NCBI RefSeq assembly: GCF_041583075.1
Contig: NZ_JBFHGN010000007.1
Length of the DNA stretch: 24,000 nt
Origin: Pontiella sp.
Lineage (GTDB): Bacteria > Verrucomicrobiota > Kiritimatiellia > Kiritimatiellales > Pontiellaceae
Strand: one strand, 5' to 3'
Positions 1 through 24,000 of this stretch are shown here, in pieces. The notes under the pieces are model-generated. The model did no database searches. It was not told the DNA's origin and saw only the letters and a list, made by a program, of their open reading frames with translations. How positions within the stretch are numbered: the stretch's first letter is position 1; every line of letters begins with the position of its first letter. The translations under genes and the position numbers were made by a program.

Positions 1-160
1 CCGAAGGGAACACCAGTTCCGACTTCAGGAAGTTTTCCGGGCGCTGGATGATATCCCCCGAATGCGACCGAGCGCGAATCGTCGGTGAATGCTGGTTGAT
101 GACATCCGGCAGGTCGATGACCTCGACCAGATCTCCCGTAGGTTCATGTTTCAGGAACAT
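1..160 (-). CDS. small hypothetical protein, 5' part only (gene runs off the left edge)
   Basis: Not in the ORF track because it is truncated. The reverse strand reads GGAGG (171-167), a 6-nt spacer, then ATG (160-158). The frame then reads MFLKHEPTGDLVEVIDLPDVINQHSPTIRARSHSGDIIQRPENFLKSELVFPS and stays open to position 1. It is divergent from trpB. It resembles short conserved hypothetical proteins I have seen, but I assign no function. Confidence 0.4.
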   Translation of the reverse strand, partial: MFLKHEPTGDLVEVIDLPDVINQHSPTIRARSHSGDIIQRPENFLKSELVFPS

Positions 161-296
161 TCCATACCTCCTGCTATTCGCTTTGTACCTGCTTTCAAAA
201 CGGTTCGACCACGCCGGGAGAAAAGGGTTCATTCGGCAACCGGAAATCTTTTTTTTCACCGCGAAGCGGGGCCGCAATGTTTGCGGGGCGCGATTC

Positions 297-326
297 TTGA
301 CGTTGTTGCAATGAATCCACTACGCT
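297..326 (+). promoter_or_regulatory. candidate sigma70-type promoter for trpB
   Basis: TTGACG (297-302), an 18-nt spacer, then TACGCT (321-326), about 70 nt upstream of the trpB ATG. This is a pattern match only. Confidence 0.2.
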
Positions 327-395
327 TTGTCCGTTTTTATCATCGGTTGCCAGAGGCGGCAGGTGGTTAGTCACAGTGAATCCACGGAGGAAGAG

Positions 396-1640
396 ATGGG
401 CGAATACGCAACCTATATGAAGCAGTTTCCAAATGACCAAGGCTATTTCGGCGCGTACGGCGGCGCCTTTATTCCCCCGCAGCTCGAAGAGCCTTTCAAA
501 GAGATTACGGAGGCCTATCTTCGGATTAGCCGGTCGCACGATTTTATTTCCGAACTGCGGCGCATCCGCAAGCACTACCAGGGCCGCCCGACGCCGGTGT
601 ACCATGCGAAAAACATTTCCGACCTGATTGGTTCCGGATGCCAGATTTATCTGAAACGCGAGGATCTCAACCATACCGGGGCCCATAAGCTGAATCACTG
701 CATGGGCGAAGGCCTGCTGGCCAAGTTCATGGGCAAGAAGAAGCTTATTGCCGAAACCGGAGCCGGGCAGCACGGCGTGGCGCTTGCGACGGCGGCGGCC
801 TATTTCGGTTTGGAGTGCGAAATCCACATGGGCGAAGTCGATATCGCCAAAGAGGCCCCGAACGTCACCCGGATGAAGTTGCTCGGCTGCAAGGTCGTTC
901 CGGTAACGCACGGCCTGAAAACGCTGAAGGAAGCCGTCGATTCCGCGTTCGTCGCCTATCTGGAAGATCCCGTAAACTCGATCTATTGCATCGGTTCGGT
1001 GGTCGGCCCGCATCCGTTCCCGGCCATGGTTCGCGATTTCCAGTATGTCGTTGGAGCCGAAGCGCGCGACCAGATCATCGAAATGACGGGCAGCCTGCCC
1101 GAAACCGTGATGGCCTGTGTCGGCGGCGGATCGAATGCGATGGGCATGTTTGCCCCGTTCCTCGACGATCCGGTCGAGCTGATCGGCATCGAGCCGGGCG
1201 GACGCGGCGAAGGGTTGGGCGATCACGCGGCCACCATGACTTATGGTTCCGAGGGCATCATCCACGGATTCAAATGCTATCTGTTGCAGGACCAAGCCGG
1301 CGAGCCAAGCCCGGTTTACTCGATTGCCAGCGGCCTTGATTACCCGGGGGTTGGTCCGGAGCACAGCTACCTGCACGACATCAAGCGGGTCAAATACGGC
1401 GTGGCCAGCGACGATGAGTGCCTGGAATCCTTCTACCTGCTTTGCCGGGCCGAAGGCATCATCCCCGCCCTCGAAAGCGCCCATGCCGTTGCCGGCGCCA
1501 TCCGCGAGGCGCGAAATCGCAACCATGGCACCATCCTCGTCAACTTGAGCGGCCGGGGCGACAAAGACCTCGACTTCGTAACCGAAAACTATGGATTCGG
1601 CGACGAGTATCTACAGGATTGGCCCTCGCTGCTGAATTAA
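396..1640 (+). CDS. trpB: tryptophan synthase beta chain
   Basis: Aligns along its full length with canonical TrpB. Shared motifs include GYFGAYGG, the PLP-lysine motif [38 protein letters not shown] and [10 protein letters not shown] place the start at ATG 396, preceded by GGAGG (386-390), not at the track start 327. No trpA is adjacent. Confidence 0.95.
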
Positions 1641-1650
1641 TCCAATCCTC

Positions 1651-1685
1651 AAAAAAAAAAGCCCCGCATTGCGGGGCTTTTTTTA
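1651..1685. terminator. bidirectional rho-independent terminator between convergent trpB and the DUF4139 gene
   Basis: A10 tract (1651-1660), stem GCCCCGC (1661-1667), loop ATT, stem GCGGGGC (1671-1677), then T8 (1678-1685). It reads as hairpin plus U-tract on both strands. Confidence 0.85.
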
Positions 1686-1766
1686 TTATCCAAGCGTGAT
1701 TCGCGTTTGCGCCATCCGCATATCGTCCGGGGTTTTCCGAGTTGGTTTGTGGCGGCACTCCCGGAT

Positions 1767-2882
1767 TTATGGGCGGATGTTGCGGCGGTGGTAGTGCATC
1801 TCGAAATCCTTTTTCCCGTTGGCGGGCAGCTCGATTTCGAACTTGAGGGTGGAGGCGTCTTCCAGCTCATACTCCATGTTGCACGCTTCCATGTCCCACT
1901 GTCCGTCGATGTGCTGGATCAGCGTCAGTCGGGCGGGCGTGTCCTTGAAGTTTTCGATCTTCGCCGTAATCAGCTCGTCGGTGTCGTAAAGCACGACATC
2001 GTTCCGGCTGTTCTTCCGGAGGTTGATCTGGCGGTCGGTCATCTTTTTCTGCGTCACGACGATGTCGCGGCTGTCGCCGATGTAGACCTCCATCTCTTCG
2101 CCAACGGGCACCAGTCCCGGGCGGTCCTCGCCCAATACGATGGTGCCGCCGCTGCCGTCGTCCTGATAGACGCGCGCCTTGCCGCCGTTGAGCGCAAATC
2201 GGCCCAGCCCGCTTTCCTGCGTGTTGGCGATCTTGTAGGAGACCGGAATCCCGACGTTGCCCTTCTCGCGCTCCGGATCCCACGGCAGTTTCGCGGCATC
2301 GAAGGTCCAGATCTTTTCAACCGGCACCTCGCCCGCCTTGAGGAAAAGCATCTGCTTGGTCTCCTCGTGCTGGATGCCGCGCTCGAAGGCCTCGCCATAG
2401 TCGAGCAGCACCCGCGCATTCTCGAAATCCTCGCCCGAAAAGTTGCGCAGCACCAGGTAGCTCTTGAGGTCCACCTTCGACTCCGCCTTGTCGGCCACCA
2501 TTTTATAGGTCACCAGCCGATCGATGTAGGAGAGCAGGTACGAGATCCGCACCGGCTGTTCCTTCGCCGACGTGCTGGCGATTTCCCAGACCAGCGCCTG
2601 CTCGTTCGGCGGATAGCTGACATTGAGCAGCACCGTTTCGTCGGCATTGCCGAGGACGGTCAGGCGGATGGAATCGGAATCGATGTTCACGCCCTTCCAC
2701 GAGAAGTCGACCTGGTTGATTCCCTGCTGCAGGGTCAGCACGCGCTCTTCCTCGATCAGCGTCGCATCCGGGTTGTCGAGCCGGATATCGGTCTGTCCGC
2801 GCTCCGGCAGCGCCACCATCTTGATCCGCGCATGGGTTGTTGCAGAAACAATCAGTAGTAGTGTGGTGATAATATATTTCAT
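1767..2882 (-). CDS. secreted DUF4140/DUF4139 (MuiA-like) family protein, divergent paralog
   Basis: Start placed at ATG 2882-2880, after GGAG in GCAAACGGAGA. The signal peptide is MKYIITTLLLIVSATTHA. It keeps family strings RNFSGEDFENARVLL, ARVYQDDG..IVLGEDRPGLVPVGEEMEVYIGDSRDIVV and KIENFKDTPARLTLIQHI. The 22 codons upstream in the track ORF are a translation of the heptamer repeat, not protein. Confidence 0.8.
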   Translation of the reverse strand: MKYIITTLLLIVSATTHARIKMVALPERGQTDIRLDNPDATLIEEERVLTLQQGINQVDFSWKGVNIDSDSIRLTVLGNADETVLLNVSYPPNEQALVWEIASTSAKEQPVRISYLLSYIDRLVTYKMVADKAESKVDLKSYLVLRNFSGEDFENARVLLDYGEAFERGIQHEETKQMLFLKAGEVPVEKIWTFDAAKLPWDPEREKGNVGIPVSYKIANTQESGLGRFALNGGKARVYQDDGSGGTIVLGEDRPGLVPVGEEMEVYIGDSRDIVVTQKKMTDRQINLRKNSRNDVVLYDTDELITAKIENFKDTPARLTLIQHIDGQWDMEACNMEYELEDASTLKFEIELPANGKKDFEMHYHRRNIRP

Positions 2883-2905
2883 GGTTAAATCTCCGTTTGC
2901 TTGAA

Positions 2906-2940
2906 GAGTGATTCGTGAGCCGTGAGCCGTGATTCGTGAT
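2906..2940 (-). repeat. five tandem heptamers (sense-strand unit N-TCACG-N) in the leader of the gene at 1767-2882
   Basis: The plus strand reads gagtgat tcgtgag ccgtgag ccgtgat tcgtgat. The array sits 23 nt upstream of the ATG, directly 5' of the conserved GCAAACGGAGA RBS block. The whole leader (2883-2965) aligns with the leader at 4298-4366. Confidence 0.8.
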
Positions 2941-2965
2941 GGTTTCACGTATCAATCGTCACTCA

Positions 2966-4297
2966 TCACTGTTGGTTATCCCCGTGGTTGGTCGTCAGCT
3001 GATAGGTGAATGTTTTCTTCGACTCGGGCGGCAGTTCGAGGGTGAACTTCACCGTGTCCGCGTCGTCCTTTTCGAATGTTCCGAAGTCGCCCGCCTTTTC
3101 GATTTTCCAATAGGTGGACCCAAGGTTGCGTTTGATTTCGACCTTCACCGGAACCGGCCGCGTGTTGCGCACTTCCACTTCGAAGTCGTGGATTTCGTCC
3201 CAGCCGGAAACATTGCCCTTGCGGTCGAAGCGATGGTTGGCCGTGGCCTGTTTCATCCGTTTCGGCTCCACGATCACGTTTTCCACCCGGCCGAGGTCGA
3301 GCTCCACCTTTTCGTCGATCGGGATATACTTGAAACTCGACTGCCCTTCGAAGGCAAGGTGCGCCGCCTCGCCCGTAAGCCGGAAGACCCGCATCGACCC
3401 GCCGGGGATCGGCGTTTCGCCCAGCGCATGCTCCTCGTCGTTCTTGAAGCTCAGGAACCGGCGCACGTGGCTGCCGTAGCGTTCCTCTTCGAACTTGTAG
3501 AGATTTGCCACCGGGATTGCGTCGGTATCGAAACTCGGCAACCGCTTCGACCAGCCCGTCGGGATCGTTTCCGTCCCTTCGATCGTGTAGAGGAAATATT
3601 CGCTCAGCCCCTCTTTCTTGATCTCTTTTGGGGCGGCCATTCCGAAATAATCCACCGAATCCTCCATCGCCATCACCACGCCCTTGGCCACTTTCATTCT
3701 TGAAGTGGTTGGCCGGTCATAGGCCACCCGTTCGGGGCGGGGCGTGCCATAGGGATGCTCTTGCCGGGCGAGTTCCGCGATTTGGTCGAGCATGTGCACC
3801 TTGCCGACGATCAGGCGGGTTTGGGCGTTTTCATAATCCTCGCCGCTGTTGTTCGTCACCCGCACATAGCCCTGCAGGCGCAACTTGGTCTCGTCGGGCG
3901 TCAGCGTGCCCATATAAAACGCGCGCCACGAAAGTCCGCTGGTCAGATAGCTGATCTCCACGGGCGACTTCCCGCTGACCCGGCTATCCACATTCCACAG
4001 GCCCAGGTTTTGGACGCGCGGCGGATAAACCAGATCCAGGATATCGATCTTGTCCGCGTTCGCCTTCGGCTGCATTTCCAGACTCGTCGGATCGATCAAG
4101 GTGTTCGCCCACGAAAACTGGAGCTTGTTGATGCCCTCCTTGAGGGTCAGCGCGCGCTGCTCGCGCACCAGCGTCATATCGGCCGAGTTGTAGATCGTCA
4201 ACTGCACCGTATCGCGTGTCGGGATCGTTGCCAGATCCATCTTGGCCTGGACGCCCGTCGCGGCGGCCAGCACCAATAGTTGAATGATTCTTCTCAT
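2966..4297 (-). CDS. secreted DUF4140/DUF4139 (MuiA-like) family protein
   Basis: Start placed at ATG 4297-4295, after GGAG. The signal peptide is MRRIIQLLVLAAATGVQA. It is a close paralog of the C-terminal domain of the anti-sigma protein. Shared strings include VQLTIYN, NTLIDPTSL, LVYPPR, NNSGEDYENAQTRLIVG, LSEYFLYTIEG, NLYKFEEER and KGNVSGWDEI. Confidence 0.85.
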   Translation of the reverse strand: MRRIIQLLVLAAATGVQAKMDLATIPTRDTVQLTIYNSADMTLVREQRALTLKEGINKLQFSWANTLIDPTSLEMQPKANADKIDILDLVYPPRVQNLGLWNVDSRVSGKSPVEISYLTSGLSWRAFYMGTLTPDETKLRLQGYVRVTNNSGEDYENAQTRLIVGKVHMLDQIAELARQEHPYGTPRPERVAYDRPTTSRMKVAKGVVMAMEDSVDYFGMAAPKEIKKEGLSEYFLYTIEGTETIPTGWSKRLPSFDTDAIPVANLYKFEEERYGSHVRRFLSFKNDEEHALGETPIPGGSMRVFRLTGEAAHLAFEGQSSFKYIPIDEKVELDLGRVENVIVEPKRMKQATANHRFDRKGNVSGWDEIHDFEVEVRNTRPVPVKVEIKRNLGSTYWKIEKAGDFGTFEKDDADTVKFTLELPPESKKTFTYQLTTNHGDNQQ

Positions 4298-4312
4298 GTT
4301 TTCTCTCCGTTT

Positions 4313-4347
4313 GCGGGAGTCGTGATGCGTGAAACGTGAGCCGTGAT
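4313..4347 (-). repeat. five tandem heptamers (sense-strand unit N-TCACG-N) in the leader of the gene at 2966-4297
   Basis: The plus strand reads gcgggag tcgtgat gcgtgaa acgtgag ccgtgat. The array sits 15 nt upstream of the ATG and abuts the same GCAAACGGAGA block. Confidence 0.8.
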
Positions 4348-4366
4348 TTTCTACACGTCTCAATCG

Positions 4367-6112
4367 TCACTCTTCACGCCTTGTCCCATGTTGCACCGTC
4401 AGTTCGTATTCGATGGTTCTTTTGCTCCGCGGTTCGATCGTTTCCATGAAGCGGAAATGCTCCGCATCGTATGTTGTAACCGCCGCATCCGTTTCGACCT
4501 TCCAGTCGGCCGACTCGGCCCAGCGCATGATTTCCACATCGACCGGGCGGTCTTCCGCGTTGGTGATCTCGATCTTCCAGTCGGTGATTTCGTCCCAGCC
4601 GGAAATGTTGCCTTTTTGGTCAAACTCAAAATTTTCGGTGCGGGTGCGCATCCGCTTGGGGGCCACCATCACTTTCCGGGCAACGCCCAGCTCCAGCTCC
4701 ACCTTTTCGCCAACGGGGATGTATTGGATGCTCGATGCGCCAACGTAGACGAGGCTTTCCGTTTCGCCGGCGTGGCCGAACACCCGGACTTGCCCCTCGG
4801 GCAACGGGGCTTTGCCGAGCTTGCAGGTTTCGGTGTTGGCGATCGAAAGGTAGCGTATGGTTTGGTCGCCCCAGCGTTCGGCCTCGAATTTATAAAGGTT
4901 GGTGACGCCGATCTCCTGCGCCTCGATATTCGGCAGCCGCTTGCCCCAGCCATCTCGAATCGTCTCCCGCCCCTCGATGGTGTAGAGCTGGTATTCGCTG
5001 AGCGCTTTCTTGAAGATTTCTTTTATGTCTTCTGCATCGTAATTAAAAAACCGGGCTTCAATTTCGACTTCTTGGCGGTTGAACTGCCATTTGTCATTCG
5101 CCGAAACCGTGTTGCTGCGGGACAAAACCTCGATCCCCGGGGTGCCATAGGGAGGGGTCCGTTTGGCCAGCGTCGCGATTTTTTCATCAATGTTGATCTC
5201 TCCCACCACCAACCGCGTTTCGGCGTTCTCGTAATCTTCGCCACTGCCGTTGTCGATGCGGACGTAGGATTTGAGCTTCATGGATTGTTGGTCGGGCGCG
5301 AGGGTGGCTTCGTAGAAGGCGTTCCATTTGAGGCCGGAGGTAAAATAGGTCAGCTCGAATTCGGCCTCGCCGCTGAATTCGGAAAAGATCGTCCAGCGCG
5401 CCAGCTCGTTCAGCCGCGGCGGATAAACCAACTGGGTGATTTCGATCTGGTCCGCATGGGTGACGGGACGCAGGTCGAGCGACGTCGGGTCGATGAGCGT
5501 ATTGCTCCACATAAACTGGAGCCAGTTCCAGCCGCGCTTGAGCGTCATCTTCCGCGTTTCGCGGACGAGGGTGAGGTCCTCGGCGTTGTAGATCGTCAGC
5601 TGCACCTCGTCGCGCCGCGGCAGGACGTTGAGCTCGATGTTGCTCGCCGGCGCGAACGGCTGGGATGCCCGCAGCGCGGCGAGGGTAGGGACGGCGGTCC
5701 CAGCCGTCCGCGCGCCGGAATCGGTCGAGGTGGAGTTTGCCTCTCCCAACCTGCCGGACGCCGGGGCAGGCGGGCCGCCTGCGGTGCGATCCTCTACGGG
5801 CAGGCCGGGCCGGATCAGCAGAAACGCAAAAGCGATGCTCGCGGCGGCGGCAAGAATGATCGCCGGGCGCCAAACAAGGAGCTTCGATCGTCCGGGTTGC
5901 CGACATTCCGCCAGAACGGCCTCGATTCGTTCCTCCGAAACCTCGGGCTGTTCGTTCAATACGTCCAGCGCGGCAAACTGCGCCTCGATGGCCTGAAGCG
6001 CATCCCGGCATTCGGCGCAGCGTTGCAGATGCGCGTCGATCTTGCCGCGTTCCGTTTCCGGCAACAGATTGAATTGGTATTCCCTGAGTTGGTCGGTGCT
6101 GAAATGGGTCAT
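4367..6112 (-). CDS. anti-sigma factor: zf-HC2 domain, one TM helix, low-complexity linker, DUF4140/DUF4139 extracytoplasmic domain
   Basis: Start ATG 6112-6110 overlaps the sigma stop as ATGA and is preceded by AGGAGG with a 6-nt spacer. The N-terminus MTHFSTDQLREYQFNLLPE...HLQRCAECRD carries the H-x3-C-x2-C anti-sigma motif. The TM helix is WRPAIILAAAASIAFAFLLI, followed by a P/A/G/S/T-rich linker. The C-terminal ~400 aa are paralogous to the two downstream proteins. Confidence 0.85.
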   Translation of the reverse strand: MTHFSTDQLREYQFNLLPETERGKIDAHLQRCAECRDALQAIEAQFAALDVLNEQPEVSEERIEAVLAECRQPGRSKLLVWRPAIILAAAASIAFAFLLIRPGLPVEDRTAGGPPAPASGRLGEANSTSTDSGARTAGTAVPTLAALRASQPFAPASNIELNVLPRRDEVQLTIYNAEDLTLVRETRKMTLKRGWNWLQFMWSNTLIDPTSLDLRPVTHADQIEITQLVYPPRLNELARWTIFSEFSGEAEFELTYFTSGLKWNAFYEATLAPDQQSMKLKSYVRIDNGSGEDYENAETRLVVGEINIDEKIATLAKRTPPYGTPGIEVLSRSNTVSANDKWQFNRQEVEIEARFFNYDAEDIKEIFKKALSEYQLYTIEGRETIRDGWGKRLPNIEAQEIGVTNLYKFEAERWGDQTIRYLSIANTETCKLGKAPLPEGQVRVFGHAGETESLVYVGASSIQYIPVGEKVELELGVARKVMVAPKRMRTRTENFEFDQKGNISGWDEITDWKIEITNAEDRPVDVEIMRWAESADWKVETDAAVTTYDAEHFRFMETIEPRSKRTIEYELTVQHGTRREE

Positions 6113-6654
6113 CGCAAACCTCCTTGCGGCAACTTCACGGCCAGGGTTTTGAGGGCGCGCGACATGTGGGTTTTCACGGTGCCCAGCGAACATCCCATGA
6201 TTTCGGCGACTTCCGGGTAGGTGTGCCCCTGGTAGTAGGCGAGCACCAGCGCGGCGCGTTGCTTGGGCGGCAAGGTTTCGACGGCGGCTTTGACGCGGTG
6301 GCGGAGTTCGGACTGGGCGGTTTGCTCGTCGGGCGTGCCGGCGGGGTCGGTTTGCTCGATTTCGAACGGCTGGGTCTCCGGGCTGCGGTTGTTTTTCCGG
6401 ATGCTGTCGATCGCAATCCGCGTGGCGATGGTGAAGAGCCAGCTCTTGAATCTGGCGCCGGTTCGATAGGTGTGCGCCTTTTGGTGCACCCGCAGGAAGG
6501 TTTCCTGGAACAGGTCTTCGGCCGTTTCGCTGTTATGCACCATTCGCATCAGATATCCGTATAGCCCGCTTTTGTATCGGCGCAACAGGGCCGGGAAGGC
6601 CGTTTGATCGCCATCCCGGTACGCTTCCATCAGAAGTTCGTCGCTCTGCTCCAT
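6109..6654 (-). CDS. ECF-type RNA polymerase sigma-70 family factor
   Basis: 181 aa. Region 2 is DLFQETFLRVHQK...FKSWLFTIATRIAIDSIRK. Region 4 is LPPKQRAALVLAYYQGHTYPEVAEIMGCSLGTVKTHMSRALKTL. It is translationally coupled to the anti-sigma gene. Confidence 0.92.
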   Translation of the reverse strand: MEQSDELLMEAYRDGDQTAFPALLRRYKSGLYGYLMRMVHNSETAEDLFQETFLRVHQKAHTYRTGARFKSWLFTIATRIAIDSIRKNNRSPETQPFEIEQTDPAGTPDEQTAQSELRHRVKAAVETLPPKQRAALVLAYYQGHTYPEVAEIMGCSLGTVKTHMSRALKTLAVKLPQGGLR

Positions 6655-6680
6655 TAAACGCCGCGGTTCCTTTATTGCCT

Positions 6681-6709
6681 ATACGCCTGTCGTCGCGGTT
6701 CGGTTTACA
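6681..6709 (-). promoter_or_regulatory. candidate ECF-type (autoregulated) promoter upstream of the sigma gene
   Basis: The minus strand reads TGTAAAC (6709-6703), 17 nt, then CGTAT (6685-6681), ending 26 nt upstream of the ATG. It resembles the AAC / CGT architecture of ECF promoters such as B. subtilis sigW and sigX. This is a pattern match only. Confidence 0.35.
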
Positions 6710-6741
6710 AAAATTCCGTGCTTTTTTCGCGAAGCGGAATT
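6705..6741 (-). terminator. possible weak terminator after bioB
   Basis: Inverted repeat AATTCCG (6712-6718) and CGGAATT (6735-6741) with a 16-nt loop. On the minus strand it is followed by TTTGT. The large loop and short U-tract make this weak. It overlaps the candidate -35 element. Confidence 0.25.
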
Positions 6742-6798
6742 CTATCCCCTTTCCCGTCGGTTGGAAACGATGCGGACGGATTTTTTGAGCGGGCAGGG

Positions 6799-7761
6799 CT
6801 AGGTCGCGGCGATTTCGAGGCCAAGGGTGCGGATCATCTCGAGGTCGGACTCGTATTGGGAGCCGGCGACGGTGAGGTAGTTGCCGGTCATGAGGCCGTT
6901 GGCGCCGGCGGCAAACAGATCCTTTTGGCGGTCGCCAAGGATATGGGCGCGCCCGCCGCAAATGCGCAGGGTGGTGGAGGGCAGCAGAAAACGGTAGAGG
7001 GCGATGATGCGCAGGGCCTCTTCGGCGGAAAGGGGCGGCTGGTCCTTGAGCGGCGTGCCGGCGTGGGCATAGAGGAAGTTGATCGGGACGCTGTCGACGC
7101 CGAGCTCGCGCAGGGTGAGGGCGAGGTCGATGCGGTCCTGCCAGCTTTCGCCGAGGCCGAAGAGTCCGCCGCTGCAAACCTTGAGGCCGACCTGTTGCGC
7201 GGCCTTGACGGTGTCGAGGCGGCTGGTCCAATCCTGGGTGGAGCAGATTTCGGGGTAGTAGTTTTCGGAGGCCTCGAGATTGTGGTGGAAGCGGGTGATG
7301 CCGGATTCCTTGAGCAGCGCAAGCTCTTCGGGGGCGAGGCGGCCGAGCGATCCGCAGACGGGCGCCCGTTGGCCGCTGCCGATTGTCCTGACGGTGTCGG
7401 CGAGCTGCTCGAGTTCGTTCGAGGAGAGTTTGCCGCCGCTGGTGACCACGCCGCACATGCGGTCGCCGCCTTTGATGTCGTCGCGGATGCGGTTTTCGAG
7501 GTGCTGGGCGTCCATGAAGGGGTAGACGTCGATCGCGGTGGAGTTGTGGCCGCTTTGCGAGCAGAAGCGGCAGTCCATGTCGCATTTGCCGCTTTTCGCA
7601 TTGATGATGCAGCAGAGTTGGATCTGCTTGCCGAAGAAGGCCTCGCGGATCCGGGTGGCCCCGGCAAAGAGCGCGGTTTCGTTCGCGTCGACGAGCGAAA
7701 GCGCTTCCTCGGGCGTGCAGCCGGCCCCCGCGATGGCGTTGTTGATGATCGATTCTTGCAT
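6799..7761 (-). CDS. bioB: biotin synthase (radical SAM)
   Basis: 320 aa. It has the radical-SAM motif CDMDCRFC, followed by VVTSGG, FHHNLEAS, VCSGGLFGLGES and INFL..H.GTPL, as in BioB. No other bio genes are adjacent. Confidence 0.9.
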   Translation of the reverse strand: MQESIINNAIAGAGCTPEEALSLVDANETALFAGATRIREAFFGKQIQLCCIINAKSGKCDMDCRFCSQSGHNSTAIDVYPFMDAQHLENRIRDDIKGGDRMCGVVTSGGKLSSNELEQLADTVRTIGSGQRAPVCGSLGRLAPEELALLKESGITRFHHNLEASENYYPEICSTQDWTSRLDTVKAAQQVGLKVCSGGLFGLGESWQDRIDLALTLRELGVDSVPINFLYAHAGTPLKDQPPLSAEEALRIIALYRFLLPSTTLRICGGRAHILGDRQKDLFAAGANGLMTGNYLTVAGSQYESDLEMIRTLGLEIAAT

Positions 7762-7821
7762 GGCTTCCCGTATCGGTTGTTGAAACGGGGCACCATACGG
7801 AAGAGGCGGCTTTTGGAAAGC

Positions 7822-8307
7822 CTATTTTTCGGGAGAAGGAACCACCAGCACGCAACGGTTGGTTTGGTTCATGACGGCTTCGGAGACGCTTCCGAGCAAG
7901 GCCTTGTGCAAAAGGCCATGGCCGTGGGAACCGAGAATGATCATGCCGGCATCCAGCTCTTCGGCCTTGGCAACGATGGTTTTGGCGGCGGCGCCCTTGA
8001 TCAGCAGGGCCTGGGAGTCGACCCCTTGTTCCCGCAGTTTGGCGGAGATGCCGAGCAGTTCGTTGTGCTCGCGCTTGATCTCCTCCGCGCTGAGGTCGCG
8101 GGCGAGTTGGATGTCGCCGGGCATGCTGACGAATTCGGGCGAGTAGCCCGTGAACTGCGTGCTCTCGTAGACCACGGCCTGCGTTTCGTCGGAGGTGACG
8201 TGCAGGACCCACAACTTGGCGTCGAGCGCTTTGGCGAGGTTGGCCGCATGATCGATCACGGCCTCGGTGATTTTTGAAAAATCGACGGCGACGAGCAGGT
8301 TGTTCAT
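7822..8307 (-). CDS. universal stress protein (UspA family)
   Basis: 161 aa. Reads MNNLLVAVDFS...LWVLHV...IILGSHGHGLLHKALLGSVSEAVMNQTNRCVLVV, which includes the Usp ATP-binding type G-x2-G-x9-GS motif. AGGAGG lies 4 nt upstream of the ATG. Confidence 0.88.
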   Translation of the reverse strand: MNNLLVAVDFSKITEAVIDHAANLAKALDAKLWVLHVTSDETQAVVYESTQFTGYSPEFVSMPGDIQLARDLSAEEIKREHNELLGISAKLREQGVDSQALLIKGAAAKTIVAKAEELDAGMIILGSHGHGLLHKALLGSVSEAVMNQTNRCVLVVPSPEK

Positions 8308-8332
8308 AGGGCCTCCTAGGTTCGAGAACGCT

Positions 8333-8360
8333 ACTTTAGCCCATTGGTGTTTTTTGGCAA
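8333..8360 (-). promoter_or_regulatory. candidate sigma70-type promoter for the usp gene
   Basis: The minus strand reads TTGCCA (8360-8355), 16 nt, then TAAAGT (8338-8333), about 25 nt upstream of the usp ATG. This is a pattern match only. Confidence 0.3.
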
Positions 8361-8367
8361 GAGCGGC

Positions 8368-8598
8368 TTAGGGGAGTTTGCCGCGCTGGGGGCTGATTCC
8401 GCGCCGGGGCTTGATGCCGAGCTTGTCCATGCGGTAGCGCAGGATGCGGCGGGTGGTGCCGAGATAGTCGGCGGCGCGGGTCTGGATGCCGTTGCATTTT
8501 TCCAGGGCCTCGAGGATCAGGTTGCGCTCGAAGTTGCCGACGGCTTCTTCGAGGTTGGGGAGTTGCGCGGAGTCGGGCCGGCCGTCGGGATTGCTCAT
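8368..8598 (-). CDS. stand-alone Fis-type (HTH_8) DNA-binding protein, 76 aa
   Basis: These are the last 76 codons of the 733-aa track ORF. The protein reads MSNPDGRPDSAQLPNLEEAVGNFERNLILEALEKCNGIQTRAADYLGTTRRILRYRMDKLGIKPRR, which matches the C-terminal HTH of NtrC/Fis proteins. Its own SD is GGAGG with a 7-nt spacer. ATG 8598-8596 overlaps the kinase stop as ATGA. Confidence 0.75.
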   Translation of the reverse strand: MSNPDGRPDSAQLPNLEEAVGNFERNLILEALEKCNGIQTRAADYLGTTRRILRYRMDKLGIKPRRGISPQRGKLP

Positions 8599-10586
8599 TC
8601 GGATTCCTCCAGCGCCGGCAGAACGATGGAGACGGTGGTGCCGCCGGAGCTGGTCTCGATATCCATCTGGCCGTTGTGGTCGACCACCGCGCGTTTGGCG
8701 ATGGGGAGTCCAAGCCCGAACCCGAGGGCCTTGGTGGTGATGAACGGCGAGAAAACCTTGTCGCGTACGGAGTCGTCGATCCCGCTTCCGTTGTCGGTGA
8801 CCATGATGAAGACGTTCCCGGAACCCTGTTCGGGCATGCGGCCCTTGGCGGTGACGTTGATGCGCGAGCCGGGCTTGTTGGCCAGGTTTTCGGCGGCGTT
8901 CTTGAGCAGGTGGTAGACGCATTCCTCGAGCGAGCCGGCGTCGCCGTTGATCTGCAACGCGGAGTCGTCGGCCGATAGATGGATCTTGAGGTTGTCGTGG
9001 TCGAGTTCGGACTGGATGCGGGTGACGGCGTGTTCGATGGGTTTGCGGATGTCGAGCGGTTGCAGATTGGGTTTGGGCGGGTTGGCGAATTCGTTGATCT
9101 TGTCGATGATCTGGTTGAGGCGGTCGACTTCGCTGGTGACCTGGTCGCCGAATTCGGTGCGGAAGTCCGCATCCTCGTAGCGCTTGGGCAGGAGCTGGGC
9201 AAAGGTTTTGATGGCGACGAGCGGGTTGCGGATTTCGTGGCTCATGCTGGATGCCAGTTCGTTCCAGAAGGTGGCGCGCTCGACCTGCTCCTCCTTTTCC
9301 TTGAGCAGCTTGACCCCGGTCACGTCGCGCAGCATCGTCATGGCGCCGACGCAGGTTCCGCCGTCGGAGAGGCAGCGGGTTTCTGCGGCGAGGGTGAGCT
9401 TGGTGCGGCTGTCGGTCCATTCGAGGAGATCGCGGGCGGCCATCTGTTTGACGGAGCGGCGCAACGTGTCGGCGATGCGGCTGCCGAGAACCTCGGCCTT
9501 TTGTCCGATGATCTCTTCCTCGGTCGGCTGGAGGATTTCCCGGGCCGTGCTGTTGAACCAGCGAATGATCGCGTTTTCGTCGCACGCCACGATGCCGAAC
9601 GGGATGGAGTGCAGCACCGTTTCGGCGAGGGCCTTCTGCAGGGCGGTCGCTTCGTACTGCAGCGCTTTTTCCAACGTGGTGGAAATATGGTCGGCGAGTC
9701 CGGTGAGGTCCTCGAGGTCGGTGAGGTCGAACGGAATTCCGGTGGAGCGCTGGCCAACGAAGATCCAGCCTTTGATGCAACCGGAGGCATAGAGCGGGAT
9801 GATGATCTCGGCCCCGAGCGAGTCGAGCATATGCTTGAGCATGGCCCGTTCCTGGGGATCGAAAACGTTTTCGAGCGTCTTGCGCGAAATCAAGTGGGTA
9901 TTCATTTCCAGCCAGCGGACAAAGGGGTTGTCGGGGCGGATGACCAGTTTTTCCGTGGCGGCGAGGCAGCGGGTGCCCGCCTGGTAGGCGTAGTTGTCGG
10001 TTGCTTCGGATTTGATGAAAATGCCCGCGCGCGAAACCCGGGCCGTGGCGACGAGGCCCTCGACGACGCTTTCGAAAAGCATGTCCACGTTGTCGAAATT
10101 GCGCTGCGCCTTGGAAAAGTTCTGCAGCGGAGCGGAAAACAGCGCGCGCGGCTGGGGGCGTTGTTCGGCTCTGCGGGCATTCAGGGTGGCGAGCTCTTCC
10201 TGCAGGATCTTGTTCTTTTGGCGGAGCGACAGGCATTCGATCGCCTGCTTGAGCAGGGCCTGGAATGCGCGGCGGTCGGGTTCCAGCGAGGTCGTCGCGA
10301 ACGGTTCGAGCCATTCGGCGGCAAGCATCGGGTCGGAACGGTCGGCGCCGAGCACAATGACGATGGTCGAGGGCTTTTCCTTGCGGATCGACGCGAGGAC
10401 GTCGAGGCAGTTGGCGGCCCGCAAGTCGGCGATAAGCAGCGTGTCGCCGAACTGGGCGATCCACTGCTCCAACTCGGTCTGTTCGTCGATCGGTTGCAGC
10501 GCCACGATGGAAGAGGCGATGCGGACGATGCGCCCGGAGAGGTTCTCGTCGCGGGTGTATAGGATGCATGACGGAAGGGTCTTCAT
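8595..10586 (-). CDS. cytoplasmic sensor histidine kinase: receiver-like domain, GAF, PAS, HisKA, HATPase_c
   Basis: 663 aa with no TM segment. The N-terminal ~120 aa have a receiver-like pattern (LLIADLRA) but lack the usual T/S and K. The H-box is SMSHEIRNPLVAIKTFAQLLPKRY, the N-box HLLKNAAEN, G1 DNGSGI and G2 GFGLGL. The start ATG overlaps the upstream kinase stop as ATGA. Confidence 0.88.
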   Translation of the reverse strand: MKTLPSCILYTRDENLSGRIVRIASSIVALQPIDEQTELEQWIAQFGDTLLIADLRAANCLDVLASIRKEKPSTIVIVLGADRSDPMLAAEWLEPFATTSLEPDRRAFQALLKQAIECLSLRQKNKILQEELATLNARRAEQRPQPRALFSAPLQNFSKAQRNFDNVDMLFESVVEGLVATARVSRAGIFIKSEATDNYAYQAGTRCLAATEKLVIRPDNPFVRWLEMNTHLISRKTLENVFDPQERAMLKHMLDSLGAEIIIPLYASGCIKGWIFVGQRSTGIPFDLTDLEDLTGLADHISTTLEKALQYEATALQKALAETVLHSIPFGIVACDENAIIRWFNSTAREILQPTEEEIIGQKAEVLGSRIADTLRRSVKQMAARDLLEWTDSRTKLTLAAETRCLSDGGTCVGAMTMLRDVTGVKLLKEKEEQVERATFWNELASSMSHEIRNPLVAIKTFAQLLPKRYEDADFRTEFGDQVTSEVDRLNQIIDKINEFANPPKPNLQPLDIRKPIEHAVTRIQSELDHDNLKIHLSADDSALQINGDAGSLEECVYHLLKNAAENLANKPGSRINVTAKGRMPEQGSGNVFIMVTDNGSGIDDSVRDKVFSPFITTKALGFGLGLPIAKRAVVDHNGQMDIETSSGGTTVSIVLPALEESE

Positions 10587-13090
10587 TTGGCGATGCCCTC
10601 TTCTAGAACCGGGATGTAGACATAGAACGTGGTGCCGCGACCGGGTTCGCTTTCCACCTCGATCACGCCATGGTGCTCGCTGATAATGCCGTGTGCAACG
10701 GATAGCCCCATACCGGTTCCTTCGCTTTTGCTGGTGAAGAACGGATCGAAGATCTTTTGGAGCTTATCGCGTTCGATGCCCTTGCCCGTATCGGTGATTT
10801 GCAGGCGGATGCACTTCTTCGTCGTCGCCCGTTCCCGGGTGTCGGGACTGGCGAAGCGGTAGTTGCAGTTGATGGTGCCGATGGTGATGTTGCCGCCCTC
10901 GCCGATCGCTTCGATGGCATTCAGCTTGAGGTTGATCAGGGCTTGCGACAGCAACTTGGCGTCACCGAAGATTTCGTCGTTGGAAGCGTTGTATTTTGTC
11001 GTGAGGTCGATGTGGTTCAAGGCGCGCTGTTCGTGGGTGAGTTTGAGCGTCTGGGCAATGGTGTCCTGCAGTTTCATGGGAATGAGGTGCGGTTTGGCCG
11101 GTTTCGAGAAGCTGAGCAATTCGTTGACGATGCCGTCGATGCGCGAAACCTCATGGGCGACCAAACTCGAAAAATCGTGCCGGAAGTCCTCGTCGTTGTA
11201 GCGCTTCGGCAGTAGCTGGGAGAAGGTTTTGATCGTGACGAGCGGGTTCTTGATTTCGTGGGCCATGCCCGCCGCCAAGGTGCCGACGCTCGAAAGCTGG
11301 TCCGTTCTGCGAACCTGTTCTTCAAGGCCTTTCAATTCGGTGATGTCGGTGAAGACCAGCAGCGCGCCCATCGGCTTGCCGTCGTGCCCTAGCAAAAAGG
11401 CCGAGCCCATGCGGATGTTCGCGCTCTCTTCCTCCGTGTCTGGGTTATACAGCGTTGCGTCCATGTTGCGAACGCCCGTCTTGGTTTCGAGCGTGGTTTC
11501 GAGCGCCATTTGGATGGCTCGCGGCAGGATCCCGATCGGTTTTCCGATCGCCGCATCGTCGGGGATGCCGGTGATGCGCTGCGCCTCGTGGTTGAACAGG
11601 GTAATGGTCCGGTCGGGGCTGGCCACGATCACTCCGCTCACCAGCTGGTCGAGCATGATTTCGTTGCGGATCTTGCTGTCCTGCATCTCCGTATAAAGCT
11701 GCGCATTCTCCAGTGCCACCGCAAACTGGTTGCACAGGATTTGGAGTCCATCTTGCTCGGACTTGTCATAAATCCTTCCATTCGCTCTGGAGCTGAGCAG
11801 GACTACGGACTGGATATCCGATTTTCGAAAGACTCCGATAGCGATGCTTGCATCCAGCTCTGCAAATTGCTGCCTTACTTGCTGTAAGGCTTCAGTCGGC
11901 CTTAGGCGGGCAATGATTTCCGCACAGACCGGTTCGTGCGTTTTGTGAATCATGGAAACCAGTTCGCTGTTTACTGAAACTTGTTTTTCAATGGAATCGT
12001 CTGTTGAAAACGCTGTTTCGAAAAAAAAGCCGTTAAGTGTTAAAATACAAACGTGTCTTGGTGAAAATTCATCAAGCAAAAACTCGGAAAACTGGGAAAG
12101 CAGGGCTTTGTATGTGGTTACCGCTTGAAAGATCTCCCCTGATGATTTTATGACAGCTGATATGTCGGTTGATTGGAGTACAATAAGTTTATCGGCGGCT
12201 CGCTGTAGTTTTTTTCGCGCTGGTGCCATTGAAAAAACTACAACAAGAGTGCAGACGATTTGAAGGGATACAGAGCTTTGAAAGCCCAGACCCTTAAAGA
12301 CTAGCGTCAAGCTATTCCAACTTATGAGATAAACGATCGTCATGTAGCACGCCAGTAAAGCGTATGCCATGATTTTTCGGAGGATGATGGCTACGGCTAG
12401 GATCTTGTGAACAGAGATTCCGTAAGCAACGATTGAAGTCAGCGTAAGAACGCTTGAGGCATGTGCAATTGGTACCGGGACAAAGCTGTCAAGAAGGGCC
12501 GCAAGAACTGTTCCGCATAGTCCTACAACAAGGCCTGCGATACAGGCAAAGCCAAGAAATTCAAGTTCAAGCCTTTGGTTTCCGTGCAATATTTTACGAT
12601 CACGATTGAGCGCATGGGCTAAAACGGCGAGTGCGCTTAGAAAGTAAAGGTTATATAGAGGATAGAATGGTCCGAATTTTGGGGTGGCAATGCTCATGCC
12701 GGTTTCGGCAACTTCTTTGTTTGCGGAGATTAAGAAGAGGTGATTAAAGCATAACGCTAGCATGATTAAGTTGAAAAGAATGTGAATCTTGCACTTTTTA
12801 ATGATTTCGATCCACGGCGCAGCTGGGTATCTTATTGAAAGACGAAGAAAATGAAATGTAGTGGGAATGAAGGCCGCAATGGCAAACGCTGCTTGTATTC
12901 CATTTTTTGTTAGAGCATCCGTCCTTGAGTTGGCAATGAAGACATTCGAGGCAAGCCATAAGGCCATGCAGATGGATGCTGTAAGGAATGCTTGATTTGT
13001 TTTCCGATAGTTGTTGTTTGCATATACGGCTATGCCTACTCCCAAAGAGATCAAGGAAGCTATTGATGGGAAAATGGTGATGATGTCCAT
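10583..13090 (-). CDS. membrane sensor histidine kinase: ~9 TM helices, GAF, PAS, HisKA, HATPase_c
   Basis: 835 aa. The first ~290 aa contain about nine hydrophobic helices and no sizeable periplasmic loop. A GAF-like region and a PAS domain follow. The H-box is GMAHEIKNPLVTIKTFSQLLPKRY, G1 TDTGKGI and G2 GTGMGL. The start ATG overlaps the ketosynthase stop as TAATG. Confidence 0.9.
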   Translation of the reverse strand: MDIITIFPSIASLISLGVGIAVYANNNYRKTNQAFLTASICMALWLASNVFIANSRTDALTKNGIQAAFAIAAFIPTTFHFLRLSIRYPAAPWIEIIKKCKIHILFNLIMLALCFNHLFLISANKEVAETGMSIATPKFGPFYPLYNLYFLSALAVLAHALNRDRKILHGNQRLELEFLGFACIAGLVVGLCGTVLAALLDSFVPVPIAHASSVLTLTSIVAYGISVHKILAVAIILRKIMAYALLACYMTIVYLISWNSLTLVFKGLGFQSSVSLQIVCTLVVVFSMAPARKKLQRAADKLIVLQSTDISAVIKSSGEIFQAVTTYKALLSQFSEFLLDEFSPRHVCILTLNGFFFETAFSTDDSIEKQVSVNSELVSMIHKTHEPVCAEIIARLRPTEALQQVRQQFAELDASIAIGVFRKSDIQSVVLLSSRANGRIYDKSEQDGLQILCNQFAVALENAQLYTEMQDSKIRNEIMLDQLVSGVIVASPDRTITLFNHEAQRITGIPDDAAIGKPIGILPRAIQMALETTLETKTGVRNMDATLYNPDTEEESANIRMGSAFLLGHDGKPMGALLVFTDITELKGLEEQVRRTDQLSSVGTLAAGMAHEIKNPLVTIKTFSQLLPKRYNDEDFRHDFSSLVAHEVSRIDGIVNELLSFSKPAKPHLIPMKLQDTIAQTLKLTHEQRALNHIDLTTKYNASNDEIFGDAKLLSQALINLKLNAIEAIGEGGNITIGTINCNYRFASPDTRERATTKKCIRLQITDTGKGIERDKLQKIFDPFFTSKSEGTGMGLSVAHGIISEHHGVIEVESEPGRGTTFYVYIPVLEEGIAK

Positions 13091-14322
13091 TAATCCAGAT
13101 TCCGCAGTAGAAGAGAACTATTCACACCGCCAATTCCTCGGCTATTGACAATAGAGATTCCGAGGTCATGCTGTCGCGCGTAGAGTGGAACATAATCCAG
13201 ATCACATGCGGGGTCTGGTACTTCAAGGTTTGCGGTGGGGGGGATGGTTCCATTTGCATATGATAGGCATGTGGAGATTGTTTGTATGGCTCCTCCCGCC
13301 GCCAAGGGATTTCCCGTTACTCCTTTAATTGATGCAACGGGAATGTTGTAGGCCTGAGGTCCAAATGTAGCTTTAATCGCTTCTGTTTCCATTTGATCCA
13401 AGGCTATATCGCTAGAGCCATGGGCATTGATGTATGAAATATCTTTAGGCATGAAGCCTGCGTTCAGAAGGGCTCCCTCCATGCTGTTTTTGAAACCATA
13501 ATCTTTCATATGGATATAGTCGCATGTCGTGCTATAGCCAACGATTTCTGCATATGGTGTGGCACCTCTTGCCAAGGCGCCATCCATAGACTCGATTACA
13601 ACAACCCCCGCTCCTTCCCCTAAAAATCCACCGGTTCTGAGAAGATCAAAAGGGCGGCTTACTTTTCTGGGGTCGTCCGATGTTTTCGAGAGTAATCCGG
13701 CGTAGCCCAGTCCGGTCACCACCGAAGGTATCACTACGGCATCGGTACCTCCGGCGACCGCAATTTCGGTCTCTCCCCGTTGAACGGCCGAAAACGCGGA
13801 TGCAATAGCATCAAGTCCCCCTGTGCAACTATTTGAAAGGGCTCCGATTCTGGTTGGAACGTCAAGCATTTTTGAAATCACGCTTGGGCCCTTAATGTGA
13901 AGGCAATAGGAAACCGTCGTCAATCCCTTGTCGATTCCTTTGCTTTCCAGTCGGCGATTATGGATTTCAACCAGATCAAGTCCGCCGAGAGTCGTGCCAA
14001 TGGTTACGAGGATCGGGGCAGCCGAGGCTAGTTCCTTTCTGTTAAGTTTCGCATCTTTGATTGCCATTTGGGCGGCGGTAGCAAGTAACTGTGTTCCTCG
14101 GTTTTCTCGTTTTGGTCGTAATTTCTTGTCTAAATAGTCGGTTGGCGTAAATCCCTTAACCTCACCAGCCAATTTCCACGGAATGTCGGACGCATCGAAT
14201 AGGGTGATGGGGCCGATGCCGGACTCGCCGGCGAGGAGGGAATTCCAGAAGGCTTCTTTGCCTATGCCATTGGCCGCAAGCACTCCCAGCCCGGTTATAA
14301 CTACTCTGTTTTTGCCGATCAC
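13090..14322 (-). CDS. beta-ketoacyl-ACP synthase, KAS I/II (FabF/FabB) fold, atypical triad
   Basis: Full-length similarity to FabF: NRVVITGLG, active-site SNSCTGG, GEGAG, NAHGSS, IKGVTGNPLAAGG and GIGGVNSSLLL. I prefer the GTG start at 14322-14320, with GGGGAG 9 nt upstream. That gives 410 aa and an N-terminus MIGKNRVVITGLG like canonical FabF. Alternative starts are ATG 14364 and the track's TTG 14415. Confidence 0.85.
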   Translation of the reverse strand: MIGKNRVVITGLGVLAANGIGKEAFWNSLLAGESGIGPITLFDASDIPWKLAGEVKGFTPTDYLDKKLRPKRENRGTQLLATAAQMAIKDAKLNRKELASAAPILVTIGTTLGGLDLVEIHNRRLESKGIDKGLTTVSYCLHIKGPSVISKMLDVPTRIGALSNSCTGGLDAIASAFSAVQRGETEIAVAGGTDAVVIPSVVTGLGYAGLLSKTSDDPRKVSRPFDLLRTGGFLGEGAGVVVIESMDGALARGATPYAEIVGYSTTCDYIHMKDYGFKNSMEGALLNAGFMPKDISYINAHGSSDIALDQMETEAIKATFGPQAYNIPVASIKGVTGNPLAAGGAIQTISTCLSYANGTIPPTANLEVPDPACDLDYVPLYARQHDLGISIVNSRGIGGVNSSLLLRNLD

Positions 14323-14385
14323 GCGCCTGAACTCCCCGTTGGAATCGGTGACACTTTGCAACATCCGGTCGCTGTGCCACATCCC

Positions 14386-14401
14386 TGTACAATTTTGTAC
14401 A
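14386..14401. promoter_or_regulatory. perfect 7+7 inverted repeat, candidate operator upstream of the ketosynthase operon
   Basis: TGTACAA-TT-TTGTACA, a 16-bp palindrome 64 nt upstream of the preferred GTG start, within the AT-rich divergent control region. Confidence 0.35.
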
Positions 14402-14465
14402 CGATAGAATATCAATATGTTGTATATATCAAGAATTATTACACAACCTATGGGCGAAATTCTTG

Positions 14466-14494
14466 CTGACAGCCGGCATGCCCATTGCTATAAC
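14466..14494 (+). promoter_or_regulatory. candidate sigma70-type promoter for the FadL-type operon
   Basis: CTGACA (14466-14471, in the context TTGCTGACA), 17 nt, then TATAAC (14489-14494), about 43 nt upstream of ATG 14537. Confidence 0.45.
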
Positions 14495-14536
14495 TTCACA
14501 GGTTGAATATAAACCAGCAATACAGGGGGTAAGTCC

Positions 14537-15727
14537 ATGAGGAATAGTTGCAAATACTTAGTTGCAATGGTTTTGCTATCTTCCGGTGCGTCAAGGGTCG
14601 GGGCGGATGGTTACAGGAATCCGCCGCCAACCGCAGAGGGCTTGGCGAAGGGGAGCGCAAACGCGGCCTTTGTGGACGATGCGTCCGCCACATTCTACAA
14701 TCCGGCCAATCTAGGGATGCAGACGGAAAAGTCGCTGGTGGTGGCCGGGACGTTTGCCCGTTCCGAAACCACATACTCGCCATTGCCCGGCGTTGAGCTT
14801 AAATCGGACGATCCGTTGCAGGTGCTTCCCAATATTTTCTATTCGCAACCTGTTGGGTTGGAAGGCTTGGTTGTGGGGCTGGGGCTCTCGACTCCGTATG
14901 GGCAAAACGTTTCATGGGATGCCGCGAAGCTGGTAAGTCCAGCCACCGGGGTTGTCGAAGCGGTTCCTTATGAGGCGGAAGTGGTCGTGCTGAATATCAA
15001 CCCGACGGCGTCCGCCAAGTTGCGGGAAAATCTTTATCTGGGTATCGGCGCGGATATTTTCTATTCGGACTTCACGCTGAAAGCCCTCTTTCCGTCGGGC
15101 GATCCAACTGCGCCGTTCGATGTCGAGGGTAGCGGCGACGGTTGGGGCATCGGCGCAAACGTTGGCCTGACTTGGCTGCCCGCCGAAGGCCACCGCGTTG
15201 CGCTGACCTACCGCAGCCGCGTCGATGTGACCTATAAAGGCGATTTCAAGGCAGACTACCCGAATACGGGCGATTTCCAGACCACGCTGAAATATCCGAA
15301 CACCTTCGGAGTCGGTTATGGCGTTCAGGTTAGGGACAACGTTCAGGTCGAGGCTTTGGTCGAGTGGTTGGAATGGTCGGTCAACGACACGCAAACGATC
15401 GATGCGGGCGGCGCCGAAATAGCCCTGGACAACAGTTGGGACGATACCTTTACCCTGAACTGCGGGATCGACTGGGCGGCAACCGATGCCCTGGCCGTTC
15501 GCGCGGGTTACACCTATCTGCCGTCGCCCATCCCGGACGGCAGTGCTTCGCCGTTGCTCCCGGATCTCGATCGCCACGTGCTCGGCATTGGTTTCGGATG
15601 CGCGATGGGCATGCACCAGCTCGATCTCGCATATTCCTACAGCATCTACGATGATCGCGAAACGACAACCGGAACTTATGAGGTTGATTCCAATCTCGTT
15701 TCCATGACATATTCCTTGTCTTTTTAG
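14537..15727 (+). CDS. outer-membrane transport protein of the FadL/TodX (OMPP1) family
   Basis: 396 aa. The signal peptide is MRNSCKYLVAMVLLSSGASRVGA. The N-terminal hatch region carries the FYNPANL motif. Alternating beta-strand patterns follow, and the C-terminus is YSLSF. The RBS AGGGGG lies 7 nt upstream. Confidence 0.8.
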   Translation: MRNSCKYLVAMVLLSSGASRVGADGYRNPPPTAEGLAKGSANAAFVDDASATFYNPANLGMQTEKSLVVAGTFARSETTYSPLPGVELKSDDPLQVLPNIFYSQPVGLEGLVVGLGLSTPYGQNVSWDAAKLVSPATGVVEAVPYEAEVVVLNINPTASAKLRENLYLGIGADIFYSDFTLKALFPSGDPTAPFDVEGSGDGWGIGANVGLTWLPAEGHRVALTYRSRVDVTYKGDFKADYPNTGDFQTTLKYPNTFGVGYGVQVRDNVQVEALVEWLEWSVNDTQTIDAGGAEIALDNSWDDTFTLNCGIDWAATDALAVRAGYTYLPSPIPDGSASPLLPDLDRHVLGIGFGCAMGMHQLDLAYSYSIYDDRETTTGTYEVDSNLVSMTYSLSF

Positions 15728-15736
15728 GGACATGAA

Positions 15737-16927
15737 ATGATTGCGGAAACAACGGATAAGTTGGGAACGGTATTGGTCATCGACGACGAGCGCGGACCGC
15801 GCGAAAGTCTGAGGATGGTTCTCAAATATGATTACGACATGTTCTTGGCCGAGCGCGTCGATGCCGGAATCCAACTGCTGCGCGAGCAGGAGCCCGACCT
15901 AGTCATCATGGATATCCGCATGCCCGAGAAAAGCGGGATCGAGGGGCTGCAGGAAATCCGCGAGATCAATCCGAACGTCTCCATCGTCATGCTTACGGGC
16001 TACGGCGATCTGGAAACCGCCCAGCAGGCCATCCGCTTCGGAGCCAACGACTATCTCCAAAAACCGTTCGATATCGACGAAATTCAAGCCGTCGTGAAAA
16101 AGTATGTCGAGCGGTCCAAGTTGCATTCCCGCAAGAGGCAGGCGCAGGAAGAGCTGAACAAGATGACCCAGTCGCTCAGCCGGGAAGTCGGCAAGACCAA
16201 CAAGCTGACTTCTCTGGGTGCGGCCTCGTCGGAGCTGGTACGCGACCTGCGCAACCCGCTCACCATCATCCGCGGCTACCTCGACCTGCTGAACTACGAA
16301 TTGAAGGAAAAGCAGGAATCGACCTCCGAGGAAATGAGCGAATACCTCGACCAAATCGAAACCAACGTGGAGCGTTGCGCGGAGTTGGTTGAATCGTGGC
16401 GTTCGCTCGGTCGCTTCGATTTTTCGCAGTTGCAACGCCTAAACCTGCCTAAGCTCGTGAGCGATTGCTTCCGTGATGCCGCCGCCCATTCCGAAATTTC
16501 CTTCTCTGTCCAGGTCGAAGGGCCGGAAGACCAATATGAGATGCTCGGCGAGCGCCTGCAGGTCAAGCGTGCCTTTCAGAACCTGATCGACAACGCTGTC
16601 GAAGCTCTTGATCAACAATGCTCGCCCGTCATCGTCGTTGTTTTTTCGATGACCAACAACGACATCGACGTCAAGGTCAAGGACAACGGCTGTGGGGTGG
16701 ACCCGCAAAAGATACGCTGGATTTTCGAGCCGTTCGACACGGCCGCCACCATTGAAAAGGGGGCGGGGTTGGGGCTGTTCATCACCAAGAAGGTGATCGA
16801 GGAGCACCGGGGCTCGTTGCAGTTCGAGAGCCGGGTCGGCGAAGGTTCGGTCGTCACCGTCAAGGTTCCGCAGGCCCATACCGCCTTGGGCTATTTTTCC
16901 AGCCCCGAATCTTTGGTCCAGGCCTAG
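15737..16927 (+). CDS. response-regulator receiver fused to a HisKA-like/HATPase_c kinase core that lacks the phospho-acceptor His
   Basis: The receiver is canonical: VLVIDDE, LVIMDIRMP, MLTG and LQKPF. The DHp-like helix reads SSELVRDLRNPLTIIRGYLDLL, with R169 in the place of the H-box His. The ATP-binding boxes are intact: NLIDNAVEAL, DNGCGV, FEPF and GAGLGL. Confidence 0.85.
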   Translation: MIAETTDKLGTVLVIDDERGPRESLRMVLKYDYDMFLAERVDAGIQLLREQEPDLVIMDIRMPEKSGIEGLQEIREINPNVSIVMLTGYGDLETAQQAIRFGANDYLQKPFDIDEIQAVVKKYVERSKLHSRKRQAQEELNKMTQSLSREVGKTNKLTSLGAASSELVRDLRNPLTIIRGYLDLLNYELKEKQESTSEEMSEYLDQIETNVERCAELVESWRSLGRFDFSQLQRLNLPKLVSDCFRDAAAHSEISFSVQVEGPEDQYEMLGERLQVKRAFQNLIDNAVEALDQQCSPVIVVVFSMTNNDIDVKVKDNGCGVDPQKIRWIFEPFDTAATIEKGAGLGLFITKKVIEEHRGSLQFESRVGEGSVVTVKVPQAHTALGYFSSPESLVQA

Positions 16928-16933
16928 TTCGCC

Positions 16934-18544
16934 ATGTCAAATGTCCTCTCCGTCGCCATCGCCGCTTGGGAAACCGAACTCGGCGCGGATGCAGTAATTG
17001 CCGATGCAGAGGGGCTTCGTCTCTACACCCCAAGCGTATGCGCTTCCGAGCGGCAGGTTGTTGCCGTGCTCAAACCCGCTTCTGCCGAAGAGGTGCGTCG
17101 CATCGTTGCCGTGGCCAACGACCATAAGGTTCCACTCTATCCGATCAGTACGGGAAAGCAGTGGGGTATGGGTTCGCGGCTTCCTGTGCGCGACGGAGCG
17201 GCGATCGTCGACCTCTCCCGCATGAACCGGATCATCGAGATCGATGTTCAATATCACTATGCCGTTGTTGAGCCCGGGGTTACGCAAAGGCAGTTGCTGG
17301 ATCATATTGCTGAACACAACCTGCCACTGATGCTCAACGTTACGGGTTCCGCATCCGAGACCAGTTTGATTGGTAATGCGTTGGATCGGGGGGTGGGCTA
17401 TTTTGATTCGCGCGTCGAGGGCATGTCCAGCATGCAGGTTGTACTCGGCAACGGCGAAACCATCCGAACCGGGTTCGGGCATTATGAAAATGCAAAAACG
17501 AAGAATCTCCATCCCCCCGGCATCGGACCGTCGCTGGACGGCCTTTTTCCGCAAGGGAATTTTGGAATCGTAACGTCCGCCTGTATCGATCTGATGCCGA
17601 AACCCGAAGCGCACATGGCGGCCATTATTAAAATCGACGCCGAGGAGCGGTTGCCTTTGCTCATCGATGCGCTTGTGCAATTGCGTTCACGCGGGGTGTT
17701 TCTAACGGTGGCGCATGTCGGCAACCGCGAGCGGTCCTATGCCACCCTGGCTCCGCTTCTCTATGGACAGCTGGTTGAAGGGGGCGATCCGGAAGGCGCC
17801 GCGACCCGGGAAAAAGCCATCCGGATGCTTGAGGATGGCGGCTTCGGTCCGTGGAGCGCAGCCGTCGGTGTACTCGGCACCAAGGCCCAGCTCAAGCTGG
17901 CCAAGAAGGAGATTCGGAAATCCTTAAAGCATTTTGCCAAGACCATGTTTCTTGACGATGCCTTGGTCGAGAAAGCCATGGCTCTCGGAGAGGCCCTTTC
18001 CTTCATACCTTTTGTTCGAAAGCAATGGATGATGCTCCGGGCCGCTAGGACGGTGTATGGCTTTACCCGTGGCGAGACAACCGATGAAACCCTTAAGTCC
18101 GTTTACTGGTCGGCGGGGGATTATGACCATCTTGACGCGCCCAATCCCGATGCAAGCAATAGCGGGGTGTTGTTTTGCGTGCCGATTGTTCCTGCATGCG
18201 GAAAAGACGTCTTCGAGGTGGCGGATTGCACTCGCGAAACGTTTTCCCGTCACGGCTTCGAGGCTGCCATAACCTTCAATCTTATGAATACCAAGGCCAT
18301 GGAAGGTGTGGTTAGCCTCTCGTTCGACCGTCGCAGCGGCGATCGGGTTGCCGCCGCCAAAGCCTGTATCCAGGAGATGGAAACGCGCTACTTGGAGATG
18401 GGCTATCCTCCTTACCGGGTCGGCATCAACTCAATGCCAACGGTGGTCAACGAAGACGATCCATTCTGGCGAACGGTTCGCGACCTCAAAAAGGTGCTGG
18501 ACCCCAACCATATCATTTCCCCAGGACGCTTCAACTTGGTCTGA
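16934..18544 (+). CDS. FAD-binding oxidoreductase, PCMH-type (VAO / p-cresol methylhydroxylase-like family)
   Basis: 536 aa. The N-terminal FAD_binding_4 pattern is VVAVLKPASAEEVRRIVAVANDHKVPLYPISTGKQWG...IVDLSRMNRIIEID...AVVEPGVT. The C-terminal motif LDPNHIISPGRF is typical of FAD-linked oxidases. It starts 6 nt after the upstream gene. Confidence 0.75.
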   Translation: MSNVLSVAIAAWETELGADAVIADAEGLRLYTPSVCASERQVVAVLKPASAEEVRRIVAVANDHKVPLYPISTGKQWGMGSRLPVRDGAAIVDLSRMNRIIEIDVQYHYAVVEPGVTQRQLLDHIAEHNLPLMLNVTGSASETSLIGNALDRGVGYFDSRVEGMSSMQVVLGNGETIRTGFGHYENAKTKNLHPPGIGPSLDGLFPQGNFGIVTSACIDLMPKPEAHMAAIIKIDAEERLPLLIDALVQLRSRGVFLTVAHVGNRERSYATLAPLLYGQLVEGGDPEGAATREKAIRMLEDGGFGPWSAAVGVLGTKAQLKLAKKEIRKSLKHFAKTMFLDDALVEKAMALGEALSFIPFVRKQWMMLRAARTVYGFTRGETTDETLKSVYWSAGDYDHLDAPNPDASNSGVLFCVPIVPACGKDVFEVADCTRETFSRHGFEAAITFNLMNTKAMEGVVSLSFDRRSGDRVAAAKACIQEMETRYLEMGYPPYRVGINSMPTVVNEDDPFWRTVRDLKKVLDPNHIISPGRFNLV

Positions 18545-18561
18545 AGCGCCCTGCCGGGCTA

Positions 18562-18579
18562 CGGATTCTATTGAATCCG
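18562..18579. terminator. hairpin at the convergent gene junction (possible terminator)
   Basis: CGGATTC (18562-18568), loop TATT, then GAATCCG (18573-18579). There is no clear U-tract on either side. It overlaps the stop codon of the U32-like gene. Confidence 0.3.
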
Positions 18580-19662
18580 CTTATATGGATCGTTCTGGGT
18601 AAGGAACTGGGCCCCGGCGGCAAGAACCTCTTCTGCGCCCGTGCCGGCGAGCGCTTTCTTGGCGAAGCGATCGCAATAGCAATGTTCCGCGCAGTTCTTT
18701 GTGCAGAAGTGGTCTTGTTCGACAAAGGGTTTGAGGAAGCCATCCAGCTTCTGGTTATCCAGCTTAATCTTCAGCGGGTTGACCGGGGAAAACAGGAAAA
18801 GCAGTTCAAAGAGATTGCCGTCGTACGATTCGTCGATATAGCTCTGCAGGGCCCGCAAGGGATCGCCCGTCACGACTGTCGTCCGTCCCTGAATCTTGAA
18901 GTATTCAATGCCGATGTCGCTATAATATTTTAGATCCTCCGGGCGAATCCACGCCGCCTTCATCAATGTGCTCGGATCCTTGTGGGTGCGCAAGGCACAG
19001 CGGTGTGTGTAGAAATCGCTGCCCATGCCGTTGGCTTCGCAAATGGAATCGCCCGCAATCTGGTTGTAGTGGAAGATGCGGTAGGAGCAGTCTTGCTGGC
19101 AGAACGAGTTGATGATGATTTCCACCTTGTCGCCGAATACGTCCACGATGCTTTTCAGCGTCTTGAAATCGCGGGTGATCGACTCGTCGACCACGATGCG
19201 TTCAACACCGCGCCGTTTCATCTCCAGCGCTTTGTTCGCATTGTTGATGTTGCAAAGAACCGAAGCGCGAATGGCAAATCCCGGTTCCATTTCGGCCGCA
19301 ATCTCGATCAATCCCGGGAGCGAGAGCGTCAGGCTGCGTATTCCCGCATCATAGAGCTCGGTGAGGAAGCGCCGATATTCGGCTACGCCCTCCTTGGTGA
19401 ATTCCATGTTGTTCATGTAGGGGGCATTGATCGTATAGTTGAAATCAATGTTTAGCTTGGCCGAATGGGCTACATACGCTTTCAGTTGGCTCAGGTCTAT
19501 TGGGGGTAGATGCTGCGTTGTGCGGCCCGACCCAAAATGGTTGTCCACTGAAATATTTCCATAGGTTTCGGCAATCCTGGCGTCGTCGTGGGTGCGGTTG
19601 ATTTCCGCATAGGCATCGAGGGTTTCCGTTTTAAAGTCCGCAGGCATGCAGAAGTATTTCAT
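18568..19662 (-). CDS. U32-family (collagenase-like peptidase / Fe-S hydroxylase family) protein, putative
   Basis: 364 aa. The overall pattern recalls short U32-type TIM-barrel proteins: FCMPADF..E.LD, ETYG, FNYTINA, LTLSLPGLIEI, VVDESITRDF and IINSFCQQDCSYRIFHYN. There are two Cys clusters: C-x3-C in the core and C-x3-C-x3-C-x-C near the C-terminus. The strict U32 signature is not matched exactly. Confidence 0.5.
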   Translation of the reverse strand: MKYFCMPADFKTETLDAYAEINRTHDDARIAETYGNISVDNHFGSGRTTQHLPPIDLSQLKAYVAHSAKLNIDFNYTINAPYMNNMEFTKEGVAEYRRFLTELYDAGIRSLTLSLPGLIEIAAEMEPGFAIRASVLCNINNANKALEMKRRGVERIVVDESITRDFKTLKSIVDVFGDKVEIIINSFCQQDCSYRIFHYNQIAGDSICEANGMGSDFYTHRCALRTHKDPSTLMKAAWIRPEDLKYYSDIGIEYFKIQGRTTVVTGDPLRALQSYIDESYDGNLFELLFLFSPVNPLKIKLDNQKLDGFLKPFVEQDHFCTKNCAEHCYCDRFAKKALAGTGAEEVLAAGAQFLTQNDPYKRIQ

Positions 19663-19759
19663 ATCGGGCTCCGGGTTGAGATTTGCGATTTGATAACATA
19701 CTACCGATGGGGAAACGCTTCGACAACCGGTTTGTCGTCAAACATTCCACACTTGCGCG

Positions 19760-19787
19760 TTGAAAAAGATTTGGACGCTGTTAAGAT
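19760..19787 (+). promoter_or_regulatory. candidate sigma70-type promoter for plsY
   Basis: TTGAAA (19760-19765), 16 nt, then TAAGAT (19782-19787), about 33 nt upstream of ATG 19821. Confidence 0.4.
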
Positions 19788-19820
19788 GTCAAGAGTATGC
19801 CAGTACGGGGGGGTGGAAGC

Positions 19821-20411
19821 ATGGCCGGCAGGGATGCCATATGTATATTGATCGCCTATTTGCTGGGCGGCGTATGTACGGGTTACTACGTGGTTCGGTT
19901 GAAGTCGGGGCTCGATATCCGGGAACACGGAAGCGGCGGCGTGGGGGCGCGCAACGTGGGCCGCATTCTTGGAAAGCCGGGGTTTGTCGTCACCCTGCTC
20001 GGCGACTCGCTCAAGGGGGTGGTTGCCATACTCCTTGCCCGCAAGTTCGAGATCAGCGAAGCCGCCGTAGCCCTGGTGGTGGTCGCCGTCATCGCCGGGC
20101 ATATCTGGCCGCTACCGTTGCAGTTGCGCGGCGGTCGCGGAATCGCCACCGCCATTGGCGCCTATCTGGCATACGATCCCTACCTGGCGTTGCTGTTGCT
20201 CGGTTTGACCGTGGTGCTAATGGCGTTTCGCCGCGGATTCATCCTGAGTGGTTTGGCGGCGTTTCTCGTGCTGCCCGCCGCGGCCTTCGCGCTCAATCGG
20301 CCCGGTCATACGGTTGCGGCGCTGGCGGGGGCGTCGGTCATTATTCTTTTCGCTCATCGCGAACGCATCCGCCAGGCGTTTACCGAAGTATTACCCCAAA
20401 AGGAGGCCTAG
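19821..20411 (+). CDS. plsY: glycerol-3-phosphate acyltransferase PlsY (acyl-phosphate dependent)
   Basis: A polytopic membrane protein with the PlsY motifs AYLLGG, HGSGGVGARNVGR, DSLKG and GHIWPL....RGGRGIATAIG. I chose the start at ATG 19821, the second Met of the track ORF, to match the usual PlsY N-terminus. Confidence 0.88.
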   Translation: MAGRDAICILIAYLLGGVCTGYYVVRLKSGLDIREHGSGGVGARNVGRILGKPGFVVTLLGDSLKGVVAILLARKFEISEAAVALVVVAVIAGHIWPLPLQLRGGRGIATAIGAYLAYDPYLALLLLGLTVVLMAFRRGFILSGLAAFLVLPAAAFALNRPGHTVAALAGASVIILFAHRERIRQAFTEVLPQKEA

Positions 20412-22034
20412 ATGGGTTTGCTCGATGGATTCATTTTTAAAATCGCGGATCAGCCGTGGGAGATCGATGCGGTCAATGCGCTCAACTACAAAACCTTTGT
20501 CGAAGAGATTCCCCAGCACGCGCCGAACCCCGAAGGGAAGCTGGCCGACAAGTTCCATGAAGAGAACACCTACATTGTCTGCGTCCACGAGGCGAAAAAG
20601 GTGCTCGCCGGGATGATTGCTTTTCGCGACAAACGGCCCTTTTCGCTGGATGCCAAGTTGCCGGAGCTCGATTCGTATTTGCCGCCGGACCGCTCGCTGT
20701 GCGAGATCCGCCTGCTGGCCGTTGAAGAGGAATACCGCTACACCCGCATCTCGCAAGGGCTGATTGCAACACTGGTGCAGCATGCCATCGACTGCGGCCA
20801 CGACCTTGCCGTCATCTCGGGAACCGTGCGCCAGATCAAGCTCTACAAATTCCTGGGCTTCGTTCCCTTCGGCCCGTTGGTCGGCGCCGAGGGCGCGCAG
20901 TACCAACCGATGTATCTCACGCTCGAGGCCTACAAAGATCTGAAAGGGCGCTCCCGCGCCTTCGCCAAGGACGAGCCCGAGCTGGCCAACGACGACACCT
21001 TGCTCTTCAACTTCCTGCCCGGCCCCGTCGATTTTTCCCGGCAGGTGCAAGATGTCTACGGCGAAAAGCCCTGTTCCCATCGGGGGAATGCCTTCGCCAA
21101 AGACTTCCAGAAAGCCCGCGAACTGCTGTGCGGGCTCACCCAGGCGCGGCAGGTCGAAATTCTCATGGGTACCGGGACGCTGGCCAACGACGCCGTCGCC
21201 GCGCAGTTATCGTTGCTCTGCCAGACCGGCTTGATCCTCGTCAGCGGCGAATTCGGCCGCCGGCTCGTCAGGAATGCCAACGGAGCAAAGCTCTTTTTCC
21301 ACACGCTGGAAGTTCCCGAAGGGCAGGCCTTCGCCCGGGCCCAGATCGAGCAGATCCTGAACAAGCATTCCGACATTGAGTGGATTTGGGGGGTGCACTG
21401 CGAAACTTCGACGGGCGTACTCAACGATCTGGAAATGTACAAGGAGGTTTGCACCGCTCGCGGCATCAAGCTTTGTCTGGACTGCATCAGCTCGATCGGC
21501 ACCGTCCCCGTCGACCTCTCCGGGGTCTATCTCGCCTCCGGCACCAGCGGCAAAGGCTTGGCTTCCATTGCCGGGCTTTCGATGGTCTTCCACAACCACG
21601 ACTTCGAATCCGCGCCCGACGATATTCCGTGCGTGCTTGATCTGGGGCTTTATCAAGAGGAGGGCGGCATCCCGTTCACCGTGCAGTCCAACCTCGTCTA
21701 CGCCCTGTTGGCCGCCCTCGAGTCGCACGATTGGAGCAAACGGTTTTCCGATGTGCGTAAATGGTCGAAGTCGATCCGCCGCAAGCTCGCCGAAATCGAC
21801 GTGCCGATCCTGGCGGCCGACGCCTGCGCCATGCCCGCCGTCATCACCATCGCCCTGCCGGAAATCCATTCGTCGGAAACCATCGGCGACAAGCTCAAGG
21901 AGCACGGCGTGCTGATTAGCTACCGCAGTCACTACCTGCTCGAACGCAACTGGATCCAGGCCTGCATGATGGGGGCCGAGCACCGGCCCTCCGACAAATT
22001 CGTCCGCCTGCTCAAGAAGGAGTTGAAAAGGTAA
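20412..22034 (+). CDS. fusion protein: N-terminal GNAT-like N-acyltransferase domain plus class-V (AGXT/PhnW-like) PLP aminotransferase domain
   Basis: The ATG comes immediately after the plsY stop (TAGATG). Residues 1-175 follow a GNAT / N-acyl amino acid synthase-like pattern (CEIRLLAVEEEYR, LYKFLGFVPFG). Residues ~195-540 carry class-V aminotransferase motifs: FLPGP, GTGTLANDA, LCLDCISSIGTVPVD and SGTSGKGLASIAGLSMV, which includes a candidate PLP lysine. Confidence 0.7.
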   Translation: MGLLDGFIFKIADQPWEIDAVNALNYKTFVEEIPQHAPNPEGKLADKFHEENTYIVCVHEAKKVLAGMIAFRDKRPFSLDAKLPELDSYLPPDRSLCEIRLLAVEEEYRYTRISQGLIATLVQHAIDCGHDLAVISGTVRQIKLYKFLGFVPFGPLVGAEGAQYQPMYLTLEAYKDLKGRSRAFAKDEPELANDDTLLFNFLPGPVDFSRQVQDVYGEKPCSHRGNAFAKDFQKARELLCGLTQARQVEILMGTGTLANDAVAAQLSLLCQTGLILVSGEFGRRLVRNANGAKLFFHTLEVPEGQAFARAQIEQILNKHSDIEWIWGVHCETSTGVLNDLEMYKEVCTARGIKLCLDCISSIGTVPVDLSGVYLASGTSGKGLASIAGLSMVFHNHDFESAPDDIPCVLDLGLYQEEGGIPFTVQSNLVYALLAALESHDWSKRFSDVRKWSKSIRRKLAEIDVPILAADACAMPAVITIALPEIHSSETIGDKLKEHGVLISYRSHYLLERNWIQACMMGAEHRPSDKFVRLLKKELKR

Positions 22035-22075
22035 GCGTTCGAAGTCCCGCCCGAAGGCGGAACCGCTTGCTTTTC
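22033..22075 (+). terminator. GC-rich stem-loop plus T-run after the fusion gene
   Basis: The outer stem pairs AAGCGTTC (22033-22040) with GAACCGCTT (22060-22068), with one bulge. The inner stem pairs CCGCC (22047-22051) with GGCGG (22056-22060) around loop CGAA. GCTTTTC (22069-22075) follows. It overlaps the stop of the convergent gene. Confidence 0.45.
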
Positions 22076-23175
22076 TACGCCGTCGTCGGGCGCTCGGAGA
22101 CCCACAGGCGCATGGCCTTCCTGGTCTCTTTCCACTCTTTTTCGTCGTTGCGTTCCTTCACGAACTTGGAATAGAGGTGGAAAAAGATTTCGCGGAAGGT
22201 TTCGAGCAGCACCATGCGCTCCTGGAATTTACCGACCCGGTCGAACGTCTCGGTCTGCGGCAGCTTGAGGCTGCGGAAAACGAACTCGTCGGCGTCGAAC
22301 GCGAACTGCCACGTCTCTTCGCCGCGGACGAAATGCACCTTCGCCTTTTTCAGTTTCTTGCCGCTGATCAAGGCGCTCTTCAGTTCGGCGCTGAGCATCG
22401 GCATGCCCTTGCGCAGGCTGATCTCGTGCGCGCCTTTGCCTTCCATCACGAAGGTGAGCGGCCCTTCGAGCATATAGGCGATCTCGCCGGCATCCGGCAC
22501 GTTTTCGATTCCGCCGCGCTTTTCGGAGCAATACCAAAGCCACATCAGGAATTCGCGTCCGGCGGTGCCGTCGACCATGCCGTCTTCGAGCTCGTCGGAA
22601 AAACTGCACGGTCCCCAATGCTGGACATCGACGCCTTCGGTCTTGGCGGCCATGGTGTCGGGATCGGCGGGCTGGGCGCTGCAGCCCGTGGTTTGCATCA
22701 GGCTCAGCACGAAGGCGTCCACCTGTTTTTCGGAAGTGCCCGAGGCGTAGATCATGTGGGAGCGTTCGTCGAACACGAATTCAATGCCCTTGAGTTGCGG
22801 CGGCATGTCCGGCAACAGGCGCTCCTTGACCTGTTTCTTGATTTCGGAGCGTTCGGTCTGCTTGAGGTATTGTTTGCCATCGGCCTCCATGACGGCGATC
22901 TCTTCGACGGCGCATTCGGCATTGAGAAGCGAGGCGGGCACTTTCTTTGTGGCTTGCGCCAGCGTCAGCCGCAGGTAGCCGCCGAGAAAGGCGTTCTCTT
23001 CCGTGATGTTCCGGTCGAGCAAATGGCGGCCGGCCACCCAGCCATGGATCTCTTCTTCGGCCAGCGTGTTCAGCGGCGGCAGCGCATGCGCCGCAAACTT
23101 ATCAACGTCTTCCACCGTCAAATCGCGCGACGCGAAAAACATGCGGAAACCCAACGATCCCTTTTCAAAACCCAT
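22075..23175 (-). CDS. RdgC-like recombination-associated protein (putative)
   Basis: Start placed at ATG 23175-23173, with GAGG 9 nt upstream. The N-terminus is MGFEKGSLGFRMFF. Spacing is similar to RdgC: HGWV, KKVPASLL, KQTERSEIKKQVKERLLP. The coding status is solid. The family assignment is from memory of RdgC sequences. Confidence 0.55.
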   Translation of the reverse strand: MGFEKGSLGFRMFFASRDLTVEDVDKFAAHALPPLNTLAEEEIHGWVAGRHLLDRNITEENAFLGGYLRLTLAQATKKVPASLLNAECAVEEIAVMEADGKQYLKQTERSEIKKQVKERLLPDMPPQLKGIEFVFDERSHMIYASGTSEKQVDAFVLSLMQTTGCSAQPADPDTMAAKTEGVDVQHWGPCSFSDELEDGMVDGTAGREFLMWLWYCSEKRGGIENVPDAGEIAYMLEGPLTFVMEGKGAHEISLRKGMPMLSAELKSALISGKKLKKAKVHFVRGEETWQFAFDADEFVFRSLKLPQTETFDRVGKFQERMVLLETFREIFFHLYSKFVKERNDEKEWKETRKAMRLWVSERPTTA

Positions 23176-23196
23176 TTCTAAAACCTCAGTTTTTTT

Positions 23197-23260
23197 AACC
23201 ACAAAGGCACAAAGGACGCGAAGCTTGGTGCACCTGGGTGCGCTTAGTGTCTTTGTGGTT
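23197..23260 (-). repeat. long imperfect inverted repeat with a tandem octamer, in the leader of the RdgC-like gene
   Basis: AACCACAAAGGCAC (23197-23210) pairs with GTGTCTTTGTGGTT (23247-23260), giving 14 bp with one G-T pair. The left arm is a tandem CACAAAGG CACAAAGG. The 36-nt interior contains the palindromes AAGCTT and GGTGCACC. Confidence 0.7.
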
Positions 23261-23262
23261 CA

Positions 23263-24000
23263 TTACCATTGAACAGCCAGCCCGGCGGTGACGGTGGTGG
23301 GTTCCGGCTCCAGACCGGGGATGGCCTCGAAGTCGGAACCCCACAAATTATCCACCAGAAGCGAAAGGCGGATAGTTTTGGCGTAGCGCGGAAGATAATG
23401 CAAGCCCAGGGATGCATCGGCCCCGAAATCGCTGCCGGAACGGGCGGGATTGTCGGTTTGCAGGCGCAGGGTTTGGGCGAAGCGGATGGCGAATTCGTCG
23501 AGGAATTTCCAGTAGGCCGAAAGGTTGAGCATATGCTCGGGATAGTCCGTTTCGTAGAGCCCGCCCGAGCGATCGTTATCCTTGTGCACCCACTGGTAGG
23601 CGGCTTCGAGCTTCAGGTTTTCCGAGGGATAAAAGCGGATCGTCGAATCGAGGCCGGCAATATGCAGGTTGCCCAGATCCGTTGCCGCGCCGTTGATCCA
23701 GTCCGATGCGTTTTCAAGCCGGCGGTGGAAGCCGGCCACGCGCCAGTCGAGGCTGGCCGAAAGAAACTGCCGGAAGCCCAGCTCCGTGTTTTGCGATTTC
23801 TGCATCTGCAACAACGGATTGTTTTCCAGCGTCTGGAAGTCGGGTTGCTGGACGGTTTCCGAATAGGTGGCATAGACCGTGGCATTGTCGGTGGCGAACC
23901 AATCGACGCCCGCCTGCGGCAACCACTCGGCGCTTTCCTCCGTTTGGAAAACAGTGTTCAACCCGGCCTTCAGGGCAAAGCGTTCGAACCGCGCTTCCGG
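23263..24000 (-). CDS. C-terminal part of a TonB-dependent-receptor-type outer-membrane beta-barrel (5' end outside the window)
   Basis: The frame stays open from 24000 down to stop TAA 23265-23263; the track start at 23961 is only an internal TTG. Amphipathic beta-strands alternate, and the terminal strand is TVTAGLAVQW with a C-terminal aromatic residue. Confidence 0.55.
   Translation of the reverse strand, partial: PEARFERFALKAGLNTVFQTEESAEWLPQAGVDWFATDNATVYATYSETVQQPDFQTLENNPLLQMQKSQNTELGFRQFLSASLDWRVAGFHRRLENASDWINGAATDLGNLHIAGLDSTIRFYPSENLKLEAAYQWVHKDNDRSGGLYETDYPEHMLNLSAYWKFLDEFAIRFAQTLRLQTDNPARSGSDFGADASLGLHYLPRYAKTIRLSLLVDNLWGSDFEAIPGLEPEPTTVTAGLAVQW

Follow-up and report, generated by a model that had tools for sequence, protein, structure and literature searches.

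A DUF4139 sensor domain on an anti-sigma factor, and its secreted paralogues, encoded in an ECF sigma factor operon of Pontiella

Four genes located on the minus strand at positions 1767-6654 of a 24-kb stretch of Pontiella DNA (the whole stretch is hereafter called 'the window') form an operon that encodes an ECF sigma factor, an anti-sigma factor carrying a periplasmic DUF4139 sensor domain and, downstream, two secreted paralogues of that domain. This ECF switch represents an undescribed design: in agreement with the first-pass annotation of the DNA, which knew of no ECF group with such a sensor, DUF4139 was not found as a listed sensor of any ECF group in the main text and nine supplementary files of the 2021 ECF re-classification.

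Operon layout and predicted promoter

The four co-directional reading frames, confirmed here as first annotated, encode an ECF (group 4) sigma factor of 181 aa (6109..6654, minus strand), an anti-sigma factor of 581 aa (4367-6112, minus), a secreted DUF4139 protein of 443 aa (2966..4297, minus; 'P2-type') and a secreted DUF4139-related protein of 371 aa (1767..2882, minus; 'P3-type'), the latter two having signal peptides that comprise residues 1-18. The sigma and anti-sigma genes indeed overlap by ATGA (the sequence reads ...ttg cgATGAccc), a GGAGG Shine-Dalgarno sequence sits within the 3' end of the sigma gene, and the anti-sigma factor is co-translated with the sigma factor. The intergenic gaps are 69 and 83 bp, and inspection of the intergenic regions revealed neither a credible terminator nor promoter-like sites between the four genes. 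Tandem TCACGNN heptamers (minus strand) are present both between the anti-sigma and P2 genes (4314..4346) and between the P2 and P3 genes (2907..2939). The operon ends with an intrinsic terminator (1651..1684, minus; GCCCCGC-AAT-GCGGGGC followed by T10), which looks bidirectional because it is flanked by an A-run and a T-run.

Profile searches with the sigma factor yielded 71.9 bits for Sigma70_r2, 72.1 bits for Sigma70_r4_2 and 123.8 bits for TIGR02937 (cut-off 42.9), and its closest solved relatives are AlgU, SigE and SigW. Ahead of its gene lies an ECF-type promoter that is predicted to be autoregulated (6681..6709, minus), with TGTAAACC as -35 element (6709-6702), CGTAT as -10 element (6685-6681), a spacer of 17 nt, and an end 26 nt ahead of the sigma ATG. 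Across related loci the consensus is TGT[C/A]AACC-N17-CGT[C/A]T; the dyad TGT[C/A]AAC-N17-NGT[C/A]T is found 5' of the sigma gene in 66 of 73 loci, having the 17-nt spacer in 63 of the 66, and matches elsewhere just 8 times in 1.70 Mb of locus sequence. The sigma-upstream site is the single match in the 24-kb window, and scanning the related loci identified no such motif ahead of the P2 or P3 genes, or of any operon gene other than sigma.

The anti-sigma factor and its secreted paralogues

The cytoplasmic anti-sigma domain (residues 1-70; 5903..6112, minus), whose ATG shares bases with the stop codon of the sigma gene, contains the zf-HC2 motif noted at first pass: the zinc ligands H3, H28, C32 and C35, which show ChrR-type spacing, are invariant in an alignment of 17/17 anti-sigma homologues, and the zf-HC2 score of 21.4 bits is slightly below the cut-off of 22.2. 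The match to NF052375 ('antisigma') scores 35.8 bits, residues 2-76 weakly match both RsiW and ChrR in profile comparison, and the N-terminal helices are modelled by AF2 with pLDDT above 90. A single transmembrane helix follows (residues 77-99; 5816..5884, minus; hydrophobic stretch LLVWRPAIILAAAASIAFAFLLI), which AF2 places at residues 85-98, and then a disordered, P/A/G/S/T-rich periplasmic tether (residues 100-151; 5660..5815, minus) with pLDDT <50 over residues 98-138; both had been proposed from the letters of the DNA. While length (about 50-150 residues) and sequence of the tether vary among the aligned homologues, residues P152, F153, A154, P155, A156 and S157 at the boundary between tether and domain (5642..5659, minus) are invariant in 17/17. 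Among 77 sequences compared, this PFAPAS motif is confined to the anti-sigma factors, and its columns correspond in P2 and P3 to the -3 and -1 residues of the signal-peptidase site.

The periplasmic sensor domain (residues 158-581 plus stop codon; 4367..5641, minus) is predicted by AF2 to be all-beta with a disordered, variable insert (residues 307-375; 4988-5194), which is missing from P3. As the first-pass annotation had stated, it aligns end to end with P2 (48% identity over 428 aa, E 5e-141) and more distantly with P3 (two segments, E 2e-19 and 1e-11), and both free proteins are secreted, their signal peptides ending VQA/K and THA/R. BLASTP comparison of P2 with P3 yields E-values of 3e-29 and 3e-16; paralogy of ectodomain, P2 and P3 is far beyond chance. 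The description of P2 and P3 as two copies of the same domain thus holds as regards paralogy and not as regards simple duplication, since they are two ancient, separate orthogroups: in the tree, the sensor domains form one clade beside P2, never on the P3 side, and P3 sits on a long branch. The expected DUF4139 matches were obtained for the anti-sigma factor (42.2 bits, cut-off 31.8) and P2 (56.7 bits), while P3 reaches only 17.8 bits and remains below the cut-off. DUF4140, which had been assigned as well, is not supported: PF13600 gives no hit in the four proteins or, even at E<=10, in the 17 anti-sigma homologues. The label 'MuiA-type' fails: TIGR02231 scores are 40, 33 and 13 bits for a cut-off of 112.6, so that these are DUF4139-superfamily proteins and not members of the MuiA family.

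At forty positions, many of them polar (e.g., R167, N176, D208, N288, S290 and E292), conservation reaches 95% or more in each of the three groups (sensor, P2 and P3), and the tethered copy therefore retains the conserved core of the family. Another 19 positions, including W195, W197, M201 and PFAPAS, are invariant in the sensor only, which indicates that the tethered domain does something that the free P2 copies do not; a role in partner binding or protease recognition accounts for these positions no less well than plain competition for ligand.

The best Foldseek match of both AF2 models, those of the sensor and of P2 (pLDDT 76.8 for the latter), is Ost1/ribophorin I, a non-catalytic luminal subunit of the eukaryotic oligosaccharyltransferase (E 8e-7 to 1.5e-4, probability 0.75-1.0), with an alignment of ~500 columns that spans both beta-sandwich halves; TM-scores are, however, only 0.12-0.21, the rmsd is about 25 Å and sequence identity is 7-10%. 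The next matches are N-terminal domains, namely those of the M1 aminopeptidases and of LTA4 hydrolase. The leading matches are beta-sandwich proteins that lack catalytic function. Sequence-profile searches of PDB chains with the DUF4139 proteins yielded no match. The likeness of the predicted fold to Ost1, weak as it is, serves as a lead on the fold rather than as a family assignment.

Conservation and comparison with known systems

A relative is encoded in 216 species genomes of the PVC group (Kiritimatiellota, Planctomycetota/Phycisphaerae and Lentisphaerota), including those of Pontiella and Sedimentisphaerales. We gathered loci by means of anti-sigma-specific peptide patterns and fetched 80 of them. 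The linkage between sigma factor and DUF4139, on whose recurrence in other genomes the first-pass annotation had staked its reading, recurs strongly: the sigma gene lies directly upstream of the anti-sigma gene in 72/73 loci, P2-type genes follow downstream in one to four copies and are never absent from loci with enough downstream sequence, and exactly one P3-type gene is present in 37/39 loci. Strand and gene order are unchanged in all 80 loci and three phyla, no other gene is conserved throughout these 80 loci, and some loci have 1.5-4.7 kb inserted between the anti-sigma and P3 genes. Identity across phyla amounts to 71% for P2 and P3, 58% for the sensor and 50% for the sigma factor; higher conservation of the free copies than of sensor or sigma is as expected if the free copies are the working parts.

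With RpoE-RseA-RseB of E. coli, SigW-RsiW of B. subtilis and SigE-ChrR of Rhodobacter the operon shares a two-domain ECF sigma factor with co-transcribed anti-sigma factor, an N-terminal helical anti-sigma domain (class I, often zinc-binding) and an autoregulated promoter of the AAC/CGT type. The H-x3-C-x2-C motif plus upstream His is spaced identically in ChrR, and the single membrane helix is shared with RseA and RsiW. In contrast to these systems, the sensor is a DUF4139 domain of ~420 residues on a long disordered tether, and proteolytic activation is assumed; the downstream genes encode sensor paralogues and not RseB/RseC-type regulators.

A further relative by design is SbrI-SbrR-MuiA (ECF35) of P. 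aeruginosa, in which muiA lies apart from the sbrIR pair and SbrR is not known to carry a DUF4139 domain. AlgU had been named at first pass as the precedent involving MuiA; as described in PMC10418997, a closer one is the ECF sigma factor SbrI, which transcribes muiA and is induced by cell-wall stress. This ECF sigma/anti-sigma pair has a periplasmic DUF4139-family protein as its output and is induced by cell-envelope stress. The -10 element CGTCT given for ECF35s1 in the 2021 ECF re-classification resembles the one described here, whereas the -35 element TAACCCG differs from TGTMAACC, and the present proteins fail the MuiA-family model.

By analogy, a design principle is shared with further systems. 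CpxP of E. coli is a periplasmic regulon member that feeds back on its own sensor CpxA, and BlaR1 is a sensor built from an effector paralogue that binds the same ligand. The latter holds for PbpP of PbpP-RsiP-SigP as well (PMC8092216). All of these systems, from E. coli, Bacillus and Staphylococcus, differ from the present one in protein family and signalling chemistry, and the comparison is one of analogy only. In the SigI-RsgI biomass sensors of Clostridium thermocellum, and in B. subtilis RsgI, a single-pass anti-sigma factor likewise has a sensing module as its extracytoplasmic end, which binds polysaccharide (PMC10328401, PMC6852018); B. subtilis RsgI also employs an extracytoplasmic disordered region for sensing (PMC9732909). 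However, sigma-I is not an ECF sigma factor, RsgI has another anti-sigma domain plus an autoproteolytic SEAL domain, and the regulated paralogues are encoded in the same operon only in the present system.

Possible function of the operon

As to function, we infer, tentatively and granting it not quite an even chance, that the operon is a self-contained, positively autoregulated envelope-signalling unit with feedback between tethered and free paralogues. The free P2 and P3 proteins would be the output of the switch, serving in the periplasm to bind a conserved component of the envelope (an extended polypeptide or glycan chain being the candidate ligand), and the tethered copy would bind the same ligand or partner. 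Ligand beyond the capacity of the free copies would engage the tethered domain, regulated proteolysis would then eliminate the engaged anti-sigma factor, as happens with RseA, RsiW and RsiV, and the freed sigma factor would transcribe its own operon, with the extra free copies soaking up ligand and shutting the signal off in a negative feedback through paralogue competition. Since sigma, anti-sigma and paralogues apparently share a single mRNA, transcription by itself cannot alter their ratio, and the feedback would therefore need differences in translation or stability. The earlier suggestion that the free copies act as co-sensors, decoys or competitors is compatible with the data.

Rather unlikely, in our view, is partner titration or subunit mimicry of the RseB or CpxP kind, where P2 and P3 would form a hetero-complex in which the P2-like domain of the anti-sigma factor replaces the P2 subunit: single-copy P3 would hold the tethered domain and shield it from proteolysis, recruitment of P3 or P2/P3 to an envelope target would leave that domain exposed, cleaved and the sigma factor released, and newly made P3 would re-cap the anti-sigma factor. 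The constant co-occurrence of P3, mostly single-copy, with P2 in one to four copies, the position of the sensor on the P2 side of the tree and the rigid conservation of P3, as expected of a hub, all point this way, as does the clustering of the sensor's own invariant surface residues W195, W197, M201, R166 and R239 in the N-terminal sub-domain, where they could form a docking face; rseB, co-transcribed with rpoE-rseA and encoding a protector of RseA, provides a precedent. Yet co-expressed free P2 would compete for P3 and thus destabilise the off state unless binding were ligand-dependent, and a P3 that binds both P2 and sensor predicts shared docking residues, whereas the sensor-specific residues are absent from P2. 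Quite improbable is that the ligand of the ectodomain is a polysaccharide, outside the cell or in the periplasm, on which the host feeds, with the free paralogues as substrate-binding proteins induced in presence of the polymer. The hosts include members of the Pontiella and Sedimentisphaerales lineages, known polysaccharide degraders, the AF2 models exhibit a beta-sandwich-type fold, and RsgI anti-sigma factors bear polysaccharide-binding sensor modules (PMC10328401, PMC6852018); against this, the operon and its immediate surroundings have no conserved glycoside hydrolase, sulfatase or transporter across the 80 loci, no carbohydrate-binding module family of Pfam is matched, and so rigid an identity of P2 and P3 across phyla would be unusual in proteins tracking food polymers that vary.

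Compared with the envelope-signalling reading that we favour, two further explanations place the signal or the target elsewhere. The invariant zinc ligands with their ChrR spacing would suit a cytoplasmic redox or thiol sensor like RsrA or ChrR, and some ZAS proteins directly sense oxidants, the ectodomain then merely anchoring the anti-sigma factor in a periplasmic assembly of its paralogues, with no share in sensing. An ectodomain of 420 residues with its cross-phylum identity and 19 sensor-specific invariant positions is, however, hard to explain as an anchor, and in membrane-bound ZAS anti-sigma factors, RsiW for example, zinc has a structural role and proteolysis transmits the signal, which renders this explanation highly improbable. 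Least probable of all is that P2 and P3 are mere neighbours under housekeeping promoters of their own and that the sigma factor controls genes elsewhere in the genome: the insertions between anti-sigma and P3 genes in some loci and the unexplained intergenic heptamers would be in line with it, but neither strand nor gene order changes among the loci fetched, the gaps in the window are short and free of promoter-like or terminator-like sites, and the adjoining genes encode paralogues of the sensor itself.

The operon and its DUF4139 sensor

All four co-directional minus-strand open reading frames proposed in the first-pass annotation were found with exactly the boundaries claimed. The ECF sigma factor (6109-6654, minus strand; 181 residues, without extension) matches Sigma70_r2 with 71.9 bits, Sigma70_r4_2 with 72.1 bits and the ECF superfamily model TIGR02937 with 123.8 bits (cut-off 42.9). 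Consisting of sigma-2 and sigma-4 domains alone and exceeding the family cut-off, it is thus an ECF (group 4) member of the sigma-70 family, with AlgU, SigE and SigW as its closest solved relatives, and the overlapping anti-sigma gene together with a predicted promoter carrying AAC in the -35 and CGT in the -10 element is consistent with this assignment. The sigma stop and anti-sigma start codons share the sequence ATGA, and a GGAGG ribosome-binding site lies within the 3' end of the sigma gene; no terminator-like sites were seen between the four genes of the operon, and a strong hairpin followed by a T-run (1651-1684, minus strand) closes the unit. The switch itself is an ordinary pair of ECF sigma factor and ZAS anti-sigma factor; what is unusual is the type of sensor, and that paralogues of this sensor make up the apparent regulon.

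The anti-sigma factor (4367-6112, minus strand; 581 residues) comprises a helical domain, one membrane helix, a disordered linker, the motif PFAPAS and an all-beta domain of ~420 residues. Its N-terminal helical domain contains HLQRCAEC, and every one of the 17 homologues keeps H3, H28, C32 and C35, a set that corresponds to the class I ZAS ligand pattern (H-x3-C-x2-C plus a fourth zinc ligand ~25 residues upstream). Weak alignments link the region to RsiW and to ChrR (ChrR residues 4-78), whose ligand spacing it shares. With zf-HC2, which has a cut-off of 22.2 bits, the window protein reaches 21.4 bits, and 12 of the 17 homologues match the model (best E 2.7e-5). PFAPAS (5642-5659, minus strand; residues 152-157) is invariant and lies exactly where the signal-peptidase sites of P2 and P3, the two secreted proteins encoded downstream, place their -3/-1 residues (A/S-x-A/G), positions that P155 and S157 occupy in the anti-sigma factor. 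The motif could be left over from the fusion, or could be a site of regulated cleavage or an autoproteolytic site cut between x and Ser; the AF2 model is uncertain there (pLDDT below 50 for residues 155-159).

Pfam DUF4139 (PF13598; gathering score 31.8 bits), which the first-pass annotation had assigned to these proteins, is indeed matched by the anti-sigma factor (42.2 bits), by P2 (2966-4297, minus strand; 56.7 bits) and by 17 of 17 anti-sigma homologues. P3 (1767-2882, minus strand) scores 17.8 bits, under the cut-off, and its homology to P2 is evident from BLASTP (E 3e-29). The earlier description stands at the sequence level, except that its DUF4140 part lacks HMM support: PF13600 had no match at E<=1 in the four window proteins or at E<=10 in the 17 anti-sigma homologues, and is absent from the precomputed Pfam assignments of the 240 homologues listed. 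Nor could the label 'MuiA-type' be upheld, since the scores against TIGR02231 (40.2, 33.3 and 12.8 bits) are far below the cut-off of 112.6 bits and model positions ~180-520 alone align. Judged by these profile matches, the window proteins are members of the DUF4139 superfamily outside the MuiA-family model. DUF4139 is a large family that, according to its Pfam description, is spread from bacteria to eukaryotes, and we know of no activity assigned to it; in the literature accessible to the search, four papers mention the domain, all of them unrelated. A sequence-profile search of the PDB yielded no relative of the DUF4139 part, and the PADLOC models of anti-phage defence left the three DUF4139 proteins unmatched and gave one weak, chance-level match for the sigma factor.

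AF2 models of the anti-sigma factor (pLDDT 72.9) and P2 (pLDDT 76.8) show a predicted chain of beta-sandwich domains, interrupted at anti-sigma residues 307-375 by a disordered, variable insert that P3 lacks. Ost1/ribophorin I, the non-catalytic luminal subunit of oligosaccharyltransferase, provides the sole PDB structural matches with E <=1e-3 for both models (E 8e-7 to 1.5e-4 over ~500 columns), and because the TM-scores are low (0.12-0.21) we treat this resemblance as a lead. The remaining structural matches are mostly to the N-terminal domains of M1 aminopeptidases and LTA4 hydrolase; a literature search combining Ost1 with leukotriene A4 hydrolase found nothing. As a lead, the modelled fold suggests a scaffold that binds extended chains rather than an enzyme.

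An exact-sequence look-up of the anti-sigma factor found no identical record. The closest public protein among the matches listed (P0001, from Pontiella sp., phylum Kiritimatiellota) is 99% identical, is recorded as 490 residues and covers 84% of the query, ~90 residues short of 581. If the missing end is the N-terminus, the record lacks the anti-sigma domain, so that automated annotation conceals the family's identity as anti-sigma factors. Public labels read 'DUF4139 domain-containing protein' for the anti-sigma factor and 'hypothetical protein' for P3, and the circuit has been wholly overlooked by public annotation. Elsewhere in the window, G+C content falls to 0.44 at 12001-13000, against ~0.59 in the remainder, and this dip falls in the 5' portion of the histidine-kinase gene at 10583-13090 (minus strand), the portion encoding its 7TM region.

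Recurrence of the module and origin of the paralogues

In a survey with one genome per species, 216 genomes encode a relative; 80 loci, collected with anti-sigma-specific peptides, were fetched from Kiritimatiellota, Planctomycetota (mostly Phycisphaerae, Sedimentisphaerales) and Lentisphaerota, and their content was established by searching six-frame ORFs with the four window proteins. The same fused architecture is present at full length in most of the 120 matches listed (44-75% identity, 98-100% coverage). The linkage between sigma factor and DUF4139 proposed in the first-pass annotation recurs: an ECF sigma gene lies directly upstream of the anti-sigma gene, frequently with a 4-bp overlap, in 72 of the 73 loci with enough upstream sequence, and paralogues lie downstream. 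Where the sequence extends 5.5 kb or more downstream (39 loci), P2-type copies number one in 20, two in 15, three in 3 and four in 1, and are never missing, while exactly one P3-type copy is present in 37. In Kiritimatiellota the anti-sigma gene is followed by P2 and then P3; in Planctomycetota P3 comes first and the P2 gene or genes after it (P2(n)). No further operon member conserved throughout the fetched loci was found. Just upstream of the sigma gene, 27 Planctomycetota loci carry on the same strand an SDR-like gene (recognized by its motifs) and a gene of ~544 codons, ~3-5 kb from the anti-sigma gene, a pair that probably reflects lineage synteny outside the module. In 11 Planctomycetota loci (L072 at 7841-9490, L027 at 2098-3579 and nine more) a secreted protein of ~500 residues is encoded between the anti-sigma factor and P3; these proteins are of two types, one with CarboxypepD_reg repeats and the other with a weak thioredoxin-like match only. 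The whole module occurs twice in the genome bin of one Sedimentisphaerales MAG (L027 and L033; DATKZT010000018.1 and DATKZT010000108.1), so that some genomes possess more than one such switch.

As had been noticed from the sequence alone, the anti-sigma ectodomain is paralogous to both secreted proteins, which have ordinary signal peptides: it aligns end to end with P2 (48% identity, E 5e-141) and is more distantly related to P3. In a neighbour-joining tree of 215 domains, calculated without bootstrap, three groups are apparent: the P3 sequences, which form a long-branched clade; the P2 clade; and a sensor clade uniting all 77 anti-sigma ectodomains with six secreted sensor-like proteins, of which five are nested and one (in L039) stands at the base. 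This topology fits the fusion, once and long ago, of an anti-sigma module with a P2-like gene. A recent duplication as origin of the paralogues was rejected because the orthologues of P2 and of P3 in other phyla are far closer to them than P2 and P3 are to each other. Over conserved columns, the window proteins share with their Planctomycetota orthologues 71% identity for P2 and likewise 71% for P3, compared with 58% for the sensor domain and 50% for the sigma factor, which makes the secreted proteins the most constrained parts of the module. Forty positions, many of them polar and including N-x-S-G-E (residues 288-292), are at least 95% conserved in sensor, P2 and P3 alike; a further 19 are invariant in the sensor only, 15 of them within residues 152-252 (among the 19 are PF-PAS, R166, W195, W197, M201 and R239). 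The tethered copy has thus retained the family core and gained a surface of its own. The six secreted members of the sensor clade (L012 9214-10602, L046 7909-9291, L051 9320-10720, L068 7923-9323, L032 9246-10670, L039 9113-10504) consist of a signal peptide and a free copy of the ectodomain, keep W195 in four cases and W197 in three, and are possibly natural decoys.

Promoter and intergenic sequences

The predicted ECF promoter of the operon (minus strand) consists of the -35 element TGTAAACC (6709-6702) and the -10 element CGTAT (6685-6681), separated by an N17 spacer and located 26 nt before the sigma ATG. Of 73 loci, 66 have at the corresponding position the same dyad, TGT[C/A]AAC-N17-NGT[C/A]T, with a 17-nt spacer in 63 of these 66, and the seven loci without the exact dyad differ from it by single bases. 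Just 8 other matches exist in 1.70 Mb of locus sequence; none of the 76 matches there is a second ECF promoter before P2 or P3, and in the 24-kb window the copy upstream of the sigma gene is the sole match. With a conserved promoter before the sigma gene and none before P2 or P3, the operon is, as far as sequence conservation can tell, most probably autoregulated positively and read as one transcript. The accessible part of the 2021 ECF classification recognises TGTCAACC as a -35 element and CGTCT as a -10 element: the former is listed there for ECF37 and ECF41, whose motif is TGTCAACC...CGTT and whose regulators are of other types, the latter for ECF35s1, whose motif is TAACCCG...CGTCT.

Within the operon, the two intergenic regions (2907-2939 and 4314-4346, minus strand) share homology, and both carry 4-5 tandem TCACGNN heptamers immediately before the ribosome-binding site; 8 of the 9 matches to this heptamer in the window fall within the two regions, with 2.0 expected by chance. 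Other tandem heptamers, GACAGAN in Planctomycetota and ATTAGTG in L002, occupy the same place before P2-type genes (arrays at L012 7800-7850, L009 10201-10256 and L002 7770-7807). The repeats could be unstructured leaders that enhance translation or an array bound by a protein. In many Planctomycetota loci the sigma gene has a short 5' leader, TAGTTGGAGTAAATAGCCTCAATG (for example L017 5380-5410), whose GGAG is complementary to the CCTC directly before the ATG, so that pairing of the two could hide the ribosome-binding site in a small hairpin.

Possible mechanism and relation to known ECF systems

On the demonstrated anatomy, conservation, promoter motif and paralogy, a scheme of feedback by paralogues can be built. 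The N-terminal domain of the anti-sigma factor would sequester the sigma factor, while free P2 and P3, as the output, would bind some conserved component of the envelope. The tethered P2-like domain would engage the same ligand or partner as the free copies, this engagement would lead to removal of the anti-sigma factor by regulated proteolysis, and additional free P2 and P3 would then quench the signal. The main rival is a scheme like those of RseB or CpxP: P3, present in one copy, would cap the tethered domain until it is titrated away. This scheme is favoured by the fixed single P3 as opposed to the variable number of P2 copies, by the P2-type nature of the sensor, and by a tryptophan patch specific to the sensor. 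Sensing of a nutrient polysaccharide, of the RsgI kind, appears weaker in view of the rigidity of P2 and P3 and since the loci contain no conserved CAZyme or transporter. The strong constraint on the ectodomain similarly weakens a purely cytoplasmic redox sensor.

Beyond the feedback by paralogues, it is tempting to speculate, although we consider it rather unlikely, that P2- and P3-type proteins join in the periplasm to form a conserved hetero-complex. This complex would be related, on the bacterial side, to the Ost1/ribophorin-type scaffold, which handles extended chains of polypeptide or glycan. One of its subunits would be mimicked by the tethered anti-sigma factor, and the ECF switch would read assembly or occupancy of the complex directly. 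Such a subunit-mimicry checkpoint, if true, would represent an undescribed mode of ECF control and the first functional handle on all DUF4139 proteins, including MuiA and the eukaryotic members.

To our knowledge, the SbrI/MuiA system of Pseudomonas aeruginosa is neither fused nor linked. The first-pass annotation had drawn its connection to Pseudomonas through AlgU; a more direct precedent is that muiA depends for its transcription on the ECF sigma factor SbrI (ECF35) and is induced by D-cycloserine, osmotic shock and overproduction of CtpA (PMC10418997). Taken together, the operon and the link by which SbrI drives MuiA during cell-wall stress suggest an old and general coupling of DUF4139 proteins to ECF envelope signalling. 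The first-pass annotation knew of no ECF group with this sensor, and in agreement the accessible text of the 2021 classification lists DUF4139 for no group, nor is DUF4139 or PF13598 mentioned in the accessible part of its preprint supplement.

The feature is real, strongly conserved and, as far as checked, undescribed. A novel anti-sigma sensor domain alone would be unsurprising; new here are this sensor domain on an ECF sigma/anti-sigma pair and the layout in which its paralogues may feed back on it. The circuit, compact and open to genetics (one promoter, one sigma factor, one anti-sigma factor with a family member as sensor, and free members as apparent output), is, of the routes now available, the best for approaching DUF4139 by genetics, and merits description as an ECF group. 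Its conservation extends over three PVC phyla and more than 200 species, which, along with the 71% cross-phylum identity of the secreted proteins, points to a basic, as yet unnamed envelope function.

Follow-up and report, generated by a model that had tools for sequence, protein, structure and literature searches.

A sigma-54-linked signalling locus of Pontiella has probably had its dedicated activator reduced to a stub, a free DNA-binding domain that selection maintains together with a palindromic site and that would now act as a local regulator, to judge from comparison of sequences across related genomes. The locus takes up positions 8368-18544 of the window, by which is meant the whole 24,000-nt stretch of Pontiella sp. 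DNA that was analysed (GCF_041583075.1 NZ_JBFHGN010000007.1). Domains were called by Pfam profile search, with an NCBIfam profile search as the second set. On the minus strand lie a FabF-like ketosynthase (ORF 13090-14415, feature taken as 13090-14364; ketoacyl-synt N and C domains), a membrane histidine kinase (10583-13090; weak HisKA_7TM, PAS, HisKA, HATPase_c), a cytoplasmic histidine kinase (8595-10586; PAS, HisKA, HATPase_c) and a 76-aa protein (8368-8598), the sole DNA-binding module, in which Pfam recognizes HTH_8 (49.5 bits) and nothing else. On the plus strand follow a FadL/TodX-family outer-membrane channel (14537-15727; Toluene_X), a receiver-kinase (15737-16927; Response_reg, HisKA, HATPase_c) and a VAO/PCMH-type flavoprotein (16934-18544; FAD_binding_4). 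An earlier note, made from the sequence alone, had counted three kinase cores, one true receiver, one HTH and no AAA+ domain, and Pfam returns the same content, with no Sigma54_activat match anywhere on the window's contig. The stop/start overlaps given there for the minus-operon junctions (TAATG, ATGA, ATGA) are likewise present, and the shared control region (14323-14536) measures 214 nt at 44% GC provided that the ketosynthase starts at GTG 14322; that start is uncertain, and with ATG 14364 or ATG 14382 the region shrinks to 154-172 nt. A scan of the control region for a sigma-70 promoter and terminators found none, and the literature searches turned up no publication about it.

The earlier note would have taken failure of these genes to co-occur elsewhere as a sign of accidental neighbourhood. 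The gene set is in fact syntenic across Kiritimatiellales and reaches other phyla, and the adjacency is therefore not accidental. Gene order is kept in every Kiritimatiellales locus with a long enough contig and also more distantly, and the flavoprotein holds its syntenic position within the family as well as in the two deeper-branching lineages L051 and L052. The whole is best explained as a sigma-54-linked signalling locus of AtoS/AtoC type, conserved in Kiritimatiellales (the Pontiella lineage) and beyond.

The position directly after the cytoplasmic kinase, read across the relatives' loci, carries the history of the activator. A full regulator of ~453 aa (Response_reg, Sigma54_activat, AAA_lid, HTH_8) stands there in four loci, L051, L052, L054 and L089 of the Ratteibacteria, and in L051, where both ORF coordinates were read, it overlaps the kinase stop by 4 nt. 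Eight loci (L034, L035, L038, L041, L045, L055, L071, L143) have a receiver joined to HTH_8; one, L146, has HTH_8 with a decayed receiver whose acceptor Asp has become Gly; L058 has a receiver fragment only; twelve species, the window's genome among them, have HTH_8 alone; and some 20 loci have no regulator ORF after the kinase. Gene trees, which are single-gene and contain several unresolved forks, place the full form in basal lineages and the outgroup phylum and nest the stub inside the family. These comparisons show an ancestral locus that, as reconstructed, had a dedicated NtrC-type REC-AAA+-HTH_8 regulator directly after the cytoplasmic kinase, the historical partner of the kinases, in agreement with the association that the earlier note drew between kinases of this type and NtrC-type activators. 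They likewise show, at the same level of reconstruction, a regulator whittled down in steps until in the window's genome only the DNA-binding domain was left, translationally coupled and under strong purifying selection. A relocated copy was sought in the window's genome and in the near-complete genomes of five relatives without the regulator in cis, with only paralogue-level matches (32-43%) as the result. Loss of rpoN was considered as the cause of AAA+ loss in the sister family and rejected, rpoN being present in 14 of 14 genomes there and in 37 of the 41 searched overall. In the REC-HTH_8 intermediates, the receivers best match the N-termini of AtoC and NtrC among NCBIfam models.

The earlier note had also seen a split arrangement, with receiver and HTH_8 as parts of one regulator on separate polypeptides. 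That proposal fails on the relatives in which the receiver-kinase coexists with the full-length activator; it is therefore a separate, older gene, and the HTH stub is, on this sequence evidence, the remnant left after deletion of the activator's own AAA+ and receiver domains. Among paralogues, the lost regulator's receiver is closest to that of the receiver-kinase (42% identity, with a near-identical beta1-alpha1 segment).

The stub itself retains a C-terminal Fis-type HTH_8 well above the cut-off of 22 bits, aligning to AtoC residues 408-458, and its best NCBIfam match is the AtoC C-terminus; among PDB structures 2m8g, a 70-aa chain of an HTH-type transcriptional regulator, matches best. Its ORF begins at the linker before the HTH, so that it has no receiver with a phospho-acceptor Asp, and it has no sigma-54 AAA+ domain with a GAFTGA loop, whereas Sigma54_activat is present in orthologous regulators of relatives. 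At the N-terminus of the stub, PDGRP corresponds to the linker found in the REC-HTH_8 forms, AEPDGRP. Its identity to the HTH_8 of same-position response regulators in relatives is 52-69%, whereas the best paralogue within the window's genome reaches 39%. All Kiritimatiellia forms share one unchanged recognition helix, GTTRRILRYR; its counterpart in the Ratteibacteria outgroup L089 has diverged (ITRRKLSYKM). In all 12 species the stub start overlaps the kinase stop behind a conserved GGAGG Shine-Dalgarno; dN/dS over these species is 0.09 in the core (48 codons) and reaches 0.7-0.8 in the tails, at a dS of ~1.3 that is saturating. Cultured strains carry the stub (Pontiella desulfatans, P. sulfatireligans, P. 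agarivorans and strain S94). A tblastn indication that its frame extends into the 3' end of the kinase gene was dismissed as an Arg-rich artefact.

The predicted binding site is a perfect palindrome, TGTACAATTTTGTACA (14386-14401, strandless), adjoining the ketosynthase start and taken as the probable operator or enhancer site of the HTH_8 domain. TGTACAA-N2-TTGTACA has this sole match, with up to two mismatches allowed, both in the window and across the 3.6 Mb of the genome, where chance would give ~0.003 perfect matches and 3.5 at up to two mismatches. Loci with an HTH_8 domain have it in 21 of 22 cases and those without in 1 of 17, the lone exception to the pairing being a recent response-regulator pseudogene; L054 has a full activator but only a four-mismatch site. 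All three to six phylogenetically independent contrasts agree, and the phylogenetically corrected test of stub and palindrome gives a p of 0.25, underpowered with 3 well-supported contrasts. L036 has 2 kb between the palindrome and the fadL promoter, and there the palindrome has kept its place next to the ketosynthase. The comparison shows the putative site surviving with the HTH domain and decaying where the domain is lost.

A predicted sigma-54 promoter is likewise shown to be kept by the fadL operon. The -24/-12 element CGGCATGCCCATTGCT (14474-14489, plus strand, 47 nt 5' of the fadL ATG) follows the pattern TGGCAC-N5-TTGCW (GG/GC, fixed spacing), scoring 8/11 with a -24 element that begins CGG, not TGG, and it aligns with TGGCAC/T-N5-TTGCT in family relatives (the aligned position is also given as TGGCACG-N4-TTGCT). 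The same scan recovers the nifH and pilin promoters of the window's genome. The element is found in 4 of 4 full-activator loci and ~19 of 23 family loci, and the family retains it without any activator in cis. Upstream (14410-14447, plus strand) lie an IHF-like site, TATCAATATGTTG, and a conserved block containing an imperfect inverted repeat, GTTGTAT-N15-ACACAAC; this stretch is retained in the family alignment with or without the stub and is only putatively functional. The genome search that the earlier note had recommended finds rpoN present and intact and six or seven AAA+ activators elsewhere, all six complete ones bearing their own C-terminal HTH. A search for a shared upstream motif by which an activator in trans might be traced found the conserved block unique in the genome and tied none of the six or seven to the promoter. 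MAGs labelled 'Chthoniobacterales' gave ambiguous sigma-54 matches, with a recurrent GGTACG-N5-TTGCT at 7-8/11, and these were left unclassified.

The kinases are AtoS/NtrB-like, as the H-boxes of the two His-bearing ones had suggested (SHEIRNPLVAIKTFAQLLPKRY and AHEIKNPLVTIKTFSQLLPKRY); each of the three has AtoS as its best NCBIfam match, with whole-protein scores of 303.6, 209.5 and 129.7 bits below the curated equivalog cut-off of 646 (NF008468). The DHp helix is nearly identical between the membrane and cytoplasmic kinases. The membrane kinase has a multi-TM input of 7-9 hydrophobic segments in residues 1-292 and a variable region to about residue 450, followed by PAS, HisKA and HATPase; residues 1-450 diverge separately from the kinase core. 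Orthologues of the cytoplasmic kinase share 64-83% identity within the family and ~40% across the order. In its structure model (pLDDT 84.8), residues 6-120 form a second receiver-fold domain, invisible to Pfam, and a GAF-like domain follows; Asp13 and Asp54 are invariant in 13 orthologues at 17-75% identity, and the best PDB fold match of the N-terminal 310 residues is the REC-GAF dual-sensor kinase 6oaq. The sole Pfam-recognized receiver does sit on a His-less kinase, whose H-box reads VRDLRNPL with Arg (CGC, 16241-16243) where all orthologues outside the family have His. This His-lessness is no fixed part of the design, the Arg being limited to the family, where close relatives toggle between it and His; the Arg form is the one found in every locus with the stub. 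No protein of the locus is better conserved than the receiver-kinase (76-91% identity in the genus, 68% in the sister genus). Its receiver retains D16, D17, D59, T87 and K109, and its HATPase_c (80 bits) has the N, G1, F and G2 boxes, with N282, N286, D316, G318, G320, G342, G344 and G346 invariant.

At the other end of the minus operon, the triad of the ketosynthase is Cys-His-Asn, with the Cys invariant, not that of FabF (Cys-His-His occurs in 0 of 49 orthologues), and its TIGR03150 score is 343.5 against a cut-off of 493.75; the channel is a FadL/TodX protein by Toluene_X (148.1 bits against a gathering score of 29.7). Divergence in the ketosynthase goes along with divergence in the membrane sensor and does not follow that of the kinase cores. 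An unlikely reading is that the ketosynthase-like protein and the multi-TM input form an exchangeable signal-and-receptor cassette, likened to the agr hypervariable region of staphylococci, which would make or capture a lipid-derived signal that passes through FadL and whose variants would, independently of the conserved kinase cores, diversify or be swapped from one Pontiella species to another. If true, the PVC group would have a previously undescribed signalling system based on lipids, acting between cells or at the envelope.

In the mechanism that seems most probable, the stub would bind the palindrome with no need for phosphorylation and regulate its own locus locally. Its likeliest role would be autorepression of the ketosynthase-kinase operon, although the sign of regulation is a guess because no sigma-70 promoter was found for that operon. 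Alone, the stub should be unable to activate sigma-54, and the fadL promoter may be served by an activator encoded elsewhere. With one DHp docking surface in common, the membrane and cytoplasmic kinases would feed the same receivers: at present the one on the Arg-type receiver-kinase, and perhaps also the receiver-like N-terminal part of the cytoplasmic kinase. The Arg-type receiver-kinase would be a pseudokinase or phosphate sink, not a phosphodonor.

Other readings of the same evidence have to be weighed. The promoter, the IHF-like site and the enhancer-like spacing of the palindrome (~88 nt apart in nine stub-bearing loci), in a genome with rpoN and several AAA+ activators and with the Arg form accompanying every stub, might point to an NtrC-like activator rebuilt in trans from three pieces, the receiver of the Arg-kinase, an unlinked AAA+ protein and the 76-aa HTH, the stub tethering the AAA+ at the palindrome ~107 nt 5' of the fadL start site. 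This is quite unlikely, as the complete AAA+ activators of the genome have DNA-binding domains of their own, the receiver-kinase is not the missing receiver since it coexists with the full activator, the promoter persists in genomes with neither stub nor palindrome, and the L036 palindrome lies 2 kb from it. Unlikely too is an anti-activator role, in which the stub, a dominant-negative relic on the former enhancer site, would block or modulate sigma-54 activation at the fadL operon. It does have the DNA-binding domain and site of the ancestral activator with the ATPase missing, at enhancer distance from the promoter; but no activator of the genome could be tied to that promoter as a competitor, and the L036 site, conserved despite its 2-kb displacement, fits regulation of the ketosynthase operon better.

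That the 76-aa ORF is a decaying, functionless remnant in a chance neighbourhood of signalling genes is very improbable. Many close relatives have lost it entirely and its tails evolve almost neutrally, but the low core dN/dS over 12 species at saturating dS, the conserved start codon and Shine-Dalgarno and the co-conserved palindrome all oppose decay, and chance is opposed by the whole set staying syntenic throughout an order and in other phyla.

A selected local regulator remains the preferred reading, and its interest is that one locus, in living lineages, displays every breakdown stage of a sigma-54 enhancer-binding response regulator, from the full protein through ATPase loss and receiver decay or loss to a selected free DNA-binding domain with its operator and, finally, complete loss. 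The locus also raises the questions of how a sigma-54 promoter keeps running after its dedicated activator is lost and why the phospho-acceptor of a very conserved receiver-kinase flips between His and Arg among close relatives. Two-domain regulators without AAA+ are familiar from the REC-HTH_8 proteins RegA, PrrA and ActR, whose architecture the sister-lineage intermediates have in common; membership in that family was rejected, no ActR/PrrA/RegA-type model being among the best 25 NCBIfam matches of the intermediates, which by sequence are independent derivatives. DivL of Caulobacter is a kinase-like protein in which Tyr replaces the phospho-acceptor His. Like the receiver-kinase it is a highly conserved HisKA-HATPase protein with no acceptor His and intact ATP-lid motifs, a combination implying a non-kinase signalling role; unlike DivL, the receiver-kinase has an Arg substitute, an N-terminal canonical receiver and His/Arg toggling among close relatives. 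The N-terminal 310 residues of the cytoplasmic kinase resemble 6oap/6oaq in their succession of receiver fold, coiled coil and GAF, but at only 10-11% identity, with no sign of bilin binding and with a receiver fold that lacks the conserved Thr and Lys. The closest known system is AtoS-AtoC of Escherichia coli, which is sigma-54 dependent and controls short-chain fatty acid genes: AtoS best matches the kinase cores, AtoC best matches both the ancestral-type regulator and the stub's HTH, and both systems have a sigma-54 promoter, predicted in the case of Pontiella, with an upstream palindrome and lipid-related target genes. The Pontiella locus differs in scoring far under the equivalog cut-offs (210-304 vs 646; 442 vs 714), in having three kinases, one of them the receiver-kinase, and in a regulator without REC and AAA+. 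Fis has been proposed as a derivative of the NtrC C-terminal domain (Morett and Bork 1998, FEBS Lett 433:108, ref. 63 of PMC11407668), and on that account the stub resembles it as a small stand-alone HTH_8 protein from the DNA-binding domain of an enhancer-binding protein; the Pontiella series would be this long-proposed NtrC-to-Fis route with its intermediates in place. In contrast to Fis, the intermediate forms of the stub are all extant at the same locus, and the stub, at 76 aa and without a Fis-like N-terminal arm, is still coupled to a kinase and has a single cognate predicted site in the genome, as befits a local regulator and not a nucleoid protein.

The 76-aa stand-alone HTH_8 protein at 8368-8598 on the minus strand (the stub) is, from comparison with orthologous loci, the last remnant of a dismantled activator. 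The locus around it has the domain anatomy given in the earlier note, and Pfam and NCBIfam agree. On the minus strand lie a FabF-like ketosynthase (13090 to about 14364), a membrane kinase in which 7-9 hydrophobic segments precede PAS, HisKA and HATPase domains (10583-13090), a cytoplasmic kinase with PAS, HisKA and HATPase domains (8595-10586), and the stub. On the plus strand are a FadL-family channel, a receiver-HisKA-HATPase protein (the receiver-kinase, 15737-16927) in which Arg (CGC, 16241-16243) replaces the acceptor His, and a FAD_binding_4 flavoprotein. The minus-operon junctions do read TAATG, ATGA and ATGA, as had been described, and the absence of an AAA+ domain extends to the whole contig, with zero Sigma54_activat matches. 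Most Pontiella loci further encode, 3' of the flavoprotein, PlsY and a 540-aa protein whose C-terminal half is a PhnW/AepZ-like aminotransferase (together 19797-22034 in the window), a further lipid-related neighbour.

The source of the window is a MAG of 3.6 Mb, 87% complete; the stub is also annotated in P. desulfatans (PDESU_05396), P. sulfatireligans, P. agarivorans and strain S94. An orthologue of the cytoplasmic kinase was found in 40 of 54 genomes of the Pontiella family, and the divergent arrangement of FadL and receiver-kinase against ketosynthase, membrane kinase and cytoplasmic kinase is syntenic in all loci with sufficient contig reach. The same divergent set recurs beyond the family: sister families share it at about 40% identity, and it is also found in deeper Kiritimatiellia, in one Ratteibacteria MAG and in MAGs carrying the labels Chthoniobacterales and Opitutales. 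Accidental adjacency, which the earlier note would have read from genes that did not co-occur in other genomes, therefore fails as an explanation, given this synteny across families and phyla. One MAG (G014) holds two copies of the locus, L139 on contig C11 and L147 on contig C185. The stub is present in one copy and absent from the other, which has the His form of the receiver-kinase; this is either a genuine duplication or two strains in one bin. In two genomes (L036 and L043) the control region between fadL and the ketosynthase is longer by about 2 kb, and strain S94 (L129) has a FadL match split in two and 822 nt of intergenic DNA.

What varies by lineage is the slot 3' of the cytoplasmic kinase. 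Loci L051, L052, L054 and L089 encode a full activator of about 453 aa there (Response_reg, Sigma54_activat, AAA_lid and HTH_8), with AtoC as its best match; in L051 it overlaps the kinase stop by 4 nt. A protein of 190-204 aa with Response_reg and HTH_8 occupies the slot in L034, L035, L038, L041, L045, L055, L071 and L143, the last from a sister genus of the same family; L146 has a 170-aa protein with REC below Pfam detection and Gly at the acceptor position, L058 only a REC fragment, and 12 species, that of the window among them, HTH_8 alone (68-76 aa). About 20 loci have no regulator, the kinase being followed directly by the next gene. The kinase tree has the full form in basal lineages and in an outgroup phylum, with the stub nested within the family, so loss and not gain is the parsimonious direction. 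Further, the REC-HTH_8 junctions are not alike between the two families, which suggests that the ATPase was lost twice. The HTH of the stub is 52-69% identical to the regulators of relatives; the best paralogue within the window's genome reaches 39%. A relocated regulator copy was found neither in the window's genome nor in five near-complete genomes without a cis copy. The earlier proposal that REC and HTH_8 form one split regulator does not survive the comparison with relatives, in which the stub appears as the leftover of a regulator whose other domains went. The full activators have GAFTHA, GAFTSA or GAFTNA in place of the canonical GAFTGA loop; of the seven activators, including a partial one, that the window's genome encodes, six have GAFTGA and the seventh GAYTDA.

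The stub, as judged from its copies, is still a living gene. All 12 copies overlap the kinase stop with their start codon and have a GGAGG-type Shine-Dalgarno sequence 7-10 nt 5' of it. Across these copies dN/dS is 0.09, at a dS of about 1.3, in a core of 48 codons that spans the dimerisation helix and the HTH, and the tails are drifting (dN/dS 0.7-0.8). The recognition helix, GTTRRILRYR, is identical in all Kiritimatiellia forms, full activator to stub, and reads ITRRKLSYKM in the Ratteibacteria outgroup (L089). The likely DNA site of the stub is a perfect palindrome, TGTACAATTTTGTACA, at 14386-14401, which lies just 5' of the ketosynthase start and is the sole match in the whole genome at two or fewer mismatches. 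At that threshold a copy is present in 21 of the 22 loci encoding HTH_8 in any form, Ratteibacteria included, and in 1 of 17 loci without it, the exception being the recent pseudogene L058. Within the stub clade, L133 has lost the stub and its site stands at 5 mismatches; likewise, L131 has a stub and 1 mismatch, versus no stub and 6 mismatches in the paired L139. All three well-supported independent contrasts, and about six on the full tree, agree with the association, a number so small that significance is out of reach of a formal sign test.

In the family alignment the control region runs from the palindrome through an IHF-like TATCAATATGTTG, a conserved block and TGGCAC/T-N5-TTGCT to the fadL ATG about 45 nt on, and the window's version of this sigma-54 element is CGGCATGCCCATTGCT (14474-14489). 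The same pattern retrieves nifH and pilus genes in the window's genome, and rpoN, for which the earlier note proposed a search, is intact there and in all four families. Each of the four full-activator loci carries the element, at 9-11 of 11 consensus positions, and among family loci it occurs in about 19 of 23. It was not found in sister families with REC-HTH_8 or nothing, so the sister family that lost the ATPase lost the promoter with it. The Pontiella family retains the promoter even in genomes without stub or palindrome. It must be served by some other activator. The window's genome encodes six complete AAA+ activators, of REC (three, on contigs C29, C65 and C141), GAF (two) and PAS (one) type, all with an HTH of their own, and one partial activator; none of these could be tied to the fadL promoter. 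In L062, L065, L066, L069 and L078, loci with neither FadL nor a cis regulator, GGTACG-N5-TTGCT recurs upstream of the receiver-kinase and may be a variant sigma-54 promoter.

The locus is also a mosaic. Compared pair by pair within the family, the cytoplasmic kinase, the catalytic half of the membrane kinase and the receiver-kinase correlate in identity (rho 0.63-0.76); the identities of the ketosynthase (40-76%) and of membrane kinase residues 1-450 (23-65%) are uncoupled from the kinase cores (rho about 0) and correlate with one another (Mantel rho 0.36, p 0.002). Physical linkage alone could produce this coupling; the more interesting alternative would be that ketosynthase and membrane kinase input form a synthase-receptor or sensor-partner pair. 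The close kinase sisters L040 and L132 differ in ketosynthase type, which suggests that cassettes were exchanged. At the ketosynthase active site (13309-13311 in the window) the Cys is invariant among orthologues, and a Cys-His-His triad occurs in none of 49 loci, the counts being C-H-N in 26, C-N-H in 8 and C-H-S in 4, with C-W-x in the Chthoniobacterales-labelled MAGs. The divergence of both segments coincides with a low-GC stretch, about 11740-14580 in the window.

The receiver-kinase is the best-conserved protein of the locus, with intact ATP-lid motifs. Its acceptor His is universal outside the family; inside it, the kinase tree and the receiver-kinase tree both show at least three switches of the codon between CAY and CGN, with a flanking helix, LGAASSELV-x-DLRNPLTIIRGY, that is almost unvaried. 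His is found in L037, L042, L043, L047 and L139, versus Arg in the remaining family; the Arg is written by four distinct codons and is therefore old and maintained. Every stub-bearing locus has the Arg form, and His forms within the family are confined to loci with no remaining HTH gene. The protein's receiver is the closest paralogue of that of the lost regulator (42% identity), and the two are near-identical in the beta1-alpha1 segment, the kinase-docking surface in two-component specificity. Both His-bearing kinases have an almost identical DHp helix. From the alike docking segment and the shared helix we infer that both sensors would feed the same receivers, and the Arg form would act as a pseudokinase or phosphate sink.

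Every mechanistic step past sequence evolution is, like these, one that we infer from sequence. The original observation holds and its interpretation was partly right, the split regulator being the part that falls. In the structure model (pLDDT 84.8), residues 1-120 of the cytoplasmic kinase adopt a receiver fold, followed by a GAF-like domain; the top PDB match of this N-terminus is the REC-GAF dual-sensor kinase 6oaq, and the fold compares with the HupR receiver at a TM of 0.81. Asp13 and Asp54 are invariant in 13 orthologues, and the usual Thr and Lys are absent. What stands of the earlier interpretation is that the locus is a true unit, with a sigma-54 link and an ancestry in NtrB/AtoS-NtrC systems.

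Follow-up and report, generated by a model that had tools for sequence, protein, structure and literature searches.

A hypervariable allelic cassette spanning most of a ketosynthase gene and the sensor half of the adjoining histidine kinase gene in Pontiella

Introduction

Why should base composition change abruptly inside two genes that are themselves intact? We analysed a 24,000-nt stretch of DNA from Pontiella sp. of the Kiritimatiellota (the window), in which a block of low G+C begins within the gene of a sensor histidine kinase and ends within that of a ketosynthase beside it. An earlier note on this DNA explained the block by recombination with a lower-GC donor, which would have grafted a new sensor and an enzyme onto a resident kinase core. 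We ask here where the block ends, how it came to differ from its surroundings and what it may do.

Results

The block lies in a conserved minus-strand signalling operon that encodes a FabF-fold ketosynthase of 410 aa (KS; 13090..14322, with the Pfam ketoacyl-synt N and C domains); an 835-aa sensor histidine kinase (HK1; 10583..13090), with nine transmembrane helices and GAF, PAS, HisKA and HATPase domains as judged from Pfam, an AF2 model and full-length orthologues; a second, cytoplasmic kinase (HK2; 8595..10586; PAS-HisKA-HATPase by Pfam); and, as the last gene, a stand-alone Fis-type HTH protein of 76 aa (8368..8598; Pfam HTH_8, E = 4e-13), syntenic in the close relative L081 and in L083 and L084. 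KS starts with GTG at 14,322 (the public call, P0123, is also 410 aa), its frame being open to 14,415 with an alternative ATG at 14,364; its TAA stop and the ATG of the kinase overlap as TAATG. HK2 is translationally coupled to HK1 and conserved (95% identical to L081; N part 32–41% identical in Verrucomicrobiota loci), and shares only 29% identity with HK1. On the plus strand, a divergently transcribed FadL/TodX-type outer-membrane channel for hydrophobic compounds (14537..15727; Pfam Toluene_X, E = 3e-43), 90% identical to L081, is kept beside the KS–kinase pair in Kiritimatiellales, and a hybrid protein with Receiver, HisKA and HATPase Pfam domains (15737..16927) is kept with the KS-HK1-HK2 core across phyla, at 40–43% identity in loci of Verrucomicrobiota and Kiritimatiellota. 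Lipids are a common theme of the genes nearby: PlsY, a FeeM-aminotransferase fusion and FadL.

As the earlier note had stated, G+C falls across this region, from ~0.59 outside the block to 0.46 inside. The drop is real and well outside chance: the minimum among 2,400-nt segments is 0.464 (from 11,801), whereas segments outside the island have a mean of 0.590, an s.d. of 0.023 and a minimum of 0.542. In 300-nt segments, values of 0.56–0.65 give way to 0.41–0.48 for ~11,850 to 13,500 and then to 0.46–0.53 up to ~14,550. The shift sits at synonymous sites. Within the single intact ORF of HK1, GC3 is 0.45 in codons 1–450 vs. 0.79 in later codons, and four-fold-site GC is 0.42 in the N part of the kinase, 0.47 in the variable part of KS and 0.86 in the C part of the kinase; most genes nearby have 0.80–0.95, the exceptions below this range being FadL (0.73) and an FAD oxidase (0.69). 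GC3 is thus not uniform and the PAS-HisKA-HATPase remainder is GC-rich, both in line with the idea of replacement.

The edges can be placed from composition and from divergence. The maximum-likelihood change point of GC3 in HK1 is codon 450 (position 11,740; log-likelihood ratio 54.1 vs. a permutation maximum of 7.5, n = 300) and that in KS is codon 49 (position 14,175), while DNA identity to L081 is ~0.9 outside 11,780–14,210 and ~0.5 inside. The left edge is therefore at ~11,740–11,760 (kinase codon ~445–450), and not at 11940 (codon 383), and the right edge is at ~14,175–14,205, inside KS (codon ~40–49), rather than in the FadL signal peptide at 14,580, as had been proposed. The block holds an essentially complete GAF core instead of half of one, and it excludes the first ~40 codons of KS instead of containing the whole gene. 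We define it as a cassette on the minus strand at 11741..14205, comprising KS codons ~40–410 and kinase codons 1–~450, from the GC3 change points, the divergence from L081 and the species pair L087/L088 described below. From 14,206 to 14,580 (KS 5' end, intergenic DNA and FadL start) the DNA is mostly 86–93% identical to L081, dipping to 68–80% at 14,508–14,597 (promoter region and FadL start); the divergent KS/FadL control region (14323..14536; 78–90% identical to L081) is ordinary AT-rich intergenic DNA outside the cassette, in which no sigma-70-like promoter or terminator match was found. Both ORFs run uninterrupted across the edges. Around the cassette we found neither a tRNA, an Rfam family nor a meaningful flanking repeat, and a search of the locus for mobile-element marks or machinery found none; on these points the earlier account holds.

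Conserved anchors lie at both ends. The 5' anchor, the first ~39 codons of KS (14206..14322, −), has a four-fold GC of 0.83, 80–97% amino-acid identity across KS alleles and a nucleotide identity of 0.77–0.93 even to distant loci. The 3' anchor (11645..11764, −) encodes a long signalling helix, residues 443–482, that links GAF to PAS in the AF2 model of HK1 (mean pLDDT 83), with a column conservation of 0.92 and a nucleotide identity of 0.77–0.98 to distant loci; in this model, the left breakpoint is predicted at the start of the helix. The variable sensor module before it (11741..13090, −) is modelled as nine helices (residues 3–302) with a beta hairpin at 120–139, followed by a GAF core at 310–432; HisKA_7TM matches it weakly and its homologues strongly. 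The transmitter part behind it (10583..11740, −) is 89–99% identical to close relatives; among 62 Pontiellaceae kinases, the median identity is 34% in the sensor half vs. 69% in the C half.

KS has the fold, both Pfam domains, and the catalytic Cys, first His and Lys of FabF (beta-ketoacyl-ACP synthase II), and is 40–45% identical to solved FabF structures. Unlike FabF, it scores under the equivalog cutoff of TIGR03150 (343 vs. 493.75 bits), is encoded beside a kinase and not among fatty-acid synthesis genes, and, when aligned to FabF from the PDB, has Asn in place of the second catalytic His. That His is absent from all 115 closest relatives (Asn in 114, Cys in one); the 114 Asn-bearing proteins comprise 96 with Cys-His-Lys-Asn and 18 with Cys-Tyr-Lys-Asn, the Cys being invariant. 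By these alignments, KS would be a non-canonical Cys-His-Asn ketosynthase. The missing His counts against reading KS as a signal synthase.

The block is a 2.4-kb hypervariable cassette that occurs in wholly different versions in near-identical Pontiella strains. Compared with L081, identity is 0.90 for FadL, 0.96 for the Receiver-HisKA-HATPase hybrid, 0.95 for HK2 and 0.89 for the C part of HK1, but 0.48 for KS and 0.34 for the N part of HK1; the window's KS is nearer to that of more distant species (0.59, 0.56, 0.70). The conspecific kinase P0004 is identical to HK1 at 386 of 387 positions in residues 449–835 and ~25% identical in residues 1–448; thus the closest C-half (99%) comes with one of the most distant N-halves (25%), while the closest N-half (P0002, 53%) comes with a C-half of merely 68%. 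L087 and L088 have flanks of 99–100% identity and share ~50% identity between KS codon ~48 and HK1 codon ~447; just within the 3' anchor, a zone of 78–87% precedes the return to 100%. The kinase halves are thus incongruent, and replacement by recombination with both breakpoints inside ORFs, as put forward before, gains support from P0004 and from L087/L088.

The same holds across the family. Identity in the N-half does not correlate with identity in the C-half among the 62 Pontiellaceae kinases (Spearman 0.086), and four pairs combine a C-half of at least 98% with an N-half of 25–49%. At an identity of at least 50% the N-halves fall into 18 classes. Of the 9 host clades with at least two members, 7 carry two or more of these classes, and clades have classes in common (ARI 0.07). 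Between classes, alleles are 25–55% identical in amino acids. The variable part of KS co-varies with the N part of HK1 (Spearman 0.52, Mantel p <= 0.0005), in a test that paired KS and kinase by proxy, from contigs of equal size, with direct confirmation for five pairs only; neither co-varies with the C part of HK1 (−0.03 and −0.01). These sequence comparisons show that, as far as the pairing reaches, the KS and sensor parts are inherited together and that neither tracks the kinase core; they also show, for the loci compared, cassette edges that are identical in independent species and alleles distributed independently of host lineage.

This architecture has a long history and a broad distribution, so the exchange grafted no new one: it replaced one homologous cassette allele by another. 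The arrangement of KS with a ~835-aa 9TM-GAF-PAS-HisKA-HATPase kinase is kept not only in Kiritimatiellota and Verrucomicrobiota but also in several further phyla; of 42 full-length loci, drawn from several phyla, 33 have KS directly upstream of the kinase; the HK1 N domain has 818 cluster representatives, nearly all ~830 aa long; and the ORF lengths of KS and HK1 are conserved. Compared with its flanks, the cassette is shifted towards AT in ~10 of 13 Kiritimatiellales loci with data, including hosts with a GC3 of only 0.55–0.63, and two isolate genomes, P. agarivorans and B12219, show the same step in composition. Low GC is therefore a property of the allele pool and not only of one donor; nor is it obligatory, since the homologous cassette of L085 has a host-like composition (four-fold GC 0.80). 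Of the lower-GC donor proposed earlier, what stands is that the synonymous sites are foreign to this host. A search for a donor allele found none closer than 75% for KS or 58% for the sensor. Candidate causes of the AT shift are import from lower-GC lineages that outpaces amelioration, and an absence of GC enrichment by recombination or selection in a segment whose divergence prevents internal recombination. From the protein comparison with P0004, we infer that import into this genome was probably recent.

Discussion

We consider it very probable that the cassette is exchanged as a whole between strains: divergence edges (L081, P0004) and GC3 change points coincide, and anchored, markless exchange of intact ORFs between near-identical flanks points to homologous recombination in the two anchors, which would replace the cassette in frame. 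The allele in the window would then be one whose synonymous sites (four-fold GC ~0.44) are still unadjusted to the host (~0.86–0.92). Several other origins can be weighed against this. A single import from an unrelated lower-GC organism, creating a novel chimeric kinase, accords with strongly foreign synonymous sites (0.42–0.47 vs. 0.86–0.92) and with edges inside ORFs, but hundreds of relatives keep this architecture with KS adjacent, homology of the "foreign" part to its counterpart in relatives runs end to end, lower-GC hosts also carry AT-shifted cassettes, and other species, L087/L088 among them, show identical edges; we rejected this version as very unlikely. Misassembly, a joining of contigs from two organisms through short sequences that they share, has to be considered, since the window comes from a MAG contig (26,751 bp) and the cassette edges fall in conserved DNA, which might let an assembler switch from one template to the other. 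It is a little less probable still: both junctions are in frame, the step recurs in the two isolate genomes, two long contigs of different samples (L087/L088) have this block with these edges, and even with mixed strain flanks each allele must lie between the same conserved flanks. Equally improbable, and rejected, is rapid divergence in place through local hypermutation or relaxed constraint with AT-biased mutation; it fits the AT shift in ~10 of 13 loci and a four-fold composition that is similar and A-rich in different hosts, but a ~50% difference between strains with 99–100% identical flanks cannot build up in place, allele classes are common to different host clades, KS is nearer to distant species than to L081, the ORFs are intact with conserved length and catalytic Cys, and there is no reverse transcriptase or template repeat of a diversity-generating retroelement. 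Least credible of all is a codon-usage effect of a hydrophobic membrane domain, or of slow-translation codons for membrane insertion. Although 51% of residues in the kinase N part are hydrophobic, the fall affects four-fold degenerate sites (0.42) and recurs in KS, a soluble protein (0.47), the L085 cassette is not low, and the polytopic PlsY in the window, at 53% hydrophobic, has a four-fold GC of 0.80; KS and PlsY rule this effect out, and the earlier note had rightly judged hydrophobic codon bias insufficient.

What the cassette does is a separate matter. It could be kept swappable for a function other than cell-to-cell signalling, with KS and sensor forming a self-contained pair in which, for example, the kinase monitors a KS-made membrane lipid or binds KS itself, and with joint diversity driven by phages, toxins or inhibitors that act on the membrane domain or enzyme, or by niche-specific lipid chemistry. 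The variable block includes the cytoplasmic GAF core and a TM bundle with one small extracytoplasmic hairpin only, so the ligand could be intracellular, or KS could bind the sensor directly; neither an export gene nor a signal-precursor gene was found in the cassette; and the lipid-themed neighbours would suit such a role. However, a cytoplasmic enzyme is no obvious target for phages or surface antagonists, and tight enzyme–receptor co-variation with many ancient shared alleles is the described signature of pherotypes (PMC6334282). We hold a self-contained pair to be unlikely, though by no means negligible.

By analogy, KS and sensor may instead form a matched signal-synthase/receptor specificity module, as in Bacillus comQXP or staphylococcal agr; taken by itself, this assignment is tentative, at somewhat less than even odds. 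KS would synthesise, or take part in synthesising, a hydrophobic, acyl-derived molecule to be recognised by its matched 9TM-GAF sensor; the FadL channel next door may pass this molecule across the outer membrane, and co-diversification of KS and sensor would yield strain-specific signalling types ("pherotypes"). In Staphylococcus agrBDCA, the hypervariable block takes in the signal gene together with part of the gene of the processing enzyme and the AgrC sensor half, with edges inside ORFs and a conserved kinase core, as in the Pontiella cassette; unlike the latter, agr has a peptide thiolactone signal, a six-helix sensor and no ketosynthase. PhcBS, CqsAS and LqsAS are not known to comprise dozens of deeply divergent alleles whose edges are fixed within genes. 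In these systems (Ralstonia PhcB/PhcS, Vibrio CqsA/CqsS, Legionella LqsA/LqsS), the gene of a fatty-acyl signal enzyme likewise adjoins that of a polytopic sensor kinase which detects this signal (PMC8578825, PMC8023197), the membrane kinase PhcS detects a fatty-acid-derived signal (PMC8578825), and the signal of a given Ralstonia strain is one of two related ones (PMC9197120); the enzymes, unlike KS, are methyltransferases or PLP-dependent acyl transferases. Stand-alone ketosynthases can also produce quorum-sensing molecules, as do Photorhabdus PpyS, which makes photopyrones, and DarB (PMC4578411), but these are FabH-like and have LuxR-type cytoplasmic receptors, whereas KS has a FabF fold, a Cys-His-Asn triad and a membrane kinase as partner.

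In Bacillus subtilis comQXPA, polymorphism affects comQ, comX and the 5' end of comP and spares the rest: the gene of the signal-making enzyme and the 5' stretch of the neighbouring kinase gene, which encodes a multi-TM sensor, are highly polymorphic between strains, whereas the 3' part of the kinase gene and the genes downstream are conserved, all lying on one strand and overlapping (PMC6334282, PMC4008528), and the Pontiella cassette has the same population pattern. The systems differ in that the enzyme here is a FabF-fold ketosynthase vs. the isoprenyl transferase ComQ, a ComX-like peptide gene is absent, HK1 has HisKA (PF00512) with GAF and PAS vs. HisKA_3, and the host is a Gram-negative PVC bacterium.

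We assign a probability of roughly 0.6 to the explanation as a whole, an allele-swap cassette that serves as a signal-synthase/receptor module. The pattern found in Pontiella matches that of strain-specific bacterial signalling loci.

Compositional boundaries within two genes

The 835-aa ORF of the sensor kinase HK1 (10,583..13,090 (−)) carries a weak HisKA_7TM match followed by PAS, HisKA and HATPase domains; the gene directly upstream, KS (ORF 13,090..14,415 (−)), carries both ketoacyl-synthase domains; and a FadL-type gene (14,537..15,727 (+)) diverges from KS. These three ORFs agree with the earlier note. HK1 is 100% identical to a Pontiella sp. (Kiritimatiellota) protein encoded on a contig of 26,751 bp. 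The G+C content of the window is 57.3%. In a 300-nt profile both flanks lie at 0.56-0.65, with 0.41-0.48 at ~11,850-13,500 and 0.46-0.53 from there up to ~14,550; among 2,400-nt windows, the lowest value (0.464, from 11,801) compares with a mean of 0.590 (sd 0.023, minimum 0.542) outside the island. The low-GC island that had been read by eye at 11,940-14,580 is thus real, but its edges move to ~11,740 and ~14,175-14,210. Likelihood change-point analysis places a GC3 step at HK1 codon 450 (window 11,740), from 0.45 to 0.79 (LLR 54.1 vs. a maximum of 7.5 in 300 permutations), so that GC3 is not uniform along the gene; in 60-codon windows it is 0.37-0.57 as far as codon ~420 and, starting at codon 450, 0.73-0.87. 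For KS, a gene of 410 aa (13,090-14,322 (−)), the same analysis puts the step at codon 49 (window ~14,175). Four-fold-degenerate GC is 0.42 in the N part of HK1 and 0.47 in the variable part of KS, compared to 0.86 in the C part of HK1 and 0.80-0.95 in most remaining genes of the window. As the first 39 KS codons have a four-fold GC of 0.83, the KS 5′ end belongs to the flank, and the island does not hold the whole ketosynthase as had been supposed. FadL (GC3 0.66, four-fold GC 0.73) and the FAD-binding oxidase (16,934-18,544 (+); 0.64 and 0.69) show a milder dip compared to GC3 of 0.73-0.87 in the other flanking genes, though both are ~90% identical to their counterparts in a close relative locus, L081.

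The step in HK1 coincides with a predicted natural domain boundary. In an AlphaFold model (mean pLDDT 83), residues 3-302 form nine helices and a small β hairpin (120-139), residues 310-432 a GAF core, and residues 443-482 a long helix that runs into the PAS domain; in this model the codon-450 step falls where the signalling helix begins. Codon bias due to hydrophobic or membrane segments does not explain the drop, in agreement with the earlier note: the polytopic membrane protein PlsY, 53% of whose residues are hydrophobic, has a four-fold GC of 0.80.

The difference in four-fold GC between the C and N parts of HK1 is +0.44 in the window, +0.24 in L081, +0.27 in L083 and L084, +0.25 in L003, +0.18 in L020, +0.14 in L019, and about +0.16 to +0.19 in L087 and L088, all related loci; GC3 in L089 is likewise AT-shifted (0.48 vs. 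0.74). The shift is small in L085 (+0.07), L002 (+0.03) and L025 (+0.04), and is absent from distant phyla in the same four-fold comparison of loci. Across hosts of very different composition, the four-fold composition of the cassette is alike and A-rich (GC 0.32-0.46 in the window, L083, L087 and L088). As the cassette is AT-shifted in most related loci and similarly A-rich across hosts, low GC is a property of the allele pool rather than of the single lower-GC donor proposed earlier. The shift may come from a lower-GC reservoir with slow amelioration or from intrinsic AT drift in a segment too divergent for internal recombination.

Divergence is confined to a cassette

Comparison of the window with L081 gives the same edges. 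Protein identity in the flanks is 0.89 for the FAD oxidase, 0.96 for the receiver-kinase, 0.90 for FadL, 0.95 for the second, cytoplasmic kinase HK2, 0.90 for the HTH protein and 0.91 for Usp; it is 0.89 for HK1 residues 431-end, 0.34 for HK1 residues 1-430, and 0.48 for KS. At the DNA level, identity is ~0.9 on either side and ~0.5 between ~11,780 and 14,210, each transition taking <100 nt. With DNA identity between alleles at ~50%, synonymous changes have reached saturation. The stretch at 14,210-14,580 (KS 5′ end, intergenic region and FadL start) is mostly 86-93% identical to L081, with a dip to 68-80% at 14,508-14,597 (promoter region and FadL start), and is part of the flank. P0004 (P0121; WP_372808310), another, conspecific Pontiella sp. 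protein, is identical to HK1 at 386/387 residues from residue 449 to the end and at ~25% before it. Divergence edges and GC3 change points coincide.

Misassembly of the contig is an unlikely source of these edges, and a block with closely similar limits distinguishes L087 and L088, long contigs from two ENA samples and of another species than the window. These two are 99-100% identical across ~14 kb of flanks, and ~50% identical from ~145 nt into KS (codon ~48) to HK1 codon ~447. At the inner margin of the 3′ anchor, ~120 nt are 78-87% identical before the two match at 100% again; an imported recombination tract with its end in the anchor would produce such a pattern. Outside the cassette, short patches of 81-90% identity at L087/L088 ~1,300-1,600 (RdgC/FAD-oxidase junction) and ~4,590 (inside FadL) look like further small recombination tracts.

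The exchange proposed in the earlier note is supported by these edges, but not as insertion of a mobile genomic island: the flanks of the block in the window hold no integrase, transposase, tRNA or meaningful repeat (only short repeats at chance level), as the first reading by eye had found, and no Rfam family; no plasmid or phage similarity was found for the block. A diversity-generating retroelement is rejected as well, because the variable region has no repeat, the ORFs with Pfam hits include no reverse transcriptase, and the divergence spans 2.4 kb rather than a short variable repeat. Gene conversion from the neighbouring kinase fails on identity: HK1 and HK2 are only 29% identical, so HK1's GC-rich half was not recently copied from HK2. 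On its two sides the block adjoins the stretches with the highest nucleotide conservation in the operon (14,293-14,234 and 11,758-11,640), both 0.77-0.98 identical even to distant loci. Given these conserved anchors and the lack of mobile-element marks, we infer that homologous recombination within both anchors would replace the cassette in frame.

Sensor and transmitter have separate histories

Among 62 Pontiellaceae kinases, identities of the N and C halves are uncorrelated (Spearman 0.086), which likewise supports exchange; four pairs combine a C-half identity of at least 98% with an N-half identity of 25-49%. The N domains of these kinases fall into 18 classes at ≥50% identity. More than one N class occurs within 7/9 multi-member host clades (clades defined by C halves at least 85% identical), and N classes recur across host clades (ARI 0.07).

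The ketosynthase follows the sensor. In a set of 22 KS/kinase pairs, assigned to each other by contig and in five cases confirmed directly, the variable part of KS co-varies with the N half of HK1 (Spearman 0.52, Mantel p ≤ 0.0005) and shows no co-variation with the C half (Spearman −0.03); the first 40 KS residues are 80-97% conserved in the same pairs. The window's KS is nearest to alleles of other hosts (75-76% to P0124-P0127, 70% to L085). L085 carries the closest full-length sensor (53%), and the sensor of L089, which holds P0124, is ~58% identical to that of the window.

The arrangement itself is old. Numerous full-length (~835 aa) relatives of HK1 at 45-61% identity occur in Pontiellaceae, including the isolates P. 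agarivorans, P. desulfatans, B12219, B1224 and S94; relatives in Chthoniobacterales are 35-38% identical; and among the matches listed in a genome-collection scan, mostly to distant relatives, more come from Lentisphaerae, Hydrogenedentota, Armatimonadota, Zipacnadia, WS1 and Nitrospirales. With only HK1 residues 1-445 as query, an exhaustive HMMER search gave 818 cluster representatives, almost all of them ~830 aa long and with the domain placed alike; a word-indexed protein search with the N half alone gave 3 matches, and a scan of JGI metagenome contigs found no close relatives of the window's sensor allele. KS lies directly upstream on the same strand in 33/42 loci with a full-length kinase. 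The Pontiellaceae neighbourhood is mostly syntenic (FAD oxidase, receiver-kinase and FadL, then KS, HK1, HK2 and Usp), and several loci also share a FeeM-aminotransferase fusion, PlsY and the HTH_8 gene. The homologous kinases of L029, L032, L034 and L039 (Margulisiibacteriota/Saganbacteria) are longer (~1,080-1,105 aa) and have no KS upstream (0/4); those of L029 and L032, the two scanned, contain two HisKA_7TM stretches. With an arrangement this old and widespread, the idea of a new sensor and enzyme grafted onto a resident kinase core fails; the locus is to be read as a conserved, hypervariable synthase-sensor cassette that exchanges alleles, and not as a new graft from a donor of lower GC.

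A divergent ketosynthase

KS has the N and C domains of a thiolase-fold ketoacyl synthase (PF00109 at 1.4e-32, PF02801 at 1.8e-22) and matches the FabF structure 1e5m in the PDB at E = 9e-86; its score against TIGR03150 fabF is 343.3 bits, below the equivalog cutoff of 493.75. In alignment with PDB FabF structures, KS retains the catalytic Cys along with the first His and Lys, but the second catalytic His is Asn (KGVTGN vs. KSMTGH), and KS thus lacks the Cys-His-His triad of FabF. That His is absent from 115/115 closest KS relatives in the protein database (Asn in 114, Cys in one), whose residues are Cys-His-Lys-Asn in 96, Cys-Tyr-Lys-Asn in 18 and Cys-His-Lys-Cys in one; the first His is accordingly Tyr in 18/115. 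The catalytic Cys is invariant among 34 kinase-linked KS genes, and residues 91-165 are the least conserved part. By sequence, the kinase-linked ketosynthases are a distinct clade and not housekeeping FabF. In L087, a frameshift splits KS into two overlapping ORFs (5,590-6,836); the gene could be a pseudogene (a signal-blind "listener"), or else the long-read assembly is in error here.

Neighbouring genes and annotation

By domain assignment, HK2 and a 76-aa HTH_8 protein lie downstream of HK1 on the (−) strand, and FadL, a receiver-kinase hybrid and the FAD-binding oxidase lie on the (+) strand. The HTH protein (8,368-8,598 (−)) is a stand-alone, Fis-type protein whose start overlaps the HK2 stop; it is like the DNA-binding tail of NtrC/AtoC-type activators, with neither receiver nor AAA+ domain. 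A response regulator of the conventional kind is missing from the KS-HK1-HK2-HTH operon; the other strand encodes a receiver-HisKA-HATPase hybrid at 15,737-16,927. A σ54-like pair read by eye upstream of KS (TGGCAC...TTGCA) has the wrong spacing. The region 19,797-22,034 (+) holds PlsY and then a 540-aa protein in which a FeeM-type N-acyl amino acid synthase/GNAT domain is fused to a class-V aminotransferase (PhnW-like). In P. agarivorans and B12219 this fusion is in synteny with the KS-kinase cluster, and it suggests a lipid or N-acyl-amino-acid theme in the neighbourhood. At 1,767-6,654 (−) lie three tandem paralogues (393, 465 and 608 aa), DUF4139-like by eye; the third, by eye an anti-σ fusion, sits behind an ECF-type σ factor gene. 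L081 has a σ54 activator and Nitro_FeMo-Co proteins at this position, and synteny therefore breaks at ~6,700. Several long ORFs, among them 6,533..8,212 (−), 6,718..8,277 (+) and 8,368..10,569 (−), are shadow frames of the real genes (BioB, Usp, HK2), with GC3 of 0.44-0.62 and translations rich in Arg/Pro/Gly.

HK1 scores 23.9 bits against HisKA_7TM (PF16927; gathering cutoff 28.6), a domain present in its full-length homologues and reaching 94-95 bits in distant ones. Matches to the AtoS (303.6 bits, cutoff 646) and NR(II) (116.9, cutoff 240) equivalogs are limited to the C-terminal half, and the public name "nitrogen regulation protein NR(II)" is therefore unjustified; the public names NR(II)/NtrB and ZraS lack support from curated cutoffs. 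Public calls of HK1 are often shortened to the GC-rich C-terminal part (proteins P0122, P0041 and P0068; for example, 456 aa for the contig of the window itself, 610 aa for P. desulfatans and 523 aa for B12227), likely because the AT-shifted 5′ half misfits the genome's codon model. Intragenic compositional steps of this sort mislead gene callers and annotation.

A putative synthase-receptor specificity module

Our comparisons show that the cytoplasmic enzyme and the sensing module of the adjacent kinase are inherited together, that many ancient alleles segregate among near-identical strains, and that the signalling core is conserved. The agrBDC locus shows the same variable-block pattern. The variable region of comQXP may also be low in GC. 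Pherotypes in Bacillus are defined by polymorphism of comQ, comX and the 5′ end of comP (PMC6334282, PMC4008528). Here, too, polymorphism stays within the enzyme gene and the sensor-coding 5′ part of the kinase gene, whose 3′ part is conserved, but the components differ from those of ComQXPA: the upstream gene is PF00109 plus PF02801, with no prenyl transferase family match as in ComQ; no ComX-like precursor gene lies between KS and the kinase, where the TAA that ends KS overlaps the start codon ATG of the kinase (TAATG) and so leaves no room for one; the kinase is HisKA (PF00512) and not the ComP-type HisKA_3 (PF07730); and a second kinase and an HTH_8 protein, rather than a ComA response regulator, follow downstream. 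Ketosynthases serve as signal synthases (PMC4578411), and fatty-acyl signals are sensed by membrane kinases encoded beside the synthase (PMC8578825, PMC8023197).

By analogy with these systems, we propose that KS and the sensor may constitute a matched synthase-receptor specificity module, a function to which we assign a probability of roughly 0.4. The GAF core lies in the variable part and leaves room for an alternative in which the sensor reads an intracellular ligand or KS contacts it directly. Slightly more tentative than the matched synthase-receptor module is its extension beyond this locus: KS and the 9TM-GAF kinase may represent an unrecognised, widespread lipid-based system of cell-to-cell signalling or kin recognition (PVC bacteria plus several other phyla), in which the non-canonical Cys-His-Asn ketosynthase would be the autoinducer synthase and the specificity module of Pontiellaceae would have diversified to dozens of pherotypes, swapped as an in-frame cassette between recombination anchors. 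A literature search found no such system for Pontiella or Kiritimatiellota.

Strain-specific signalling types are a central model for the evolution of bacterial communication and kin discrimination, and are known mainly from peptide systems of Firmicutes. If our reading is true, this locus would be an example from a PVC lineage of marine polysaccharide degraders in which a ketosynthase works with a membrane-GAF sensor; it would carry the strain-type model over to lipid-type signals and a barely studied phylum; and it would indicate a new enzyme-receptor family, testable because cultured Pontiella strains exist.
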